A stretch of 64,000 nucleotides of DNA from a virus, in the IMG/VR virus record IMGVR_UViG_3300020048_002392, positions 17,838 to 81,837 of that record; one strand, written 5' to 3'. The notes under the pieces were generated by a model. It ran no database searches. It worked only from the letters and a program-made list of their open reading frames with translations, and was not told the DNA's origin. The translations under genes and the position numbers were made by a program. Shown in pieces: positions 1 to 64,000 of the stretch; position 1 is the stretch's first letter; the number at the start of each line of letters is the position of its first letter.

Positions 1-678
1 GAGTTTCTAATTGCTGATGCCATTGCTAATGATAATATTAAAGAGTTTACATTCCTGCCTGCAGTTGATAAAACCGGCGTTGATCTAGAATCACAACTTA
101 GAAACCTTATCGAATTAAAGAACACTGATAGAATTAATACGGTGAATGACTTATACAGTGGCGCATACAAGAGCAACCCAATTGTAATTGATTTCGTAAA
201 TAGAACTGTGACTGATAATAGATATACATACTTGGATAGTAAGAATGAATTTGCTAAGGGTAACGTTAAGTCAAAGATAGTCGAAGATCTTCACACCGAT
301 AACTTTATGAACTATACATTTACTGATGAAAATGAGAGAAGATTTCTTATCTACAAAGATTATCAATCGCTAGGTGATCTTCCAAGTTCTATTAAGAGTG
401 AGCAGCATCTTCCTACGATCATCTCAAGAAAACTTGCGTATAGACATATGCTATATAGAAATACAGTATATGCAAAAGCGTATGGTAGATTAGATTTAAA
501 AGCTGGCGATATAATAAAATTAGTAGTTGCAGAGTTTTCGGCAAGTAACGATGGAGTCGAGACAGAATCACAACTCTCTGGAAACTATATACTACATGAC
601 TGTACTCACATATTTGATAAAGAAACTTATGAGACCTCGATGATGTTGACGAAATATGACTGGAGTAAGAATGAATGA
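1..678 (+). CDS. Baseplate hub protein (T4 gp27-like position), 5'-truncated
   Basis: The frame of ORF 142..678 stays open back to base 1. The C-terminus (L.AGD.I.L...SG.Y.L....H.F..Y.T.M.L.K) is typical of the hub genes just before gp5 in T4-like phages. Confidence 0.6.
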   Translation, partial: EFLIADAIANDNIKEFTFLPAVDKTGVDLESQLRNLIELKNTDRINTVNDLYSGAYKSNPIVIDFVNRTVTDNRYTYLDSKNEFAKGNVKSKIVEDLHTDNFMNYTFTDENERRFLIYKDYQSLGDLPSSIKSEQHLPTIISRKLAYRHMLYRNTVYAKAYGRLDLKAGDIIKLVVAEFSASNDGVETESQLSGNYILHDCTHIFDKETYETSMMLTKYDWSKNE

Positions 679-2669
679 TTGAGGAAACTGGCGTAGGAAT
701 TAAAAACCCTCTTTGGTTCGTTGGTGTTGTTGAGAATAGAAACGACCCACGCAAGGAAGGGCGCGTTCAAGTGCGTGCGTTTGGCGTACACGGTACCAAT
801 GTACAAGTACCAACCGATAGTCTTCCTTGGGCAATATGTATAGCTGGAAACTACGATCCAAACTATCCAATCCCTCCACTTAACGCATGGGTATTTGGTT
901 TCTTCATCGATGGAAGGGACGCGCAACAGCCAATGATACTTGGGCTGATACCTACACAGATGACTGGTGTCATTGACCCTGAAACAAATGGATGGGGAAC
1001 TATACCTTCGAGTAATGTAAATGTAGATTCTCAAGGATCACGAGGAGTAGATTACGGACAACCACAGAACTCTAGAAAAGCAAGAGGCGAAGATATTCAA
1101 AACACAAATGTCCTTCTGCAAGAAATAAATCGTCTTAGTGCAGACTTTTCAGCCGCCTTGGATGGTTTATCAGTAGAGGAACCCGCGCCTGCGTACGACA
1201 CTCAGTACCCTTATAACCGCGTAATAGAGACAGCAGCTGGACATAGTATCGAACTCGATGATACACCCGGTGGAGAAAGAATCACAGTCTTTCATAACAC
1301 AGGATCATTCATTGAGATTGACAACACTGGTGTTATGAATATAAAATCCGTTGGAGACCTTTACCTAGGATCTATGAAGAATATCGTTGTCATCGCCGAA
1401 GGCAGACAGATGATAAAGGTAAAGGGCGATGCAATACTTAGTGTTGATGGCAATATGGTGCAAGAAGTAAGCGGCGATCTGCAGCAGATAGTTAGAGGTA
1501 ACTATGAACTGTCAGTTGGCGGGCAACTTAATTTAAATGCTAGTGAAGAGATACAAGCAAGAGCTGCTAAGGTTAGAATTGAAGCAAATGTTGAAGGAAT
1601 AAATCTAAAGTCCGGTAAAAATATTAGTATGCAATCAGGTCAAGCTTTTAATATAAAATCTGGTACTGGTATAAATCAACAAGCAGTTGGCGATATAAAC
1701 ATAAAATCAGAAGGTGTCTATATAGAAGGCTCAGGAGCTTTCAATGTAAAGGCGGCTACTATGTTTTTAACGGCAGAAGGTGCTGGCGACTTTAAAGCAG
1801 GCCACGCAAAAATTGGCGGTGGAACTAAAGTTAGCATTAATGCAAGTATAGTAGCAATGGATGATATTATCCAACTCGCTAACGGCGATTCCGTCGCGCC
1901 TACTGCAGCTGAAGCTGCAATCGATACACCGCCTGCTGAAGGTACCGATCTGCCAGAGCCAGCTGGAAAAGGCGCAGGAAACGGTGGACCAGGCGACTTT
2001 GCTGGTGGTAGTTATCGTAACCCATCGTCAGGTGGTGGCGGCGGGTATGCTTCATTCGATGAAGGCTTTGCAGAGGCTGGGCTCGGTGCAAGTCCAGGAT
2101 CCAGCACAGGATCTGCGAATGAAGCATTGAGCTCAAGTTACACGCAGGGCGCGCTTACTCCATTGCTAGATCTTATCGGCAGAGCCGAAGGCGCAGGATA
2201 CGATACAATAGTAGGATACGTAAGAAGAGAAGATTATCCATCCAGACCTATAACGGCCCTAACAGTAGACGAACTACTCGCATGGCAGGATAGCATTGAC
2301 CCAAAGTATGATTCCGAAGCGTCTGGAAGATATCAAGTAATGGAAGATACGCTACGAGGATTGAAAGCAAGCGGCGTAGTTAGTGGAAGCGAACTCTTTA
2401 ATCCAAGTACACAAGACAAGATTGCTCTTGGATTGCTAAAGATACGTGGTCTAAACCGCTTCCTAGACGGTAGTATTAGTGCGGAGCAGTTTGGAGACAA
2501 CCTTTCATACGAATGGGCAAGTCTTCCAATTATGACTGGACCAAGAGCAGGACAAGGTAGATATTCTGGGCAGGGTGGAAAGATTGCGACCAGCGAGGTA
2601 CTCAACGCGCTAAAGCAAGTAAAAGATTTTAAACAAAATACGCAATCATCCTCAATTGGCCCACAGTAA
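675..2669 (+). CDS. gp5: gp5-like baseplate hub/central spike with C-terminal lysozyme-like domain
   Basis: N-terminal Gp5 OB-fold (WFVGVVENRNDP..GRVQVR..G.H, LPWA), then YPYNRVIET..GH..ELDDTPGGERI and beta-helix repeats, a Gly/Ser linker, and LLDLIGRAEG...ASGRYQ...QDKIA...EWASLP (lambda-R/GH104-type lysozyme). Confidence 0.9.
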   Translation: MIEETGVGIKNPLWFVGVVENRNDPRKEGRVQVRAFGVHGTNVQVPTDSLPWAICIAGNYDPNYPIPPLNAWVFGFFIDGRDAQQPMILGLIPTQMTGVIDPETNGWGTIPSSNVNVDSQGSRGVDYGQPQNSRKARGEDIQNTNVLLQEINRLSADFSAALDGLSVEEPAPAYDTQYPYNRVIETAAGHSIELDDTPGGERITVFHNTGSFIEIDNTGVMNIKSVGDLYLGSMKNIVVIAEGRQMIKVKGDAILSVDGNMVQEVSGDLQQIVRGNYELSVGGQLNLNASEEIQARAAKVRIEANVEGINLKSGKNISMQSGQAFNIKSGTGINQQAVGDINIKSEGVYIEGSGAFNVKAATMFLTAEGAGDFKAGHAKIGGGTKVSINASIVAMDDIIQLANGDSVAPTAAEAAIDTPPAEGTDLPEPAGKGAGNGGPGDFAGGSYRNPSSGGGGGYASFDEGFAEAGLGASPGSSTGSANEALSSSYTQGALTPLLDLIGRAEGAGYDTIVGYVRREDYPSRPITALTVDELLAWQDSIDPKYDSEASGRYQVMEDTLRGLKASGVVSGSELFNPSTQDKIALGLLKIRGLNRFLDGSISAEQFGDNLSYEWASLPIMTGPRAGQGRYSGQGGKIATSEVLNALKQVKDFKQNTQSSSIGPQ

Positions 2670-2680
2670 GAGAGAATAAT

Positions 2681-4234
2681 ATGTCGGAATGTAATGATAC
2701 ATTAGAATATAAAAACAGTTTAAATCTAACCGGTACTGATGGGTTTTTATATTCGCCAACTATTCAATTTTATCAATTGGATAAGATACAATCAGACTTT
2801 ATAAAAACAATAGTTGTTTTGCCAGATACTAACATCAATTCTTTTATCGATAGTTATGGGCAGGATAAATTTAACGAGTCTATACTATCGTTTAATAACT
2901 TTCTCTATAGCGCTAACTTGAATGTTAATTTGAATCTAAGAGTTAACTATCCTTTAGTTCAAGAAAGACTAGATAAAGGTGTGGCAATAACACCAATTGA
3001 ATTTTCATCGTTCATGAGTGAGGCTGGATATAATCCTATTTCTATTCAAACACAGCAAGTTTCAAGTCCAAAGAAAGTTCTTTCTCTATTTAATACTTAC
3101 GTGAATGGCGCGTTTTCTAAAAGTTCTATGGGATCCTTTTGTGAACTAGCTCCTTCTATATTCGGCGCAGTAGCAAACTTCTTTACATCTGTTAGAAACT
3201 TAGCAAACACGATAACCGATATTATTAATTCTATTCAAAACTTTAGCCTAGCTTCTCTATTAGATAGCTTAAAGAAAAAAATACTTGATGTTGTTAATAG
3301 TGCAATCAATAAAGTAAAAAGTATTATAGAAAACCTTTCTCTTCAGGGAGTTATGGATCAGGCACAAGAAATTTTTCAGACTCGAGTATTATATCAATTT
3401 AAACAAATAAAGGATCAAGCTTTAGCATTCTTTGAAAAAGGTAATGTTGAAAGTTTTACAAAGAGAATAGAAGGATTGATTTCCTACGCTACTGGACTAT
3501 TTAAAAATATAGACATAGAAGAAATACAGTTTTTAATATATCGTTTCTGTTCATTTATCAACCAAGTTGAAAACATTATAAACGGTGTAAGAAATCCTAT
3601 TGACGCGTTTTCAAACAGATACATATCAACTTATAACTTATTAAAAGCAAGATCTGATTTAAATACTGCATCTGCTGTTGCCGCTGGTGCAAAAAGATTT
3701 AATAATGATGAAGTGTATGCTGGCGCAATTGGCGGAATTGGCGCAGAGACTGCGGTAGGTAACGCAGAACCACCATCGCAGGCTGAGATCGACGGAGTAA
3801 CATCTTGGAACGATGGAAATGGTGACGGTAGAATTACTTTCGTTGGAGGAGCAAGAGATCGTGGTCATGAGAGTTGGACTCGAGTGACTCCAAATACTAG
3901 AGTGTTAGCAATGCGTTTACAAGCTAAGTTTGGTAGACAACTCAAGATAACTAGCGCTTACAGATCTACTGAAACGCAGAGGCAAATTATTCAAAAGGCA
4001 GTAAACTCTGGCGAGTACCCTTCGGTTGAAGCAGCTATAGCAAGCGGTAGTTATGCAAGACCAGGCAATTCATTACACGAAAAAGGTACTGCGCTTGACA
4101 TACAATGGGACGGGTTTAACGCGTCGTCAAAAGCAGAATTTATAAGAATAGCAAGAGAAGTCGGGTTCGGTGGAATTGGAACCAGATACAACACTTTCGT
4201 TCACGTAGATACAGGTCCTAAGAGGGAATGGTAA
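2681..4234 (+). CDS. Baseplate-associated protein with C-terminal peptidase M15 (Zn D-Ala-D-Ala type) domain
   Basis: C-terminal ITSAYRS...SLHEKGTALDI...GGIG....FVHVD is the M15 Zn-binding signature. The N-terminal region is helical. The gene sits between gp5 and gp25. Confidence 0.75.
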   Translation: MSECNDTLEYKNSLNLTGTDGFLYSPTIQFYQLDKIQSDFIKTIVVLPDTNINSFIDSYGQDKFNESILSFNNFLYSANLNVNLNLRVNYPLVQERLDKGVAITPIEFSSFMSEAGYNPISIQTQQVSSPKKVLSLFNTYVNGAFSKSSMGSFCELAPSIFGAVANFFTSVRNLANTITDIINSIQNFSLASLLDSLKKKILDVVNSAINKVKSIIENLSLQGVMDQAQEIFQTRVLYQFKQIKDQALAFFEKGNVESFTKRIEGLISYATGLFKNIDIEEIQFLIYRFCSFINQVENIINGVRNPIDAFSNRYISTYNLLKARSDLNTASAVAAGAKRFNNDEVYAGAIGGIGAETAVGNAEPPSQAEIDGVTSWNDGNGDGRITFVGGARDRGHESWTRVTPNTRVLAMRLQAKFGRQLKITSAYRSTETQRQIIQKAVNSGEYPSVEAAIASGSYARPGNSLHEKGTALDIQWDGFNASSKAEFIRIAREVGFGGIGTRYNTFVHVDTGPKREW

Positions 4235-4239
4235 AATAA

Positions 4240-4653
4240 ATGGCTACTATAACACCAAGAACTAGAAAGTTAGGTCCGCTGTATGCAGACTTTCATAAAG
4301 ATTTAACCGTAAATCCTTTTTCAAATGATATTGCGTTAAAGACGGACGAAGAGGCTGTGAAGGAAGCACTTAAGAACCTTATTCTAATGGATAAGGGAGA
4401 AAAGTTATTTCAGCCATACTTTGGTGGAAACATTCGCGCAATGCTATTTGAATTAAATAGCCCAGCTACAATAAAAATAATTCAAGAGCAAATCAAAACA
4501 ACCATAAATAACTATGAACCTAGGGCAGAACTAATTAGTGTAGAAGTTTATAGTCTTATTGATGATAATAAGATATCCGTGAAGATACTATATGCTCTTA
4601 GAAGTAGAGAAGATCCTATTGAGGTAGAATTCATTTTGGAAAGAGTAAGATAA
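4240..4653 (+). CDS. gp25: Baseplate wedge subunit gp25
   Basis: AVKEALKNLIL..KGEKLFQP.FGG.I..MLFE...I...I.NYEPRA motif, 137 aa, directly before gp6. Confidence 0.93.
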   Translation: MATITPRTRKLGPLYADFHKDLTVNPFSNDIALKTDEEAVKEALKNLILMDKGEKLFQPYFGGNIRAMLFELNSPATIKIIQEQIKTTINNYEPRAELISVEVYSLIDDNKISVKILYALRSREDPIEVEFILERVR

Positions 4654-6441
4654 ATGGCAAAGACACCAATAACCGAACTTGATTTTTTTGCTATTAAAGA
4701 ACAGTTTAAAGATTACTTGAGAACACAGACAACGTTCAAAGATTATAACTTTGAAGGATCGAACATGTCGATCCTCCTAGATGTATTATCATACAACACG
4801 TTTCAGAATAACTTCTATACGAATATGGCAATTTCAGAAATGTTTCTTGACACTGCACAATTAAGAAACTCTGTGATATCCCACGCAAAAGAACTTAACT
4901 ATCTTCCAAAGTCTTCTACATCAGCGAAGGCAATCGTAAGAGTTACTATCGTAGATACAAATGGGCCATCTACCATAACTATACCTAAGGGTACTCGATT
5001 TACTACAAGCGCAAACGGGTCTGCATTTAATTTTGTAACTGCAATAAACTATCTTGCTAAAAAAGTTTCAATCTCTGGTTCTACAGCAACATACGTGGCC
5101 GACTCAGTAGAAATATTCGAAGGACAAATCTTTACTAACTTTGAAAAGGAAGGATACTTTGTTGAAGACTCAGCGTTCAAATGTGTTCTCTCAAATGAAA
5201 ACGTTGATATAACATCCGTCGAAGTTTCTACTGATATAGATAGTGAACCTGTGCCATTCATATTTAAAACAGATATATACGGGGTTTTGGCAACTGAAAG
5301 GGTGTTCTACATAGAACCACACTTTGATGATAAGTACGCTGTTGTGTTTGGCAGAAATAAATTCGGGTTCCAACCAACTCCAGATGATACAGTTCAAATA
5401 GAATATAGAGTATGTAATGAAGACGAACCGAACGGCGCTTCCAAATTTGCGACGACGTTCAAACCAAACACGAGAGTTGAAACGATACAAGCAGCTATCG
5501 GCGGCGCTAAGAAAGAAACTCTTGAGAGCATTCGCTTCTTTGCGCCACGTTCTATTCAAATTCAAGAAAGAGCAATAACTGCAAAGGATTACGAAGTTCT
5601 ATTGAAGCAGCGTTTCAATGAGATAGATGCTGTCTCTGTGTACGGCGGAGAAGATCTTGAACCACCTCAGTTTGGTAAGGTAGCAGTATCAGTCGTTCTA
5701 ACTGGAAGCGAAGCTATATCTGATAGTAAAAAGAACGAGTTCAAAAGATACCTATCAGATAAGACTCCTCTAACTATCGAACCTATTTTCGTAGATCCGG
5801 AATTTATGTATATAGATGCTATAGTAAACGTGTTTTATTCTTATAAGCAGACAACAAAAAGTGAAGCAGAATTAGAAGCATTAATTAGAACTGTAGTATC
5901 TGATTACAATGAAAACAATTTAAATACATTTGGTGCAACTCTTAGATCTTCTAAATTATCTTCTGCAATAGACGGTGTTGATACTGCTATCCTGAGCAGC
6001 AGCGCAGAACTAAGAGCAATTATAGAGTACTCACCACCTTTAAATGTACCACAGAACCCAACGTTTAAGTTTGGATCTCCTTTAATTAAACCATACCCAT
6101 ACGTAAATTCTTCTGGGTTTACAGACTATAAGCCATCCGTGAAGAGTTCTGTTTTTTCATATAATGGCGTCTGCGCTATTTTACAGGATAACGGATCTGG
6201 AATAATGCAGATTATAAGCAGCGATGTTATAAACACAAGAATTCTAAATACGAGCGCAGGTACCGTTGATTATAACACTGGCACCGTTAGACTAGTTAAT
6301 TTTACAACGGATGGCTACTCTGGGCCTGCTATAAAGATATATGCAAAGAAAAAAGAAAGCGATATTATCGCGCCTAAGAACAGACTATTACAGATACGTG
6401 ATAGTGACATAACAATTATATTCAATGAGGTATCTTCATAA
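4654..6441 (+). CDS. gp6: Baseplate wedge subunit gp6
   Basis: LDFF.IK..FKDYL..Q..FKDYNFEGSNMS.LLDVLSYNT...EMFLDTAQLRNSV.SHAK.LNY.P and ERAITAKDYE motifs. Confidence 0.95.
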   Translation: MAKTPITELDFFAIKEQFKDYLRTQTTFKDYNFEGSNMSILLDVLSYNTFQNNFYTNMAISEMFLDTAQLRNSVISHAKELNYLPKSSTSAKAIVRVTIVDTNGPSTITIPKGTRFTTSANGSAFNFVTAINYLAKKVSISGSTATYVADSVEIFEGQIFTNFEKEGYFVEDSAFKCVLSNENVDITSVEVSTDIDSEPVPFIFKTDIYGVLATERVFYIEPHFDDKYAVVFGRNKFGFQPTPDDTVQIEYRVCNEDEPNGASKFATTFKPNTRVETIQAAIGGAKKETLESIRFFAPRSIQIQERAITAKDYEVLLKQRFNEIDAVSVYGGEDLEPPQFGKVAVSVVLTGSEAISDSKKNEFKRYLSDKTPLTIEPIFVDPEFMYIDAIVNVFYSYKQTTKSEAELEALIRTVVSDYNENNLNTFGATLRSSKLSSAIDGVDTAILSSSAELRAIIEYSPPLNVPQNPTFKFGSPLIKPYPYVNSSGFTDYKPSVKSSVFSYNGVCAILQDNGSGIMQIISSDVINTRILNTSAGTVDYNTGTVRLVNFTTDGYSGPAIKIYAKKKESDIIAPKNRLLQIRDSDITIIFNEVSS

Positions 6442-8543
6442 TGGAGATAGAAAAGTTTATATCTTATCAGATAGAAAGACAGTTTCCTAGTATCTTTAGA
6501 GAAGATGGCAGGGAACTCGTAGAACTGGTGAAATACTATTATAAGTTCTTAGAGGAAAATCCTAAACAGAGTTTATATAATAATAGACGAATATTTGAAT
6601 ATAAAGATATCGATGATACATTAGGAACTATGGTTCTATACTTTAAGAATAAGTATATGAAGGATCTACCTCTTAACGATGATAACACTCGATTCATAGT
6701 TAAGAATATTCTCGATCTATATCGAAGAAAAGGAACTCCAGAAGGGGTTGAGTTATTCTTTCGTATGTTTTACGATGAAACCATTAGTGTGTATTACCCA
6801 GCCGAAGCAATTTTAAAACCGTCTTCTTCTACTTGGGTAGAAGGCGCATTTCTACAAATGTACCCTTCAGACCCAGCAGTGTTAAAGGACTTGACTGGGA
6901 GAACTGTGTTTGGTTCAGCCACAAAAGCCGAAGCGGTTGTTGATAGAATAATATTCGTTCTTATAAACAATACACTAATACCTATACTATACTTAAGTAG
7001 TGTAAGAGGTACTTTCGTAGGATTCGATGATATTTACAGTACTGTAAATAATGAATTAGTAAACTTTGGAAAAGTATACGGATCGCTGTCGAGCATAGAT
7101 GTTATTGTAAACGATGCAAGAGCAACAACTGGAAACCAAATAGGCGATATTCTTAATGTGGTATATAGCGGCGCCAGAGGCGGAAAGGCCATCGTTACAA
7201 ATGTCTCGCAGAATATTACAGGCGAAATAGTTTATACTATTGACGAACCTGGATTCGGGTATACAAAAGACAATACACACTTCTATGTATCAAACCAAAT
7301 ATTATTCTCTGATAATCTTATCAACGAATTGACACCTTTAGAATTTTTAGAAGATCAATACGGTAATAGAGGTATGGTAGTTGGCGGCAATGAGTTTATA
7401 GTTGGAGTACGTATGGATCCTGGTGAAGAGTTCTCAGCAAACTCTATAATAACCACATCGAGATCAAGTAATAACAATATAGTGATAGTAAACTCATTAG
7501 AAGATCCATTTACTAGTTCTTATCCAGTTCGATATTTTACAGACGTAGTTATAAAGAATGATACTTCGCCAGGTCCTCTATTTCCAGAAACTGCAAACAA
7601 TGAGATCCTATCAGTAAAACTTAACGAACTTGCTAATGTAGAAACAGTATCACTTATAACTGATATTATTGGAAATTATTTAAACGTTCCTTTAGACGCA
7701 GTTGATTACAATGACTCGCCTGCATTAATTCCTATGTCAGGTGCAACAGATCCTGTAACAGCTAACACTGCATTAGACGATGCTTTTAACTTAACACCGT
7801 TTGAGATAGGATCTTTAAAGACGTTCATAAATGTAAAGCCAGGTGTAAATTATATAAACAAAGTATTCGCTCTTGCATACGATCCTGTGATGGCAAACTT
7901 TGATGTTTATAATCAAAGTATAACTTTAGAAAGTATATCTACTACATTCGAAATTGGCAGGACTATAACTCAAGGCTCAGTTTCTGGGAAGATAGTAGGT
8001 ATATCCGGAAATACGATTAAAGTTCTACCATATGCTTATTACGGATTTAAAAAATTACCGATAACTTATAATGGATTAACATTTAATGTTGTTTCTATAT
8101 CTCGAGACTATACTTCAAATAGAATAGGCTTTAATAGTGTTATAAGTACAGTAACTGAGTTCGCAGTAGGAAGAATTTTGAACGTTAGGGTTTTAAACTC
8201 TGGATATGGTTATCCAGATCAAGAAGAAGTTCTATTAACAAACGACGCCAACCAAATAATTACTGTAGGCAATGCAAACTCTAGAGGGCAAGGCGTCATA
8301 GAAGGTAGATGGTCTTCAAAAGAATCTCATCTAAACTTCCAAGACGGTAAAGTTTTACAGGATAGCGACTTCTATCAAGAATATTCATATTTGATATCAT
8401 CAAAAATTGATATAAATAGTTATAAAAATACACTAACCGATATAGCGCATTTGGCAGGAACAAAAATGTTTGGCGAATTCTCTCTAAAGGACAACGTTGA
8501 CGTTAGCGCAAACATACGTAGCACAATCATAAGAGATTCTTGA
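6441..8543 (+). CDS. Baseplate wedge subunit gp7-like
   Basis: QFPSIFRE..F..YY.FLE, LYRRKGT..G..LFFR..Y and C-terminal LQDSDFYQEYSY...H.AGTKMFG motifs, plus synteny after gp6. Confidence 0.8.
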   Translation: MEIEKFISYQIERQFPSIFREDGRELVELVKYYYKFLEENPKQSLYNNRRIFEYKDIDDTLGTMVLYFKNKYMKDLPLNDDNTRFIVKNILDLYRRKGTPEGVELFFRMFYDETISVYYPAEAILKPSSSTWVEGAFLQMYPSDPAVLKDLTGRTVFGSATKAEAVVDRIIFVLINNTLIPILYLSSVRGTFVGFDDIYSTVNNELVNFGKVYGSLSSIDVIVNDARATTGNQIGDILNVVYSGARGGKAIVTNVSQNITGEIVYTIDEPGFGYTKDNTHFYVSNQILFSDNLINELTPLEFLEDQYGNRGMVVGGNEFIVGVRMDPGEEFSANSIITTSRSSNNNIVIVNSLEDPFTSSYPVRYFTDVVIKNDTSPGPLFPETANNEILSVKLNELANVETVSLITDIIGNYLNVPLDAVDYNDSPALIPMSGATDPVTANTALDDAFNLTPFEIGSLKTFINVKPGVNYINKVFALAYDPVMANFDVYNQSITLESISTTFEIGRTITQGSVSGKIVGISGNTIKVLPYAYYGFKKLPITYNGLTFNVVSISRDYTSNRIGFNSVISTVTEFAVGRILNVRVLNSGYGYPDQEEVLLTNDANQIITVGNANSRGQGVIEGRWSSKESHLNFQDGKVLQDSDFYQEYSYLISSKIDINSYKNTLTDIAHLAGTKMFGEFSLKDNVDVSANIRSTIIRDS
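8411..8418 (+). promoter_or_regulatory. T4-type late promoter TATAAATA
   Basis: Exact match ~135 bp before the gp8-like gene. Confidence 0.5.
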
Positions 8544-8550
8544 GGGTCGA

Positions 8551-10113
8551 ATGAGTACAATAACTAGCGGTTACAGAACATCAAACGCAAATTTTTTATC
8601 TCAGGATATTACTAATTCTGATTATTATATCTTTGTGTCAACTACAGTATTTACGAGTACAGTCAATTCTGATTTTTCTTCAAATGACTTTTTAGAAAAA
8701 ACTCTATTTGGAAAAAAGATTAATCCAAGCGATACTTTTTTTATGATAGAAAATAGAAGATGGTTGTCTGGAACTGTGTATGATCAGTATGACGATATGG
8801 ATGATATGACAAGTAAAGCTTTCTATATCGTGGTATATCCGAGTGATAATAGCACTGGAGATTATAGAGTATTCAAATGTCTCTTTAATAATTACGGCGC
8901 ACAATCTGTAAATGCTCCAAATTACGACCCGTACGCAGATGACCAGATATATCGTTTAGGAGACGGGTATGTTTGGAAACATATGTACGCAATAACAACA
9001 GATCAGTTTAAAAAATATAGCGCATTAAATTATGCGCCAATAATTGGAAACGCATCAGCAAATACTGTAATTAACAAATCTATAGATCATATCGAAATCT
9101 CAAACCCAGATACAAACAAGGGTTATGAATTAAAATCAGGACTCATTTATGAAGTTTTAACAAATGAAGTAGTAATAACAGATCCTAAGAATAGTCTTTC
9201 TGAACTTACAGATTATTACTCTGGCCAAATTTTATATGTGACAGATCCAAATAACGAGTCAAGACTGTACACAATAGATAACTACTCTTATAATATATTA
9301 AACCTAAAAGGTACTTTAACGCTCCTAGATAAAGATTCCTTTATTCAACCTAACTTTTCCTTTAAAATATTCCCCAGGATTGAAATAACTGGTGATGGAA
9401 CTGGTGCAATCGCAGTTCCATCTATAAATCAGTTTGGTGTTATTGAAAAAGTAACAATGCATAATAAAGGCAGCGGGTACACCAATGCAGCTGCAAGAGT
9501 TGTAAATCCAGTGTCCGGGTTCGATCCTGTTAATACTAGCACAGTTGATGTAGAAGCTATATTAAGACCGATATTATCTCCAGAGGGTGGCCATGCAACC
9601 AACTTTAAATATGAGTTAGGAAGTAAGCAAGTTTTAGTATATCTTACTCTTACAGATACAGATAATCTTTCTATACCATCTTCAAATAAGTATGGAAAGG
9701 TTGGCATTGTTAAGAACCCTACATTTATTACAAACACAGCCCCTGAAATATTTGACAATAGATTAGAATTGCAATTGAATTCTTCTTTGTTAACAACAGA
9801 TGAAATAGTTACACAGTCGCTCGGTGCTACTGTCACTTTTAGAGGACAGGTACACGAGGCTTCTGGTAACACTGCATACATATGTAACTATCATGGGCCG
9901 TATGAAAACTATGATAACGATGGTTATTTTGACTTGCCGTTAGACCCAACCAAATTAATAGTATCTTCTCAGAACCAGTTCATAAGTATAAATAATGTTG
10001 TAAGACCGCCGTATGTTCAAAAAACAGGTGATGTATATTATATGACTTCGTTTGCAACAATTACTAGAACACCTACTTCAAATGAAGAATACAAGATTGT
10101 ATTAGAGTTTTAA
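8551..10113 (+). CDS. Baseplate wedge subunit gp8-like
   Basis: RRW.SGTVYDQYDD, YRVFKCLFNN.GA.S...P, DGYVWK.MY, P.GGH and terminal EEYKIVLEF motifs. Confidence 0.85.
   Translation: MSTITSGYRTSNANFLSQDITNSDYYIFVSTTVFTSTVNSDFSSNDFLEKTLFGKKINPSDTFFMIENRRWLSGTVYDQYDDMDDMTSKAFYIVVYPSDNSTGDYRVFKCLFNNYGAQSVNAPNYDPYADDQIYRLGDGYVWKHMYAITTDQFKKYSALNYAPIIGNASANTVINKSIDHIEISNPDTNKGYELKSGLIYEVLTNEVVITDPKNSLSELTDYYSGQILYVTDPNNESRLYTIDNYSYNILNLKGTLTLLDKDSFIQPNFSFKIFPRIEITGDGTGAIAVPSINQFGVIEKVTMHNKGSGYTNAAARVVNPVSGFDPVNTSTVDVEAILRPILSPEGGHATNFKYELGSKQVLVYLTLTDTDNLSIPSSNKYGKVGIVKNPTFITNTAPEIFDNRLELQLNSSLLTTDEIVTQSLGATVTFRGQVHEASGNTAYICNYHGPYENYDNDGYFDLPLDPTKLIVSSQNQFISINNVVRPPYVQKTGDVYYMTSFATITRTPTSNEEYKIVLEF
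9987..9994 (+). promoter_or_regulatory. T4-type late promoter TATAAATA
   Basis: Exact match ~130 bp before the VrlC-like gene. Confidence 0.5.
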
Positions 10114-10122
10114 GGATAATAA

Positions 10123-13100
10123 ATGCCAATTCGCACTGATCTTAACGAACCACCGTATTATGATGACTATGATATTACAAAACAGTATCATAGAATTCTA
10201 TTTAGACCCGGTTACGCTCTTCAAGCAAGAGAGTTAACTCAACTTCAAACTATATTACAGAACCAAGTTGAACAATTTGGTGATAATATTTTTAAAGAAG
10301 GTTCTATCATAAAGGGTTGTAACTTCACTGAGCTATCTTCATTAAAATATGTGAAGGTTGCAGATACTGGATTGGACGTTACACAATATGTTGGCGGCGT
10401 TAACGAAACTACTGGCGTAGAAACATTCTATGAACTTCAAGGACAAACTACAGGTCTTCGTGCGCTAGTCATTGCTGCAGCTTTTGGTTTTGAAACTAAC
10501 GATCCTGACTTAAGTACTTTCTTTATCAACTACCTCAACACAAGCTCTACGCAAGAAAAAGTTTTTGACCAAGGTGAAACGCTGGATGTTTACAGATACA
10601 CTATTACTGATGACGTTACGAGTGCAGGTGTAAAGGTTACAGAATTTCCAGTTACAACAAGATCAAACCACGTTGGTAATTCATTTGGTGTAGACTCAGC
10701 AGTTGGTATTGTGTATCAAAAGGGACACTTCCTCTTTGCAAAGCAGCAGACAGTAATTCTAACAAAATACACAAATGTTCCTGACGGCATTTCAGTAGGT
10801 TATAGAGTTCGCGAGAGTCTTATTACCTCTCTTACAGATGCTAGCCTATATGATAATTCAATTGGAGCGCCAAACCAAAACGCACCTGGCGCAAATAGAC
10901 TAAAGTTGGAACCAATACTCGTTGCGATCCCGACTACAGAAGCGAATGGTGATGAGACATTCTTTACACTCGCAAGATATGTAAACGGTGTTGCTGTTCA
11001 AACGCGCGACGTATCTCAGTATAACGTTCTTGGCGAAGAGATGGCTAGAAGAACGTTTGAAGAATCTGGCAACTACATCGTAAAAGGTTTAAAGACAAAG
11101 ATCGTAGACAGAAACGGTCTTAAAGCTTCTATCGGACCTGGCGTTGCATACGTTAAAGGTTTCAGAGTAGAAAATAAAGGTGAGATATTTGTTGATGTTG
11201 ATCAGATTGGATTGACTGAAACTGTAATACAACAGAATCAGCCAGTGTCGTTTAATTACGGCGGATATGTGGATATAGCCAACAACTTTACTATAGGCAC
11301 ATTGCCGGTTTCAAACTATACAACTGCAGATCTAAAGAATATAGGTGGGACCACAATAGGTACTGCGTTTGTAAGAAACTATACACCTGGTAGAGTGTAC
11401 CTTTCAAACATACGTATGGGTGCAAATAATTTCTCTAGCGTAGTATCAATAGCAGGTGCAGCAGGATCCGTCCCAATAGCGCCAGTTATCAAACAGAAGA
11501 GTAATGACGTTCTTATATTTGACGCAGGCGAGACATTCATAAAATCTATTACTGATATAAGTCTTCCAGTAAGAAAAACAAGATCCCTCACCGGCATTAC
11601 CGACACGATAACGCTAGTTGCATTAACTGGTGAAGATTTTACAGTTCAGCAAGATGATATACTTATCGTAGATTCTACAAATGATAATCTAGTAATAAGC
11701 AGTATTACAAAGTCAGTAGATAATACAACATTAACTATAAACTTAGTACCTGGTCAAACACCAGCTGCGACTGGCACGATATATTATAATTCAAAGATAC
11801 AAATTACAGAACCGCATAATAAATTAGACAAGACGTTATATGTTAAAGCAACGTACGCGATAGGTACCACTTCGTATTGTCTCGGCTTCCCAGATGTATA
11901 CCAAATAGTTTCTATAACCGATAGTGCAGGCAGCAATGTAACTAATAGTTTTAGACTTAAGCCAAATCAGCAGGACCATTTCTACGACTTATCATATATA
12001 GAATATATTCCTGGAAGACCGGTTCCTGCATCTGGTCTCATGACTATTGCGCTAAAGGCATTCAAAGTTGATACAGCAACAGGTTCTTACTTCTTTACAG
12101 CGGATAGTTACCCTAATACTATCGATCTTAGCCTAATACCTTCATATAGATCTTCTTCAGGTGTAAACTTTAATCTAAGAAACTGCATGGATTTTAGACC
12201 ACACGCAGCAAATACAGTTTCATATACTTCTGCTGAAGTTTCAGGTACTGCGCCAACAGTGAGTACTGCAGTAGGAGCAGCTCCTACGTTCACAGGCTCT
12301 TTCATAGTCCCAGCTCTTAATTCTGCAGCCACCGTTGATTATGAATACTACCTAAACAGAACAGACGTTATCACTATAGACTCATATGGCAAGTTTTCTG
12401 CAACAAAAGGAAAAGCTAGCTTAAAGTCATACGCTCCTACTATCGAAGATGATAGGCTTGTAATATCCGAAATATATGTTCCTGGGTATCCAGCGATTAC
12501 TTCTGATAGAGCATCACTTGAGAATAAGCCAGAGCTTGCAGTAAAAACAAAGTCTCTTGGTACTAAAGTGTACACTATGAAGGACATACAGAACATTGAC
12601 AAAAAGATTAGTCAGTTATTCTACTATATGTCCGTTTCGTTGTTAGAAGCTACAACAGAAAACATGAATATCACAGATGAAAGTGGAATACCTCGCTTTA
12701 AGAATGGCATCCTCGTCGATCCATTCAACGATCTTTCTATCGCGGATGTTAAGAATAACGAATTTAATGCAGCTATAGATTTCACAGAAAAATCTCTAAC
12801 TCCGGCTGTAAAAACTATTCCATTGAACCTAAAGTACAAAGCTTCATCGAATACAACGCTGCATCCTAGCACAACAGAAATTGATATTGCAACATTAGAA
12901 ACTGTTACGAATATACCAGTCATATCACAGACTTATGCAACTAATTTTAGAAACTGCGTAAGTAACTTCTATGATTATCTAGGGTCAGGTTTCTTATTCC
13001 CTGAATACGATGGCGCGTTTGACACAGTCACAGCGCCATCGCCAAACATCGATATAGATCTAGTTACGCCATTCATTGAATATACAGAAGCTCTTCAAGA

Positions 13101-15459
13101 ATTTATTCCACTTACTTCAACACAGTCTACACTCATTTCATCTCGCATAGCAGAAGTTGGAAGAACTACGAGTGGTAAGGGCAAAGGTAGAACAACATCT
13201 ATTACTACACAGCAAACCGACATCATACAGGATATCACCAGATCTCTTCAAGTATCTGAAGGTAATGTAAACGAACAGAACCTCGGCGAATTTGTTACAA
13301 ACTTTAACTTTAATCCTTTCATGAGATCAAGAGAAGTTAGAATCTTGATGAATGGTTTGAGACCTGACACGCGACATTACTTCTATTTCGATCGTCAAGA
13401 TGTTAATGCAAACGTTGTCCCAGGCTTGGTGCCATCATCAGACTCAGTAAGAGACATAGTAAGATCGAGTTCTGCTAACAATTCAGTTATTACAGACAGC
13501 AATGGTAGATTGGCAGCAATCTTTACAATACCGCCTGAAACATTCTATGTAGGTGATAGAACTCTATTGATCTCTGACGTTGATAATATCAACTCAGTAG
13601 ATTCAGCAGGGACTTCTGGCGGGGATATAGTCTATAGAGCGTATAACTTCTCAGTGAATAAGCAAGGACTAACTCTTACAACAAGAGAACCTGAGATTGA
13701 AGTAACTGAAACAATAACTCAAAGAACCGTTGTGAACAGACCAGTCACAGCAACTGTCAGACGAGGTCGTCGCATCGACCCTCTTGCACAGACATTCTTT
13801 ATTAAGTCCGCGATGGCTCGTGATGCAGACTCTCTATACGTATCAAGAATTGACCTCTTCTTTAAGAGAAAGAGTTTGTTGAATGGTGTTACTGTTATGT
13901 TAAGAGAAGTTTTAAACGGTTATCCTGCTCCAGAGATTATGCCGTTCTCAAAAGTCCACCTTAATCCAGCAGACGTACTAACTTCAGAAGATGGTTCGTT
14001 AGCAACTTCAGTTTTCTTTAAAGCGCCTGTGAGATTAGATGTAGAAAAAGAATACTCTGTAGTTATAATGCCGGACGCAGCAGACCCAGACTATCTAGTT
14101 TACACTGCAAAGGTAGGCCAAACGGATCTAACAACCGGTTCTCCAGTTGTAATGGACTGGGGTGATGGTGTTCTATTTACTTCTACGAACAACAGAGCAT
14201 GGCAATCATATCAAGACGAAGATCTTAAGTTTACACTTTACAGAAGAAACTTTGAAAAACCATCTGGTACATTGACTCTTACCAATGAAGACCACGAATT
14301 CCTTACAGTGTCTGCTATAACTGGCGATTTCCAGAGTGGAGAAACAGTATATGCTCTAAAGAACCACCTAGGTGCAACCGCGAACACAGTATCATTGGTG
14401 ACAGGCAATACGACTATAAGCGGCACATCGCTATCAGATACATATAACGTAAATGATTACTTGTATGTTGTGAGCGGCGCAAATGAAGACATATTCAAAG
14501 TGCTAGAGGTGTCTTCAGGTTCAATAGTTGTTGACAAACCTGCTAGATTTACCGGTTCATATGAAGGAAGACCTGCTGTAACCGGAAGGATCGTATACTA
14601 TAACAACAGATCCCCTGATATGATGGTCCTAGAAAACTCTTCTGCAAGTCTTACTAAGATTTTTTCAGCTAGTGATGTAGTTAACGGATTTACATCTGGC
14701 GCTTTTGCTACTGTTGCGTCAGTTGACAATATAGAATTAAGCTATATGCAGCCAATCATACTTAAGACAAATAACAACGTCACGGACGTATCAATGACCG
14801 GCACGTTTACAGATCCTGCAGATCCTAATACAACATACACAAGAAATATTCAGTTTAATGATAAGTCAGTGTATAACGAAAAGGGTTGCGTGATATACAG
14901 TAAATCGAATGGAGTAAAACCGTTCGACTTAATTCTAACTATGACTAACAGTTCAAATGAAACTGCGTCTCCATTTATTGACGTTGAAACTGCGACCATG
15001 TTAGCGTATCAGTATAAAGTAAGCGCAAACAACGAGAACACTTCTTCTTATGTCTCAAGAACGATTGAACTTGCAGAAAATCTAGACGCGGAAGATTTCT
15101 TACTCTACACTACTGCATATAGACCAATTAATACAAACATTAACGTGTATGTTAAGGCACAACACGCATCAGACCCAACTCAGTTTGAATTAAATAATTG
15201 GATACAATTGGAACTAGTAGAAGGAAACGAAGTATATTCTTCTTCTAGTAATCTAAACGATTTTAAAGAGTTTGTTTATAAATTACCTGAGGCCGAAAAG
15301 GTAGCAGGCGTTTTAACATATAGTAATGCATCAGGTACTTATTCTGGTTATAGAAAGTTTGCTGTTAAAATAGAGTTCATCGTGAACGAAGTTAATGGCA
15401 GAATTCCAATAGGCTCTGTTCCAAGATTACTCGATTATAGGGGGATTGCATTAACATGA
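10123..15459 (+). CDS. Large virion structural protein (VrlC/DUF4815-like)
   Basis: N-terminal LN..PYYDDY......RILFRPG..LQARELTQLQTILQ.Q, APGA.RLK, RFKNG..VDPF, DPLAQTF and W...Q.EDLKF.LYR motifs. 1778 aa. Confidence 0.8.
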   Translation: MPIRTDLNEPPYYDDYDITKQYHRILFRPGYALQARELTQLQTILQNQVEQFGDNIFKEGSIIKGCNFTELSSLKYVKVADTGLDVTQYVGGVNETTGVETFYELQGQTTGLRALVIAAAFGFETNDPDLSTFFINYLNTSSTQEKVFDQGETLDVYRYTITDDVTSAGVKVTEFPVTTRSNHVGNSFGVDSAVGIVYQKGHFLFAKQQTVILTKYTNVPDGISVGYRVRESLITSLTDASLYDNSIGAPNQNAPGANRLKLEPILVAIPTTEANGDETFFTLARYVNGVAVQTRDVSQYNVLGEEMARRTFEESGNYIVKGLKTKIVDRNGLKASIGPGVAYVKGFRVENKGEIFVDVDQIGLTETVIQQNQPVSFNYGGYVDIANNFTIGTLPVSNYTTADLKNIGGTTIGTAFVRNYTPGRVYLSNIRMGANNFSSVVSIAGAAGSVPIAPVIKQKSNDVLIFDAGETFIKSITDISLPVRKTRSLTGITDTITLVALTGEDFTVQQDDILIVDSTNDNLVISSITKSVDNTTLTINLVPGQTPAATGTIYYNSKIQITEPHNKLDKTLYVKATYAIGTTSYCLGFPDVYQIVSITDSAGSNVTNSFRLKPNQQDHFYDLSYIEYIPGRPVPASGLMTIALKAFKVDTATGSYFFTADSYPNTIDLSLIPSYRSSSGVNFNLRNCMDFRPHAANTVSYTSAEVSGTAPTVSTAVGAAPTFTGSFIVPALNSAATVDYEYYLNRTDVITIDSYGKFSATKGKASLKSYAPTIEDDRLVISEIYVPGYPAITSDRASLENKPELAVKTKSLGTKVYTMKDIQNIDKKISQLFYYMSVSLLEATTENMNITDESGIPRFKNGILVDPFNDLSIADVKNNEFNAAIDFTEKSLTPAVKTIPLNLKYKASSNTTLHPSTTEIDIATLETVTNIPVISQTYATNFRNCVSNFYDYLGSGFLFPEYDGAFDTVTAPSPNIDIDLVTPFIEYTEALQEFIPLTSTQSTLISSRIAEVGRTTSGKGKGRTTSITTQQTDIIQDITRSLQVSEGNVNEQNLGEFVTNFNFNPFMRSREVRILMNGLRPDTRHYFYFDRQDVNANVVPGLVPSSDSVRDIVRSSSANNSVITDSNGRLAAIFTIPPETFYVGDRTLLISDVDNINSVDSAGTSGGDIVYRAYNFSVNKQGLTLTTREPEIEVTETITQRTVVNRPVTATVRRGRRIDPLAQTFFIKSAMARDADSLYVSRIDLFFKRKSLLNGVTVMLREVLNGYPAPEIMPFSKVHLNPADVLTSEDGSLATSVFFKAPVRLDVEKEYSVVIMPDAADPDYLVYTAKVGQTDLTTGSPVVMDWGDGVLFTSTNNRAWQSYQDEDLKFTLYRRNFEKPSGTLTLTNEDHEFLTVSAITGDFQSGETVYALKNHLGATANTVSLVTGNTTISGTSLSDTYNVNDYLYVVSGANEDIFKVLEVSSGSIVVDKPARFTGSYEGRPAVTGRIVYYNNRSPDMMVLENSSASLTKIFSASDVVNGFTSGAFATVASVDNIELSYMQPIILKTNNNVTDVSMTGTFTDPADPNTTYTRNIQFNDKSVYNEKGCVIYSKSNGVKPFDLILTMTNSSNETASPFIDVETATMLAYQYKVSANNENTSSYVSRTIELAENLDAEDFLLYTTAYRPINTNINVYVKAQHASDPTQFELNNWIQLELVEGNEVYSSSSNLNDFKEFVYKLPEAEKVAGVLTYSNASGTYSGYRKFAVKIEFIVNEVNGRIPIGSVPRLLDYRGIALT

Positions 15460-15641
15460 TACGCGACGAAAGAACCAAAGCTTTAATAAACCCCGATGCG
15501 GACGCACTATATAAATATAAAGCGGAACGCGAAAAGAACCGCAAAATGATTAAGATAGAGAATGATCTAGAAAATCTTAATCGAAAAGTAGAAGCTTTAT
15601 CTAAACTTTTAGAAAATAGAACAGAGAAGAATAATGGCTAA
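15456..15641 (+). CDS. Small coiled-coil hypothetical protein
   Basis: 61-aa ORF (RD..TKALIN.D...Y) overlapping its neighbours in operon fashion. Confidence 0.6.
   Translation: MIRDERTKALINPDADALYKYKAEREKNRKMIKIENDLENLNRKVEALSKLLENRTEKNNG
15510..15517 (+). promoter_or_regulatory. T4-type late promoter TATAAATA
   Basis: Exact match ~120 bp before fibre gene 15634. Confidence 0.5.
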
Positions 15642-16977
15642 GTCAATAACTGAAGTAACTGCTAGTAACACCTTCCAAGTATGGCTTGATAAAACAAACG
15701 AAATTGTTGAAATTATAAACAACGATGTGCTTACAGCATCTCCGTCTGCAAATGGTGACATTACTATAGGTAATGCTACGTTAATTGGTAACCTAACTGC
15801 CAACAATATGATAGCAAGCGCGTTATTAAGAGCAGACACCATAAGCCCGCTAATAGGATCTACATCTATATTAAGCACAGCCTTATTCAATATAACTACG
15901 AGCCAAACCGTTCTTGAAAGACTTACTAGTGCAGTTGGTCCTAGAATGGCATTCACCGATGGTGCTGTTGAATGGCAAGCTGGTTTTGAAAACGCGTTAA
16001 ACAAAAACTTCGTTATTACTTCCGGTGGAACTTCAGTATTTAGAATCACCCCTACTGGTGACGTAGAGATAAATGGCACTGTTACCGCCGGTTCTGTTCA
16101 AGCTGCATCTGCAACCGCAAACACGTTAACTACTGCTAGAACTATTGCTGCTACAGGAGACATAACTTGGTCTGTATCATTTAATGGAGGAAGCAACGTT
16201 ACTGCGGCCGCTACGATACCAGTAAACTCTATAAGCAATACAAAGATAAGACAATCTGCCGGCCTTTCACTAGTAGGTCGCGCAGGAAGCACTCTAGGAG
16301 ATGTAGCCGACATAACATCGTCCGCCGATCATCAAGTGCTTAGAAGATCTGGCTCTACGATTGGATTTGGTGCAGTTGCATTAAACCAAGCTGCCGCAGT
16401 CACTGGAGTGTTGCCGGCAGCAAACGGCGGAACTGGTGCATCTGCGCTAACTGCAAATAAGTTGATGGTTGGAAACGGCGCCGCTGACGTATTAACACCA
16501 ACCGCACTTCATTGGGATGGAGTAAATACACGACTTGGTATTAATACAGTTACTCCGACTGAAAGACTTGAAGTAAACGGAAACGTTAAAGCAACGTTCT
16601 TTATTGGTACTGCTACGTCTGCTCAGTACGCCGACCTTGCAGAAAAGTTCTTACCTGAAACTGATTATGAAATTGGTACAGTCGTAATGATCGGTGGAAA
16701 CGCTGAGATTACCGACACCAAAAATATCGCTGACGTTGCTATCGGTGTTATTTCCGGAGAGCCTGCGTTCATGATGAACGAAACTCTTGCTGGCGGACAA
16801 TACGTTGCGCTAAAAGGTCGAGTTCCAGTTAAAGCAGTTGACACCGTAAGAAAAGGTGATATACTAATACCAGGGCCAAATGGTGTCGCACAGCGCGGAA
16901 TTAGAACGTCCTATAACAAATTTGGTATTGCTATAAGTGATTGGTCGGATGGATTCGTGGAGGCCGTTATATTATGA
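15634..16977 (+). CDS. Short tail fibre/baseplate fibre with C-terminal chaperone-like domain
   Basis: NTFQVWLDKTNEI N-terminus, LTTARTI, GVLP.ANGGTG and RLGINT..P..RLEVNG fibre motifs, and C-terminal YADLAEKF...GVIS..PAF.MN...VALKGRVPVK (autocleaved chaperone-type). Confidence 0.75.
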   Translation: MAKSITEVTASNTFQVWLDKTNEIVEIINNDVLTASPSANGDITIGNATLIGNLTANNMIASALLRADTISPLIGSTSILSTALFNITTSQTVLERLTSAVGPRMAFTDGAVEWQAGFENALNKNFVITSGGTSVFRITPTGDVEINGTVTAGSVQAASATANTLTTARTIAATGDITWSVSFNGGSNVTAAATIPVNSISNTKIRQSAGLSLVGRAGSTLGDVADITSSADHQVLRRSGSTIGFGAVALNQAAAVTGVLPAANGGTGASALTANKLMVGNGAADVLTPTALHWDGVNTRLGINTVTPTERLEVNGNVKATFFIGTATSAQYADLAEKFLPETDYEIGTVVMIGGNAEITDTKNIADVAIGVISGEPAFMMNETLAGGQYVALKGRVPVKAVDTVRKGDILIPGPNGVAQRGIRTSYNKFGIAISDWSDGFVEAVIL

Positions 16978-17450
16978 TATCCAGTGACGAGGTGTTTGCG
17001 TTTATTACGCAATCACTTCCATACGAACAAAGAATCGTTTCATATATTGATAAAAATAACTTACAGCACCAAGTAAATAAATTCTCAGATATACCGTCAC
17101 TTAATGAAATAACATTAAAGTTAGAAGGTATGGAAAAATATTCAAAAAGAATATGGGAACATTGTAAACTATTAGCAATTCAGAAAATGTTTACTGGTCC
17201 AGTATCTTGTCACCTATTCCTAGCACAGATAGGCTCTCCTTCATTTGGTAGGCACACCGATCCAGATGACGTTATAATATGGTGCACAGAAGGAATAAAA
17301 AGTTTGTATGTAGAGGATACCAAATACGATCTTAATCCAGGTTCATCTGTTTCTATACCTGCTAATACTCCACACGAAATTATTAATGAGCATAACTCAG
17401 TAATGTTAAGCTTTGGATTTGAACACTATTATATAGATAAGTTGGTATGA
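16974..17450 (+). CDS. JmjC/cupin-4 type Fe(II)/2OG oxygenase
   Basis: SFGRHTDPDDV...EG.K...L.PG....IP....H. The ATG at 16974 overlaps the upstream stop (ATGA). Confidence 0.75.
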   Translation: MISSDEVFAFITQSLPYEQRIVSYIDKNNLQHQVNKFSDIPSLNEITLKLEGMEKYSKRIWEHCKLLAIQKMFTGPVSCHLFLAQIGSPSFGRHTDPDDVIIWCTEGIKSLYVEDTKYDLNPGSSVSIPANTPHEIINEHNSVMLSFGFEHYYIDKLV

Positions 17451-18475
17451 ATTGGACATTTTACTTAAAAACAACAGAGACCTGTAATTTAAACTGTCTC
17501 CATTGTTTTACAAGCGGCACAAGTGGTGCTAAGATATATTGGAAGCCGGATCTTATAAAGGATTGGCTCAAAAGATTTAGAGAAGAAAATCCAAAGGAAA
17601 CTGATACTGCGCATTGCGAGTTTCATGGAGGAGAACCTTTTCTTGCTCCAGTTTCACAGATGCGAGAAGTCTGGCAGGAATGCAAAGATCTTTGGCCGAG
17701 TATGACTTGGGGTGTAACTACCAATCTAGTCTTCAAACTTACAGATGATCATATAGATTTTATTAAGGGCCCACTTGAAAACCGATTAGGTTCTTCTTGG
17801 GACCCTAAGATACGTTTTGCAAATAAGAAACAATATAATCTTTGGCATTCAAACATTAAGAGACTATTAAATGAAGGTGTAGTAGTTAGACTATTCATCA
17901 GTGTAACTAAAGATACTATCGATTACGAACCTATTGTATTACTGCGTTGGCTAAGAAGATTGGGTGTTCAAGAAGTTTCATTTGAAAGACTTACGAATAA
18001 TGGAAGCGCTAGAAAATCGCCAGGAATATTTCCAACCAACGTTGAAATAGATGAATGGTTTCTAAAGATGCACTTGCAGTCAGAAGCTGTAGGAGCAAGA
18101 GGTTGGTTTGAAAATGACTTCTTAGAAAATGTATATGCTAAGTTTGAAAAACAGTTGAACTCGTGTGGTACTTTCTGCAGGGACTGTGAGGAGAAGCTAT
18201 TCACGTTAAACCCAGACGGATCTATATCTGGGTGTCCAAATGCAGCGCCTGAATTCCAGTTCGGTCATTTAGAGGATGAAATAAAAGTTCTTCTTAAAAG
18301 TCCAAAGCGTATTATAAATATGATTGAAGAAAGAAGCAGAAACCCAAAGTGCTATACCTGCCCAGTCTTCCGTTTTTGTAACGGCGACTGTCACCAATTA
18401 GAATGGCAAGGTGACGTATGTGGTGCACCGAAGAGTTTGATGAGTCATATCGCAAAAGAAAAAGGTTTACTTTAA
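17447..18475 (+). CDS. Radical SAM/SPASM-domain enzyme #1
   Basis: CNLNCLHC, FHGGEP, and SPASM-like Cys set CRDC...DGSISGCPN...CYTCPVFRFCNGDC...C. Confidence 0.92.
   Translation: MNWTFYLKTTETCNLNCLHCFTSGTSGAKIYWKPDLIKDWLKRFREENPKETDTAHCEFHGGEPFLAPVSQMREVWQECKDLWPSMTWGVTTNLVFKLTDDHIDFIKGPLENRLGSSWDPKIRFANKKQYNLWHSNIKRLLNEGVVVRLFISVTKDTIDYEPIVLLRWLRRLGVQEVSFERLTNNGSARKSPGIFPTNVEIDEWFLKMHLQSEAVGARGWFENDFLENVYAKFEKQLNSCGTFCRDCEEKLFTLNPDGSISGCPNAAPEFQFGHLEDEIKVLLKSPKRIINMIEERSRNPKCYTCPVFRFCNGDCHQLEWQGDVCGAPKSLMSHIAKEKGLL
18313..18320 (+). promoter_or_regulatory. T4-type late promoter (TATAAATA) upstream of the 196-aa CHxxC-tail gene
   Basis: Exact TATAAATA about 155 bp before ATG 18476, inside the upstream rSAM gene. 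Similar placement is seen for the late promoters before gp8, VrlC and the fibre. Confidence 0.55.
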
Positions 18476-19066
18476 ATGGCAACTTTAACTAACCCGATTA
18501 ATAAACAGAATATAGTAGATAGATTTGCAGACTATGTAGTCGCAACTGGAAACTCTGGCATATCTTGGGGTACAAATAACCGCCCGCCATATTTCAATAC
18601 AACATACCTAGGTTTCGAACCATTTGGTGGAACTACGGGTGGAAAAGCAATAGAATCATCTGCAGCAAATATAACAGATGCTAATGTAACAGCCGCCACG
18701 ATATATAACGTACTAGTCGCTGAAACACAAAGATATAGTAACATTAGAAACTTGAGAGCTTTAGTTAATGTAACTGGCGCAGGCGGTAATACACCTATAG
18801 GCCCGGAAGTTCCTGGGGCACCAGGTATAATTTACGATGTCACTGCTAAAGCATATCTATCAACAGCATATAGACAAGCAACCATATCTCCAGCAAATGC
18901 TGGAGTTGCAGCAGCTCAAGTTGCTAGAAGTGCTAACCTAGAATCTTTTTATAATAATTTACGAACAACATATTCTACATATGGAAATACTACCGCTACT
19001 ATACAAGTGAACGTATGTCATTCTTCATGTCATACTTCTTGTCATGCAAATAGAGGTAGAAGGTAA
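18476..19066 (+). CDS. Putative virion protein / radical SAM substrate with C-terminal (C-H-x-x)3 tail
   Basis: Ala/Thr/Asn/Gly-rich 196-aa body with no Cys or His until the final CHSSCHTSCHANRGRR (19016-19063). Confidence 0.7.
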   Translation: MATLTNPINKQNIVDRFADYVVATGNSGISWGTNNRPPYFNTTYLGFEPFGGTTGGKAIESSAANITDANVTAATIYNVLVAETQRYSNIRNLRALVNVTGAGGNTPIGPEVPGAPGIIYDVTAKAYLSTAYRQATISPANAGVAAAQVARSANLESFYNNLRTTYSTYGNTTATIQVNVCHSSCHTSCHANRGRR

Positions 19067-19080
19067 AAGGAAGGAATATT

Positions 19081-19803
19081 ATGCAAGTTATTGAAACGAT
19101 TGCACCTATAAGTCTAGATCACTTAAAGGTCTACTTTACAGATAAGGAAACTCTATTTAAAATAAACTACGCAGATTCTGAATTAAAAGAAGATAAGTTA
19201 TTCGTATATCTATCGAATCTAGAACTACCGTGTGACCTAGTGTTTTCTTCAGATGAAGAAGTTATGGCTGCTGTAAAATCATATCTTTATTTTTCTCATA
19301 TTCTATCAGTGCCTATTCTTGAAAATCTAACTATTTCCTTATTACTACAATTTAAAGGAATAGGTGAAGATAAAATATGGCCAGAAGAATTCTTAAATGA
19401 AAATTCAGTTATACTAAATAGTTGGGTACAAAAGCTAGAATCTTTAACTCTTTACAATCTTTATACTGTTGATCTAGAAGATTTGAAAGATTATGTTAAA
19501 ACATTTAAAGAAGATAATACAAATTCTACTGAAGGTATAAACTTTGTTAGTTTGTTAAAAAATCCAAACTTTTATATGTTCTATAATAGTATAGATGAAA
19601 ACAACTTAACATATTATTCTACATATTTTGAAGAGTATATGTTTAAAGGATCTAATCTTTATAGCTACTGGGCAAACGAAAATAACCCAATGTTTATGTT
19701 AACTTGGTCGATAGTTTCTGGTGAATTAAATTATAAAGAATATTTCGAGAGCATTAAGAATGATGAGCAGGAGTTAGCTTTAAGTGTTTCACCTAGCTCA
19801 TAA
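19081..19803 (+). CDS. Hypothetical protein (radical SAM island)
   Basis: 240-aa ORF with AAGGA RBS. No recognisable motif. Confidence 0.7.
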   Translation: MQVIETIAPISLDHLKVYFTDKETLFKINYADSELKEDKLFVYLSNLELPCDLVFSSDEEVMAAVKSYLYFSHILSVPILENLTISLLLQFKGIGEDKIWPEEFLNENSVILNSWVQKLESLTLYNLYTVDLEDLKDYVKTFKEDNTNSTEGINFVSLLKNPNFYMFYNSIDENNLTYYSTYFEEYMFKGSNLYSYWANENNPMFMLTWSIVSGELNYKEYFESIKNDEQELALSVSPSS

Positions 19804-20926
19804 GTTATATCTATGCCATGAAAATACTATTGACACGAATAAAGATAGAGTAGTAATATCTCAAGAAAACGGATATTACATGCACGAAGTAATTCAGAAG
19901 ATATCAAATGGTACTCTTTTTAAGTGCGCAAATAGTATCGACGATTTAATAAAGGGCAAGGATATATCGGAATTCTTTTCCGAACTTATTGACTTTTGTG
20001 TACAAAGGGATCGCCCTCTTTGCATATACACGGATAAGAAAACATTTGCATTCATTCAACTTGCTTGGTTCAATTTGATATTCAAAGAACCATCCTTTGA
20101 AACGTGCGAGATACTATATAACTCAAATGTATTTAAATACGATATGTTTTATAAAGGAAGGTTTTCTTCAAACCACGGTTCAAAGATAAAAATAGATTTG
20201 GCTTTGAATACTGGAACTCTTAAAAGTATATATGATAAAGTTCCTCACGCAGCAAATGCAAAGAAAAGAAGTTTCTTTGCAAGATATTCTAAATACGTAA
20301 GTGTTGAATACTTATTAGCATCGTATGTACACAACGGTTCTATGAAAAAAGAATTAAAAGAGAATATAAGAAGACTCTTGAGAAAAGACATAGAAAAATA
20401 CATATACGAATTAAAAGAAATATTCGTAATACATTTTACAACTCGGACCTTTAAAGAAAGACTAGGTTTAGAAAAAGAATACGATATTCAAAACATGCAG
20501 GACATAGTGAATGACAAATCTAAATTTGCAGAACTCTTTATGTCCAATAGACTATTCTTTGTATCAGGGATGGATCTACCATCGAGTAAGATGAATAAAA
20601 ATTTTAGATTTGAACAAATAACTGATGAAGACGTAAATAACTTTAAAGAATTCACTGTTTTATCCGGCACAACTTGGGGAGAAGAAGCAGTCTATCAGTT
20701 TATCAAATCAGATATAAACAAATTGGACTTTATTGATATTATAAATGACGAGTTTACTGATAAGAGATTGGAAGATCTATTAAATGCAGAGTCTACGTAT
20801 GAACATGCTGCCGGTTCATTCTTTTCAATAGATTTGGAAACTGTAAATAACTATCTTGTAGAATACATATTAGACTCAAGATTTAAAAACGATAGAGAAA
20901 ATCTTAGAAGCATGACTCTATGCTAA
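19784..20926 (+). CDS. Hypothetical protein (radical SAM island)
   Basis: 380-aa ORF, GTG start after GGAG, overlapping its neighbours. Confidence 0.7.
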   Translation: MFHLAHKLYLCHENTIDTNKDRVVISQENGYYMHEVIQKISNGTLFKCANSIDDLIKGKDISEFFSELIDFCVQRDRPLCIYTDKKTFAFIQLAWFNLIFKEPSFETCEILYNSNVFKYDMFYKGRFSSNHGSKIKIDLALNTGTLKSIYDKVPHAANAKKRSFFARYSKYVSVEYLLASYVHNGSMKKELKENIRRLLRKDIEKYIYELKEIFVIHFTTRTFKERLGLEKEYDIQNMQDIVNDKSKFAELFMSNRLFFVSGMDLPSSKMNKNFRFEQITDEDVNNFKEFTVLSGTTWGEEAVYQFIKSDINKLDFIDIINDEFTDKRLEDLLNAESTYEHAAGSFFSIDLETVNNYLVEYILDSRFKNDRENLRSMTLC

Positions 20927-21933
20927 ATGATGATATCTATAAGGCAATATCTAATAAAATAATTCTTCATAGTGAGATAGTAGTATGCTTATTCGAGCAT
21001 TGCAATATGGAATGCATATTCTGTCCGCAGAAACACGATAATATAGTAGGAGCTTCAAGAGAAGAGATACTTTCTAAAGTAGATTCTATAGTAAACTATA
21101 TCAACAATAATAAACGCTCAACTCATTTTAAAATACATGCAATGGGTGGAGAACTGTTTCAAGATCAATGGATTGAAAAAGGTTTCTTAGAAATATATTC
21201 AGATTTCATAAAAGAAATACAAAGCCGAGTAGATAAAGAAATAGAATTTAACTTTATTACGAATTTGGTATTTGATAACACTGATTTAGTAATGCAGTTT
21301 ATAGAGTCGAATAATCTTTTAATCTCTGTATCATATGACGCTAAGGGTAGATTTAGTTTATCGCAATTTGAAATATTTAAAAGAAACATAGAAATATTTA
21401 AAGACAAGATACGAATGATATCTTGCGTTGGCACAAAACAGAATATGAGAGCAATCATAAACGGTAACGAATACTTTAGTTACTTATATGACATGTTTCC
21501 GTGTGATTGGGATTCATTCCTTCCGTCCGTGCCGGTTTCTGAAAAGCTTATGCCAGCTGAAACTGAACTATTAGAGTTCTATAAATTTTTAGTTGACAAC
21601 TACCCAAGATGTATAAACATATCATACTTTACCGAAGACTCTGTTTCTAATAAAATGTCTTGCACCAGAGGAAACAGTCACACGGTCATGCCGGATGGGT
21701 CTACTCCAAAAGGTTGTTCCGGATCAGTACTACTTACAAGCCCAACATCAAACGATCTTTTTTCTGGCGCTATAGTAGAGAAATTCATAAATACATATGA
21801 TTGCTTCCAATGTGAATTCTATAAGAAGTGTCCTTTTACTTGCTTTATTAAAAATGATTACTCTAAGATAAAGCGTGATCTAGGTGAATGCGTTTTTAAG
21901 GAGACGTTTAAATATGTTAAGGAAAAAAATTAA
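20920..21933 (+). CDS. Radical SAM enzyme #2
   Basis: CNMECIFC, MGGEL and C-terminal C...C...CFQCEFYKKCPFTC auxiliary-cluster motif. Confidence 0.88.
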   Translation: MLNDDIYKAISNKIILHSEIVVCLFEHCNMECIFCPQKHDNIVGASREEILSKVDSIVNYINNNKRSTHFKIHAMGGELFQDQWIEKGFLEIYSDFIKEIQSRVDKEIEFNFITNLVFDNTDLVMQFIESNNLLISVSYDAKGRFSLSQFEIFKRNIEIFKDKIRMISCVGTKQNMRAIINGNEYFSYLYDMFPCDWDSFLPSVPVSEKLMPAETELLEFYKFLVDNYPRCINISYFTEDSVSNKMSCTRGNSHTVMPDGSTPKGCSGSVLLTSPTSNDLFSGAIVEKFINTYDCFQCEFYKKCPFTCFIKNDYSKIKRDLGECVFKETFKYVKEKN

Positions 21934-23605
21934 GTTTGCATTTATAAATCCACCACACGCGGATTGGTCATTGGCAAACAACATGACGTATCTAATATGT
22001 CAGAGTTATTATAATCATTTTGGTAAATATAAAGACGACGTTGAATGGATTCCAGCGCCGTATAAGTTTGACTTATATAAAGACATAGAAGAGATAGTAG
22101 ATCTTCTTACTCCAGCGGATGTTATTATGTTTAGTTCTTATGCATGGAACTATACTATATGTGACGACGTGGCAAAAATAATCAAAGAAAAATACCCAGA
22201 AAAGATATTACTATTAGGTGGTCCTCACATTGGAACAAACGAGCCCGATCTTTTAAGCAAAAGAACATTCTATGATTATGTATGTCAACCTACTAAACCA
22301 GGTGAGACATTTATTCAGGACGTAATAGACTGCATTATTGAAGACAGGTTATCTTCTGAAAATATATCTTGGGAACTAAATAGCAAACGTGGAATAAGTG
22401 CAGCATTTGATGTAGATTATTCAGTATACGAGGAACACCTAGATTACCTTACTGAAATGGTAAGTTATGCAAAAAAATATAAATTAGAACCATTCGTTGT
22501 AATAGAAACAACACGAGGATGCCCATATAAGTGTGTGTATTGTGAATGGGGTGGTGGAATTGGTACAAAAATAATAAAGAAAGATATAGAATTAGTTAAA
22601 AGAGATATCTTAGCGCTAAAGAAAGCTGGTTTCAGAGACGCGTATTTAACAGATGCAAACTTCGGCGCATTCGAAGAAAGAGATGTATCTATCTTCAAGT
22701 TTGCATGGGATCACAAGTTTAATCTAACAGATATTAGTACAATGAAATCTAAAGATCTAAATAGAAGAAAGAGATTAATCGATTCTATATCAAATATAGT
22801 TGGAAAAGGGCCAGAAAAACATTCAGTTTCTGAAGGTGGAACTGATATGTGGGGAAATACAGAATACATATCTGTAATACCAGCAGTAAGCATTCAAAGT
22901 GTTAGCGAAGTTGCCATGAAAATTGCCGATCGTGTAGACCTAAGCTTAAAGGATAAGTTAGAACTTTCAAAATATGTAAATCATATGTGTAGTAAAGAAG
23001 ATTATCCAATACCAGCAGTAGAATTAATTCTTGGTATGCCAGGTTCAACGCTTGATGATTTTTATACTGAAGCGAATATCCTATGGGACTTTAAAGCATG
23101 GTCAAGCTTTAGACACGACTATATGTTTCTACCAGATTCCAGATTAAACTCGAAAGAATATAAAGAAAAATACCAAATAGAAACGGTAGAAGTTTATTCT
23201 GATATCGTGGATGAAGATGGCACTGATAACTGGCACAACTTATATAAAAACAAAAGGACATACTTTAAAACTATAAGATCGTGCTTTTCTTTTACGTCGG
23301 AAGATATGTATGAAATGTGGTTTATGAACAATGCTACAAATTACTTATTAAAAAACATTTATCCAATGTTGGAAAATTATGCGTCACCTAAAGAATTTGC
23401 CAAAGAAGCTTACAACGTAATAAATACTATAGAAGGATTTGACGATATCTATCAAGAAATCGTAGACATATTGAATCCTAATACACCTCCAAAATCCATA
23501 AGAAAATTAGGTGACAATTTTAGAGCAAAGACTATAGAAGATTTTCTTGTTAAAAACAATATAATCCTAAAATCTGAAATAACGAAAAGGTTGTTAATAA
23601 AATAA
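21914..23605 (+). CDS. Cobalamin-dependent (class B) radical SAM enzyme #3
   Basis: N-terminal B12-binding-like region (FSSYAWN...GGPH), then IETTRGCPYKCVYCEWG, DANFG and ELILGMPG. Confidence 0.85.
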   Translation: MLRKKIKFAFINPPHADWSLANNMTYLICQSYYNHFGKYKDDVEWIPAPYKFDLYKDIEEIVDLLTPADVIMFSSYAWNYTICDDVAKIIKEKYPEKILLLGGPHIGTNEPDLLSKRTFYDYVCQPTKPGETFIQDVIDCIIEDRLSSENISWELNSKRGISAAFDVDYSVYEEHLDYLTEMVSYAKKYKLEPFVVIETTRGCPYKCVYCEWGGGIGTKIIKKDIELVKRDILALKKAGFRDAYLTDANFGAFEERDVSIFKFAWDHKFNLTDISTMKSKDLNRRKRLIDSISNIVGKGPEKHSVSEGGTDMWGNTEYISVIPAVSIQSVSEVAMKIADRVDLSLKDKLELSKYVNHMCSKEDYPIPAVELILGMPGSTLDDFYTEANILWDFKAWSSFRHDYMFLPDSRLNSKEYKEKYQIETVEVYSDIVDEDGTDNWHNLYKNKRTYFKTIRSCFSFTSEDMYEMWFMNNATNYLLKNIYPMLENYASPKEFAKEAYNVINTIEGFDDIYQEIVDILNPNTPPKSIRKLGDNFRAKTIEDFLVKNNIILKSEITKRLLIK

Positions 23606-24126
23606 TGATAAAAGATATTTACACAAAGGGATTTGTAAAACTAAGTGAACCGTCCGCTCTAGACCTTATAAGGATTGACGAGTTCAGACTACTTAACGTA
23701 GAAGAAAGAGCAAGAGATAACGGTGTAAAAGACGTTAGTCCAGAATTATCAAAGAGAATGGATGTATTTGCGCAATACTTAAAAACAAAATACATACTAC
23801 CAGAATGGCCCGATGCAAAATATAATAAGTTTTTAGTTTGGGACGGAGTTGATGCTGACAACCAAGGTTGGCATACTGATATGTTTGAAAACTACGATGT
23901 CTTCTTTCTTTACTATTTCGATACTCAATACGAAGAAACAGGCGGATCTATAAATTTCAAGTGGGGATCTTTAGAAGATAAGGAAGAAACGGCTCAGTTC
24001 TACCCTCAAGCAGGAGACCTATTCATGGTAAACAATTGCAGAGGATTTTGGCATAGGGCAGAGTCAACAAAGATTACACGAAGACTAGCAAGCTTTGATT
24101 TTAGTGTAGGTTTAGAAGATGACTAA
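23605..24126 (+). CDS. Fe(II)/2OG oxygenase
   Basis: WHTD...GG.I.F...P.AGDL..VN....WH.A....RR (HxD...H...R). Confidence 0.8.
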   Translation: MIKDIYTKGFVKLSEPSALDLIRIDEFRLLNVEERARDNGVKDVSPELSKRMDVFAQYLKTKYILPEWPDAKYNKFLVWDGVDADNQGWHTDMFENYDVFFLYYFDTQYEETGGSINFKWGSLEDKEETAQFYPQAGDLFMVNNCRGFWHRAESTKITRRLASFDFSVGLEDD

Positions 24127-24418
24127 TGAAATAGAAGAGTTGCTTGCCAAGAAACAAATCATCGGAGATGAAAGGGATCTATGCGCAGAGTTATATAACG
24201 TATGGATTACCAAATTGCATGATTTTCAAAAAGACCCGGTAAAGTATAAAATGTATATGGATATGATACAAATGATGGAACCGTATGGCGCGCAATTAAA
24301 GGAAGAGATACGCGAAATAAACAGAAGACTCTGCGAAATAGAAGGTGTCGATTCAATCGGTGAAACGGATTATGTTAGAGAATGCAACAACAAGTACGGC
24401 AAGGCCAAACCAAATTGA
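24119..24418 (+). CDS. Hypothetical helical protein
   Basis: 99-aa ORF overlapping both neighbouring oxygenases. Confidence 0.6.
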   Translation: MTNEIEELLAKKQIIGDERDLCAELYNVWITKLHDFQKDPVKYKMYMDMIQMMEPYGAQLKEEIREINRRLCEIEGVDSIGETDYVRECNNKYGKAKPN

Positions 24419-24915
24419 TAATTGAAGACTTTTTCACTAAAGGATTTGTTCACTCTAAATTTGACATAGACGTCGTAGATATGTTTAAGAATGATCACTT
24501 TATTGACTGTAATTCTAAAGAAGCAGATGATCAGACAATCGGTGAAGAGGCACAACTAAAACTAAATGAAATACATTTGTACATTGGAAAGAGTATCGTA
24601 AAGAAAGTATTTAGTAACTTTACTTATCATAGAAATGGAATGTGGTGTGGGGTTGATACTGGATCTGCAGAATGGCATAATGATTTTATTGATGGCGACC
24701 CTTTTACAAGCAACCTTTTAATATATCTAGAAGATGGTGAACCTTATGGTAATTCTATAGAAGTAAAGAACCAATTTGAAGAGTATAAAGTTATGCCAAA
24801 ACCAAATGAATATGTTTGGCTAAATCAAAACAAAAAATTTATGCATAGAGCGACTCATAAAAGCGGCCCAAGAAGATTACTATCATTTGAATTTTATATA
24901 CCAGCATTGGTTTAA
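24382..24915 (+). CDS. Fe(II)/2OG oxygenase (paralogue of 23605..24126)
   Basis: I.DF.TKGFV N-terminus shared with the paralogue, and GVD.....WHND...HRA.....RR. The start codon is uncertain. Confidence 0.75.
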   Translation: MQQQVRQGQTKLIIEDFFTKGFVHSKFDIDVVDMFKNDHFIDCNSKEADDQTIGEEAQLKLNEIHLYIGKSIVKKVFSNFTYHRNGMWCGVDTGSAEWHNDFIDGDPFTSNLLIYLEDGEPYGNSIEVKNQFEEYKVMPKPNEYVWLNQNKKFMHRATHKSGPRRLLSFEFYIPALV

Positions 24916-24917
24916 TC

Positions 24918-25955
24918 ATGGATCTAATTATCAAACCCACTGAAGTTTGTAACTTCAAATGTACATTCTGCTCTTCTACAAAGATATCAGAGGAACACAC
25001 CTCGCAGTTAGATCTGGAGAAAGTCTTTAGATTCCTTAAGAGATATCCTGAGACAAAGACAATCATTGTAAACGGCGGTGATCCTCTTATGATGAGTCCT
25101 GCGTACTATTGGCGAATGATTAAACACTTAGAAGAAAACAATTACCCTGCGACTATCTCTCTTACTACAAACCTTTGGCCTTTCTATAAGAACGTCTCTA
25201 AGTGGAAGACTTTATTTCTACACCCGAGGATTGGAATCTCAACATCATTCCAATATGGAAACGGTAGACTGAAAGGAGACTACTCAGTATTTACAGAGGA
25301 AGACTTCTGGGCAGCATCTGATACAATGTTAAAAGAGATCGGCTATAGGCCAACGTTCATAGCAGTCATTACAGAAGAGAATGAAGACACTGCGTTGAAA
25401 ACTGTTGAACTTGCAAAAAAGATGGACGTAGTATGTAAAGTAAACTATGCTATGGCTTCAGGTGACCAAGGAGTACCTTATCGTTTATCAAAGATATATG
25501 AGAAGTACATTGAGATCTGGAAGGCAGGTCTTGCTCCGTGGGAACACAACACACAGCAGATGATGAAGAGACTCCGCGGTGAACAAACTATCTGCCCTCA
25601 AACTAGAACCTGCGACTCGAGTATTCGAACGATACAGCCAGAAGGAGACTATTATTCCTGCGGTGCGTTCGGCGACGATCGTGATAAAGCTATTGATTTT
25701 GAATACGAAATGAATGGCGGATTTTCAACTCCTCTTGCTGATGACTTTAACTTACTATCGTTAAAGCAAGTTTGTTTCTCGTGTCCGATGTTTGAAATAT
25801 GTAACGGCTGTAGAAAGACTGTTAAGGATCTGAAAGAACATAGAATGGTAGAAGATCATTGTAAGCATATGAAGCAACTTGCGCCAGATATTATAGAATC
25901 AAACGGATTGAATTTAGAGGTAACACCATATGTCTACGAAGGGCTACACGGTTAG
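24918..25955 (+). CDS. Radical SAM/SPASM enzyme #4
   Basis: IKPTEVCNFKCTFC, NGGDP and CP....C......EGDYYSC...CFSCPMFEICNGC...C. Confidence 0.92.
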   Translation: MDLIIKPTEVCNFKCTFCSSTKISEEHTSQLDLEKVFRFLKRYPETKTIIVNGGDPLMMSPAYYWRMIKHLEENNYPATISLTTNLWPFYKNVSKWKTLFLHPRIGISTSFQYGNGRLKGDYSVFTEEDFWAASDTMLKEIGYRPTFIAVITEENEDTALKTVELAKKMDVVCKVNYAMASGDQGVPYRLSKIYEKYIEIWKAGLAPWEHNTQQMMKRLRGEQTICPQTRTCDSSIRTIQPEGDYYSCGAFGDDRDKAIDFEYEMNGGFSTPLADDFNLLSLKQVCFSCPMFEICNGCRKTVKDLKEHRMVEDHCKHMKQLAPDIIESNGLNLEVTPYVYEGLHG

Positions 25956-26877
25956 TATTAACCCATCTTATTTTTGTAACTTTAGCTGTGATTTTTGTTA
26001 TCTTACTAAATCTCAATTAGCTGATACAAAAAAGATTTCTTTAGAAAGACTAGATGAACTTCTTTCACAGGTTCCAAAGATAGAGTATGTTGATCTTTAC
26101 GGTGGAGAGATCGGCGCGTTAAAGAAATCATACTTCTATGATATGAAAGACGTGATAAGAAAACATTATCAGGATGACATAAATATAATTACAAACTATT
26201 CAATGATACACGAAGGTTTCTATGATGATGACGTTATACTTGGAGTGTCGTATGATTTTGAAGCAAGGGAAAAACACGAAATTGTTTTTAAGAATATGAT
26301 GATTTCACCAGTACCAATTTCAGTTTTAATACTTGCTTCAAAAGAAGTAATTCAAAAAGATGTAGAAGAAATGATTTCTCTTCTTAATATATGTTCTGCA
26401 ATAACTTCAGTAGAAATAAAACCTTATTCGATTAATCAAGCAAACGCTGATAGAGTTACACATAGAGATTTTGAAGTGTTCGTTCAGAAATGGTTAGATG
26501 CAAAGACTGAGAAACTATTTCAATTTATAAATGAAGATAAGATAAAAGAATCTCTATCAAAAGAATACAACGCGTTCTCTGATAATCATATATACATAAC
26601 GCCGAACGGCAAGTTTGCTGTTTTAGAGTTTGATAAGGATGATAAGGAATATTTTTTAGAACTTAATAGTTGGGGTGAATATATAGAATGGACGAAAAAG
26701 GAAAAAGAAAACATAAGTCCTTTCTGTAAGGAGTGTATATATTTTGGAAACTGTTTAACAGAACATTATAGATACGTGGATAATTTAGAAAACAGTTGCA
26801 ATGGATATAAAGGGTTATTGGATTTTTATAATGAAAGAATGGAAAATAAGACAAGAGATATATCACAGACTACATAA
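25930..26877 (+). CDS. Radical SAM enzyme #5
   Basis: NPSYFCNFSCDFC, YGGE and C-terminal CKECIYFGNC.TEH......C. Confidence 0.88.
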   Translation: MSTKGYTVSINPSYFCNFSCDFCYLTKSQLADTKKISLERLDELLSQVPKIEYVDLYGGEIGALKKSYFYDMKDVIRKHYQDDINIITNYSMIHEGFYDDDVILGVSYDFEAREKHEIVFKNMMISPVPISVLILASKEVIQKDVEEMISLLNICSAITSVEIKPYSINQANADRVTHRDFEVFVQKWLDAKTEKLFQFINEDKIKESLSKEYNAFSDNHIYITPNGKFAVLEFDKDDKEYFLELNSWGEYIEWTKKEKENISPFCKECIYFGNCLTEHYRYVDNLENSCNGYKGLLDFYNERMENKTRDISQTT

Positions 26878-27235
26878 AGAGTATGATGACGATTTGAATA
26901 AAGTCAACATAGTTATATCTGAAGACGTGATTAAAGATGCAATAAGACATTTTAATGAATATGTAGAGGATTGGATATATCCTTCGAAAAGCTATTTCGT
27001 TGCTATATGTTATGCGTATTGGTTATCAGAAGAGTTTAATGAAAACTTTTATGATCTTTTAAACGACCCAGATCTATTAGCAGGAAATGACCCTTATTAC
27101 ACTACATACAACAAAGATAAGAATACATATGATTCAATATTAAGTGGTATAAAACTTCCGATTGAATATAAAGGTATGGTGAACGAAGTAAGAAAATATT
27201 ATGACGAGGAATTTAATGACCCAGCAAAATTCTGA
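26831..27235 (+). CDS. Hypothetical acidic/aromatic protein
   Basis: ORF within the island, probable start ATG 26831. Confidence 0.6.
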   Translation: MKEWKIRQEIYHRLHKEYDDDLNKVNIVISEDVIKDAIRHFNEYVEDWIYPSKSYFVAICYAYWLSEEFNENFYDLLNDPDLLAGNDPYYTTYNKDKNTYDSILSGIKLPIEYKGMVNEVRKYYDEEFNDPAKF

Positions 27236-27725
27236 TTACCTTAATCTATGGCCTACCACAGTATATAAGTCTACATTTGAAGTAAATGAAGATATGATAA
27301 TATCTGCAATGCAAAAGGAAATTCATCAATCTATATATGATCTATCTTTAAAATATTTTGATGATTACTTAAAAGAAGTTATAGGTATTTCTTTGTATGA
27401 TTATAAAGGATATAGACTAGATTCTTGGATAAATAGATATGAAAATACGGATATGGAATATCACACTCATAATGGCTCTCAGCTAAGTGCAGTTTTCTAT
27501 CTAGTAGTTGAAGGTGACGGTGGAGAAATAACTTTTTACGACCCTAGGTTTTTTGCAGCGAGGGGATACGATATGAACTTTAGAAAGCTGCATAGTAACT
27601 TTGTATTAAAACCTAGTAGTGGTGACTTTGTGATATTTCCAAGCTTCTTATATCATTCGGTAAAAATATCAAAAGGGTTTAAGATATCAATACCGGTGGA
27701 TTTGTTTTTGTTTAATGATAACTAA
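27216..27725 (+). CDS. Putative Fe(II)/2OG oxygenase (TIGR02466-like)
   Basis: SWIN....HTH....LSAVFYL...I.F.DPR...P..GD..IFPSFL.H.V. GAGGA RBS before ATG 27216. Confidence 0.8.
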   Translation: MTQQNSDYLNLWPTTVYKSTFEVNEDMIISAMQKEIHQSIYDLSLKYFDDYLKEVIGISLYDYKGYRLDSWINRYENTDMEYHTHNGSQLSAVFYLVVEGDGGEITFYDPRFFAARGYDMNFRKLHSNFVLKPSSGDFVIFPSFLYHSVKISKGFKISIPVDLFLFNDN

Positions 27726-27726
27726 A

Positions 27727-27734
27727 TATAAATA
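27727..27734 (+). promoter_or_regulatory. T4-type late promoter TATAAATA
   Basis: Exact match in the intergenic gap before ORF 27769. Confidence 0.75.
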
Positions 27735-27768
27735 GATCAACTCGTATAGCAAAAGGCTGCATATTTAA

Positions 27769-29916
27769 ATGTCAAAGATTTCCCAGCTAGGTTCGATTTT
27801 AGCAGACGAAACTTCCACGAACGACCTGTTTGTAATGGTTAACCTCGCGCAGGGCGATAATGGTACAAAGAATATTTCTCGTAAAGAGATGGTTAAGGCC
27901 TTACAATTAGAGCCTTTCGAAAACATAAACGTCACTGGCGGTACTATTTCAAATGCGAATGTAACTGCGACATCTGTTAATGCAACAAACATAACAGGTT
28001 CAACAATTTCAAGCAGCACAATATCAGGTTCAACATTTACATCTGGTACGATAACTGGAAGCTCTCTCACTAACTTTACTATAACCGGACTTCCAGATTA
28101 CACCGAGCCTCTTAATGATGGCGACGAGTTTATAGTAAAAGAAGCAGCAACTGGACAGACTGTTAAAATTAGTTTCGCAGATCTTAACTTTGAAATTGCA
28201 GAGCAGCTAAAGAAAATAAACAAAGTGTACGTTTCTGCCGATGCTGAGGCAGGCGGTAACGGCAGCTACATGAAACCGTATCAGACGCTCGAAGAAGCGT
28301 TTGCGTTCATGAACTCAATTGATTACCCGATATCAATTTCAGTAATGCCTGGAAATTATTATACGGAAGGAAACCTTTCGCTTCCTGACAAATGTTCAGT
28401 TGTTTCTACAAACGGGCAGTATGCAACTAACATACATCTTTACGATCCAAGTAATGGACCTGGAGAAGATTGGCACTTATACGACCCAATTGAAGAAAAT
28501 TGTTTCTTGGTTGGATCTGGCTGCTACGTCCAAGGTTTTGGATTTAGGAATATGAGAGTTGATAGCTTCGACGATCCAACTAAGGGTTTCGCAGTCGCTT
28601 TCAGACCTGGTGCAGCTATTCTAAGATCGCCGTACATTAAAGACTGTAGCCAAGTAAGTAACTATACATCAAGAAGCATCGCGGCACCACTCGATCCTGT
28701 AAATTCAAACCCCCTCGTAGGAAGGGGCGGTGGCGTACTGTTGGCAGATAGATCGGTGCTGGATCCAGATACGATTTTCCCATATATGTTATCCTTTGGT
28801 GCTACACCTCGTTCACCAAACGGCATGGGTTATGTTGCTAAGAACGGTGCCGGTATAAACGGTATCGGTTCTATCACAATATTCCAAAGATGCGCGTTCT
28901 ATGCATTAAACGGCGGTCAAGTTACTCTTAACAACTCTGGTACTCAGTTCGGCGACATATCAATGAGAGCAAAGGGTTTTACATATGTTGTTGACCCATA
29001 TGAATTAGTTGGCGTAGATCGTGACATATTAATAACTGCAAACACTCTTGCAGAATCTATAGATACAAACCGTCAAGATATCATAAACGATATGTGGGGG
29101 CAGGTTTATGATACATACATATTAGATTTAGGTATCAGTGTTGATGAAACACTTACACGTAGAGATGCAAATAACTTTATACAATCCATATATTATGATA
29201 TTCTTTCTGGCGGTCAAACTAGTTCAAGAAACTTTGCAGCAGGATTCTTTGATTATAAAGGTGATCATGTATTTAGTGTTTTCAATCCGTCGGATCCTGA
29301 TGCAATTTATGTTGGTAGCGCAAATAACGTAGTAAATCTACCAGCGGCAAGTTCAGTTGCGCCTAATTCAGCATACGTAGTATATAACCCTGGGTCACTA
29401 CCAATAAATATATATGATGGCGATGTATATATATCAAACGGATCATCATGGACTAATATAGGTGCTAACGATGTAGCATTACTCGAAGCATTTACATTTT
29501 CTTTCAATAGAATGAAAACTTATATGCTAACATACACATCAGACGCTGCCGAGCAAGCGATGATAAACACGCTGGTAGATTTAATAATAAGAACTCTACT
29601 TAATCCACAGAAACTTCTATTTGGAAGTTTGATTGAAAGCCTTGCACACCAGTTTAACTTGGCCGGAGCCGGAGTTAACAAGAATGCGCTTCCTCTCAAC
29701 TTTAGAAGAGTAGGTAAACCACTACCAGCTAGCGGATCCGTTCTTAAAGAAGATAACGGTAGAGTAAGATGGTCTGGAGCGGACGAATTAAATAACCAGT
29801 ACTTTGCTGGTGGACTAAAAATTAACGGAAGAACTGGCCGCCTTGAAGGTCGCCCATTCACCTCATCAGTTAGAAGATTGGCTAGAAGAGCAGCAAACAG
29901 TAGGGTATCAACATGA
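27769..29916 (+). CDS. Large virion/fibre-anchoring protein, module A (paralogue of 53876..56434)
   Basis: MSKISQL N-terminus and ITGGTI/SSTI repeats. Shares FRPGA, NPLVG.GGGV.LAD, GATP..NG.GYVAKNG, LTRRD and GG..IN..TG.L.G.PF blocks with 53876..56434. Confidence 0.7.
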   Translation: MSKISQLGSILADETSTNDLFVMVNLAQGDNGTKNISRKEMVKALQLEPFENINVTGGTISNANVTATSVNATNITGSTISSSTISGSTFTSGTITGSSLTNFTITGLPDYTEPLNDGDEFIVKEAATGQTVKISFADLNFEIAEQLKKINKVYVSADAEAGGNGSYMKPYQTLEEAFAFMNSIDYPISISVMPGNYYTEGNLSLPDKCSVVSTNGQYATNIHLYDPSNGPGEDWHLYDPIEENCFLVGSGCYVQGFGFRNMRVDSFDDPTKGFAVAFRPGAAILRSPYIKDCSQVSNYTSRSIAAPLDPVNSNPLVGRGGGVLLADRSVLDPDTIFPYMLSFGATPRSPNGMGYVAKNGAGINGIGSITIFQRCAFYALNGGQVTLNNSGTQFGDISMRAKGFTYVVDPYELVGVDRDILITANTLAESIDTNRQDIINDMWGQVYDTYILDLGISVDETLTRRDANNFIQSIYYDILSGGQTSSRNFAAGFFDYKGDHVFSVFNPSDPDAIYVGSANNVVNLPAASSVAPNSAYVVYNPGSLPINIYDGDVYISNGSSWTNIGANDVALLEAFTFSFNRMKTYMLTYTSDAAEQAMINTLVDLIIRTLLNPQKLLFGSLIESLAHQFNLAGAGVNKNALPLNFRRVGKPLPASGSVLKEDNGRVRWSGADELNNQYFAGGLKINGRTGRLEGRPFTSSVRRLARRAANSRVST

Positions 29917-30377
29917 CAATAACAACGCTAATAACAAGTCAGGCGCCAGACGCAAAACCGATTGGTGTAAGTAAATCCATAACAAACGCAGGGTGGACTA
30001 TACTTATAGAAACACCGAACTACGAGATACCTGAAGAAACATTTGGTGGAGGTACTATTATTGTTCCGGGTGTTGCCGAAATCATCAGTCCTCTTCTTAT
30101 ATCAAATATATCGGCAGATAGCATAACAGTAGACATACGAATTTATCGTGAACTTGATAGTAATGGTGACCCTGATGGTACTAATTATCTAATTGCTGCT
30201 CAACTACCTATTCCTGCTTTTGACATCTTGCCTTTACCACTGAATGGTCAATTTATCGCAAGCGGTGATAGACTAGAGATAACATCCGACGCAGTAAGCG
30301 GAATTAACGTAACCATATCATACACAGTCGGTCAGGCTGAACAGGATGACGTAGACGGAATAGTGGAGATCCTGTAA
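29913..30377 (+). CDS. 154-aa structural protein, module A
   Basis: KPI.VS...T...E.P.(Y/F), .PL...N, PA(F/Y)D...P..G and GDR motifs shared with 56437..56901. Confidence 0.65.
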
Positions 30378-33300
30378 TGGCTTTAAAAACTGTACGCGGT
30401 ACTTCCTCTCTTATTGGACAGGGTGCCAAGTTAGAAACACCTATTAACTTAGATCCTAATTACTTTGAAGGCGCTATCATTTATGGTAACGACCAAAACG
30501 TATACTATTCAAATGGAACACAGTGGATAATTCTTAACCAAGGTCTTCAAGGTATTCAAGGCCTACAGGGTATGCAAGGTCTTCAAGGTATTCAAGGTTT
30601 ACAGGGTCTAACTGGACAAGGTATCCAAGGTATCCAAGGTCGTCAAGGCGTACAGGGTGTACAAGGTATTCAAGGTTTAACTGGACAAGGCATTCAAGGT
30701 CTACAAGGTACTGAAGGTCCACAGGGTATTCAAGGAACACAAGGTCCACAAGGTATTCAAGGAACACAAGGACCACAGGGTATACAAGGAACTCAAGGGA
30801 ACCAAGGACTGCAGGGAATACAAGGCTCGCAAGGTATATTCGGCGTTCAAGGTATTCAAGGATCACAAGGGATAACCGGTTTCCAAGGTATTCAGGGATC
30901 ACAAGGTGTTCAAGGCATACAAGGAACCCAAGGTATTCAAGGTACGCAAGGATCTCAGGGTTCACAGGGTCTACAAGGACTCCAAGGTATTCAAGGGCCG
31001 CAAGGGCAACAAGGTGTTCAGGGATCTGTTGGATTCCAAGGTATTCAAGGATCACACGGCTCTCAAGGAACTCAGGGAACTCAAGGTATACAAGGATCGG
31101 TTGGTTTCCAAGGTATCCAGGGAACTCAAGGTCCACAAGGCATTCAAGGGCAAGAAGGTACTCAAGGAACACAAGGTACTCAAGGTGTTCAAGGTGTACA
31201 GGGTCAGCAGGGTATCCAAGGTCAACAGGGTATTCAGGGCAACCAAGGTATTCAAGGTCAACAGGGTATTCAAGGACCGCAGGGTATTCAGGGATCGCAA
31301 GGACTCCAAGGGGCGCAAGGTACGCAAGGTGTCCAAGGTCTCCAAGGTATACAAGGTAGTTACGGTCCTGCGCTAACAATCATTGGATCTATTGCCGATG
31401 TATCTAACTTCGTTCCGCCTGATGATGAACAAGACGTATTAAATACGGCGTTCCCTAGTGCTGTAGTTGGAAACGGTGTCATCGATCTTGCTACTGGTAA
31501 CCTATGGGTTTATGATGGCGCAAATTGGGATAACGTTGGCCAAATTCAAGGACCACAGGGTGCTCAAGGTACTCAAGGTCTGACTGGACAAGGCATACAA
31601 GGTATTCAAGGACCACAGGGTACACAAGGTGTACAAGGTATACAAGGCGCTCAAGGTGTTCAAGGCTCGCAAGGCATACAGGGTATCCAAGGGCCACAGG
31701 GCACTCAAGGTGTACAAGGTCTGTTTGGTATTCAAGGTATTCAAGGTAGACAAGGCATACAGGGAACCCAAGGTCCTCAAGGTGCGCAAGGCTCTCAAGG
31801 TGTGCAAGGTCTCCAAGGTATTCAAGGCTCAATAGGTGCACAAGGTGTTCAAGGCATTCAAGGGCATCAGGGTGTACAAGGCCTACAAGGTATTCAAGGA
31901 AACTTCGGTCCGCAAGGTATCATAGGTATTCAAGGCGTTCAGGGTATCCAAGGACCTCAAGGTGTTACTGGTTTCCAAGGTATTCAAGGTACTCAAGGCA
32001 CTCAAGGTATTCAAGGTACTCAAGGTATTCAAGGTCAGCAGGGTATCCAAGGCCCGCAGGGTACTCAAGGTGTGCAAGGTATTCAAGGACAAACTGGTCA
32101 GCAAGGTATACAAGGTCTAACTGGTTCGCAAGGCGCGCAAGGTGTATTAGGTACAACTGGATCTACTGGCGCTCAAGGTGTTCAAGGTATACAAGGACGA
32201 CAAGGTGTACAAGGTCTAACTGGGCAAGGTATTCAAGGTATCCAAGGCGCAACTGGTGCTCAGGGTACCCAAGGTATTACTGGATCACAAGGCACAACTG
32301 GTAGCCAAGGTCTTCAAGGTATTCAGGGAACCCAAGGTTTAATTGGACCACAAGGCATTCAAGGTGTTCAAGGTGTTTATGGTAATCAAGGTCTACAAGG
32401 AGCTAGCGGTTCTGGAAACCAAGGTGTACAAGGTATAACTGGAAGTCAAGGTGCACAAGGTGTATTCGGGAACCAAGGTATCCAAGGTAGACAGGGTATT
32501 CAAGGTCCTATAGGTCCACAGGGACTAAGAGGTGCACAAGGTATCCAGGGCACTCAAGGACTCCAAGGTTCGCAAGGCGTGCAAGGTCTAGTTGGACAAG
32601 GTATTCAAGGACTACAGGGTGTACAGGGTACATATGGGCCAGGTCTTTCTATTATCGGAACGATAGCAACCGCAAGTAATGTACTGTTACAATCAACATT
32701 CCCAAGCGCAGTATCTGGAAACGCAGTTATTGAAACTAGTACAGGCAACCTATGGGTGTATGACGGATTTGAATGGTCTGACATTGGCCAGTTCGTTGGA
32801 TCTCAAGGTATTCAGGGTCGTCAAGGGGCGCAGGGTATTACTGGACAGCAAGGTGTACAAGGTCTTCAAGGTATCATTGGAGCGCAAGGTATAACTGGTT
32901 CTCAAGGTTCCCAGGGTCTTCAAGGTCTTCGTGGATCGCAAGGATCGCAAGGCATTCAAGGTATCCAAGGTATTATTGGACCGCAAGGTATATCTGGTGT
33001 ACTAGGATCTACTGGTCTGCAAGGTCTACAGGGTATGCAGGGCGCGCAGGGTCTTCAGGGTATGCAAGGTATCCAAGGACGTCAAGGAGTTCAAGGTTTA
33101 ACTGGTTCGCAAGGAATTGCCGGTTTTGTTGGTGGAGATGGTACACAGGGCACTCAAGGTATTCAGGGTGTTCAAGGTATCCAAGGGCGTCAAGGAGTTC
33201 AAGGTTTACAAGGTGTCACTGGCGCACAGGGTATATCAGGTGTTATAGGATCTAACGGTTTACAAGGTCTTCAAGGCATGCAAGGCATCCAAGGAAGACA

Positions 33301-34327
33301 AGGTATTACTGGTGCACAAGGTATCTCAGGTGTTGTTGGTAACAATGGTATTCAGGGTATTCAAGGTCTGCAGGGTGTCACTGGCGCAACTGGTGCACAA
33401 GGTATCTCAGGTGTTGTTGGTAACAATGGTATTCAGGGTATTCAAGGTCTGCAGGGTGTCACTGGCGCAACTGGTGCACAAGGTATCTCAGGTGTTGTTG
33501 GTAACAATGGTATTCAGGGTATTCAAGGTCTACAGGGTCTTACTGGTGCAACTGGTGCACAAGGTATCTCAGGTGTATTAGGATCCAACGGTTCACAGGG
33601 TATCCAAGGTTTACAAGGCCTAATTGGTCCGCAAGGTATCTCAGGTGTCCTCGGTGGTGACGGTTCGCAAGGAACGCAAGGTATCCAAGGCCGTCAAGGT
33701 ATACAGGGTACACAGGGTATTATCGGTCCACAAGGTATATCAGGCGTTCTAGGCTCTAATGGTTCACAAGGTACACAAGGTATACAAGGTGTTCAAGGTA
33801 TTACTGGCTCGCAAGGAACAACTGGTACTGGTGCGCAAGGTGCACAAGGCATCCAAGGTCTACAGGGTGTACTAGGTGTTCAAGGTCTTCAAGGTCTAAC
33901 CGGCCCTTCCACCATTATCAATGCAACTGATGATACTACAACAACTACGCTATATCCTGTTATGGTTGGAGCTGCCGGTTCAAACCAGACACCAAAGGTT
34001 ACAACAACTAAGTTATATTTTAACGCTGCAACTGGTACTGTAAATGCTACAGAATTTAACTCTCTATCTGACATGGATCTAAAAGAGAATGTAACTTCAA
34101 TTGCTAATCCACTTGAAGCAATAAAGAATATTGCAGGGTTTGCGTTTACTTGGAAGGATACAAAAGAAAAGTCGATTGGTGTATCTGCGCAGAACGTTGA
34201 AGAAATATTCCCAGATATTGTTAATAATAACCTGCATAAGACCGTAAACTATAACGGTTTAATCGCGGTTCTAATTGAAGCAGTTAAGCAGTTAGATGAT
34301 AAGATAGAAGCTGTAATTAGAAAATGA
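30377..34327 (+). CDS. Collagen-like (G-X-Q) fibre with C-terminal peptidase S74-type intramolecular chaperone
   Basis: About 1000 aa of G-X-Y triplets with Y mostly Gln, two globular inserts (..GNLWVYDG..W..(V/I)GQ), and C-terminal [10 protein letters not shown]...[12 protein letters not shown]...[17 protein letters not shown]. Confidence 0.88.
33308..33550 (+). repeat. Three near-identical 81-bp tandem units inside the collagen gene
   Basis: ACTGGTGCACAAGGTATCTCAGGTGTTGTTGGTAACAATGG... recurs at 33308, 33389 and 33470, and a fourth unit starts at 33551 and diverges. Confidence 0.9.
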
Positions 34328-34342
34328 TAGGGAAGATTAATT

Positions 34343-35506
34343 ATGCCATTATATGCGTGTAACGGATGTGTTAAGAATCTTTTTGTCACAGACGAAGAAT
34401 TTATTGAAAGATTCACCGGTAAGCGACTGTTTACGTGGGGATTTAATGACGCAGGACAATTAGGAGATCAATCAAGAGTAAACAGATCTTCTCCAGTCCA
34501 AACAATTTCAACCGGAACGAATTGGAAACAAACTCAAATTGGTAGATGTAATGGCATTGGCATTAAAACTGACGGTTCTCTTTGGGTGTGGGGGCAAGGC
34601 GTCGCTGGTCAAATGGGTAATAGTGCTGCAACAGCAAGATCTTCTCCAGTACAGACAATATCAGCAGGAACAAATTGGAGAAATGCGGCAATTGGGTGGA
34701 CCACGGCAGCTGCTATTAAAACTGACGGTACACTTTGGCTGTGGGGTGGGGGAACTCTTGGTACTCTTGGAAATCAAAATAGCGCAAACAATTTTTCATC
34801 ACCAGTTCAAACCATTTCTACTGGGACAAATTGGAAACAAGTTAGCGTCGGTTGTGCAACAGCTGGTGCTATTAAAACCGATGGATCTCTTTGGTTATGG
34901 GGGCAAGCAACTGCAGGTATCTTAGGAAATCAGTCAGTAGTTAATAGATCGTCTCCAGTACAAACTGTATCCAATGTCACTACTTGGAAACAAGTTAGAG
35001 TTGGCGGGCTTTTCACTGGCGCTGTTAAGACTGATGGTTCTCTTTGGTTATGGGGTACAGGAACTGATGGTCAATTAGGTAGAGAAAATGTTATATCTCA
35101 ATCATCGCCTGTTCAAACTGTATCTAACGTAACTACTTGGAAACAAGTTAGTGTAGGATATTACAATGCAGCTGCTATTAAAACTGATGGGTCGCTTTGG
35201 ACCTGGGGTCAAGGCAGTTCTGGAAAATTAGGAAATAACGGCATTACAAGTAGATCGTCTCCAGTGCAAACCGTATCAGCCGGGACAAATTGGAGATCTG
35301 TAGATGCAGGATTTCAACACGTTGGTGCTATTAAAACAGACGGGTCTCTTTGGTTATGGGGTGGAAACGCAACTGGATATCTAGGCGCGAATAATATTAC
35401 CGTGCGGTCTTCACCAGTTCAAACTATATCGAGTGGTACTGGCTGGAGAAGTATAGGTATTTCGGCTAGTTCAACCTCTACACCAGCACTGTGTAACGTA
35501 GAATAA
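34343..35506 (+). CDS. RCC1-like beta-propeller protein 1
   Basis: About seven 52-aa repeats: IKTDG(S/T)LW.WG....G.LG.....RSSPVQT.S..T.WKQV. Confidence 0.9.
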   Translation: MPLYACNGCVKNLFVTDEEFIERFTGKRLFTWGFNDAGQLGDQSRVNRSSPVQTISTGTNWKQTQIGRCNGIGIKTDGSLWVWGQGVAGQMGNSAATARSSPVQTISAGTNWRNAAIGWTTAAAIKTDGTLWLWGGGTLGTLGNQNSANNFSSPVQTISTGTNWKQVSVGCATAGAIKTDGSLWLWGQATAGILGNQSVVNRSSPVQTVSNVTTWKQVRVGGLFTGAVKTDGSLWLWGTGTDGQLGRENVISQSSPVQTVSNVTTWKQVSVGYYNAAAIKTDGSLWTWGQGSSGKLGNNGITSRSSPVQTVSAGTNWRSVDAGFQHVGAIKTDGSLWLWGGNATGYLGANNITVRSSPVQTISSGTGWRSIGISASSTSTPALCNVE

Positions 35507-35521
35507 TAAGGTTTATTATAA

Positions 35522-36688
35522 ATGCCGATAAAAGCTTGTCAAGGTTGCATCAAGGATATGTTCATTACTACTATTGAAGCAATAGACTGCTTCACTGGTA
35601 AACAACTTTGGGGTTGGGGCGGTCCAATTAGTACGGCATTTAGTACTATAGGAGATGGTACAACAGCAGATAGACCTTCACCAGTGCAAACAATCTCTGG
35701 TGGAAATAATTGGAAATGTGCTACATCTGGGACCAACCACTCAGCAGGAATAAAACAAGATGGAACCTTGTGGTTATGGGGATACGGCGGTTTAGGGGCT
35801 CTAGGAAATAACTCTGCCGCGAGTCAAGTATCCCCAGTCCAAACTATTTCAGGTGGGCAAAATTGGAAGACTGTTAGCGCAGGTGGCTTCCACACACTTG
35901 CTATTAAGACTGATGGAACACTTTGGACATGGGGAAGAAATAATTCTGGATCACTTGGTGATAATACAATAACAAATAAGTTATCACCAGTCCAAACAAT
36001 TGCTGCTGGTAACGATTGGAGTTCAGGTTCAGCTGGACTTGAGTTAAGCGCAGCTATTAAAACTGATGGTACATTATGGTTATGGGGAGTGGGATTCTGT
36101 GGGGCGTTAGGCAATGGTGCAATAACAAATAGGTCATCACCGGTACAGACGATCGCGGGTGGGAGCAATTGGAAACAAGTAAGTGCAGGTACTTATGCAG
36201 CTGCGGCAATTAAAACAGATGGTACTCTATGGACATGGGGGCGTGGAAATAGTGGAGAGTTAGGAGACAATACGACAGTTAGCAAATCTTCTCCTGTTCA
36301 GACGATCGCGGGCGGGAGCAATTGGAAAGAGGTTTCTACCGGAAGAACAGTAAAAGCAGCAGTCAAAACAGATGGTACTCTTTGGACATGGGGTTATAAT
36401 ACTAGAGGTGAATTAGGAGATAATACTGGTGTGGCGAAATTGTCTCCGGTACAGACGATTGCTGGAGGGTCGAATTGGAGAAGTGTTTCAATATCAGATC
36501 ACGCCGCAGCTATTAAAACTGATGGCACTGTTTGGACTTGGGGTTATAATGGTAGAGGTGGTCTTGGTGACAACACAGTAGCTAACAAATTTTCGCCAGT
36601 TCAAACAGTTGCTTTAGGAACTTCTTGGAAACAAGTTTCGTCTGGAACAACAAACACTACGCTTGCAATTAAAGAGGTAGAGTTCTAA
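35522..36688 (+). CDS. RCC1-like beta-propeller protein 2
   Basis: Same repeat. N-terminal CxxC shared with protein 1. Confidence 0.9.
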   Translation: MPIKACQGCIKDMFITTIEAIDCFTGKQLWGWGGPISTAFSTIGDGTTADRPSPVQTISGGNNWKCATSGTNHSAGIKQDGTLWLWGYGGLGALGNNSAASQVSPVQTISGGQNWKTVSAGGFHTLAIKTDGTLWTWGRNNSGSLGDNTITNKLSPVQTIAAGNDWSSGSAGLELSAAIKTDGTLWLWGVGFCGALGNGAITNRSSPVQTIAGGSNWKQVSAGTYAAAAIKTDGTLWTWGRGNSGELGDNTTVSKSSPVQTIAGGSNWKEVSTGRTVKAAVKTDGTLWTWGYNTRGELGDNTGVAKLSPVQTIAGGSNWRSVSISDHAAAIKTDGTVWTWGYNGRGGLGDNTVANKFSPVQTVALGTSWKQVSSGTTNTTLAIKEVEF

Positions 36689-36725
36689 TAAATAATAAGA
36701 ACCACCTATAAGATAAAGGCGTCGT

Positions 36726-37934
36726 ATGGTAAACTACATCTGCACAAGATTCAAAGATAGTGACGGGTTAGACCTCGGTTGTCATTTGATACCTAAGGAG
36801 TATCTTCTTGAAAAATATCCAGCGATACAAGAATGGGTGAAAGCTCCTGCTCTTTGGGGTTGGGGTAACAATGATTATGGAAAATTAGGTAACAATTCAA
36901 CACTAGATTTCTCTTCGCCAGTTCAAACTATATCCAGTGGAACAAACTGGAGAAGCGTATCTACTGAAAACACTAGAGCATCAGGTATTAAAACTGATGG
37001 CACATTATGGAATTGGGGTCAAAATAGAAATGGTGGCTTAGGAAATAACGATATTGTAAACAGATCTTCTCCAGTACAAACAGTGTCTGGAGGAACAAAT
37101 TGGAAAGCTGTTAGCAGTTCATCGCATGGGAGTATAGCGTTAAAAACCGATGGAACTCTTTGGGGTTGGGGTTTGAACGCCTACGGCCAACTAGGTAATA
37201 ATAATAGGATCAACAGCTCATCACCGATACAGACTATTTCCAGTGGCACCAACTGGAAAAGCATAAATGCTATTTTGTTTTCTTCATTCGCAATAAAAAC
37301 CGATGGTACTCTTTGGGCTTGGGGTGATGGAGTATATGGAAAATTAGGAAACAATAGTGTAATAAGTAGATCTTCGCCAGTACAAACTATATCCGCAGGA
37401 ACCAACTGGAAGCAAGTGAGTGCAGGGTGGTGTTTTACAGTTGCTACAAAAACAGATGGTACTCTTTGGTTGTGGGGTAGTAATTTAGGCGGACGTCTTG
37501 CAGATCATTCATCAACAGATAGATCATCTCCTGTCCAAACCGTGTCTGGTGGAACTAACTGGAGACAAGCAAGTGCTGGAAGGTGTCACGGCGCAGCGAT
37601 TAAAAACGATGGCACACTTTGGACTTGGGGTGCAGCATGCGCTGGAAGATTGGGCGACGAGTCTAATTTCCTAGTAAATATGTCATCCCCTGTTCAAACG
37701 GTTTCAGGTGGCACTAATTGGTTCTCAGTTAAAGCTGGCGTTACACACAGCGCAGCAATTAAAACTGATGGCACACTTTGGCTATGGGGATTTAATGGAT
37801 ACGGGAATCTTGGAATAAACACTATTACTATCAGAACGTATTCTTCTCCGATGCAAACGATGTCTGGCGGTACGAACTGGAAATTTGCAGAAGTCGGATC
37901 TGGCACTACTTTTGCGTTGAAAGATGAAGGTTAA
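36726..37934 (+). CDS. RCC1-like beta-propeller protein 3
   Basis: Same repeat. N-terminal GLDLGCHL..KEY.LE.YP. Confidence 0.9.
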   Translation: MVNYICTRFKDSDGLDLGCHLIPKEYLLEKYPAIQEWVKAPALWGWGNNDYGKLGNNSTLDFSSPVQTISSGTNWRSVSTENTRASGIKTDGTLWNWGQNRNGGLGNNDIVNRSSPVQTVSGGTNWKAVSSSSHGSIALKTDGTLWGWGLNAYGQLGNNNRINSSSPIQTISSGTNWKSINAILFSSFAIKTDGTLWAWGDGVYGKLGNNSVISRSSPVQTISAGTNWKQVSAGWCFTVATKTDGTLWLWGSNLGGRLADHSSTDRSSPVQTVSGGTNWRQASAGRCHGAAIKNDGTLWTWGAACAGRLGDESNFLVNMSSPVQTVSGGTNWFSVKAGVTHSAAIKTDGTLWLWGFNGYGNLGINTITIRTYSSPMQTMSGGTNWKFAEVGSGTTFALKDEG

Positions 37935-37960
37935 GATGTCACATAGGAGACTTTTTAGAA

Positions 37961-39157
37961 GTGGTAGATAATCCATCAGGGTTTAAAATAACAGACACAG
38001 CCGCTTGCTGGGATAAAGTTGATTTTAACGACGTCTTCATCAATAAAGATTGCTTTCAAGAAGGCGGTCTTTGGTTATGGGGCTGGCCGTCAGGTGGAAA
38101 GTTGGGTGATAACACGAATACGACTAAATTTTCACCAGTGCAAACAGTTTCAGGTGGTGTTAATTGGAAGCAAGTAATAATTGGTTACAATCACACAGCA
38201 GCAGTGAAAACTGATGGTTCATTATGGGCATGGGGATTTAATAATGTCGGGCAATTAGGTAGAAATAATATAGTTAACGCTTCGTCACCAGCCCAAACAA
38301 TATCCAGTGGAACTAATTGGAAAGGTGTTAGCATAGGAGGTGCTCATACTGGAGCAATAAAATCCGATGGCACTTTATGGGTGTGGGGTTTAAGTTCTAA
38401 TGGACAAATTGGCGATAACGCAATCGTGAATAGGTCGTCACCAGTACAAACAGTGTCAGGTGGATCGTCATGGAAAAAAGTTAGTCTTGCTGGGTCTCAC
38501 TCTGCTGCAATTAAAACTGACGGCACGCTTTGGTTATGGGGTAACGGCAATTCAGGTAGACTAGGAAACGACTCAATATTAAACAGATCTTCTCCAGTCC
38601 AAACTATATCAGGCGGTACTAATTGGAAACAAGTTAGCGCTACTGGTTTGTTTTCTGCTGGTATTAAAAATGATAGTACACTTTGGTTGTGGGGAGTTGG
38701 AGTAAACGGTCAGCTAGGAGATAACCGAGTTGGACTCAGATCTTCACCAGTTCAAACTATATCCGAAGGTACAAATTGGAAGCAAGTTGGTACTGGGTAT
38801 GACCACACCGCCGCAATCAAAATAGATGGTACGCTATGGTTATGGGGCAAATCTAATTTTGGACAGATAGGCGGTAGCAATGGGTTGCAAAGCGTTTCTT
38901 CTCCAGTACAGACAGTATCTGGTGGCACTAATTGGAAACAAACAAGTGTTGGGTATGCGCATTCAGCTGCAATCAAAACAGATGGTACTCTTTGGGCTTG
39001 GGGTGTAGGTTCTTATGGTGCGTTAGGAAATAATAGTTCGTTATCGCAATCTTCACCAGTACAGACGATATCCGGTGGAACGAGTTGGTTATCCGTGTGC
39101 ATGCAAGGTGGGGCAATTAGCACATCTGCTATTAAAGATGGCGGAACTATTTTTTAA
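37961..39157 (+). CDS. RCC1-like beta-propeller protein 4
   Basis: Same repeat. N-terminal NP.GF.IT...DF.DVFI.KDCF.EGG. Confidence 0.9.
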   Translation: MVDNPSGFKITDTAACWDKVDFNDVFINKDCFQEGGLWLWGWPSGGKLGDNTNTTKFSPVQTVSGGVNWKQVIIGYNHTAAVKTDGSLWAWGFNNVGQLGRNNIVNASSPAQTISSGTNWKGVSIGGAHTGAIKSDGTLWVWGLSSNGQIGDNAIVNRSSPVQTVSGGSSWKKVSLAGSHSAAIKTDGTLWLWGNGNSGRLGNDSILNRSSPVQTISGGTNWKQVSATGLFSAGIKNDSTLWLWGVGVNGQLGDNRVGLRSSPVQTISEGTNWKQVGTGYDHTAAIKIDGTLWLWGKSNFGQIGGSNGLQSVSSPVQTVSGGTNWKQTSVGYAHSAAIKTDGTLWAWGVGSYGALGNNSSLSQSSPVQTISGGTSWLSVCMQGGAISTSAIKDGGTIF

Positions 39158-39167
39158 GAGACTTCAT

Positions 39168-39175
39168 TATAAATA
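39168..39175 (+). promoter_or_regulatory. T4-type late promoter TATAAATA
   Basis: Exact match, intergenic, before ORF 39226. Confidence 0.75.
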
Positions 39176-39225
39176 CATTAAACTCATAGTAAATCTATTA
39201 TGACATATAATTTAAAGAGGATAAC

Positions 39226-39891
39226 ATGTACGTAATAACTGATCACAACACTCAAAACTTTGTTATCTTGGGTCCTATCGAATGGAAACCAAGATACATG
39301 TCAGATATTCTTTCAGATGAATTGGATCAAGACATAGTTATAACTAGAGAAGATGAATCTAGAGTACCATTTGATGTAGTCCCAGGTGTAACAATTCGAA
39401 AATGCATATCAGTGTATGAAGAGATTAATCAAAAGATCCATAGATACGAAGGACCGTTCTGGGTATACGATGATGGCAACACAGAGTACCAAGCAACTGC
39501 TACATGGGAACAACGAAATAAGCCGTTAGAATCCGTAAAAGCAGATCTTAAAAACTTAGTTGCTGACATAAGATGGAAAAAAGAAGGTAAGGGTGTAACT
39601 CTTACTATCCAAGGAACAGAAGTTTGGTGTGATACATCACGCGGCAATAGAGATATCTTTCTTCAGAAGTATACAATTATGCCAGATAATACAACTATCA
39701 ATTGGAAATTTCAAAATGCTTGGTTAGAACTTACGAAAGCAGAGCTTGGTACTATTGTGACTGAAGGGTCTACTTATATACAATCGTGTTTTGATTGGGA
39801 AGCTGCTCAGTCAATTATCATTGACAACTGTACTACACTCGCTGAGTTAGATGCGTTGGTGTTTGCTGAACCGGCCCTTGGGGAAGCTTAA
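39226..39891 (+). CDS. Tail fibre assembly-like protein (DUF4376-like C-terminus)
   Basis: K..LK..VA..RW.KE..G.T...DT.R......WK....W..LT..EL......YIQ.CF.WE pattern. Confidence 0.65.
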   Translation: MYVITDHNTQNFVILGPIEWKPRYMSDILSDELDQDIVITREDESRVPFDVVPGVTIRKCISVYEEINQKIHRYEGPFWVYDDGNTEYQATATWEQRNKPLESVKADLKNLVADIRWKKEGKGVTLTIQGTEVWCDTSRGNRDIFLQKYTIMPDNTTINWKFQNAWLELTKAELGTIVTEGSTYIQSCFDWEAAQSIIIDNCTTLAELDALVFAEPALGEA

Positions 39892-41111
39892 TGTCTGAAA
39901 GAGTAGTTACAAACTTCATTGATGATGGCGGGCTTGACATTGGGTGTCATCTCGTATCAAAGGAGTATGTGCTTGAAAACTACCCAGAACTAGTTCCTTG
40001 GATGAAAACACCAGCTCTTTGGACTTGGGGATCCGGTGTGTATGGAAGGCTTGGAAACAATGCCACAGGTTCTCTTGCATCTCGATCATCTCCGGTACAA
40101 ACAGTATCAAATGGAACTAACTGGAAGCAGGTTGCAACTGGGCAGTCATATAGTGGTGGCATAAAAACTGATGGTACTTTATGGTTGTGGGGTTTTAATT
40201 TTGCCGGTGGTCTTGGTGATAATACTACTGCGAATAGGTCATCGCCAGTTCAAACGGTGTCGAATGTAACCACTTGGAAATCAATTACTGTAAATGGTGC
40301 TATGGCTGCTGCAATTAAAACTGATGGCACGCTTTGGACGTGGGGTTTAAATACTTATGGTCAATTAGGAAATCAATCAATAACTAATAGATCGTCACCA
40401 GTTCAAACAGTATCCAATGTCACTACTTGGAAACAAGTAACCAACTCGTCATTTCAAACTACAGCCGCAGTTAAAACGGATGGGTCGTTATGGACGTGGG
40501 GCTTTGGTGGGTATGGTATCTTAGGAAATCAGTCATTTGTTCATAGATCGTCTCCAGTACAAACCGTATCCAATGTCACTACTTGGAAACAAGTAAGTAT
40601 GGGGTCGAACTTTTCCACTGCCGTTAAATTAGACGGCTCTCTTTGGACTTGGGGATGTGGAGGTGATGGGCAGTTAGGAAACAATGCAAACGGAAATTCA
40701 GGAAGCAGATCTTCTCCAGTGCAAACAGTATCTAATGTCACTACTTGGAAACAAGTAAGCGGTGGGGACCGAATGACCGCTGCGATTAAGACTGATGGTA
40801 CACTTTGGTCCTGGGGTTATAACACTAATCGCGCAGTAGGTGATGGGACTACTATTGCTAGGTCATCGCCTGTCCAAACTGTATCAGGTGGAACCAATTG
40901 GCTTAAAGTATCAGCTAGTGGTGTTGTCGCTGGAATTAAAACTGATGGTAGTTTGTGGCTGTGGGGAAGTGATAACGGCGGCGGTGGTGGTGATAATGTT
41001 GGTGTTTTTAGTTCAGGTTCTCCAGTACAGACAATTTCAGCTGGAACTGGTTGGAAGGATGTGTGTGCTTCTTCAGGATTAATAGCAATCAGAGACGAGG
41101 GTGAATTTTAA
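39891..41111 (+). CDS. RCC1-like beta-propeller protein 5
   Basis: Same repeat. The N-terminus is paralogous to protein 3. Confidence 0.9.
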   Translation: MSERVVTNFIDDGGLDIGCHLVSKEYVLENYPELVPWMKTPALWTWGSGVYGRLGNNATGSLASRSSPVQTVSNGTNWKQVATGQSYSGGIKTDGTLWLWGFNFAGGLGDNTTANRSSPVQTVSNVTTWKSITVNGAMAAAIKTDGTLWTWGLNTYGQLGNQSITNRSSPVQTVSNVTTWKQVTNSSFQTTAAVKTDGSLWTWGFGGYGILGNQSFVHRSSPVQTVSNVTTWKQVSMGSNFSTAVKLDGSLWTWGCGGDGQLGNNANGNSGSRSSPVQTVSNVTTWKQVSGGDRMTAAIKTDGTLWSWGYNTNRAVGDGTTIARSSPVQTVSGGTNWLKVSASGVVAGIKTDGSLWLWGSDNGGGGGDNVGVFSSGSPVQTISAGTGWKDVCASSGLIAIRDEGEF

Positions 41112-42307
41112 TGACTAGTAATCCAGTTGGTTTTGAAATAACAAATAGCACGGCGGGGTGGAATGGTGCTGACTTTGATGATGTCTTTATTCGCAAGGAT
41201 TGCTTTCTTGAAGGAGGTCTTTGGGGTTGGGGATTTAATCAGCAAGGTATAATGGGTACTAATAATGTCACACCAAGATCTTCTCCAGTGCAAACGATAT
41301 CTGGCGGAACTAATTGGAGAAGTTTTAGCGCAAAAGGTTTATTTACAGCTAGTGCAATTAAGACTGATGGCACGCTTTGGCTCATGGGATATAACACTAA
41401 TGGTTTTATAGGTGATAACACTCGTACAAACAGATCATCACCAGTACAAACGGTATCCGGTGGAACTAATTGGAAGTGTGCGACAGCTGGGACATTTTAC
41501 ACTGCAGCAATAAAGAATGATGGCTCTCTTTGGACTTGGGGAGCTAACGCTGCTGGAGGACTAGGTAATAATAATAGAATCTACAGCTCATCGCCAGTAC
41601 AAACGGTATCCAGTGGAACCAATTGGAAAAGTGTAAGTTCTTATACGAATACTATCGGAATTAAAACCGATGGCACTCTTTGGATTTGGGGATCTAATAC
41701 TGGAGGTACACTAGGTGATAACAGAGCGGTAAACGTATCTTCTCCAGTACAGACATTTTCTGCAGGAACAAACTGGAAACAAGCAACCACTGGATGGTTT
41801 GTGCATGGTGCTGTTAAAACAGATGGCTCGCTTTGGCTGTGGGGTAACGGGAGTGCTACCGGTGGGCCCGGTTTGCTTGGAAACAATCTTAGGTCCAACG
41901 TATCTTCTCCAGTGCAAACAGTATCTAATGTCACTACTTGGAAACAAGTGAGTGCAGGGTGTATTCACATGGCGGCAATTAAAACAGATGGATCATTATG
42001 GTTATGGGGGTCTGGGGCTAGAGGCTTGCTAGGTACGAATGATGTAATTAATAGAAGTTCTCCAGTGCAAACAGTTTCAGCAGGAACAAATTGGCGAGTG
42101 GTAGATATTGCTTATGCTCATGCCGCAGCAATTAAAACTGATGGCACACTTTGGACTTGGGGTTATAATGCTAACTCCGGCAGACTTGGCGATAATACTT
42201 TGATTAATAGATCATCGCCAGTTCAAACGATTAGCGGCGGAACGAGTTGGAGAAGTATACACATTAACTCATCTTCTACTATGGCAACTCGTGAAGACTG
42301 CTGGTAA
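41111..42307 (+). CDS. RCC1-like beta-propeller protein 6
   Basis: Same repeat. The N-terminus is paralogous to protein 4. Confidence 0.9.
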   Translation: MTSNPVGFEITNSTAGWNGADFDDVFIRKDCFLEGGLWGWGFNQQGIMGTNNVTPRSSPVQTISGGTNWRSFSAKGLFTASAIKTDGTLWLMGYNTNGFIGDNTRTNRSSPVQTVSGGTNWKCATAGTFYTAAIKNDGSLWTWGANAAGGLGNNNRIYSSSPVQTVSSGTNWKSVSSYTNTIGIKTDGTLWIWGSNTGGTLGDNRAVNVSSPVQTFSAGTNWKQATTGWFVHGAVKTDGSLWLWGNGSATGGPGLLGNNLRSNVSSPVQTVSNVTTWKQVSAGCIHMAAIKTDGSLWLWGSGARGLLGTNDVINRSSPVQTVSAGTNWRVVDIAYAHAAAIKTDGTLWTWGYNANSGRLGDNTLINRSSPVQTISGGTSWRSIHINSSSTMATREDCW

Positions 42308-42323
42308 TAAATAATGATATTAT

Positions 42324-43109
42324 ATGATGGAGTTAAAATTGAAAAAACAATACTATTTTATATCCGGGCTTCCACGGTCCGGATCAACTCTTCTTTCAGC
42401 AATATTAAAACAGAATCCAGATTTCCATACAGGGATATCTGATAATTTATTATCCCACGTCAGAAGTCAAATTGAATGCGGAAATGCAGTTCCATCAACA
42501 GAATTTGATGAAGAAAAACTAAAAGATATTTTATACGCAACGTTTGATGCATACTACAAGAGTGTAAAAGAACCGATTATATTCAATACGAATAGACTCT
42601 GGACAAATCTGTTGCCAGATCTTAATGCGTTATTTCCATATACAAAAGTATTATGCTGTGTAAGAGATATTAATCGTATCATAGATTCTTTTGAAAGAAT
42701 GCATCAAAAGAACCCATTTAAAATATCAACAGTATATTCTAAAGATGTTGATATAAATGTATATACCAGATCAGCATCGTTGATGTCAGAGGGTGGCGTT
42801 GTCAAACTTCCATACGATTCATTAAAATCTGCATTCACAGGGCAGTTTTCAAATACTATGATGTTGATAGAGTATGATATACTTACAAAGAACCCTGAAG
42901 GTACCATGAAAGCAATATACAATTTCATAGGACAACCTTATTTTCAACACGATTTTAACAATGTTGAAACTTCATATGATGAATATGATATGAATATTAA
43001 ATTAAAAGGTTTACATACTACACAAAAGGTGGTACAATATAAGGAAAAGGCGTTTGTCCTTCCACCCGACGTGTTGAACCAATTCTCTAACTTAGAAGTA
43101 TGGAGATAA
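42324..43109 (+). CDS. Sulfotransferase family protein
   Basis: 5'-PSB loop SGLPRSGSTLL, VRD....DS (3'-PB) and YD.L..NP...M..IY.FIG. Confidence 0.85.
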   Translation: MMELKLKKQYYFISGLPRSGSTLLSAILKQNPDFHTGISDNLLSHVRSQIECGNAVPSTEFDEEKLKDILYATFDAYYKSVKEPIIFNTNRLWTNLLPDLNALFPYTKVLCCVRDINRIIDSFERMHQKNPFKISTVYSKDVDINVYTRSASLMSEGGVVKLPYDSLKSAFTGQFSNTMMLIEYDILTKNPEGTMKAIYNFIGQPYFQHDFNNVETSYDEYDMNIKLKGLHTTQKVVQYKEKAFVLPPDVLNQFSNLEVWR

Positions 43110-43113
43110 GCAA

Positions 43114-43506
43114 ATGAATTTTAGAGAATGCGGTGACTGCACTGCTTGCTGTGATGGGTATATCATTGGCAATTCATTTGGAAATATATTCGGGTACGGT
43201 AAACCTTGCGTATTCTTAGTCCATAAAAAGTGTACAATCTATAATGATAGACCGCAGTGCTGCCATAATTTCCAGTGCGCATGGACTCAGAATTTATTCC
43301 CTGAATGGATGAAACCAAACAAATGCGGAGTCCTTATATCTGTAGAGATAAATAAGACAGATAATATACAGTTCCTAAGAGTAATCGAAATGGTCGAAAC
43401 TGTAGAGTATTCAGTGTACGCTGAGATTGAGAAATTTTGTAATGAGAATAACACATATTATGTAAAGGTGCCGTATGAATCCAATAGTAGAGACCCTCGA
43501 CTATAA
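43114..43506 (+). CDS. YkgJ/CxxCxxCC family Fe-S or Zn protein
   Basis: CGDCTACC...PC.FL....CTIY..RP..C..F.C.W. Confidence 0.8.
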   Translation: MNFRECGDCTACCDGYIIGNSFGNIFGYGKPCVFLVHKKCTIYNDRPQCCHNFQCAWTQNLFPEWMKPNKCGVLISVEINKTDNIQFLRVIEMVETVEYSVYAEIEKFCNENNTYYVKVPYESNSRDPRL

Positions 43507-44179
43507 GATGCATTTTGATGATGTGGAGTCATACATCATCACTCTAAAAGGAAATACAACTTCTGAAAGATTATCACTAAGATGTCAACAGAGCTGTGAA
43601 AAGATAGATCAAAAGCATCATGTATGGGATGCATTCGATGGTACATCTGGTCAGATCATATATCCAGACCATGCAAAGGACCAAGATCATTATCGCTTTC
43701 TAAAGCAGATGAACGATAAACTTACTATCACAGAAGTAGCAACCATTCTTAGTCACTACTCCCTCTGGGCTCACTGTGTAAAGATTGACATTCCTATCGT
43801 TATTCTTGAACACGACGCTATCATGGTAAATAAGTATGCTTGGCACGATGGATGGAACCAGATAAACTATCTTGGCAACTATAGTCAATTAGAAACAGGT
43901 TGGCCGAGCTTTCCTCCGCACTCAGCAGCAACTAAGAACTACAAGTTCATTTGTAGGGCTCACGCATATGCAGTAGATCCTGCAGTGGCAAGACAACTAG
44001 TGGCACATGTAATTCGCTTTGGGTTAGCAGCCCCGGCCGATATGCTTATAAGAGGAGATATATTTCCATTAGTGCAGACTGGGTTCTATGCGTTTGATGC
44101 GCCTGAAGAAACAACAATTACTGGAAGAAGAGATGATTGGCACGTAGATGCAAAAGAGATCTTTTCTACATTTTCATAA
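43475..44179 (+). CDS. Glycosyltransferase family 25-like
   Basis: YIITL...AFDG...E.A..LSH..LW......IVILEHDA...AHAYA. Confidence 0.7.
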   Translation: MNPIVETLDYKMHFDDVESYIITLKGNTTSERLSLRCQQSCEKIDQKHHVWDAFDGTSGQIIYPDHAKDQDHYRFLKQMNDKLTITEVATILSHYSLWAHCVKIDIPIVILEHDAIMVNKYAWHDGWNQINYLGNYSQLETGWPSFPPHSAATKNYKFICRAHAYAVDPAVARQLVAHVIRFGLAAPADMLIRGDIFPLVQTGFYAFDAPEETTITGRRDDWHVDAKEIFSTFS

Positions 44180-44187
44180 GGACATAT

Positions 44188-44739
44188 ATGATGAAGTTAA
44201 ATTTAGGCAGTGGAATAAAAAGGTTTCCAGGGTTTCTTAATATTGATAGCGATCCTGGTTGTAATCCTGATTACGTAATGAGATTAGGTACAGATTTTTT
44301 TCAACTTGGAGATAATACAGTTGATGAAGTCCTTGCTCACCACGTATTTGAACATATTGGCGATGGCTTCTTTGATTTTCTAAAGGAACTATATCGTGTA
44401 TGTGAACACGAAGCAATCATCGATGTTCACGTTCCTCACCCAAGACACGATTTCTTTCTAGGAGATCTTACACACGTTAGGCCGATTACAATTGAAAATA
44501 TGAGGCCACTATCAAAAGCATGGTGTGATACACAGTCATATATTAATAGTAGTTGGAGTGGTCTTGCGAATCAATTAGATGTAGATTTTGAAATAGTAAC
44601 ACACGAATATCTTTTAGATGATACGTTTAAAATAATAATACAAAATGTTGAGAGTAATGAGCAACTCGATTGGATGGCAAGATCCATGAACAACGCTATT
44701 ACAGAAATAAGATTTAAGATGATGGTAATTAAAAAATGA
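44188..44739 (+). CDS. SAM-dependent methyltransferase (type 11-like)
   Basis: KLNLGSG...GFLNID...H.FEH...ELYRV. AAGGA RBS. Confidence 0.8.
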   Translation: MMKLNLGSGIKRFPGFLNIDSDPGCNPDYVMRLGTDFFQLGDNTVDEVLAHHVFEHIGDGFFDFLKELYRVCEHEAIIDVHVPHPRHDFFLGDLTHVRPITIENMRPLSKAWCDTQSYINSSWSGLANQLDVDFEIVTHEYLLDDTFKIIIQNVESNEQLDWMARSMNNAITEIRFKMMVIKK

Positions 44740-46088
44740 TAGAAGATCTAGTTATTTCTTTAGATAAAATGGGTGAGACACCGGCTGCAGTTACATTGCT
44801 GGATGCTCTTTCTAGAAATAGTGTAATGTTTGAACACTTCGATGAGGTGGCAAAGAGTTACTTTAAGATAAAGGAATATGAAAAGGCATATAGAAACGCA
44901 GAGAAAGCATTGGCCATGTATAGCGGCCCAGCTACATTTGAAGTAAAGTACAATACGCTAAACACCGCGAACCATGCTAACTATCCAGAAAGAGCAATGA
45001 CTCTCATAAAACAACTTGAGATCATTAAACCTAACGATATAGATCTTCAGATGGAAAAAGCATTTGCATATTTTCTTCTTAATCAAAAGGATAATGCAGA
45101 AAAGATTCTACGTGAACAGTTAGAAAACCCAAAGAATGACGAAAAGGTAAAGACTAAGATACGATTTAATCTTGGCACGTATGAACTAATGCGCGACGAG
45201 TTTCAATCAGGATTACGTAAGTTTTTATTTGAAGGTCGCAAATTAGAATATTGGAAAAAACCCAGTCTACCATTTACTTTCTGGGAAGGCGATATTCATG
45301 AGGGAAAAACTATCTATGTTAGAGCAGAAGCAGGCATAGGTGACGAATTCATTAATGTAAGATTTATGAAACATCTTAAGGATCGTGGAATGAATCCAAT
45401 ATGGTTTAGCGAACGAAACGATATGGCCAAGATCATTAAAAGAAATGGTTTTGCAGTTGTATCAACAGTAGTAGGTGTTCCAGTAAAAGATGATATCTAT
45501 TGGACTCATTCTATGGATCTTCCTGTATATCTCAATTTGGAATATAAGGATCTTTGGTATGGACCATACATTGAACCAGATAAAACTATATCAAATAAAT
45601 GGAAAGAGTTCTTTAAGGAGTTTGATAATAAACAACTAAACATTGGTATAAGATGGCAAGGCAATCCTGGCTATGACCAAGACCTTCATCGTTCAATTCC
45701 ATTAGCAGATATCATGTCTGCAATACCAAAGAACGCAAACATATTCAGTATTCAACGCGATACAGGATTAGAAGAACTTAAAGAGTTTCCACATGTAGTA
45801 GATCTTTCTTCTCGCCTTACAGATTTTGAAGAGACTCTTGGCATTATTGATAACCTAGATATTCTTATAACGAGCTGCACGTCAGTAGGACACGCTGCTG
45901 CATCAATGGGTAAGAGAGTTATCATCATAACTCCAATATCAGCGTACTATACGTGGTGTCATACTATGAAACAGAGTCCTTGGTACGGTGATAACTTAAC
46001 TCTGCTTAGACAAAAGAAACCAAGAGTATGGGACGAACCAATTAAAGAATTAAAGGAGGTATTAAATGGAGAGTTTGGTAATCAATAA
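44736..46088 (+). CDS. TPR-repeat + GT9-like glycosyltransferase
   Basis: N-terminal TPR helices, then AEAGIGD, IGIRWQGNP...HRSIPL and LDILITSCTSVGHAAASMG. Confidence 0.75.
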   Translation: MIEDLVISLDKMGETPAAVTLLDALSRNSVMFEHFDEVAKSYFKIKEYEKAYRNAEKALAMYSGPATFEVKYNTLNTANHANYPERAMTLIKQLEIIKPNDIDLQMEKAFAYFLLNQKDNAEKILREQLENPKNDEKVKTKIRFNLGTYELMRDEFQSGLRKFLFEGRKLEYWKKPSLPFTFWEGDIHEGKTIYVRAEAGIGDEFINVRFMKHLKDRGMNPIWFSERNDMAKIIKRNGFAVVSTVVGVPVKDDIYWTHSMDLPVYLNLEYKDLWYGPYIEPDKTISNKWKEFFKEFDNKQLNIGIRWQGNPGYDQDLHRSIPLADIMSAIPKNANIFSIQRDTGLEELKEFPHVVDLSSRLTDFEETLGIIDNLDILITSCTSVGHAAASMGKRVIIITPISAYYTWCHTMKQSPWYGDNLTLLRQKKPRVWDEPIKELKEVLNGEFGNQ

Positions 46089-46680
46089 TTTTTTACCATA
46101 TCCAAACGTAGTAAGATCTTGGGCTTTATCGAACGAGTTTGTTGATGCAAAAGAATTTTCAAAACGTATTGGTTCATATACATCATGGCCAGGATTAAGA
46201 TCTCAACACGTCATGGAACTTGATAACGAATACGCAAACGTTATTCTTTCTCAGATATTAGACATATCTAAAAAATTCTTTATAAGTAGTAATCATTCGA
46301 ATATCAGCATACGCAGTTTCTTTCAGGTGTGTAGAGAAGAAGATGGTGACTCTTGGATACATCAAGACAACGACGTTGATGTAGCTGGAATACTATATCT
46401 ATCTCCTAATGCTCCAATATCTAGTGGCACAACTCTTTATAAGTGTAATGATTATAACGCTTGGTCGTCGACTCCAATAGATAAAATGATGCAGATTAAT
46501 AGAGTTGAGCAAAAGGAACTATACAATAAACTTTTTAGTCCAGTCGATATAATCGGAAACGTGTATAATAGATTGGTAATGTACAAGGGTGATATATTCC
46601 ATAAATCAAATGATTACTTTGGATCCACCATGACAGATTCTAGACTGACACAAGTGTTCTTTATAAAAGTTGAAAAATGA
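46066..46680 (+). CDS. Fe(II)/2OG oxygenase (DUF6445-like)
   Basis: I.NFL..P..VR, WPG.R, WIHQD, AGILYL.P.AP..SGT, N.YNRLV.Y....FH and RLTQVFF. Confidence 0.75.
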   Translation: MESLVINNFLPYPNVVRSWALSNEFVDAKEFSKRIGSYTSWPGLRSQHVMELDNEYANVILSQILDISKKFFISSNHSNISIRSFFQVCREEDGDSWIHQDNDVDVAGILYLSPNAPISSGTTLYKCNDYNAWSSTPIDKMMQINRVEQKELYNKLFSPVDIIGNVYNRLVMYKGDIFHKSNDYFGSTMTDSRLTQVFFIKVEK

Positions 46681-47387
46681 ATATATTAGAAACTCTTATG
46701 TATAGTTATTCAGATGACGTAAATAACGCATATATCATAACTATAGATGGAAATAAAAATTCTGAAGAGTTATTTCAGCGTTGTATAGAATCTTGTAATA
46801 GCGTAGGACAAAAGTATGAAAGATGGAATGCTTTTGATGGTACAAGTGGTAAAGAGATAAAGATCCCCAATAATCTTAAGGATCAAGCATGGCTTAAGCT
46901 ACTCAAGTTTACTTCATATAAGATGACTATCTCTGAGATCGCGTGTGCTTTGTCTCATATATCATTATGGGTACACTGTATAGAAATAGACGAGCCTATT
47001 GTGATTTTAGAACATGATGCGATACTGATAAATAGTTATAGAAAGCACGCATTTAGAAATAGCATATGCTGGCTAGGAAATCTTAATGGGGCATCACAAT
47101 ACAATGATGGCGCCTTTCCGATAGCATCCCCGCCAATGCCAGGAGAGACTAAGAATACAATACATATTGATACTTGTCAAGCGTATGCAATAGATCCACT
47201 CTCAGCAAATCAGTTGTTGGTTTCAGTATTGGATAGAGGAATATATGCACCCGTTGATATAATGATGAAGTCAAACAAGTTCTGTATCACACAGACTGGT
47301 TTGTTTAATATAAGTAAGAATGAGATCTCTACGATCGACAGACACAATGGATTTTTTGAATATTACGGAGTAGATTCGAGGCAATGA
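46677..47387 (+). CDS. Glycosyltransferase family 25-like (paralogue of 43475..44179)
   Basis: AFDGTSG, EIACALSHISLW, IVILEHDA and AYAIDP. Confidence 0.7.
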   Translation: MNILETLMYSYSDDVNNAYIITIDGNKNSEELFQRCIESCNSVGQKYERWNAFDGTSGKEIKIPNNLKDQAWLKLLKFTSYKMTISEIACALSHISLWVHCIEIDEPIVILEHDAILINSYRKHAFRNSICWLGNLNGASQYNDGAFPIASPPMPGETKNTIHIDTCQAYAIDPLSANQLLVSVLDRGIYAPVDIMMKSNKFCITQTGLFNISKNEISTIDRHNGFFEYYGVDSRQ

Positions 47388-48295
47388 ATACAACATTTAT
47401 AATTGACGGCGGTGCTGGAAGACTTATTACAGCAATACCTGCTCTAGAAAAATATGCAATCAGTAACCCAAACGATGATTTTAGAATACTTACAGCCGCG
47501 TGGGAATCTCTTTACTGGGCGCACCCAGTTCTTCAAAACAGAGCATACAACATTAATCAAAAGGGTGTGTTTGATCTTCATATGAAGGATCGTAGGGTAG
47601 TTCATCCAGAACCATATCAAGCGCATGGATACTACAATCAAAAGAAGCATCTGATTGAATGTTTTGACCAGATTATTAATAATACAAACGATCACTCTGA
47701 TTTAGATAAGCCTAATCTATATATAACTACACAAGAAAATTTAGCAGCGCAATCACTTATTGCTGATGCAAAACAAAAGAAGGTAAAAAGAAAGACTGTC
47801 GTATTCCAGCCGTATGGAAGTGGAATGAAGATGTCTGACGGACGCCCATTTGATGATAGTTATAGAAGTCTTGATGTTGACTTTGCTTTACAGATGATAT
47901 ATAATCTTTCAAAGGATCATACTGTTATATTCTTTGGTGATAAAGATCTTTATCATCCTGGAGACTCATACTCAGTACAATTCTTTGATAAGGGAGCAGA
48001 TCTAAGAATGTATATGAGTCTTATCGCCAACTGTGATTACTTTATTGGAGTTGATAGCGTAGGTCAGCATATAGCTCGAGCTTTTAACAAGAAGGGAACG
48101 ATTATCCTAGGATCTACGTTTGAAGAAAACATTTCATATAAGGATCATTTTAATATATATAGAAACGGTTATAAGCCAACGTATGTACCGATTCGTTTAT
48201 CCAATATAGACTGCGAATTTGCGAATCAACTTAATTATAATACTATGAATTTTAACGAAGAAGATATTCAAAGGATATTAGAGACAATAAAATGA
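47384..48295 (+). CDS. GT9-like (heptosyltransferase-like) glycosyltransferase
   Basis: IDGGAGR, VVFQP.G and LIANCDYFIGVDSVGQH.A.A. Confidence 0.7.
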   Translation: MNTTFIIDGGAGRLITAIPALEKYAISNPNDDFRILTAAWESLYWAHPVLQNRAYNINQKGVFDLHMKDRRVVHPEPYQAHGYYNQKKHLIECFDQIINNTNDHSDLDKPNLYITTQENLAAQSLIADAKQKKVKRKTVVFQPYGSGMKMSDGRPFDDSYRSLDVDFALQMIYNLSKDHTVIFFGDKDLYHPGDSYSVQFFDKGADLRMYMSLIANCDYFIGVDSVGQHIARAFNKKGTIILGSTFEENISYKDHFNIYRNGYKPTYVPIRLSNIDCEFANQLNYNTMNFNEEDIQRILETIK

Positions 48296-48819
48296 CTAGC
48301 AAAAATTATAAAGTAAATAGAAGTCTTTTAAACTATATACATGCTAGAGATTTCTTTCCACCAGAAGATGCTGAAAACTATAGACTAGCAGTAAAAGATC
48401 TAATACATTATGATCCAATTCCGTATGGCCGCGAGATACCAGAGTTTAATTTAATCTTCCCAGATCTCGATATGTTATTCGGTGGAATGCTTGGCGACTT
48501 TATTAAAGTTGACGAAGATAGATCTGGGACATTCAGAAGGCCATATGACAATCTAATTCATTTCGAAGACTTTGAAGATACGAACGAATGGAGATTAGCA
48601 GTAGCGCTTGAGGATAATACATTTAAGGTATACACTCATAAATCTGGAATAAAGAATGCATTAGGAGGATACGAATTCGACTATCATAATCAAGATGATT
48701 GGGAAATAGAATCGGTGATGAAGATCAAACAGAATGATGCTATCTTTTATAGACCATGGGTATTTCATTCTTTTGAAGAAAAACTGATATTAAACTATGT
48801 GTTAAAGGGCGAGAGTTAA
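48292..48819 (+). CDS. Divergent DUF6445-like/2OG oxygenase-fold protein
   Basis: IHFED...N.A.FYRPW.FHS. Confidence 0.5.
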   Translation: MTSKNYKVNRSLLNYIHARDFFPPEDAENYRLAVKDLIHYDPIPYGREIPEFNLIFPDLDMLFGGMLGDFIKVDEDRSGTFRRPYDNLIHFEDFEDTNEWRLAVALEDNTFKVYTHKSGIKNALGGYEFDYHNQDDWEIESVMKIKQNDAIFYRPWVFHSFEEKLILNYVLKGES

Positions 48820-48823
48820 AAAG

Positions 48824-49543
48824 TTGTTAATACCTAAAGTAGTTCATGCTACATGGAAGACTAAAGATGTTATTCATGATGACTCTGTATTCTTTAAAAA
48901 CTGCTTAGGTAATATAGCAACTCTTTCACCTAGTTGGGATATACAGATCAGCGACGATAATGATGTAGAAGAATATCTAAAACAAAATTTAAGCAACGAT
49001 GATTACATATTGCTTTCAGATAGATCAATAATAGAAAAGATAGACGTGTGGAGGTTAATAAAAGTATATAACGAAGGTGGTTTGTATGTAGATATAGATA
49101 GATTATTTAATCTATCACTTGATGATATAATAAATGAAAACACTATGTTAGTTCTTCCTACGTGTGCAGACCACGACTTTTCTCACGATTTTATGATGAG
49201 CGCCCCAGGGAATCCAATATTTTTAGAAACTCTTAAATTAAACTTGCAAAGAAGATACAACGGTGCACATGATATATATTTTCTAGGACCACAGACATAT
49301 ATGCATGGAATTATGAAAGCAATGTATGGAAAAGAAATTCATATAAATTCTGGATCTAAAGAGTTTGAAGAAATACGGGATATGTTAGATAAAGTTGATT
49401 TTATAGAAACATACAGAGAAATTCCTCTTTTAGATTCTATTACTTATAGGCCAGAATTAAAGCAGATAGAGTTCGATTACGACACAGAAAAGAAAAGTTT
49501 TTATCAACAGTACAATACCAAACATTGGACTAACGTTTGGTGA
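48824..49543 (+). CDS. Glycosyltransferase family 32 (DXD, Och1-like)
   Basis: IPKVVH.TW, DVWRL..VY.EGGLY.DID and GP. Confidence 0.85.
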   Translation: MLIPKVVHATWKTKDVIHDDSVFFKNCLGNIATLSPSWDIQISDDNDVEEYLKQNLSNDDYILLSDRSIIEKIDVWRLIKVYNEGGLYVDIDRLFNLSLDDIINENTMLVLPTCADHDFSHDFMMSAPGNPIFLETLKLNLQRRYNGAHDIYFLGPQTYMHGIMKAMYGKEIHINSGSKEFEEIRDMLDKVDFIETYREIPLLDSITYRPELKQIEFDYDTEKKSFYQQYNTKHWTNVW

Positions 49544-49554
49544 AAGGATATAAT

Positions 49555-50166
49555 ATGACGTATAGATTTACAATTAACTTCCATGGTGATGATAGGACAG
49601 CTAGTAATATGTCCATGATATTTAATAACTTTGGATGCCCAAGCACGATTATAGAAGTAGGCGTATATGAAGGATACACAACATTCTGGATGTCTGACGT
49701 ATTAGCAGGACATAACTCAGATCTTAAGATATATGCCGTAGATCCACACATAGGAAGTAATGATCTAGACGGCGTTGACTTTAACAAGATAAAAGAAAAC
49801 TTCTGTTATAATCTTGAAGCAAATACAAATAAAAATGTTGAGTATGTTTGTAAGTATAGCTCTGATGGTTTAACTGATTTAATTAAGAGCGGAGTAAAGG
49901 CAGATTTTATTTACATTGATGGCGATCACAGAGCTGGCGAAGTATTAACAGATTTAGTAATGTCATGGAAACTTCTTAACGTTGGTGGTGTCATTATGTG
50001 TGATGATTCTACTGCTTGGAGATTTATAGATAAGAATGGCGCGTGTTCACCTCATATGAGTCCTAGAATGGCTATTGAAATGTTTATAAGTTGTTATTGG
50101 GATAGACTTACACCAATAAATTTACCAATTGGAACACAAACTGCGTTTATGAAGATAAAGGAATAA
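49555..50166 (+). CDS. SAM-dependent methyltransferase (Methyltransf_24-like)
   Basis: IEVGVYEG.T, DFIYIDGDH and L..GG.I..DD. Confidence 0.85.
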   Translation: MTYRFTINFHGDDRTASNMSMIFNNFGCPSTIIEVGVYEGYTTFWMSDVLAGHNSDLKIYAVDPHIGSNDLDGVDFNKIKENFCYNLEANTNKNVEYVCKYSSDGLTDLIKSGVKADFIYIDGDHRAGEVLTDLVMSWKLLNVGGVIMCDDSTAWRFIDKNGACSPHMSPRMAIEMFISCYWDRLTPINLPIGTQTAFMKIKE

Positions 50167-50168
50167 GA

Positions 50169-50570
50169 ATGACGAAAGTATTTGTGAATGGGACCTTTGA
50201 TGTTCTTCACCCAGGCCATATAGCTATGCTCACTTATGCAAGTAATTCTGGAGATGAATTACTTGTTGCTATCGATTCGGATAGAAGAGTAAAGGAAAAG
50301 AAGGGTGACGATCGTCCTATAAATAATGAAGATACACGAGCTAAGATAATCTTTCATATTAAAGGCGTCGATAGAGTCGTAATATTCGACACGGATGAAG
50401 ATCTTCGATCCGCAGTAAAAGAATATGAACCAGACATTATGATAGTAGGTTCTGATTATGAGAATAAAGAAGTGATAGGAAGTGAATATGCAAGAGAACT
50501 TAAATTCTTTAAAAGAGACGAAAGATACTCTTCAACAAAGATCATTAAAAATATTATTAATAGGAGATAG
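50169..50570 (+). CDS. D-beta-D-heptose 1-phosphate adenylyltransferase-like (RfaE domain II/HldC)
   Basis: NGTFDVLHPGH, DSD.RV...KG..RP.N, GSDY and YSSTKII. Confidence 0.85.
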   Translation: MTKVFVNGTFDVLHPGHIAMLTYASNSGDELLVAIDSDRRVKEKKGDDRPINNEDTRAKIIFHIKGVDRVVIFDTDEDLRSAVKEYEPDIMIVGSDYENKEVIGSEYARELKFFKRDERYSSTKIIKNIINRR

Positions 50571-51285
50571 TTGCTATGACTACTATCACTATGGAGAAGT
50601 AAATCGCATTAGTCCTGAAGCACCAATTCCAATCTTTGATCATAAACGCACAGAAAAGAAATATGGAATGGCTGCAAACGTATTAGAGAATCTTCGTGCA
50701 TTAGACGCGGAAGTTCATTTTCATACACAGTTTAAAGAGAACAAAAACAGATACATCGATCTCAAGTCAAAACAACAGATACTTCGTGTAGATGAAAAAA
50801 TAAAGCCAGAAGGTTTTGAACATATCATATACGATTTAATACACTATGAGTACTATGACGCTATCGTAATATCAGATTATGGTAAAGGGTTCTTTCGTAG
50901 ATCTGACTATGAGATCCTTAGAGAAAAGTTTGAAGGACCTATCTTTATTGATACGAAGGATCCTTCGCTTGATTTTTACGAAGGCGCAATCGTTAAAATA
51001 AATCAGTATGAACACGATAAGTCAGATCTAGGAATATATGTAAAAGATTTAATCGTCACATATGGTGGCGACATGGTAACATGGCGAGATAGAACTTTTC
51101 ATCCGCCTAGAGTAGTTGCTCATGACGTATGTGGAGCTGGAGACACGTTCCTAGCAGCGCTTGCAGTTAGATACACGGAAACAAACGATATGCCTACTGC
51201 TATTGATTTTGCTATGAAAGCTGCAGCAGTCACAGTAAAACACATCGGCGTATATGCACCAACGAGAGAAGAGATAGAAGAATGA
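50488..51285 (+). CDS. PfkB-family heptose-7-phosphate kinase-like (RfaE domain I/HldA)
   Basis: ILLIGD...G.V.RISPEAP.P, GMAANV, ISDYGKG and DVCGAGDTFLA. Confidence 0.88.
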   Translation: MQENLNSLKETKDTLQQRSLKILLIGDSCYDYYHYGEVNRISPEAPIPIFDHKRTEKKYGMAANVLENLRALDAEVHFHTQFKENKNRYIDLKSKQQILRVDEKIKPEGFEHIIYDLIHYEYYDAIVISDYGKGFFRRSDYEILREKFEGPIFIDTKDPSLDFYEGAIVKINQYEHDKSDLGIYVKDLIVTYGGDMVTWRDRTFHPPRVVAHDVCGAGDTFLAALAVRYTETNDMPTAIDFAMKAAAVTVKHIGVYAPTREEIEE

Positions 51286-51950
51286 AAAACATACTACTTC
51301 CAAAAATATTCCAACCATTTCAATGTGACGACATAATCCGATTAGGAAAGGATCACGACGGTGGATATCTTGTAAACTATGCAGATGTGGTCAAATCAAA
51401 GAAACTTTTTAGTTTTGGAACTGGCGCTGATATATCATTTGAAAAAGATTTCACGAGACTGAATGATGTGGAGGTACAATCGTTTGATAAGACTCAAAGC
51501 GATGATAATGTATCATTCTACAAAGAAGGCCGCACTCATAGATATGAAAATATTGATAAAGAAAATATTAAATCATTTTTAGAGGATAGTAAAGATTGTT
51601 TTTTAAAGTGTGATATAGATGGTGGTGAATATGAAATACTTGATTATCTTATTTCAAATTCTCATAAGTTTACTGGTGCTGCTATTGAATTTCATGATGT
51701 ATCACGACCACAACGTTTCAATCAATTAACAAATTTCATAAGTAAGTTTGGACTGCGCCTTGTTCATACACATATAAATAATTACGCGTACATGGTTGAT
51801 GAAGAAACTCAAACTTATTTTGTAGACGTTATAGAATTAAGTTTTTCCTCATCTAGAGAGAATACGTTCTTCTCAAATGAGTTAGTCCTTCCTCACAAGT
51901 TTGATACTGCGAATAATCCACATGATGAAGAATTTAGAATACTATTCTAA
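51282..51950 (+). CDS. FkbM/Methyltransf_22-like methyltransferase
   Basis: RLG..HDGGY, SFG....SFE, LKCDIDGGEY, IEFH and H.HINN. Confidence 0.65.
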   Translation: MKNILLPKIFQPFQCDDIIRLGKDHDGGYLVNYADVVKSKKLFSFGTGADISFEKDFTRLNDVEVQSFDKTQSDDNVSFYKEGRTHRYENIDKENIKSFLEDSKDCFLKCDIDGGEYEILDYLISNSHKFTGAAIEFHDVSRPQRFNQLTNFISKFGLRLVHTHINNYAYMVDEETQTYFVDVIELSFSSSRENTFFSNELVLPHKFDTANNPHDEEFRILF

Positions 51951-51965
51951 AGAGAGGTTTATATT

Positions 51966-52325
51966 ATGACAAGACTAAAAGGGTACGTTGAAAAGGGTTG
52001 GGGACACGAACTTATATGGGTCACTAACGATAAGTATTGCGGCAAGTTGATGAAGTTCAACAAAGGAGCAAAGTTCTCGATGCATTTTCATGCGGTAAAA
52101 GACGAAGCATGGTATGTTATGGATGGAGTCTTTCATGTCACTTGGATCAACACTCTAGATGCCTCTAAGATCACTACTAAGTTGAAAGGTGGCGATACCT
52201 GGAGGAATGAACCACTGACTCCACATCAAGTAGAATGCATTGAAGAAGGTACTATCATTGAGGTCTCGACTCCAGATTCTGTTGAAGATAACTATAGAGT
52301 TATGCCTGGAGATAGTCAAAAATGA
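51966..52325 (+). CDS. Cupin (sugar isomerase-like)
   Basis: KGWG.E, SMHFH..K.E.W, H and IEVST.D...D.YR..PGD. Confidence 0.75.
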   Translation: MTRLKGYVEKGWGHELIWVTNDKYCGKLMKFNKGAKFSMHFHAVKDEAWYVMDGVFHVTWINTLDASKITTKLKGGDTWRNEPLTPHQVECIEEGTIIEVSTPDSVEDNYRVMPGDSQK

Positions 52326-53134
52326 AAGTACTTGTAACAGGACATAAAGGATTTATTGGCCAGAACCTATGTAAAGCAATTCACAATGAAGGTTGGGAAT
52401 TAACTACCTTTGATATTGTTGACAACCCATCTTTAAGACCAAAGGATCTTGATTTTACCAACGTAGATGTTGTAGTTCATTTAGGAGCAATTAGTTCAAC
52501 AACCGAAACTGATATACGTAAGATAATGGATCTAAACCTATCTTGGTCTATTGAGATGTTTGAAGAATGCAAGAGCAGAAATATAAATATGCAGTTCGCC
52601 TCAAGCGCGTCTGTTTATGGAAATAGGTATAGGCGTCCAATGAAGGAGGATGATTATTGTTCACCTCTAAATTACTATGCAATGAGCAAGTATCTATTCG
52701 AAGAATACGTGAATAAGAAAAGCCGAACAAGCAATGTGCAAATGTTTAGATACTTTAATGTATACGGCCAAAACGAAGAACATAAAGGTTCACAAGCAAG
52801 TCCATATACTCAGTTTGCAAAACAAGCAAAAGAAACTGGTGTAATAAAAGTATTTGAAGGATCTGAAAAATTTATGAGGGATTTTGTTCACGTAGATCGT
52901 GTTGTTGAAGTACATATCAAATCTATTCAGTCAATGAACGAATTTTCTGGCGGCACATATAACGTAGGTAGTGGTTATGCAAGAAGCTTCCTAGATGTTG
53001 CTCGCGACGTTGCTCTTCTATACAATGCGTCAATCGAAACAATTCCATTTCCAACACATTTGAAACAACATTATCAATATTACACTGAAGCAGATATATC
53101 AAAGTTAGAATCTATAGTATCAGTTTATGGATGA
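52322..53134 (+). CDS. hldD: ADP-L-glycero-D-manno-heptose 6-epimerase-like (SDR)
   Basis: TG..GFIG, HLGA.SSTTE.D, ASSASVYG, PLNYYAMSK, RYFNVYG..E.HKG.QAS, RDFV.V and YQ.YT.AD. Confidence 0.8.
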   Translation: MKVLVTGHKGFIGQNLCKAIHNEGWELTTFDIVDNPSLRPKDLDFTNVDVVVHLGAISSTTETDIRKIMDLNLSWSIEMFEECKSRNINMQFASSASVYGNRYRRPMKEDDYCSPLNYYAMSKYLFEEYVNKKSRTSNVQMFRYFNVYGQNEEHKGSQASPYTQFAKQAKETGVIKVFEGSEKFMRDFVHVDRVVEVHIKSIQSMNEFSGGTYNVGSGYARSFLDVARDVALLYNASIETIPFPTHLKQHYQYYTEADISKLESIVSVYG

Positions 53135-53190
53135 TAATCCAATTATACCATTGTTAGAAAAGATGTCAACTACTTTGAGTATGTTTCCAT

Positions 53191-53198
53191 TATAAATA
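53191..53198 (+). promoter_or_regulatory. T4-type late promoter TATAAATA
   Basis: Exact match, intergenic, before ORF 53220. Confidence 0.75.
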
Positions 53199-53219
53199 GA
53201 AACAAAAAGGGGTGTTTCA

Positions 53220-53552
53220 ATGACAACCAGGGCGAATATATATGTAGACCAAGGAACGGATTTTAGTACATTCTTAAATCTGTCTACAGAAGCTGGAGTA
53301 TATGATTTAACGTCACAGCAGTTTGAATGTGATGTTAGAAAAGTTTTTTCTTCAAATTCAGTATTCAGTCCAACTTTTACAGTTGAACCAGGTAATGAGA
53401 TGGGTGTAGTTGAGATGACAATACCGTCCACAGTTACGGCTAACGTAGAACCTGGAAAATATCAATACGACGTATTGATGACAACTGGTAGTACAAAAGA
53501 AAAAATATTAGAAGGTTTAATGTTTATACTTCCTAGTGTTACTAGGAGTTAA
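53220..53552 (+). CDS. Small virion protein (Ig-like/BppU-N-like)
   Basis: NIYVDQG.DF...T....G.Y.YDV.....ILEG.....P.VT pattern typical of T4-like structural genes. Confidence 0.6.
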   Translation: MTTRANIYVDQGTDFSTFLNLSTEAGVYDLTSQQFECDVRKVFSSNSVFSPTFTVEPGNEMGVVEMTIPSTVTANVEPGKYQYDVLMTTGSTKEKILEGLMFILPSVTRS

Positions 53553-53554
53553 AA

Positions 53555-53764
53555 ATGAGCGGTATAAATGTTACATTAAGCAATAGACGCCAGCAGGTTT
53601 TAATAAATCAAGCGCAAGCTATAGTCAAAGGATTAGATGATCTTATTGACGTAGACGCGTCAAATAATGTTGACGGTGCGTTAATAATATATAATGCAAC
53701 GACTCAAATGTTTGAATCTTCAATATTATTGAACAAGCAAACTATAGATGGCGGGTCGTATTAA
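53555..53764 (+). CDS. Small structural protein
   Basis: L.DL.DVD....DG....YN and terminal IDGGSY. GGAG RBS. Confidence 0.6.
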   Translation: MSGINVTLSNRRQQVLINQAQAIVKGLDDLIDVDASNNVDGALIIYNATTQMFESSILLNKQTIDGGSY

Positions 53765-53808
53765 TTATAATGTGAGTTTCTATCACTCATTTGGTTATGA
53801 CTTTATTA

Positions 53809-53816
53809 TATAAATA
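53809..53816 (+). promoter_or_regulatory. T4-type late promoter TATAAATA
   Basis: Exact match, intergenic, before ORF 53876. Confidence 0.75.
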
Positions 53817-53875
53817 AAAAGAGAGTTACATAACTCTTAAACTATAATAGGTTACATAACCGAATACGAGGACAT

Positions 53876-56434
53876 ATGTCTAGTACAATCAAACTACGCA
53901 GAAGCGCAGTACCTGGAAAGGTACCCACTTTAGACCAGCTTTCACTTGGTGAAGTTGCGATAAACACTCATGACGGTAAGATATTTCTAAAGCGTTTCAA
54001 AGAGTTCTATGATGAAGAGCTTTCAGCAAACGTTGAAATAGAAGACATTATACAATTCTCAGCAACAGTACCTGTAAAGAATACACTCTACGTCCAAAAA
54101 GACGGTCAAGACTACAATGATGGCAGTAGTTGGAACTCTGCATTTCTTACGATAGAAAAAGCATTAGAAGCTGCTGAAGCAAGAGATGGAGTAATTACTC
54201 TTATTGACATTGCGCCAGGAACGTATATTACGCGCGGCAATCTAGACATGCCGGACAACACATTAATAAGAGCTGCACACAGATCAGTGTTTCTAAGACC
54301 CGAGGCAGGTTTTGAACAAAACAACGTAATTCGTATGGGATCTGGTTGTTTTGTTGAAGGCCCAGTATTTGAAAACTGGCAATTAGATAGTTTAGAAGAC
54401 CCAACAGTTGGTTTCGCAATTTCATTTAGACCAGGAGCAGTTATTACTCGTGCGCCTTATGCTCATAAGATAGTCGCAAGAACAAATCCATATTGGACTA
54501 CAATTGCCCCTCCTTTGGATAGAGACAATCAAAACCCTCTAGTAGGAATTGGCGGAGGAGTGATACTTGCCGACGGATCTGTATGTTCACCATATAGTGT
54601 CTTTCCAAATATTATGGCGTGGGGTGCAACTCCTGTTGTTCATAATGGCATTGGATACGTTGCTAAGAACGGCGCATTAATTAACGCAGTGAACGCTGTA
54701 AGCATGTGGTGTCATAGACACTATTATGCACTAAGTGGTGGACAGATTATTCTTTCCGCGTGCTCATCCCAATTTGGTGACTATACGATGGTTTCGAAAG
54801 GATCGAGACAACTAGTAGTACCAGATCAGCCAACCGCGAACCTAGCCATATCTACTACAGCAAGTTCAAATATAACTTCCGCGTCTCCAACTATAATAAA
54901 CAATATGTGGGACGCACTAGTCGCAAATAACTATACAACTGATTGGTCTGAAGAATATGAAACTTTAACAAGAAGAGACGGTGCTTCATTCTTACAATCA
55001 ATTGCATGGGTATTGCAAAGCGCAAATGATAAACCTATGACTGATTTTGCGAGGGGTCTGTTCGATACTCAAGGTAACAGAGTCTTTGTAGAATCTCCCT
55101 ATAGCTATGACAAGTCATATCGTGATACTAGAACTATTAATGAAGCTATTGCATATGATGTTCTATTTGATAGCAACTTTAGAACTTTAACTGTAGCAAA
55201 TGCGTTTTATAGAAATAGCGCAAATACTCTTATAACTACATACAAGCCAGATTTAATTCATTCTTTAGAAACACAAAAAGAAGAAAGCGCGCTTTTTCTT
55301 TCTGGCGAATCTCTATCAAGATCTAATAATTTATTTGATGAAATTATTGACATAATAAACAATGGAGAAATCGCAGCTAATACGGTATTCCTTTCCGATC
55401 CTGTAGGTTATGATTCTGGGTACTTTGAAGCAAGAAGACTTCTTATGAGCAATAAATCATTTATACAAGAAGAAATTATAGCTTGGATACAGAGCCAAAT
55501 AAGTTCGCAAACTTCACCATTCACGTCGTCATTCACGTATGATTCTGTTGCTTGTAAGAGAGATGTAGGTTACTTAGTAGATGCGCTAAGATACGATCTT
55601 ACTTATGGTGGAAACTTGGAAACATATAATGCGGCTTCCGCTTATTTTGTTGGAACATCTGCGCAATATGGATCCGGAGAAAAAGAAGAAACTATAGCAG
55701 CTTATCAAAGATTGAGATCTATCATTAGTGATATATTGCGGGGAATTTCAATTACAGTTTCAACTGGAAATACTTTTACACAAGATATATCAGGTACGCC
55801 AGGTAGTTCTGGCGCCGCAGCATTTGCATCTGCAAGAATGACTGAAATAATAACTTCTTTAACTAACGATGGAACTCTTCCAGTTTTAATCGAACCAGAT
55901 AGAACATGGCCGGATTCTCAATATCAAACTTCTTTTAATACGTTAATTGCAAATAAAAGATTTATATCAAATAACGTAATGAGAAGTTTGATGAAGTTTT
56001 CGAAAACATTATTCGGTTCGTTTATATTTGCTTTTGAGTTTATGAGAGATCAAATAATTTCTTTGCCTAATGTAGATTCAGGGTCTGATTTGATAGTTCA
56101 AGATCAAGTAGAAGCACTTATTAATACATTATTAGATCCAGATAAGACTAGAGAGCCTTCTACAATTACTGCTATTGGGCACACCTGGACTGCTATCATG
56201 GCTGGTGTTGCTCTTACTAAAATACCGCCTGCTAGAAACGCAGCTACTATAGCTGAAAGTATATTGGAATTAGAACAAGGTTTAGTTATTGCGTCTGGAC
56301 AAGATGACCAAGGATCGGCGCTGTTCATTGGTGGTATGGAAATTAACGCAGACACAGGAGAACTTACTGGCCCTCCATTCGAAAAGTCTGTTAACAGAAT
56401 TGCAACTAGAACTGCAATTGCAAGGAGCTTTTAA
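53876..56434 (+). CDS. Large virion/fibre-anchoring protein, module B
   Basis: N-terminal IKLRRS..PGK.P....L..GE.AINT.DGK.F (fibre-attachment-type), a core paralogous to 27769..29916, and inserted helical repeats (YD...RD......YD). Confidence 0.75.
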   Translation: MSSTIKLRRSAVPGKVPTLDQLSLGEVAINTHDGKIFLKRFKEFYDEELSANVEIEDIIQFSATVPVKNTLYVQKDGQDYNDGSSWNSAFLTIEKALEAAEARDGVITLIDIAPGTYITRGNLDMPDNTLIRAAHRSVFLRPEAGFEQNNVIRMGSGCFVEGPVFENWQLDSLEDPTVGFAISFRPGAVITRAPYAHKIVARTNPYWTTIAPPLDRDNQNPLVGIGGGVILADGSVCSPYSVFPNIMAWGATPVVHNGIGYVAKNGALINAVNAVSMWCHRHYYALSGGQIILSACSSQFGDYTMVSKGSRQLVVPDQPTANLAISTTASSNITSASPTIINNMWDALVANNYTTDWSEEYETLTRRDGASFLQSIAWVLQSANDKPMTDFARGLFDTQGNRVFVESPYSYDKSYRDTRTINEAIAYDVLFDSNFRTLTVANAFYRNSANTLITTYKPDLIHSLETQKEESALFLSGESLSRSNNLFDEIIDIINNGEIAANTVFLSDPVGYDSGYFEARRLLMSNKSFIQEEIIAWIQSQISSQTSPFTSSFTYDSVACKRDVGYLVDALRYDLTYGGNLETYNAASAYFVGTSAQYGSGEKEETIAAYQRLRSIISDILRGISITVSTGNTFTQDISGTPGSSGAAAFASARMTEIITSLTNDGTLPVLIEPDRTWPDSQYQTSFNTLIANKRFISNNVMRSLMKFSKTLFGSFIFAFEFMRDQIISLPNVDSGSDLIVQDQVEALINTLLDPDKTREPSTITAIGHTWTAIMAGVALTKIPPARNAATIAESILELEQGLVIASGQDDQGSALFIGGMEINADTGELTGPPFEKSVNRIATRTAIARSF

Positions 56435-56436
56435 AT

Positions 56437-56901
56437 ATGACACGTATTACTACACGTACGCCATCAACTGGAAAACCTATAAGAGTATCAAGAGAAAACG
56501 TACCTACATCTTACACTACTATTGCTGAAGCTCCTGATTTTTCAGTCCAAGACGCTTCAAACAAATTTGATGTTCGCGATCCAACGGATATAGGAAGAGC
56601 TATTAGACCAGGCGAAGTATTCTTTCTAACACCTTTAGCCGCAAGGAATAAAGACGGCGTAACAAGATGGATTGAGACTAAGCTAGTTACTGAAGATGGC
56701 GAAAGTATAGAATTCGGCAGAGTCGAAGTTCCTGCATATGATACTGCATTTATACCTACACAGGGTAGAAGCTTATTTAAAAGAGGAGCTACAAATATAA
56801 ACGGCGATCGTTTTCAAGTGCGCGCTGAAACATCATCTTCATTTGATGTTTGGGCTGCAGCTGAAGAAAAGCTTTCAAGCGAGCATAGTGGGCAAGTTTA
56901 A
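56437..56901 (+). CDS. 154-aa structural protein, module B
   Basis: Paralogous motifs and the same length as 29913..30377. Confidence 0.65.
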   Translation: MTRITTRTPSTGKPIRVSRENVPTSYTTIAEAPDFSVQDASNKFDVRDPTDIGRAIRPGEVFFLTPLAARNKDGVTRWIETKLVTEDGESIEFGRVEVPAYDTAFIPTQGRSLFKRGATNINGDRFQVRAETSSSFDVWAAAEEKLSSEHSGQV

Positions 56902-56904
56902 TAA

Positions 56905-59900
56905 ATGTCAAAACTCCTTTCAGATAAAGTAAAAAAGACTCCATCGTCTCAGGTATCCGATGATAGATATCAGTTTCTAAAGTTATCGGAGGCAGAACCT
57001 GACCTAGGTTTGCCAAGCGCAAATGGATATCTGCTTACCTCCGATACGGATGGTATTAGAATTTGGGTTGATCCTGCTACAATAATAGGTGGTGGAGCTG
57101 GTACCCAAGGACTCCAAGGTATTCAAGGAATCTCCGGTCCTCAAGGAATTCAAGGATTAACCGGACAACAAGGCATACAAGGAGTCATTGGGGAACCAGG
57201 TACTCAAGGTGTTCAAGGTATACAAGGAACTGAAGGTTCACAAGGCATTCAGGGTGTTCAAGGTACTCAAGGTGTTCAAGGAATTCAAGGCACTCAAGGC
57301 ACTCAAGGTATTCAAGGACAAGATGGTTTACAGGGCACCCAAGGTATCCAAGGAACCGAAGGCCCGCAGGGTATAGAAGGAGCACAGGGCGCTCAAGGTA
57401 TTCAAGGAGTTGAAGGACCGCAGGGAACTCAAGGCATCCAAGGCACAATAGGTGTCCAAGGTGTACAAGGAACAGACGGTTCTCAAGGCATACAAGGAAT
57501 CCAAGGCATACAAGGGCCACAGGGTATAGAAGGATCACAGGGTACTCAAGGTGTTCAAGGAATCCAGGGTACTCAAGGTATCCAAGGTACTGAAGGCCCA
57601 CAGGGAACACAGGGTGTTCAAGGTATACAAGGATCGCAAGGTATTCAGGGAACTGAAGGCCCGCAAGGTACTCAAGGTGTGCAAGGTATACAAGGTACGC
57701 AGGGTACTCAGGGTGTTCAGGGAACTCAAGGGCCACAAGGTACCCAAGGAATTCAGGGAACGCAAGGTCCACAGGGTACACAAGGGATACAAGGCGCTCA
57801 AGGCTCGCAAGGAATCCAAGGACCTCAGGGTATTCAGGGTACGCAAGGTCCCCAAGGTATTCAAGGCAACCAAGGTATTCAGGGCCAGCAAGGTATTCAA
57901 GGTACTCAAGGACCGCAAGGAATTCAAGGAGCTCAAGGGCCTCAGGGTACTCAAGGTGTTCAAGGTATTCAAGGCGTCCAAGGTACTCAAGGACCACAGG
58001 GTATTCAAGGTGTTCAAGGAATTCAGGGTACTCAAGGACCACAGGGTACTCAGGGTGTTCAAGGTATTCAAGGTCGTGACGGTAACTTCGGTGGTGCCAC
58101 ATTTGACTATACTTTTGATACTACAATTTCAAATTTCGACCCTGGTGTTGGTAGATTAAGATTTAATAACTTTGATATAACTCTAGCGTCACAACTTTAC
58201 ATTGATGATGAGAATGATAACGGGACTGATATTCAGCCGTTCTTAAGAACTATTGATGACTCTACTTCAACGATTAAAGGTCACTTTAGAATATCAAATA
58301 AGATTGACGCAAGTGACTTTGCAATATTTACCATATCTTCTATAACTGAAGAAACTGGATATTTCGTTGTAAACTCGTCATATGTAAGCGGATCTGCTTC
58401 TTCCTTCTCAAACGATGAAGATGTTATAATAACATTCGCTAGAACTGGCGACATGGGTGCAACTGGTACCCAAGGTGCGCAAGGTACTCAGGGTATTCAA
58501 GGGACACAGGGTCCACAAGGTATCCAAGGAACGCAGGGACCACAGGGTATTCAAGGTACACAAGGTACTCAGGGTATTCAAGGTACTCAGGGTCCACAGG
58601 GAACTCAAGGTATTCAGGGAACCCAAGGACCACAGGGTATACAGGGAACTCAAGGACCGCAGGGAACTCAGGGTACACAAGGCATTCAAGGTAATCAAGG
58701 GATCCAAGGAACTCAGGGTACTCAAGGGATCCAAGGTACTCAAGGACCACAAGGTACTCAAGGTACTCAAGGTATACAAGGTACTCAGGGTACGCAAGGA
58801 ACTCAGGGCGAGCAAGGTATACAAGGTGCTGAAGGACCTCAAGGTACTCAAGGTGTTCAAGGAATCCAGGGAACTCAAGGACCTCAAGGCATACAAGGAC
58901 CACAGGGCACTCAAGGTGTTCAAGGTATCCAGGGAACTCAAGGACCTCAAGGCATACAAGGACCTCAAGGTACACAAGGCGTTCAAGGCATTCAAGGTCA
59001 ACAGGGTATCCAAGGAACTCAAGGACCGCAAGGAACGCAAGGTATTCAAGGAACACAGGGACCGCAGGGTACTCAAGGCGTTCAAGGTATACAAGGTCAA
59101 CAGGGTGTGCAAGGTGTACAAGGTACGCAAGGCATCCAAGGCACTCAAGGGCCACAGGGTACTCAAGGTGTTCAAGGAATCCAGGGTACTCAAGGTACAC
59201 AAGGCGAGCAGGGTATTCAGGGTACGCAAGGACCACAAGGTACTCAAGGTGTTCAGGGTATTCAAGGACCTCAAGGTATTCAAGGAACACAGGGACCACA
59301 GGGTACACAAGGTATACAGGGCATCCAAGGACCGCAGGGTACACAAGGTATTCAAGGAACTCAAGGACCACAGGGTACACAAGGTATTCAAGGAACTCAA
59401 GGGCCACAAGGAACTCAGGGTATTCAGGGTACTCAGGGCCCGCAAGGAACCCAGGGTACACAAGGTGAACAGGGCATTCAGGGAACTCAAGGTCCTCAAG
59501 GTACACAAGGCGTACAAGGTATACAGGGTACTCAAGGTCCACAGGGAACTCAAGGTATTCAAGGACCACAAGGTGCTCAAGGTGTGCAAGGCATCCAAGG
59601 ACCGCAAGGTACTCAAGGCGTGCAAGGTATTCAGGGTACTCAAGGACCACAAGGTACTCAAGGTGTACAAGGTATTCAAGGTACTCAGGGACCTCAAGGT
59701 ACTCAGGGTATCCAAGGTACTCAGGGTATTCAAGGTACGCAAGGACCACAGGGTACTCAGGGTGTGCAAGGTATACAGGGTCCACAGGGAACTCAAGGTG
59801 TTCAGGGCATACAAGGATCGCAAGGCACTCAAGGTATTCAAGGTACCCAAGGGCCACAGGGTACACAAGGCGTGCAAGGTATACAGGGTACTCAAGGACC

Positions 59901-62900
59901 GCAAGGAATTCAGGGAACTCAGGGTCCACAAGGAACTCAAGGTGTTCAGGGCATTCAGGGTACGCAAGGACCACAAGGTACTCAAGGTGTTCAAGGTATT
60001 CAAGGACAACAAGGTGTCCAAGGTATTCAGGGAACTCAAGGACCACAGGGAACGCAAGGTGTCCAGGGTATTCAAGGGCGTGATGGCAACTTTGGCGGCG
60101 CAACATTTGACTATACGTTTGACACCACTATTACTAATTCAGACCCAGGTGTTGGAAAATTAAGATTTAATAACTTCGATATAACTTTAGCATCGCAGTT
60201 GTACATTGATGATGAAAACGATAATGGAACTGACATTCAGCCGTTCCTAAGAACGATAGATGACTCTACTTCTACGATCAAAGGCCACTTCAGAATATCG
60301 AATAAGTTCGATCCAAGCGATTTTGCAATATTTACAATATCTTCAATAAGTGAAGAAACTGGTTACTTTGTTGTCAATTCTTCATATGTCTCCGGTTCAG
60401 CTTCCGCGTTTGATAATGCAGAAGATATTATAATCACTTTTGCTAGAACCGGTGACATGGGTGCAACCGGTACACAAGGACCTCAAGGAACGCAGGGTGT
60501 CCAAGGTGTTCAAGGTACACAAGGGCCACAGGGTATTCAAGGTACACAGGGCCCACAGGGAACTCAAGGCGTACAAGGTGTTCAGGGTACCCAAGGACCT
60601 CAAGGTATTCAAGGTACTCAAGGCACTCAGGGTATACAGGGTACTCAAGGACCGCAAGGTATTCAAGGTACACAGGGCCCGCAAGGAACTCAAGGTATCC
60701 AGGGAACTCAAGGACCTCAAGGAACTCAAGGCGTACAAGGCATTCAAGGACCGCAAGGTACCCAAGGTGTACAAGGCGTTCAAGGACCTCAAGGAACTCA
60801 AGGCGTACAAGGCATTCAAGGACAGCAAGGTGTTCAGGGAACGCAGGGTCCACAGGGTACTCAAGGGGTTCAAGGCATACAAGGACCGCAAGGTACTCAA
60901 GGCGTTCAAGGTGTACAAGGTATTCAGGGACCACAGGGTACTCAAGGAATTCAAGGTACGCAAGGACCTCAAGGTACACAAGGTATTCAAGGGCCACAAG
61001 GGATCCAAGGTACTCAAGGTCCACAGGGAACTCAAGGAGTTCAAGGCATCCAAGGATCACAAGGGACTCAGGGTACTCAAGGTATCCAAGGTCCACAAGG
61101 AACTCAAGGAGTTCAGGGTATTCAAGGACCACAGGGTACGCAAGGTGTACAAGGGATCCAAGGACAGCAAGGTGTTCAAGGTATCCAAGGACCACAAGGT
61201 ACTCAAGGTGTACAAGGTATTCAAGGACCACAGGGTACTCAAGGTGTTCAGGGTATTCAAGGAACTCAAGGTACACAAGGGATCCAAGGTACACAAGGAC
61301 CACAGGGTACGCAAGGTGTTCAAGGTATTCAAGGGCCACAGGGTACTCAAGGAACTCAAGGTATTCAGGGACCACAAGGTACTCAAGGTGTTCAAGGTAT
61401 ACAGGGACCTCAGGGTACTCAGGGCGTACAAGGTATTCAAGGAACTCAAGGACCACAAGGTACTCAAGGTGTACAAGGGATCCAAGGACAGCAAGGTGTT
61501 CAAGGAACACAAGGACCTCAGGGTACACAAGGCACTCAAGGTATTCAGGGAACTCAAGGACCACAAGGGACTCAGGGTGTTCAAGGTGTCCAAGGTACTC
61601 AAGGAACACAAGGACCTCAGGGTACACAAGGCACTCAAGGTATTCAGGGAACTCAAGGACCACAGGGTACGCAAGGTGTACAGGGTATTCAAGGTCAGCA
61701 GGGAACTCAAGGGACACAAGGTATTCAGGGACCACAGGGCACTCAAGGTGTTCAAGGTATACAGGGACCTCAGGGTACTCAGGGCGTACAAGGCATCCAA
61801 GGTACTCAAGGACCACAGGGCACTCAAGGTATTCAGGGACCACAGGGTACACAAGGTGTCCAGGGTATTCAAGGACGTGATGGTAACTTTGGTGGCGCTA
61901 CATTCGACTATACATTCGATACAACAATTTCGAATTTCGATCCTGGTGTTGGCAGATTAAGATTTAATAATTCAGATATAACTTTAGCATCGCAACTTTA
62001 TATTGATGACGAAAATGATAATGGAACTGATATTCAATCGTTCTTAAGAACTATTGACGACTCTACTTCAACGATTAAGGGTCACTTTAGAATATCAAAT
62101 AAGTTCGATCCTATCGATTTTGCTATATTTACTATATCTTCTATAACTGAAGAAACTGGATACTTCGTTGTAAATTCATCGTACGTTTCCGGCTCAGCAT
62201 CTTCATTCTCAAATGACGAAGATATTATAATCACTTTTGCTAGAACAGGCGACATGGGTGCAACTGGTGCTCAAGGACCGCAGGGTGTTCAAGGTGTTCA
62301 AGGTCCGCAGGGTACTCAGGGTATTCAAGGCGTTCAAGGTATTCAGGGTCTAACTGGCCAGGGTATTCAAGGTATACAAGGCAGACAGGGTATACAAGGT
62401 ACCGATGGTGGTATGCTTACACCTGGTAGTTATGTTGTAAGAGCTGCTAAGAATGGCTCGAACCAAAATGTTACCGCAGGCGCCGATGCAGTTGTCACAA
62501 TGGTTGATGATTTTGATCCTCAAGGTTGGTGGACTCCTGATAAATTCCAACCAACGATTGCAGGATACTATTCATTAACTGCACAAATTTGGTGGGGTGC
62601 CGGCACTATTACTAATGATCAGACTAATTTGCAGTTGAGAAAGAATGGTTCAACTCAACTTGCTATTACTCAAACACCTGTTAATGCTTCAACTATTGGA
62701 GAATTTTTAAACTTATCTACCATTGCATATTTCAACGGTACAACAGATTATGTTGAAATTACGGCATATACTGCCAATCCAACATCGCAGCTTATTAACG
62801 GTGCTGCAAGCGGTACATGGTTTACAGCTGCGTTGTATGCATATGGACAACAAGGTACGCAAGGCACCCAAGGTTCGATTGGTCAACAAGGTATTCAAGG

Positions 62901-64000
62901 CGTTCAAGGCTTAACGGGTCAGGGCGTTCAAGGTATACAGGGAACCCAAGGTACTCAAGGACCTCAAGGTACTCAAGGTATCCAAGGTCGTCAAGGCGTC
63001 CAGGGTATTCAAGGTACACAAGGTACTCAAGGACCTCAAGGTACGCAAGGGACTCAGGGAATACAAGGTCCGCAGGGAACTCAAGGCGTCCAGGGTATAC
63101 AAGGTACTCAAGGACCTCAAGGGATCCAAGGTGTTCAGGGTATCCAAGGGCCGCAGGGTACACAGGGTATTCAAGGTACCCAAGGTACTCAAGGAACGCA
63201 AGGGATCCAAGGTACACAAGGACCTCAAGGTATACAAGGCGTCCAAGGAATTCAAGGTCGCCAAGGTATTCAAGGGACTCAAGGGCCACAGGGTACACAA
63301 GGTATTCAAGGTATTCAGGGTACTCAAGGGCCACAAGGTACTCAAGGTGTCCAGGGTATTCAAGGTACGCAAGGACCACAGGGTACTCAAGGTACTCAAG
63401 GAAACCAAGGTATACAAGGACCTGCAGCAACTGATGGTACAAACGGTACGAATGGTACACCTGGTGCGCAAGGTACACAGGGTACACAAGGACCACAGGG
63501 TATTCAAGGTATTCAGGGTACTCAAGGGCCACAAGGTACTCAAGGCGTCCAAGGAATTCAAGGTACTCAAGGCACGCAGGGTATATACGGTATTCAAGGT
63601 CTGCAGGGTCTAACTGGGCCAATTGCCGGTGTAGATAGTCAAATAATTTATAATAACAACGGTGTTCCTGCTGGCGCAAACGTATTCTTTGACGATACTA
63701 ATCAGAGACTTGGTATTAATACAAATTCGCCTTTAGCTAGACTTGATGTTGCTGGTGACATTCTAGTAAATGCAAATATAAATCTAAATTCAGAGGGTGC
63801 TACTCGCGCTACTACAAGTGAGACTCAGATTGCGTCATTTACTGCTTCTTCATATAGATCAGGAAAGCTTATAGTGCAAGCTTATGACTCTGTAACTGGC
63901 GAAGTTCAAATTTCAGAAATACTACTTGCGCATAACGGAACTACCGCGTCTGCTACCGAATATGGTATCGTGTACACTGGATCATCAAGCATAGTGAATT
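56905..64000 (+). CDS. Giant collagen-like (G-X-Q) fibre, >2360 aa, 3'-truncated (absent from the ORF track)
   Basis: ATG 56905 (MSKLLSDKVKK...AEPDLGLP). The frame reads as GTQ/GIQ/GPQ triplets and is still open at the window end. It carries three copies of a ~130-aa globular domain, a C1q-like domain and RLGINT..P...LDV.G near the end. Confidence 0.88.
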   Translation, partial: MSKLLSDKVKKTPSSQVSDDRYQFLKLSEAEPDLGLPSANGYLLTSDTDGIRIWVDPATIIGGGAGTQGLQGIQGISGPQGIQGLTGQQGIQGVIGEPGTQGVQGIQGTEGSQGIQGVQGTQGVQGIQGTQGTQGIQGQDGLQGTQGIQGTEGPQGIEGAQGAQGIQGVEGPQGTQGIQGTIGVQGVQGTDGSQGIQGIQGIQGPQGIEGSQGTQGVQGIQGTQGIQGTEGPQGTQGVQGIQGSQGIQGTEGPQGTQGVQGIQGTQGTQGVQGTQGPQGTQGIQGTQGPQGTQGIQGAQGSQGIQGPQGIQGTQGPQGIQGNQGIQGQQGIQGTQGPQGIQGAQGPQGTQGVQGIQGVQGTQGPQGIQGVQGIQGTQGPQGTQGVQGIQGRDGNFGGATFDYTFDTTISNFDPGVGRLRFNNFDITLASQLYIDDENDNGTDIQPFLRTIDDSTSTIKGHFRISNKIDASDFAIFTISSITEETGYFVVNSSYVSGSASSFSNDEDVIITFARTGDMGATGTQGAQGTQGIQGTQGPQGIQGTQGPQGIQGTQGTQGIQGTQGPQGTQGIQGTQGPQGIQGTQGPQGTQGTQGIQGNQGIQGTQGTQGIQGTQGPQGTQGTQGIQGTQGTQGTQGEQGIQGAEGPQGTQGVQGIQGTQGPQGIQGPQGTQGVQGIQGTQGPQGIQGPQGTQGVQGIQGQQGIQGTQGPQGTQGIQGTQGPQGTQGVQGIQGQQGVQGVQGTQGIQGTQGPQGTQGVQGIQGTQGTQGEQGIQGTQGPQGTQGVQGIQGPQGIQGTQGPQGTQGIQGIQGPQGTQGIQGTQGPQGTQGIQGTQGPQGTQGIQGTQGPQGTQGTQGEQGIQGTQGPQGTQGVQGIQGTQGPQGTQGIQGPQGAQGVQGIQGPQGTQGVQGIQGTQGPQGTQGVQGIQGTQGPQGTQGIQGTQGIQGTQGPQGTQGVQGIQGPQGTQGVQGIQGSQGTQGIQGTQGPQGTQGVQGIQGTQGPQGIQGTQGPQGTQGVQGIQGTQGPQGTQGVQGIQGQQGVQGIQGTQGPQGTQGVQGIQGRDGNFGGATFDYTFDTTITNSDPGVGKLRFNNFDITLASQLYIDDENDNGTDIQPFLRTIDDSTSTIKGHFRISNKFDPSDFAIFTISSISEETGYFVVNSSYVSGSASAFDNAEDIIITFARTGDMGATGTQGPQGTQGVQGVQGTQGPQGIQGTQGPQGTQGVQGVQGTQGPQGIQGTQGTQGIQGTQGPQGIQGTQGPQGTQGIQGTQGPQGTQGVQGIQGPQGTQGVQGVQGPQGTQGVQGIQGQQGVQGTQGPQGTQGVQGIQGPQGTQGVQGVQGIQGPQGTQGIQGTQGPQGTQGIQGPQGIQGTQGPQGTQGVQGIQGSQGTQGTQGIQGPQGTQGVQGIQGPQGTQGVQGIQGQQGVQGIQGPQGTQGVQGIQGPQGTQGVQGIQGTQGTQGIQGTQGPQGTQGVQGIQGPQGTQGTQGIQGPQGTQGVQGIQGPQGTQGVQGIQGTQGPQGTQGVQGIQGQQGVQGTQGPQGTQGTQGIQGTQGPQGTQGVQGVQGTQGTQGPQGTQGTQGIQGTQGPQGTQGVQGIQGQQGTQGTQGIQGPQGTQGVQGIQGPQGTQGVQGIQGTQGPQGTQGIQGPQGTQGVQGIQGRDGNFGGATFDYTFDTTISNFDPGVGRLRFNNSDITLASQLYIDDENDNGTDIQSFLRTIDDSTSTIKGHFRISNKFDPIDFAIFTISSITEETGYFVVNSSYVSGSASSFSNDEDIIITFARTGDMGATGAQGPQGVQGVQGPQGTQGIQGVQGIQGLTGQGIQGIQGRQGIQGTDGGMLTPGSYVVRAAKNGSNQNVTAGADAVVTMVDDFDPQGWWTPDKFQPTIAGYYSLTAQIWWGAGTITNDQTNLQLRKNGSTQLAITQTPVNASTIGEFLNLSTIAYFNGTTDYVEITAYTANPTSQLINGAASGTWFTAALYAYGQQGTQGTQGSIGQQGIQGVQGLTGQGVQGIQGTQGTQGPQGTQGIQGRQGVQGIQGTQGTQGPQGTQGTQGIQGPQGTQGVQGIQGTQGPQGIQGVQGIQGPQGTQGIQGTQGTQGTQGIQGTQGPQGIQGVQGIQGRQGIQGTQGPQGTQGIQGIQGTQGPQGTQGVQGIQGTQGPQGTQGTQGNQGIQGPAATDGTNGTNGTPGAQGTQGTQGPQGIQGIQGTQGPQGTQGVQGIQGTQGTQGIYGIQGLQGLTGPIAGVDSQIIYNNNGVPAGANVFFDDTNQRLGINTNSPLARLDVAGDILVNANINLNSEGATRATTSETQIASFTASSYRSGKLIVQAYDSVTGEVQISEILLAHNGTTASATEYGIVYTGSSSIVN
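58075..62270 (+). repeat. Three copies of a ~390-bp globular domain (GRDGNFGGATFDYTFD...FARTGDMGATG)
   Basis: Copies at ~58075-58470, ~60075-60470 and ~61873-62270, near-identical at protein level. Confidence 0.9.

What the first reader, a model, noticed from the sequence alone, without database searches (positions are those of the whole stretch)
16974..27725. Phage-encoded RiPP-like maturation island (5 radical SAM + 4 oxygenases) embedded among tail genes
Seen: five CxxxCxxC enzymes (two with clear SPASM Cys sets, two with shorter C-terminal Cys clusters, one B12-dependent class B), one JmjC-type and three other Fe/2OG oxygenases, and four unknown ORFs. They are tightly overlapped and flanked on both sides by fibre genes. 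Known: SPASM rSAMs, class B methylases and JmjC/2OG hydroxylases are the standard post-translational toolkit of RiPP clusters (ranthipeptides, triceptides, His-Xaa-Ser and CXXX-repeat systems). No exporter, protease or nucleotide-metabolism gene is present. Inference: the island extensively modifies a phage structural protein instead of making a secreted peptide. This is the best candidate for a new system in the window.
Basis: partly seen in the sequence, partly recalled or inferred. Interest (0 to 1): 0.92.

Follow-up and report, generated by a model that had tools for sequence, protein, structure and literature searches.

The report
Phage radical-SAM module matures CH-tailed protein
A ten-kilobase gene block in the tail region of a T4-like phage belongs to a widespread, undescribed enzyme set that most likely modifies the Cys-His-rich end of one dedicated protein; the same set also occurs in jumbo phages and in predatory Bdellovibrio-like bacteria.

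Summary
Window 16974-27725 encodes four SPASM/twitch-type radical SAM enzymes, one B12-type radical SAM enzyme, a cupin, three Fe/2OG oxygenases and five ORFs of no known family.

The key gene is the 196-aa ORF at 18476-19066. It ends in (Cys-His-x-Ser)x3 followed by Arg-Gly-Arg-Arg.
- **The tail recurs with the enzymes.** Of 64 viral loci fetched only through the neighbouring rSAM, 53 have such a protein immediately downstream.
- **The family is large.** A profile search finds 842 clusters (50% identity), and 144 of the best 150 carry the tail.
- **Gene order is conserved.** It runs fibre, cupin, rSAM1, tailed protein, two unknowns, rSAM2, (B12), rSAM3, rSAM4, a 144-aa unknown, oxygenases.
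- **The substrate has its own late promoter.** TATAAATA lies within 250 nt upstream in 75 of 108 cases, against 0-14% for every other module gene.
- **It also occurs in bacteria.** The module sits in Bdellovibrionota chromosomes beside S74-type fibre genes.

Ten literature searches found no description of it.

Best reading: a dedicated protein-maturation system. That the product is a virion component is plausible but not shown. I rate it a new variant of a known kind, of high interest.

The parts
15634..16977 (+). 447-aa fibre-like protein. Its last ~125 residues (about 320-447, with YADLAEK...GRVPVK) are the only part conserved in the fibre genes upstream of the module elsewhere.
   Evidence: PHROG tail-fibre families. 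Weak Peptidase_G2 intramolecular-chaperone hit. C-terminal domain shared by 116 upstream ORFs of 355-2037 aa (alignment A5). 41% identical to a PA5oct protein annotated as virion structural protein / tail pin.
16974..17450 (+). Cupin-fold (JmjC-like) oxygenase. Its ATG overlaps the stop of the fibre gene; the ORF listing gives an upstream TTG at 16941.
   Evidence: PF07883 E 6e-10; JmjC_2 at cutoff; phrog_8014 E 5e-23. Found before rSAM1 in 67 of 123 loci.
17447..18475 (+). rSAM1, a radical SAM enzyme with a full SPASM domain, immediately before the substrate gene.
   Evidence: CxxxCxxC at residues 13-20. TIGR04085 40.2 bits against cutoff 27. phrog_1802 E 8e-67. 42-52% identical to proteins of 9 distinct cultured jumbo phages in 15 records.
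18313..18320 (+). TATAAATA, a T4-type late-promoter-like box inside rSAM1, 163 nt before the substrate start codon.
   Evidence: The same box lies within 250 nt upstream of 75 of 108 distinct homologous substrate genes, against 0 of 105 for rSAM1 and 0 of 99 for the 240-aa gene.
18476..19066 (+). 196-aa substrate candidate: a confidently folded alpha/beta N-domain plus a flexible tail.
   Evidence: AF2 model pLDDT 86.4, pTM 0.80, tail pLDDT 52-60. 842 family clusters. No Pfam or NCBIfam hit.
19016..19063 (+). The tail itself: residues 181-196, C-H-S-S-C-H-T-S-C-H-A-N-R-G-R-R.
   Evidence: Cys and His are invariant, and Ser occupies the 4th repeat position in 130, 108 and 121 of 136 representatives. 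The motif is unique in the window.
19081..19803 (+). 240-aa protein of no known family (phrog_20767), the usual gene after the substrate.
   Evidence: Follows the substrate in 85 of 123 loci. AF2 model pLDDT 90. Missing from the short tandem-type loci.
19784..20926 (+). 380-aa protein of no known family.
   Evidence: Present in 45 of 123 loci. No Pfam, PHROG or NCBIfam hit.
20920..21933 (+). rSAM2, a radical SAM enzyme with a C-terminal Cys cluster.
   Evidence: phrog_1802 E 3e-27; PF04055 E 1.9e-4. This orthologue group is present in 7 of 7 loci with full flanks.
21884..23605 (+). B12-binding (class B) radical SAM enzyme, probably a C-methyltransferase. An accessory part of the module.
   Evidence: PF02310 and PF04055; KedN5-family model E 1e-23. 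Present in 14 of 123 loci and 2 of 7 full loci. 54-57% identical to the Bdellovibrionota copies.
23605..24126 (+). Fe/2OG oxygenase A.
   Evidence: PF13640 E 1.5e-4, under cutoff; phrog_19592. HxD...H visible.
24119..24418 (+). 99-aa protein of no known family. It travels with the B12 enzyme and oxygenase A.
   Evidence: 55% identical in genome G002.
24382..24915 (+). Fe/2OG oxygenase B.
   Evidence: PF13640 E 3.7e-4, under cutoff.
24918..25955 (+). rSAM3, a radical SAM enzyme with a SPASM-type Cys set.
   Evidence: PF04055 43.6 bits; TIGR04085 24.6 bits; phrog_1802 E 5e-58. 50-57% identical in Bdellovibrionota.
25930..26877 (+). rSAM4, a radical SAM enzyme with a short C-terminal Cys cluster.
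   Evidence: phrog_1802 E 2e-29. 49-51% identical in Bdellovibrionota.
26801..27235 (+). 144-aa protein of no known family (phrog_20737). A core companion, also present in the short-type and bacterial modules.
   Evidence: Alignment A4 has 20 invariant columns.
27201..27725 (+). Fe/2OG oxygenase C (PF13759 type).
   Evidence: PF13759 51.5 bits; phrog_81.
27727..27734 (+). The next TATAAATA box, before the 715-aa gene. It marks the end of the island's transcription unit.

Best explanation
The island is one copy of a conserved module that matures a single dedicated protein, the 196-aa product of 18476-19066.

The proposed mechanism:
- The protein has a folded N-terminal domain and a flexible 16-residue C-terminal tail, (Cys-His-x-Ser)x3-Arg-Gly-Arg-Arg.
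- The four paralogous SPASM/twitch radical SAM enzymes (rSAM1-4) each carry out one step on this tail. The most likely steps are intramolecular cross-links of the Cys, His and Ser side chains, either thioether or His-to-C-beta (cyclophane) type.
- The B12-type enzyme (C-methylation), the cupin and the Fe/2OG oxygenases (hydroxylation) are variable decorating steps.
- The substrate gene has its own late promoter inside the preceding enzyme gene, so it is made late and in excess over the enzymes.
- The matured protein most likely stays intact and works with the baseplate/fibre apparatus that contacts the host envelope.

Shown here: the genes, their families, the invariant tail, the co-occurrence, the promoter pattern and the distribution.

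Inferred: that the tail is the substrate (my odds about 0.85), the chemistry (open), and the virion or fibre role (about 0.4).
For: 1. **Invariant tail.** Four very different phages (the window, Pseudomonas DT01, Agrobacterium Atu_ph07, Ralstonia RSL2) have a protein right after the rSAM1 orthologue. Its N-domains are 19-33% alike, but the tail is the same CHxSCHxSCHxxRxRR.
2. **Test independent of the motif.** 66 IMG/VR loci were fetched through rSAM1 alone. Of the 64 with a complete downstream ORF, 53 have a CH..CH..CH-ended protein. Several of the other 11 carry it elsewhere on the same contig.
3. **Family size.** The profile search gave 842, 559 and 127 clusters at E 1e-3, 1e-10 and 1e-30. 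Of the best 150, 144 have the tail.
4. **Conserved order and core.** All 7 loci with full flanks have exactly four non-B12 rSAMs, one of each orthologue group.
5. **Promoter.** TATAAATA lies within 250 nt upstream of 75 of 108 substrate genes, against 0-14% for the other 15 gene classes and 0.033 per 250 nt as background.
6. **Accessible tail.** The tail is predicted flexible and exposed.
7. **Enzymes more conserved than substrate body.** Between the phage and Bdellovibrionota, rSAM3, rSAM4, B12 and oxygenase A are 49-62% identical, while the substrate N-domain is 25%.
8. **Links to fibres.**
   - The module sits after a T4-type baseplate gene row (PHROG hub/lysozyme and wedge-subunit families) and a fibre gene.
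   - A fibre gene with the same C-terminal domain precedes the module in 66 of 123 loci.
   - In the short type, two tailed genes directly follow a fibre gene of up to 2037 aa.
   - Two fused forms carry an N-terminal Gly_rich_2 domain.
   - In 3 of 3 Bdellovibrionota genomes inspected, a Peptidase_S74 fibre-like gene lies within about 2 kb, among housekeeping genes.
Against: - No modification has been observed.
- All matches of the rSAMs to curated maturase families are far below cutoff (for example PapB 46.9 against 340, HxsB 34.2 against 370), so the chemistry cannot be read from homology.
- No RiPP recognition element, protease or exporter was detected.
- In 11 of 64 rSAM1 loci the tailed gene is not the next gene.
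- For the virion role:
  - RSL2's RefSeq annotation marks ORF057 and ORF065 as virion structural proteins but ORF068, the tailed protein, only as hypothetical.
  - Adjacency to fibre genes among related phages may partly be inherited gene order.
  - The module also occurs on a contig of a Dysosmobacter isolate and in MAGs of other phyla, whose context I did not resolve.
- The function of the TATAAATA box in these phages is inferred from T4 (recalled knowledge), not measured.
Confidence: 0.55

Rival explanations
1. The tail is the core of a released small product: a peptide-derived cofactor, metallophore or toxin made by PQQ- or mycofactocin-like logic. The folded N-domain would serve as a very large leader that is cut off by one of the unknown ORFs or by a host protease.
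For: - The core lies at the extreme C-terminus, is invariant, and comes with SPASM rSAMs and oxygenases. From recalled knowledge, this is the pattern of PQQ and mycofactocin precursors.
- Five ORFs have no assigned function and could include a peptidase.
- The N-domain varies widely in size, 125-309 aa.
Against: - No peptidase, exporter or PqqD-like domain was found.
- The N-domain is a confidently folded 180-residue domain, far larger than known leaders.
- Its own late promoter, tandem duplicated genes after fibre genes, and fusion to a glycine-rich domain fit a protein product better.
Confidence: 0.2
2. The enzymes modify other proteins, such as the fibres or baseplate proteins around them. 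The CH-tailed protein would be an accessory, for example a metal or Fe-S donor, scaffold or fibre chaperone, and not the substrate.
For: - The module is embedded among structural genes.
- A Cys/His tail can bind metal without modification.
- A conserved fibre C-terminal domain always lies nearby.
Against: - The only feature invariant across the whole family is the tail, while the fibre bodies vary freely.
- The module keeps the tailed gene in Bdellovibrionota and in jumbo phages that have unrelated structural genes.
- The CH..CH motif is absent from every other frame in the window.
Confidence: 0.1
3. The product is a counterpart of the bacterial HXS effector HxsA: an rSAM-matured His-x-Ser protein that acts in the envelope on incoming DNA. 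The phage would use it for superinfection exclusion or counter-defence.
For: - H-x-S repeats are matured by rSAMs in a folded protein, and the tail is basic.
- HxsB and HxsC are among the weak NCBIfam hits.
- The HXS mechanism is described in PMC13128918 (abstract and sections 9-10 read).
Against: - Scores are far below the HxsB and HxsC cutoffs, and there is no HxsA or HxsD hit.
- Pfam found no peptidoglycan-binding domain.
- Expression from a late promoter is unlike exclusion genes, which are early in T4 (recalled).
- The module also sits in predatory bacteria beside fibre genes.
Confidence: 0.08
4. The island serves nucleotide, DNA or cofactor metabolism, and its link to the tailed protein is incidental.
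For: - Weak hits of some rSAMs to MoaA, NrdG, viperin and QueE-like models.
- Phage rSAMs do act in thymidine hypermodification (PMC8989533, seen only in a search listing).
Against: - Those hits cover only the shared N-terminal cluster region and are weaker than the maturase hits.
- The co-occurrence with the tailed gene is far too regular to be incidental.
- There are no nucleotide-metabolism genes in the module.
Confidence: 0.03

Closest known systems
His-Xaa-Ser (HXS) system: HxsA matured by the radical SAM enzymes HxsB and HxsC with HxsD (PMC13128918; abstract and sections 9-10 read)
   Same: - Radical SAM enzymes act on repeated His-x-Ser units that are part of a folded protein, not a short peptide.
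- A small partner protein is needed.
- The modified repeat lies in a basic stretch.
- The paper maps a +8 Da change to an S-H-R-S-S motif.
   Different: - The phage enzymes score 34.2 bits (HxsB, cutoff 370) and 29.0 bits (HxsC, cutoff 267.9). No HxsA or HxsD model is hit.
- Here every His is preceded by an invariant Cys, there are exactly three units at the extreme C-terminus, and R-G-R-R follows.
- There are four rSAMs plus oxygenases.
- The gene is a viral late gene beside fibre genes.
- No peptidoglycan-binding domain was found.
Ranthipeptide (PapB), CXXX-repeat and Cys-every-fifth SPASM maturase systems
   Same: - Regularly spaced Cys residues next to SPASM radical SAM enzymes.
- PapB is the second-best curated hit of rSAM1 (E 2e-12).
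   Different: - The score is 46.9 bits against a cutoff of 340.
- The substrate is a 125-309-aa folded protein with a hyper-conserved 'core' and a variable remainder, the reverse of typical RiPPs.
- No leader protease or exporter.
- Four different rSAMs serve one 16-residue tail.
Three-residue cyclophane (triceptide) maturases: FxsB, GrrM/OscB, YhhB, AmcB families
   Same: - An aromatic-x-x unit (here His-x-Ser) could be cross-linked from the ring to C-beta of the third residue. This chemistry is recalled from the literature, not tested here.
- These families appear among the weak hits.
   Different: - All scores are far below cutoff.
- An invariant Cys sits in every unit.
- The context is viral and fibre-linked.
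QhpD/QhpC: SPASM radical SAM maturation of the small subunit of quinohemoprotein amine dehydrogenase
   Same: A SPASM enzyme installs several Cys cross-links in a protein that keeps them as part of its function (recalled knowledge). TIGR03906 is among the hits of rSAM1 and rSAM2.
   Different: - The score is 26.1 bits against a cutoff of 453.
- No dehydrogenase subunits are present.
- The substrate family is different.
PQQ and mycofactocin pathways
   Same: An invariant C-terminal core, SPASM radical SAM enzymes and oxygenases (recalled knowledge).
   Different: - No PqqD/RRE domain and no peptidase were found.
- The precursor here is a folded protein several times larger.

Membership tests
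Radical SAM superfamily (PF04055) | CxxxCxxC cluster motif and a match to the family model | tested here: met
   All five enzymes show CxxxCxxC. PF04055 is above cutoff for rSAM3 (43.6 against 29.5). For the other four it is below cutoff but significant (E 8e-6 to 1.9e-4). The four non-B12 enzymes match phrog_1802 at E 8e-67 to 3e-27.
SPASM-domain radical SAM enzymes (TIGR04085) | A C-terminal domain with the Cys set for auxiliary Fe-S clusters | tested here: met
   rSAM1 scores 40.2 bits against cutoff 27. rSAM3 scores 24.6 bits, just under. rSAM2 and rSAM4 have C-terminal Cys clusters visible but no model hit. So the feature is met for one enzyme, borderline for one, and only sequence-level for two.
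Class B (B12-binding) radical SAM methyltransferases | An N-terminal B12-binding domain followed by a radical SAM domain | tested here: inconclusive
   PF02310 scores 29.1 bits against cutoff 32.1, and PF04055 22.2 against 29.5. The best subfamily, KedN5, scores 83.2 bits against cutoff 700. The architecture fits, but there is no family membership.
His-Xaa-Ser system (HxsA-D) | HxsB and HxsC equivalog models reached; HxsA and HxsD present | tested here: not met
   HxsB 34.2 against 370. HxsC 29.0 (rSAM3) and 16.4 (rSAM2) against 267.9. No HxsA or HxsD hit at E 0.01 for any island protein scanned.
Ranthipeptide / PapB family | PapB equivalog model reached; a short Cys-rich precursor | tested here: not met
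   46.9 bits against 340. The substrate is a 196-aa folded protein.
RiPP biosynthetic gene cluster in the usual sense | Leader-core precursor, a recognition element (RRE), leader peptidase and/or exporter | tested here: inconclusive
   A precursor-like gene with a modified-core candidate is present. No RRE, peptidase or exporter family was hit. Five ORFs remain unassigned.
Fe(II)/2OG oxygenases and cupins | Match to family models; His-x-Asp/Glu...His triad | tested here: met
   PF13759 51.5 against 27 (27201-27725). PF07883 39.1 against 27.2 (cupin). The two PF13640 hits are under cutoff at 23.1 and 21.8 against 27. HxD...H is visible.
Virion structural protein | Detected in purified virions, or homologous to a known structural protein | not testable with these tools
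   No annotated homologue: 631 relatives, those that carry a source name (about a quarter of the 120 listed) all called hypothetical, the rest unnamed. RSL2 ORF068 is not marked as a virion protein. The Atu_ph07 proteome table S5 is closed.

The most novel reading that the evidence does not exclude
A previously undescribed class of radical-SAM-matured proteins. Under this reading, diverse N-terminal domains carry an invariant (Cys-His-x-Ser)3-RGRR tail that four dedicated SPASM-type enzymes convert into a cross-linked, possibly metal- or redox-active, end piece. T4-like phages, jumbo phages and Bdellovibrio-like predators all deploy it on or with their trimeric fibres when they attack the envelope of Gram-negative cells. 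That would be the first post-translationally cross-linked 'warhead' or cofactor of a virion host-contact apparatus, shared between viruses and bacterial predators.
Probability: 0.3. Interest if true: 0.92.

Novelty: new variant of a known kind. Interest (0 to 1): 0.82.

Why it matters
**For phage biology.** Radical SAM/SPASM maturation is known for small peptides and a few bacterial proteins. It is not known as a conserved part of phage tail-gene regions.
- This module has hundreds of sequence clusters in metagenomes.
- It is present in cultured jumbo phages of Ralstonia, Burkholderia, Agrobacterium, Sinorhizobium and Pseudomonas, where it is so far listed only as 'accessory genes'.
- It is also present in predatory Bdellovibrionota.

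**For enzymology.** One 16-residue tail is served by four distinct, conserved rSAM orthologue groups. That is an unusually compact system for finding new cross-link chemistry on Cys, His and Ser.

**For function.** If the product is part of the host-contact apparatus, it would add a new kind of component to phage adsorption or penetration machinery. It would also link phage and predator attack systems.

The question is directly testable with existing phage isolates and heterologous expression.

Tried and rejected
**Fold of the 196-aa protein (model).**
- Foldseek against PDB gave no match with E <= 0.001 (best E 1.2).
- BFVD returned only family members, such as the Atu_ph07 protein.
- VIA-align wide gave best Z 4.1, rmsd 5.4, 147 aligned residues.
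- This is no evidence that the fold is new.

**Fold of the 240-aa protein (model).**
- Foldseek against PDB gave best E 0.19.
- VIA-align wide gave best Z 4.6 over residues 1-55 only.

**Other searches on the unknown ORFs.**
- Profile searches of the 240-, 380- and 144-aa families against PDB sequences gave nothing credible. The pentatricopeptide hit of the 144-aa profile has no matched stretch passing on its own.
- ESM Atlas look-ups of the 240- and 380-aa proteins gave no usable lead.
- PADLOC gave only weak viperin-type and PDC-M51A hits to the shared rSAM core.

**Complex prediction.** Complex prediction on the tailed protein plus the 240-aa protein returned 'no answer', score 0.00 against a mark of 0.32. 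The controls were not run. This is no evidence either way.

**Searches of the phage collection.**
- megablast of the island found no match.
- tblastn with a short tandem-type tailed protein found no match.

**Sequencing runs.** No RNA holder was listed. The holders were DNA runs of aquatic and freshwater metagenomes, two of them possibly the source.

**Closed sources.**
- Supplementary tables are closed. Table S5 of PMC6102473 (Atu_ph07 virion proteome) and the tables of the FLC6, S13 and RP31 papers may say whether the tailed protein is in virions.

**Literature.**
- Ten searches were run.
- None found a description of this module.
- The jumbo-phage papers PMC5468394, PMC8066314 and PMC11898562 (passages read) only list the cupin, rSAM and 2OG genes.
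- In PMC7824862, a find for 'radical' and 'SPASM' returned 0 occurrences.
- In PMC10769870 (Bdellovibrio MAT fibres, passages read), 'radical' has 0 occurrences.

**Considered and dropped.**
- That Cys and His are strongly excluded from the N-domain. Cys is 0.26% against 0.58% in neighbouring proteins, and 113 of 151 proteins have no Cys outside the tail, but His is 0.88% against 1.28%. The effect is mild.
- That the whole-window count of TATAAATA is above chance. It is 11 against 7.2 expected, and 10 of 100 shuffles reach 11. The signal lies in placement, not number.

Full report
**What is in the window.** Between 16974 and 27725 lie 14 tightly packed + strand genes. Five are radical SAM enzymes.
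- rSAM1 (17447-18475), rSAM2 (20920-21933), rSAM3 (24918-25955) and rSAM4 (25930-26877) all fall in one viral family, phrog_1802 (E 8e-67, 3e-27, 5e-58 and 2e-29).
- All four have C-terminal Cys clusters. rSAM1 reaches the SPASM domain model (40.2 bits, cutoff 27) and rSAM3 is just under it at 24.6.
- The fifth enzyme (21884-23605) has a B12-binding domain plus a radical SAM domain.

The block also holds a cupin (PF07883; JmjC_2 exactly at cutoff) and three Fe/2OG oxygenases (one clear PF13759, two PF13640 under cutoff). Five ORFs, of 196, 240, 380, 99 and 144 aa, have no Pfam or NCBIfam family.

Upstream are T4-type baseplate genes, which I read as gp5, gp25, gp6, gp7 and gp8 equivalents from their PHROG labels. 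Next come a 1778-aa DUF4815 protein and a 447-aa fibre-like protein. Downstream are a 715-aa protein and a collagen/S74 fibre.

**The key gene.** The 196-aa protein (18476-19066) starts one base after the stop of rSAM1. It ends in C-H-S-S-C-H-T-S-C-H-A-N-R-G-R-R, and this CH..CH motif is the only one in all six frames of the window.
- tblastn of rSAM1 against cultured phages found nine distinct jumbo phages in 15 records at 42-52% identity.
- I inspected three of them: Pseudomonas pPa_SNUABM_DT01, Agrobacterium Atu_ph07 and Ralstonia RSL2. In each, the gene after the rSAM1 orthologue encodes a protein of 178-296 aa. Its body is barely alignable, but its end is again CHxSCHxSCHxxRxRR.

**How general is it, and is the link independent of the motif?**
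These loci, with the three isolates, hold 151 ORFs ending in the motif.
- That set is selected on the motif, so I fetched a second set through rSAM1 alone: 66 loci, 64 of them with a complete downstream ORF. In 53 of the 64 that ORF ends in CH..CH..CH.
- The other 11 break down as follows. Four have a second rSAM paralogue next, six have the rSAM3 type next, and one has a 231-aa unknown. For at least four of them, the same contig carries the tailed gene nearby (compare contig names).
- The second set also shows natural variation. The Ser position can be Asn or Ala, and one protein lacks the RGRR end.
- A profile of 46 family members, searched against 1.84 billion representatives, found 842 clusters at E <= 1e-3 and 559 at <= 1e-10. 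Of the best 150, 144 have the tail, and the six others have near variants.
- In 136 canonical members, Cys and His are invariant. Ser fills the fourth position of the three units in 130, 108 and 121 cases.
- A second database gave 631 relatives. Those that carry a source name are all called hypothetical, and none has a precomputed Pfam domain.

**The module.**
- phmmer of the window's proteins against all ORFs of the 123 loci gives one recurring order: DUF4815, fibre, cupin, rSAM1, tailed protein, 240-aa, 380-aa, rSAM2, (B12), rSAM3, oxygenase, rSAM4, 144-aa, oxygenase.
- Counts of loci with a hit, out of 123, are in the table below. Many loci are short, so absence means little.

| Gene class | Loci with a hit (of 123) |
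|---|---|
| Tailed protein | 114 |
| rSAM1 | 85 |
| 240-aa | 85 |
| Cupin | 67 |
| Fibre | 66 |
| rSAM2 | 61 |
| 380-aa | 45 |
| rSAM3 | 41 |
| rSAM4 | 30 |
| 144-aa | 20 |
| B12 | 14 |

- Only 7 loci have at least 8.5 kb downstream and 1.6 kb upstream. All 7 have exactly four non-B12 rSAMs, one of each orthologue group. Two have the B12 enzyme, and 5 have at least one 2OG oxygenase.
- The core is therefore the tailed protein plus four distinct rSAMs, usually with the cupin and the 144-aa protein. The B12 enzyme, the oxygenases and the 99-aa protein are variable additions.
- A short form also exists. Two tandem tailed genes of 125-140 aa directly follow a fibre gene of up to 2037 aa. There, the rSAMs, cupin and 144-aa gene lie elsewhere on the contig, and the 240- and 380-aa genes are not found.

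**Expression signal.**
- TATAAATA, the T4 late-promoter box (recalled knowledge), occurs 11 times in the window, every time on the + strand.
- Four of the copies matter here: 9987 before the DUF4815 gene, 15510 before the fibre gene, 18313 inside rSAM1 and 163 nt before the tailed gene, and 27727 before the next gene after the island.
- The total is not above chance (7.2 expected), but the placement is.
- Across loci, the box lies within 250 nt upstream of 75 of 108 distinct tailed genes.
- For the other 15 gene classes the fraction is 0-14%, for example rSAM1 0 of 105, the 240-aa gene 0 of 99, rSAM2 5 of 80 and the cupin 5 of 85.
- The same-strand background is 0.033 per 250 nt.

A promoter kept inside an enzyme gene, just before the tailed gene, fits a product needed late and in larger amounts than the enzymes.

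**Structure.**
- With the 46-sequence alignment, AlphaFold2 gives a confident alpha/beta domain (pLDDT 86.4, pTM 0.80) and a low-confidence, exposed tail.
- The 240-aa protein also folds confidently (pLDDT 90).
- Neither model gave a clear match to solved structures. Details are under Tried and rejected.

**Beyond phages.**
- The same DNA pattern, scanned over one genome per species (185,579 species), gave 27 stretches. By record title, 16 are from Bdellovibrionota MAGs, including contigs of 1.29 Mb, 382 kb and 299 kb.
- Several of the remaining 11 look like viral contigs binned into MAGs. One example is three contigs of one Rhodobacteraceae bin with the short form after a fibre gene of about 2000 aa.
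- In three Bdellovibrionota genomes I read 40-60 kb around the hit. Each has the tailed gene, rSAM1-4, the 240- and 144-aa genes and the cupin. Two also have the B12 enzyme, oxygenase A and the 99-aa gene.
- The surroundings there are housekeeping genes, not prophage genes: serine dehydratase, an Mrp/NUBPL ATPase, YchF, PRPP synthetase, CarB, and PilM/PilQ.
- In all three, one or two Peptidase_S74 fibre-like genes (336-413 aa) lie within about 2 kb of the module. One of them has a prepilin N-terminal motif.
- S74-ended, phage-like fibres are the prey-recognition 'MAT' adhesins of Bdellovibrio (PMC10769870, passages read). That paper counts 13 of them in one genome. Three of three adjacencies is therefore unlikely by chance, though this is my rough estimate and not a test.
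- A sample of 401 genomes of that phylum has the tailed protein in 15.
- Identity between the window and the bacterial copies is 49-62% for rSAM3, rSAM4, B12 and oxygenase A, 30-39% for rSAM1, the cupin and the 240- and 144-aa proteins, and 25% for the tailed protein's body.

**Reading.** Across all this diversity, only two things stay fixed: the 16-residue tail and the four rSAM groups. The simplest account is that the tail is what the rSAMs work on, and I put that at about 0.85.
- The chemistry cannot be read from homology. The best curated hits (anaerobic sulfatase maturase, PapB, DynA, DarE, HxsB, cyclophane formers, QhpD) are all peptide or protein maturases, but they score at about a tenth of their cutoffs.
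- The tail reads both as Cys every fourth residue, which suggests thioether donors, and as His-x-Ser units, which suggests a cyclophane type or the still undefined +8 Da change of HxsA (PMC13128918). Four enzymes acting on three units suggests more than one kind of bond.
- A conserved 'core' with a variable body is the reverse of antimicrobial RiPPs. It resembles protein-borne cross-links or cofactors.

Several features favour an intact protein product tied to the host-contact apparatus:
- the late promoter;
- the place in the baseplate/fibre operon;
- the fibre C-terminal domain that travels with the module (116 ORFs);
- the tandem short genes directly after giant fibre genes;
- two fusions to a Gly_rich_2 domain;
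- the S74 neighbours in predators.

None of this shows presence in virions, and RSL2's annotation does not list the protein among virion proteins. I give that part about 0.4.

**Rivals.** In order of weight:
- a released tail-derived small product (0.2);
- enzymes that act on other structural proteins, with the tailed protein as helper (0.1);
- an HxsA-like envelope effector (0.08);
- nucleotide or cofactor metabolism (0.03).

**Known or new.** Ten full-text searches found no description of this module. Genome papers on FLC6, S13, RP12/RP31 and others list the cupin, rSAM and 2OG genes as accessory genes without comment. The system belongs to the known kind 'radical SAM maturation of a ribosomal product'. 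It meets none of the curated family definitions tested. It also differs in its substrate (a folded protein with an invariant end tag), in its enzyme set, and in its biological setting. I class it as a new variant of a known kind.

The scan's earlier notes on this genome are first-reader notes on the same stretch, with no follow-up.

Noticed in passing
L117:7816-8515 and L205:3907-4266: A multi-repeat variant of the tailed protein: several CHSSCH(D/S)SCHSNVV units in a row before the final ...SARGRR. One is on a 4.3-kb contig of a cultured Dysosmobacter segnis isolate, followed by the 240-aa, 380-aa, rSAM2 and rSAM3 genes.
   Followed up: partly
L055, L015, L004, L199, L204, L215 and others: The short form of the system: two tandem tailed genes of 125-140 aa, with abutting start and stop codons, directly after a fibre gene of 355-2037 aa. 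The rSAM genes lie elsewhere or on the other strand.
   Followed up: partly
L223:4597-5643 (genome G003): A 348-aa Bdellovibrionota protein combines a prepilin N-terminal methylation motif with a C-terminal Peptidase_S74 chaperone domain. It lies next to the module and near pilM/pilQ.
   Followed up: no
P0157 (453 aa) and P0273 (374 aa): Two metagenomic proteins fuse an N-terminal Pfam Gly_rich_2 domain (PF21722) to the tailed-protein domain.
   Followed up: partly
window, whole: All 11 copies of TATAAATA are on the + strand. Several sit just before gene starts: 9987, 15510, 27727, and a run at 50318-53809.
   Followed up: partly
window 2681-4234: Directly after the gp5-like hub/lysozyme gene lies a 517-aa protein with a peptidase-family N-part and an endolysin-family C-part by PHROGs.
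   Followed up: no
L192, L193, L211, L213, L216: MAGs labelled Marinovum, Rickettsiales, Flavobacteriaceae, 'bacterium' and a Methanobacteriota archaeon carry phage-like copies of the module on contigs of 32-228 kb with 32-37% G+C in the stretches read. They are probably viral contigs binned with cells.
   Followed up: no
L016, L072 (same contigs as L173, L163): Some phages have two rSAM1-type paralogues flanking the tailed gene.
   Followed up: no

What the first reader, a model, noticed from the sequence alone, without database searches (positions are those of the whole stretch)
18476..19066. Structural-type protein with a terminal CHSS-CHTS-CHAN-RGRR core: candidate rSAM substrate
Seen: all three Cys and all three His of this protein lie in the last 16 aa with period 4. 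The rest is Ala/Thr/Asn/Gly-rich like the virion proteins here, and the gene abuts the SPASM enzyme. The tail reads both as CxxxCxxxC (ranthipeptide/CXXX-repeat-like thioether donors) and as H-S-S, H-T-S, H-A-N (the aromatic-X-Ser/Asn triplets cross-linked in triceptides and His-Xaa-Ser systems). Inference: a 180-aa 'leader' that is itself a virion subunit and carries a cross-linked tip. Alternative: an unmodified Cys/His metal site in a trimer, as in T4 fibre tips.
Basis: partly seen in the sequence, partly recalled or inferred. Interest (0 to 1): 0.88.

Follow-up and report, generated by a model that had tools for sequence, protein, structure and literature searches.

The report
Phage protein with radical-SAM substrate-like tail
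A late phage protein ends in an almost invariant Cys-His-x-Ser triple repeat and always sits beside radical-SAM enzymes in several unrelated groups of large phages, so it is probably a protein that these enzymes chemically cross-link, which nobody has yet studied.

Summary
ORF 18476-19066 (+, 196 aa) ends CHSSCHTSCHANRGRR and has no other Cys or His.

- **Conservation:** the tail is the most conserved part of a large phage-only family. It ends exactly CHxxCHxxCHxxRxRR in 117 of 120 close relatives and 137 of 150 diverse ones. Mean top-residue frequency is 0.83 for the tail and 0.39 for the body. Free synonymous codon change shows selection on the protein.
- **Gene order:** the gene follows a SPASM radical-SAM gene within 60 nt in 72 of 74 environmental loci. 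The core order cupin, rSAM, this gene, unknown 240-aa gene, second rSAM recurs in Agrobacterium Atu_ph07, Sinorhizobium Phosso, Ralstonia RSL2/RSF1, Burkholderia SURPRISE13 and Pseudomonas pPa_SNUABM_DT01.
- **Expression signal:** a T4-type late-promoter motif precedes this gene in 64 of 74 loci and almost none of the enzyme genes.
- **Body:** it has a confident predicted fold with no solved relative.

Best reading (about 0.55): a late, probably virion-associated protein whose tail is matured by the adjacent enzymes. Neither the modification nor virion residence is shown. The kind is known from HXS, triceptides and QhpC/QhpD. I found no open-access paper on this phage system, and the scan had not noted it on other DNA.

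The parts
18476..19066 (+). Gene of the 196-aa tail-bearing protein (called TARGET in this report). The body (residues 1-180) is a predicted alpha/beta domain; the tail is residues 181-196.
   Evidence: ORF. AF2 model with pLDDT 82 and pTM 0.75. No Pfam or NCBIfam family; phrog_35144 matches only residues 146-196. 631 homologues at E<=1e-3 and 621 clusters at 50% identity.
19016..19063 (+). Coding sequence of the tail CHSS-CHTS-CHAN-RGRR: three C-H-x-S/N units plus R-x-R-R at the very C-terminus.
   Evidence: Residues 181-196. The ending is exact in 117/120 and 137/150 homologues.
18313..18320 (+). TATAAATA, a T4-type late-promoter-like motif inside the 3' end of the rSAM gene, 156 nt before the TARGET start codon.
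   Evidence: 11 copies in the window, all on the + strand; present within 300 nt upstream of TARGET in 64/74 related loci, against 0/74 for rSAM1, 1/71 for cupin and 0/70 for unk240. Promoter activity is inferred, not shown.
17447..18475 (+). rSAM1: a radical-SAM enzyme with a canonical SPASM domain and no N-terminal recognition domain. It is the proposed first maturase of the tail.
   Evidence: TIGR04085 SPASM scores 40.2 bits against a cutoff of 27; all named maturase models score far below their cutoffs. phrog_1802 at 8e-67. Invariant C13/C17/C20 plus eight C-terminal Cys. Weak PDB matches to anSME, CteB and ChlB.
16941..17450 (+). Cupin-fold protein with a weak JmjC-like match. It is a candidate hydroxylase and the first gene of the conserved core.
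   Evidence: PF07883 at 6e-10 and PF08007 JmjC_2 at 1e-4. Found upstream of rSAM1 in nearly all loci and in all cultured-phage modules.
19081..19803 (+). unk240: a conserved 240-aa protein of unknown function (phrog_20767) that directly follows TARGET.
   Evidence: Starts within 120 nt of the TARGET end in 69/71 loci and is present in all cultured-phage modules. AF2 pLDDT 84, but no known fold.
19784..20926 (+). unk380: a 380-aa protein of unknown function, present in most environmental loci.
   Evidence: No family in Pfam, NCBIfam or PHROGs.
20920..21933 (+). rSAM2: the second radical-SAM enzyme of the conserved core.
   Evidence: phrog_1802 at 3e-27; PF04055 weak. Conserved in all lineages.
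21884..23605 (+). B12-binding radical-SAM enzyme, an accessory gene present in only part of the loci. Its start codon is uncertain.
   Evidence: NF033712 at 1e-23 (below cutoff) and PF02310 plus PF04055. Presence and absence across loci.
23605..24126 (+). 2OG-Fe(II) oxygenase-like protein.
   Evidence: PF13640 at 1.5e-4; phrog_19592.
24382..24915 (+). Second 2OG-oxygenase-like protein.
   Evidence: phrog_19592 at 3e-8.
24918..25955 (+). rSAM3, a radical-SAM paralogue in phrog_1802.
   Evidence: phrog_1802 at 5e-58.
25930..26877 (+). rSAM4, a radical-SAM paralogue in phrog_1802.
   Evidence: phrog_1802 at 2e-29.
27201..27725 (+). 2OG-Fe(II) oxygenase, the last gene of the enzyme block.
   Evidence: phrog_81 at 1e-24.
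10123..15459 (+). Context: a 1778-aa protein (phrog_358) that precedes the module in most related loci.
15634..16977 (+). Context: a 447-aa tail-fibre-like protein directly upstream of the cupin gene.
   Evidence: Matches PHROG tail-fibre families. Synteny.

Best explanation
TARGET is a late phage protein, probably associated with the virion in the baseplate/fibre region. Its folded alpha/beta body presents an exposed 16-residue C-terminal tail, (Cys-His-x-Ser/Asn) three times followed by Arg-x-Arg-Arg. This tail is the substrate of the enzyme cassette that always accompanies the gene.

Proposed sequence of events:
1. A gp55-type late promoter inside the end of the rSAM1 gene raises TARGET transcription above that of the upstream enzymes. 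The motif is shown; its activity is inferred.
2. The SPASM radical-SAM enzyme rSAM1 abstracts a hydrogen from a side-chain carbon in each C-H-x-S unit and closes small rings. Each ring is either a His-C2 to Ser/Asn-C-beta bond of the triceptide type (aromatic-X-X) or a Cys thioether. This step is inferred.
3. The cupin, rSAM2 and, where present, the B12-rSAM and 2OG oxygenases add further changes. This step is also inferred.
4. The product is a rigid, cationic, protease-resistant tip on a full-size protein.

What is shown is the tail itself, its conservation and its genomic coupling. The chemistry and the site in the virion are inferred.
For: 1. **Tail conservation.** The tail is the most conserved segment of the family. 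In 130 diverse near-full-length members its mean top-residue frequency is 0.83 against 0.39 for the body, and the best 17-residue window in the body reaches 0.56. The ending is exact in 117/120 and 137/150 homologues. Cys and His are 0.98-1.00 conserved, and the fourth position of each unit is Ser or Asn in 245-251 of 253 tails.
2. **Selection on the protein.** There are 65 distinct 48-nt tail sequences using TGT/TGC and CAT/CAC, and Ser is coded by both AGY and TCN.
3. **Coupling to the enzyme.** An rSAM1 orthologue ends within 60 nt upstream in 72/74 loci, and the two genes often overlap by 13 nt. Of the two exceptions, one has a 2.2-kb insertion. The other (L078) has two short tail-bearing proteins followed at once by ORFs with a divergent CxxxCxxC motif.
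4. **Same core in unrelated phages.** The core cupin, rSAM1, TARGET, unk240, rSAM2 is present in five further cultured-phage groups, where the body is 32% identical or less, or undetectable by tblastn. The tail is kept in 5/5 of these.
5. **The enzyme is of the right kind.** rSAM1 has a canonical SPASM domain above its curated cutoff, with all cluster cysteines invariant.
6. **Dedicated promoter motif.** TATAAATA lies within 300 nt upstream of TARGET in 64/74 loci, against 0/74 for rSAM1, 1/71 for cupin, 0/70 for unk240, 0/59 for unk380, 0/38 for the B12 rSAM and 0/47 for the 2OG gene.
7. **Structural-type features.**
   - Composition equals that of the neighbouring fibre protein.
   - Some family members carry large insertions.
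   - One is fused to the Pfam 'Glycine-rich domain' PF21722.
   - The Atu_ph07 paper states that most virion proteins found by ESI-MS/MS lie in clusters, one being 'CDS 170-215', which begins at the TARGET orthologue gp170 (PMC6102473, section 29, read).
8. **Precedents.** HxsB/HxsC mature HxsA at an S-H-R-S-S unit of its His-x-Ser repeats (PMC13128918, abstract and section 9 read). Triceptide synthases cross-link His-C2 to the C-beta of the third residue in HTK, HAA and HNR motifs (PMC11499958, abstract and passages read).
9. **A telling variant.** Two variant tails (P0158, P0184) have lost the middle Cys but keep a His-x-Asn triplet there.
Against: - No mass-spectrometric or structural data exist for any member, so a modification has never been observed.
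- Invariant Cys and His are equally typical of metal ligands.
- rSAM1 scores far below the cutoff of every characterised maturase family (best 49 bits against 349), so the chemistry cannot be read from homology.
- The enzyme has no recognisable substrate-recognition domain, and unk240 gave no known fold.
- The profile and word searches that gathered the homologues used the tail itself, which inflates the counts of tail-bearing members. Only the five orthologues found by position are free of this bias.
- Most environmental loci come from one syntenic phage lineage and are not independent.
- The RSL2, RSF1 and SURPRISE13 records call the orthologue 'hypothetical protein', while a nearby gene is called a virion structural protein.
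- The Atu_ph07 protein list (Table S5) could not be read, so virion residence is unproven.
- The cassette lies among fibre genes, which could be its substrates instead.
Confidence: 0.55

Rival explanations
1. The tail is an unmodified metal-binding site (Zn, Fe, Cu or an Fe-S cluster), formed by the three Cys-His pairs and perhaps shared between subunits of an oligomeric virion protein. The neighbouring radical-SAM and oxygenase genes act on something else, such as the fibres or a small molecule.
For: Cys and His are the invariant residues and the x positions are small. The AF2 monomer leaves the tail unstructured, as expected for a site that needs metal or partner chains. Metal sites in T4 fibre tips are known (recalled, not checked here). 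The cassette sits among fibre genes.
Against: It does not explain why Ser/Asn at the fourth position is nearly as conserved as the ligands and is kept across both Ser codon families. It does not explain why the gene stays fused in order to one particular SPASM enzyme across unrelated phage lineages and with a different rSAM in L078. It also does not explain why variants can lose a Cys yet keep His-x-Asn.
Confidence: 0.2
2. TARGET is a true precursor in the RiPP sense. The 180-residue body acts only as a large leader or carrier. After modification the tail, or a short peptide containing it, is cut off and acts by itself, for example as a metal-binding or host-directed peptide. It is not part of the virion.
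For: The conserved core peptide lies at the extreme C-terminus next to SPASM enzymes, as in RiPP precursors. A dedicated promoter would give an excess of precursor over enzyme. Cultured-phage records do not annotate the orthologue as structural.
Against: No protease or exporter gene was recognised in the core module. The body is a conserved folded domain with lineage-specific insertions and one fusion to the Pfam 'Glycine-rich domain' PF21722, and its composition equals that of the neighbouring fibre protein, which is unlike a disposable leader. The Atu_ph07 virion-protein cluster starts at the orthologue (PMC6102473, section 29).
Confidence: 0.1
3. TARGET is an accessory part of the enzyme system rather than its substrate: a small Fe-S or metal carrier, an electron donor or a scaffold that serves the several radical-SAM enzymes.
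For: Radical-SAM enzymes need cluster assembly and a reductant. The tail offers six potential ligands. The gene is always inside the enzyme block.
Against: The fold resembles no known ferredoxin, flavodoxin or scaffold: best Z is 3.8 and there is no Foldseek hit. Its composition is that of the fibre proteins, not of the enzymes. Its own late promoter, large insertions and tandem duplication in L078 are unusual for a cofactor carrier.
Confidence: 0.08

Closest known systems
HXS antiphage system (HxsA effector matured by radical-SAM enzymes HxsB and HxsC with HxsD); PMC13128918
   Same: A full-size protein, not a short peptide, carries tandem His-x-Ser units and is matured by two co-encoded radical-SAM enzymes. 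The mapped change lies in an S-H-R-S-S unit, and the repeats are rich in basic residues. TARGET has three His-x-Ser/Asn units followed by R-x-R-R and sits between two radical-SAM genes.
   Different: HXS is bacterial and periplasmic, and HxsA has a signal peptide and a peptidoglycan-binding domain. TARGET is phage-encoded, its units each begin with an invariant Cys, and they lie at the extreme C-terminus. No NCBIfam family matched TARGET at E<=0.01. rSAM1 and rSAM2 score 34 and 16 bits against HxsB and HxsC cutoffs of 370 and 268.
Triceptides: three-residue cyclophanes made by SPASM-type radical-SAM synthases such as HaaB, HtkB and YhhB on His-X-X motifs; PMC11499958
   Same: These are repeated aromatic-X-X motifs near the C-terminus of a precursor, cross-linked from His-C2 to the C-beta of the third residue by a radical-SAM enzyme encoded next to it. 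TARGET's H-x-S/N triplets fit this pattern. Two variants keep H-x-N where the Cys is lost.
   Different: Triceptide precursors are short bacterial peptides with leaders, whereas here the carrier is a 180-residue folded phage protein. The invariant Cys before each His has no counterpart. rSAM1 does not reach the YhhB model cutoff (29.7 against 445 bits) and matches ChlB only weakly.
Thioether-forming SPASM systems with periodic Cys (ranthipeptides/PapB, SCIFF/CteB, Cys-every-fifth CefB) and QhpD, which cross-links the QhpC subunit of quinohemoprotein amine dehydrogenase
   Same: They have regularly spaced Cys in a C-terminal core next to a SPASM enzyme. In QhpC the modified product is a subunit of a protein complex (recalled). 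PapB, SCIFF, CefB and QhpD models are among the weak hits of rSAM1, and CteB is a weak PDB hit.
   Different: All scores are far below the cutoffs. Known acceptors are Asp, Glu, Asn or backbone carbons at other spacings (recalled). The co-conserved His and Ser are not features of those cores.
Anaerobic sulfatase-maturating enzyme (anSME) and its sulfatase substrates
   Same: This is the best NCBIfam hit and the best named solved-structure hit of rSAM1. It is a SPASM enzyme without a recognition domain that acts on a full-size protein. The last unit, C-H-x-S-R, resembles the sulfatase C/S-x-P/A-x-R signature (signature recalled).
   Different: The score is 49 bits against a cutoff of 349. The residue at the P/A position is variable here. 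The first two units lack the Arg. No sulfatase fold is present.
Metal sites in phage fibre tips (T4 gp37 and gp12; recalled)
   Same: These are conserved His/Cys in a virion adhesin region encoded among fibre genes.
   Different: Those sites lie inside folded trimeric beta-structures, not in a terminal low-complexity tail, and are not linked to radical-SAM genes.

Membership tests
SPASM-domain radical-SAM enzymes (for the neighbour rSAM1, 17447-18475) | CxxxCxxC radical-SAM motif plus a C-terminal SPASM Cys motif (TIGR04085) | tested here: met
   TIGR04085 scores 40.2 bits against a cutoff of 27. C13/C17/C20 and C244, C247, C263, C302, C305, C311, C315 and C325 are invariant in 25 orthologues.
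His-Xaa-Ser (HXS) system | HxsA-family repeat protein and HxsB/HxsC equivalog enzymes | tested here: not met
   No NCBIfam family matched TARGET at E<=0.01. rSAM1 scores 34.2 bits against HxsB (cutoff 370), and rSAM2 scores 16.4 bits against HxsC (cutoff 267.9).
His-Xaa-Ser (HXS) system | Tandem His-x-Ser units in the matured protein | tested here: met
   There are three H-x-S/N units. Of 253 tails, Ser occupies the fourth position in 242, 205 and 222, and Asn in 9, 40 and 23.
Triceptides (3-residue cyclophane RiPPs) | Aromatic-X-X motifs in the precursor core | tested here: met
   H-S-S, H-T-S and H-A-N in the window protein, conserved as H-x-S/N.
Triceptides (3-residue cyclophane RiPPs) | Maturase belongs to a characterised cyclophane-synthase family | tested here: not met
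   YhhB NF041707 scores 29.7 against 445, FxsB 23.8 against 370 and AmcB 21 against 425. The ChlB structure is matched only at E 6.5e-4 over the N-terminal core.
Triceptides (3-residue cyclophane RiPPs) | Aromatic-to-C-beta cross-link (loss of 2 Da per ring) | not testable with these tools
   This needs MS/NMR of the matured protein.
Ranthipeptide / sactipeptide (thioether) systems | Maturase reaches the PapB, SCIFF or CefB model cutoff | tested here: not met
   PapB scores 46.9 against 340, the SCIFF maturase 23.2 against 425 and CefB 25.2 against 600.
Anaerobic sulfatase maturase system | anSME equivalog and a sulfatase substrate | tested here: not met
   TIGR03942 scores 49.1 against 349.45. 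TARGET has no Pfam family.
Virion structural protein | Detected in purified particles | not testable with these tools
   There is only indirect evidence. Other phage records say 'hypothetical protein'.
phrog_35144 | Match to the PHROG profile | tested here: inconclusive
   E 1.1e-5 over residues 146-196 only, to the end of a 186-position profile of unknown function.

The most novel reading that the evidence does not exclude
Large phages of at least three unrelated lineages (T4-like, Rak2-like and phiKZ-like) build into their particles a protein whose tip is made by radical-SAM chemistry: three tandem small rings on Cys-His-x-Ser units ending in an arginine cluster. This would be the first RiPP-type maturation of a virion component. 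It would be a phage-side counterpart of the bacterial HXS effector, acting at the cell envelope during adsorption or DNA entry, possibly against HXS-like barriers.
Probability: 0.2. Interest if true: 0.92.

Novelty: new variant of a known kind. Interest (0 to 1): 0.78.

Why it matters
Clusters of radical-SAM genes inside the structural regions of jumbo phages have been recorded as 'highly unusual' but left unexplained (PMC12390700, passage read; also PMC8541153, PMC8066314 and PMC11898562, passages read). This finding gives them a concrete candidate substrate that is easy to test: one small protein with an invariant 16-residue tail, present in cultivable phages of Agrobacterium, Ralstonia, Burkholderia, Sinorhizobium and Pseudomonas.

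If the tail is modified, it would extend radical-SAM peptide chemistry from secreted bacterial peptides to the proteins of virus particles. It would add a new core motif (C-H-x-S) to that chemistry. It would also give a five-gene cassette that acts on a folded protein carrier, which is of interest for enzyme discovery and for understanding how large phages build adsorption or entry devices. If the tail proves to be an unmodified metal site instead, the function of the enzyme cluster stays open.

Tried and rejected
- **Structure-based complex test.** Complex prediction with rSAM1, TARGET, three 4Fe-4S clusters and SAM returned 'no answer' (score 0.11, mark 0.32). I do not use it either way.
- **Fold of TARGET.** Foldseek against the PDB gave nothing at E<=0.001. 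The VIA-align wide search gave a best Z of 3.8. BFVD returned only uncharacterised phage proteins, among them one from Atu_ph07.
- **Fold of unk240.** The AF2 model is confident, but Foldseek PDB, the VIA wide search (best Z 4.5, over 51 residues only) and the ESM Atlas (no usable hit) gave nothing. The idea that it is a recognisable substrate-binding (RRE-like) partner could therefore not be tested.
- **Cupin.** Its PDB matches are generic cupins such as quercetin dioxygenase. The JmjC-type hydroxylase reading rests only on a weak Pfam hit.
- **Expression.** The look-up of sequencing runs listed no RNA holder, so I did not use read laying.
- **Bacterial copies.** The one scan of genome contigs found only two MAG contigs, and both carry the whole phage module. 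That scan uses tail- and N-terminus-derived patterns, so absence elsewhere is weak evidence.
- **Literature.** I found no paper on this system in these searches of the open-access library:
  - radical SAM + jumbo phage
  - radical SAM + phage + tail fiber + SPASM
  - radical SAM + bacteriophage + virion + PTM + cross-link + RiPP
  - phage-encoded + RiPP + radical SAM + precursor
  - the motif-string search, which was swamped by German words and is uninformative

  The original RSL2/RSF1 paper is not in the library.
- **Ideas considered and set aside.**
  - Haem c attachment: the tail contains CxxxCH, but the protein has no export signal, and this reading would not explain the first His or the Ser.
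  - Formylglycine formation at the last Cys, from its resemblance to the recalled sulfatase motif. I keep this only as a possible chemistry, because the P/A position is variable.
  - A conserved DNA or RNA element in place of a peptide, which the synonymous variation rejects.
Full report
**What is there.** The ORF at 18476-19066 (+) encodes 196 residues ending VNVCHSSCHTSCHANRGRR.
- Its only Cys (181, 185, 189) and only His (182, 186, 190) lie in the last 16 residues.
- The preceding ORF (17447-18475) stops directly before the ATG. It is a radical-SAM enzyme with a canonical SPASM domain: TIGR04085 scores 40.2 bits against a cutoff of 27, and the CxxxCxxC motif plus eight C-terminal Cys are invariant in 25 orthologues.
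- The protein's small-residue content (0.59) and charged-residue content (0.12) equal those of the neighbouring fibre-like 447-aa protein and differ from the enzymes.

**The family.** TARGET has no Pfam or NCBIfam family. One PHROG of unknown function matches its last 50 residues only.
- The word-indexed search found 631 relatives, and the 120 listed are 187-206 aa long. The exhaustive profile search found 621 clusters at 50% identity.
- The ending CHxxCHxxCHxxRxRR is exact in 117 of 120 and 137 of 150.
- Of the other 13 of those 150, seven keep CHxxCHxxCH but not the exact ending (a one-residue insertion before the Arg cluster, a cut or altered end, or a fourth repeat), and six lack it. Two of the six have lost the middle Cys but keep His-x-Asn.
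- In an alignment of 130 diverse near-full-length members, the tail has a mean top-residue frequency of 0.83 (entropy 0.76 bits). The body has 0.39 (2.52 bits), and the best 17-residue body window reaches 0.56.
- The unit is C-H-x-S. The third position is free, and the fourth is Ser or Asn in 245-251 of 253 tails.
- Among 65 distinct tail-coding sequences, Cys and His use both of their codons and Ser uses both the AGY and TCN families. Selection therefore acts on the peptide, not on a nucleic-acid element.

One caveat applies. The searches used the tail as part of their query, so these counts are biased towards tail-bearing members.

**A check free of that bias.** tblastn with TARGET found only Pseudomonas phage pPa_SNUABM_DT01 among 50,697 phage records. 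tblastn with rSAM1 found 15 records from 12 phages. In the five distinct modules I examined, the gene directly after the rSAM1 orthologue ends in the same tail, although the bodies have diverged and are 178-306 aa long:
- pPa_SNUABM_DT01
- Ralstonia RSL2
- Burkholderia SURPRISE13
- Agrobacterium Atu_ph07
- Sinorhizobium Phosso

These phages belong to phiKZ-like and Rak2-like groups, according to the papers whose passages I read (PMC5468394, PMC6102473, PMC12390700). The window itself has T4-type late-promoter motifs.

**Gene neighbourhood.** I examined 77 loci from IMG/VR.
- An rSAM1 orthologue ends within 60 nt of the first TARGET-like ORF in 72 of the 74 loci that have upstream sequence, and the two genes commonly overlap by 13 nt.
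- The unknown 240-aa gene follows within 120 nt in 69 of 71 loci.
- The usual order is the 1778-aa protein, the fibre-like protein, cupin, rSAM1, TARGET, unk240, unk380, rSAM2, sometimes a B12-rSAM, 2OG oxygenases and further rSAMs.
- Most of these loci are one syntenic lineage, so they are not independent.
- The five-gene core of cupin, rSAM1, TARGET, unk240 and rSAM2 also recurs in all the cultured-phage modules.
- In the exceptional locus L078, a 2846-aa fibre-like protein is followed by two tandem 137/138-aa proteins with the tail, and then at once by ORFs with divergent CxxxCxxC motifs. The tail stays with radical-SAM genes even when both the body and the enzyme differ.
- In L070-L073 the gene is split into a 308-aa and a 140-aa ORF, and only the second carries the tail.

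**Expression signal.**
- All 11 copies of TATAAATA in the window are on the + strand. One of them lies inside the end of rSAM1, 156 nt before TARGET.
- Across the related loci the motif occurs within 300 nt upstream of TARGET in 64 of 74.
- The same test gives 0/74 for rSAM1, 1/71 for cupin, 0/70 for unk240, 0/59 for unk380, 8/67 for rSAM2, 0/38 for the B12-rSAM, 0/47 for the 2OG gene, 12/59 for the fibre-like gene and 3/35 for the 1778-aa gene.
- There are 191 copies on the + strand and 21 on the - strand.
- The motif sits at different distances in different sub-lineages and is often the only copy in 20 kb.

That TATAAATA is the T4 late promoter is established knowledge. Its activity here is inferred. 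TARGET is thus singled out for its own late, presumably strong, transcription, as expected for a structural protein or a precursor made in excess of its enzymes.

**The body.** AF2 with 39 homologues gives a confident alpha/beta domain (pLDDT 82, pTM 0.75), with helices at 10-25, 73-89 and 152-171 and strands at 90-100, 117-128 and 173-181. The tail leaves the last strand with low confidence.
- Foldseek and the VIA-align wide search found no solved relative, with a best Z of 3.8.
- BFVD returned only uncharacterised phage proteins, among them one from Atu_ph07 and 504-660-aa proteins of an uncultured myovirus.
- Some family members carry large insertions between conserved elements, and one has an N-terminal domain that Pfam calls 'Glycine-rich domain' (PF21722).

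The body is therefore a real domain with a variable surface, not a disposable leader.

**Virion residence.** I could not obtain direct evidence.
- The Atu_ph07 paper (section 29 read) reports 131 virion proteins by ESI-MS/MS. It says that most are encoded in three clusters, one being 'CDS 170-215'.
- By the record's numbering, gp170 is the TARGET orthologue. This is consistent with gp180 being the giant structural protein and gp182 a 129-aa protein. That gp182 is the baseplate wedge protein named in the paper is my own inference.
- The list itself (Table S5) was closed.
- The records of RSL2, RSF1 and SURPRISE13 label the orthologue 'hypothetical protein'.

**Mechanism.** I commit to the following. 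The tail is the substrate of the cassette, and rSAM1 installs one small ring per C-H-x-S unit. This is inferred from three things:
1. the coupling described above;
2. the class of the enzyme;
3. the two precedents described next.

In the bacterial HXS system, HxsB and HxsC mature HxsA, a full-size protein with five His-x-Ser repeats, with a mapped change in an S-H-R-S-S unit (PMC13128918, abstract and section 9 read). Triceptide synthases link His-C2 to the C-beta of the third residue in HTK, HAA and HNR motifs (PMC11499958, abstract and passages read).

The strong conservation of Ser/Asn two residues after each His, and the two variants that keep His-x-Asn after losing the Cys, favour the His-to-Ser/Asn ring. 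The invariant Cys argues for an added or alternative thioether, or for a role in metal binding. I cannot decide between these, because rSAM1 is far below the cutoff of every characterised family. Its best scores are anSME 49/349, PapB 47/340, DynA 46/450, HxsB 34/370 and YhhB 30/445. Its PDB matches to anSME, CteB and ChlB are weak and cover mainly the core. The roles of the cupin, rSAM2, unk240 and the oxygenases are unknown.

**Rivals.** Three alternatives remain possible:
- an unmodified metal site;
- a true RiPP precursor whose tail is cut off;
- an accessory Fe-S or electron carrier.

The metal site is the strongest rival, because invariant Cys/His pairs are what metal ligands look like. 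It explains less well the conserved Ser, the fixed order with one SPASM enzyme across lineages, and L078.

**Comparison and novelty.** By function the thing resembles the HXS system, triceptides and QhpC/QhpD-type subunit cross-linking. It is a member of none by the curated models. It is restricted to phages in what I could search. The only two hits among the species genomes are MAG contigs that carry the whole phage module. Published genome papers list the cupin, radical-SAM and 2OG genes and call their number unusual, but they neither mention this protein nor propose a substrate in the passages I read. Four literature searches found nothing on it. I rate it a new variant of a known kind, radical-SAM maturation of a protein, in a new setting: a late and probably structural phage protein.

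**Verdict.** Interest is 0.78, because the prediction is sharp, concerns several cultivable phages, and can be settled by one co-expression and mass-spectrometry experiment.

Noticed in passing
window, 11 sites from 8411 to 53816 (+ strand): All 11 exact TATAAATA copies in the window are on the + strand. In the 77 related loci the count is 191 on the + strand and 21 on the - strand. This fits T4-type late promoters that drive the whole structural region in one direction.
   Followed up: partly
L078:1114-14589: This is a different architecture. A 2846-aa fibre-like protein is followed by two tandem 137/138-aa proteins that carry the same tail, then at once by a 400-aa and a 340-aa ORF with CxxxCxxC motifs unlike rSAM1. 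It may be a second, more divergent version of the system.
   Followed up: partly
L070-L073, about 9001-10366: The TARGET gene is split into a 308-aa ORF (N-terminal part plus an insertion, no tail) and a 140-aa ORF with the tail. The split is the same in four contigs. It could be a real split or a shared frameshift.
   Followed up: no
L082 and L083 (genome contigs): Contigs filed under a Marinovum sp. MAG and a Methanobacteriota archaeon MAG carry the complete phage module, from cupin to the last rSAM. They are most likely phage contigs binned into MAGs, so the host labels should not be trusted.
   Followed up: partly
window 19081-19803: The 240-aa protein after TARGET (phrog_20767) is conserved in every lineage and gives a confident AF2 model (pLDDT 84). 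It has no solved structural relative.
   Followed up: yes
P0158 and P0184 (database homologues): These variant tails have lost the middle Cys but keep a His-x-Asn triplet, with one extra residue before the last unit. P0270 has four C-H-x-S units and lacks the Arg cluster.
   Followed up: partly
P0203 (database homologue, 276 aa): The N-terminal 90 residues match a periplasmic-binding-protein domain (PF13377) and are fused to the C-terminal half of TARGET. This is possibly a chimeric assembly.
   Followed up: no
window 16941-27725: The enzyme block holds four phrog_1802 radical-SAM paralogues, one B12-binding radical-SAM enzyme, a cupin and three or four 2OG-oxygenase-like proteins. It lies between fibre genes, and a collagen-like 1316-aa fibre follows at 30377. 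The B12 enzyme and some oxygenases are present in only part of the related loci.
   Followed up: partly
G000 (the window's own record): The window lies in an 81.8-kb viral record that CheckV estimates at 39% complete, so the phage genome is probably near 200 kb. The motif occurs once in the record.
   Followed up: no
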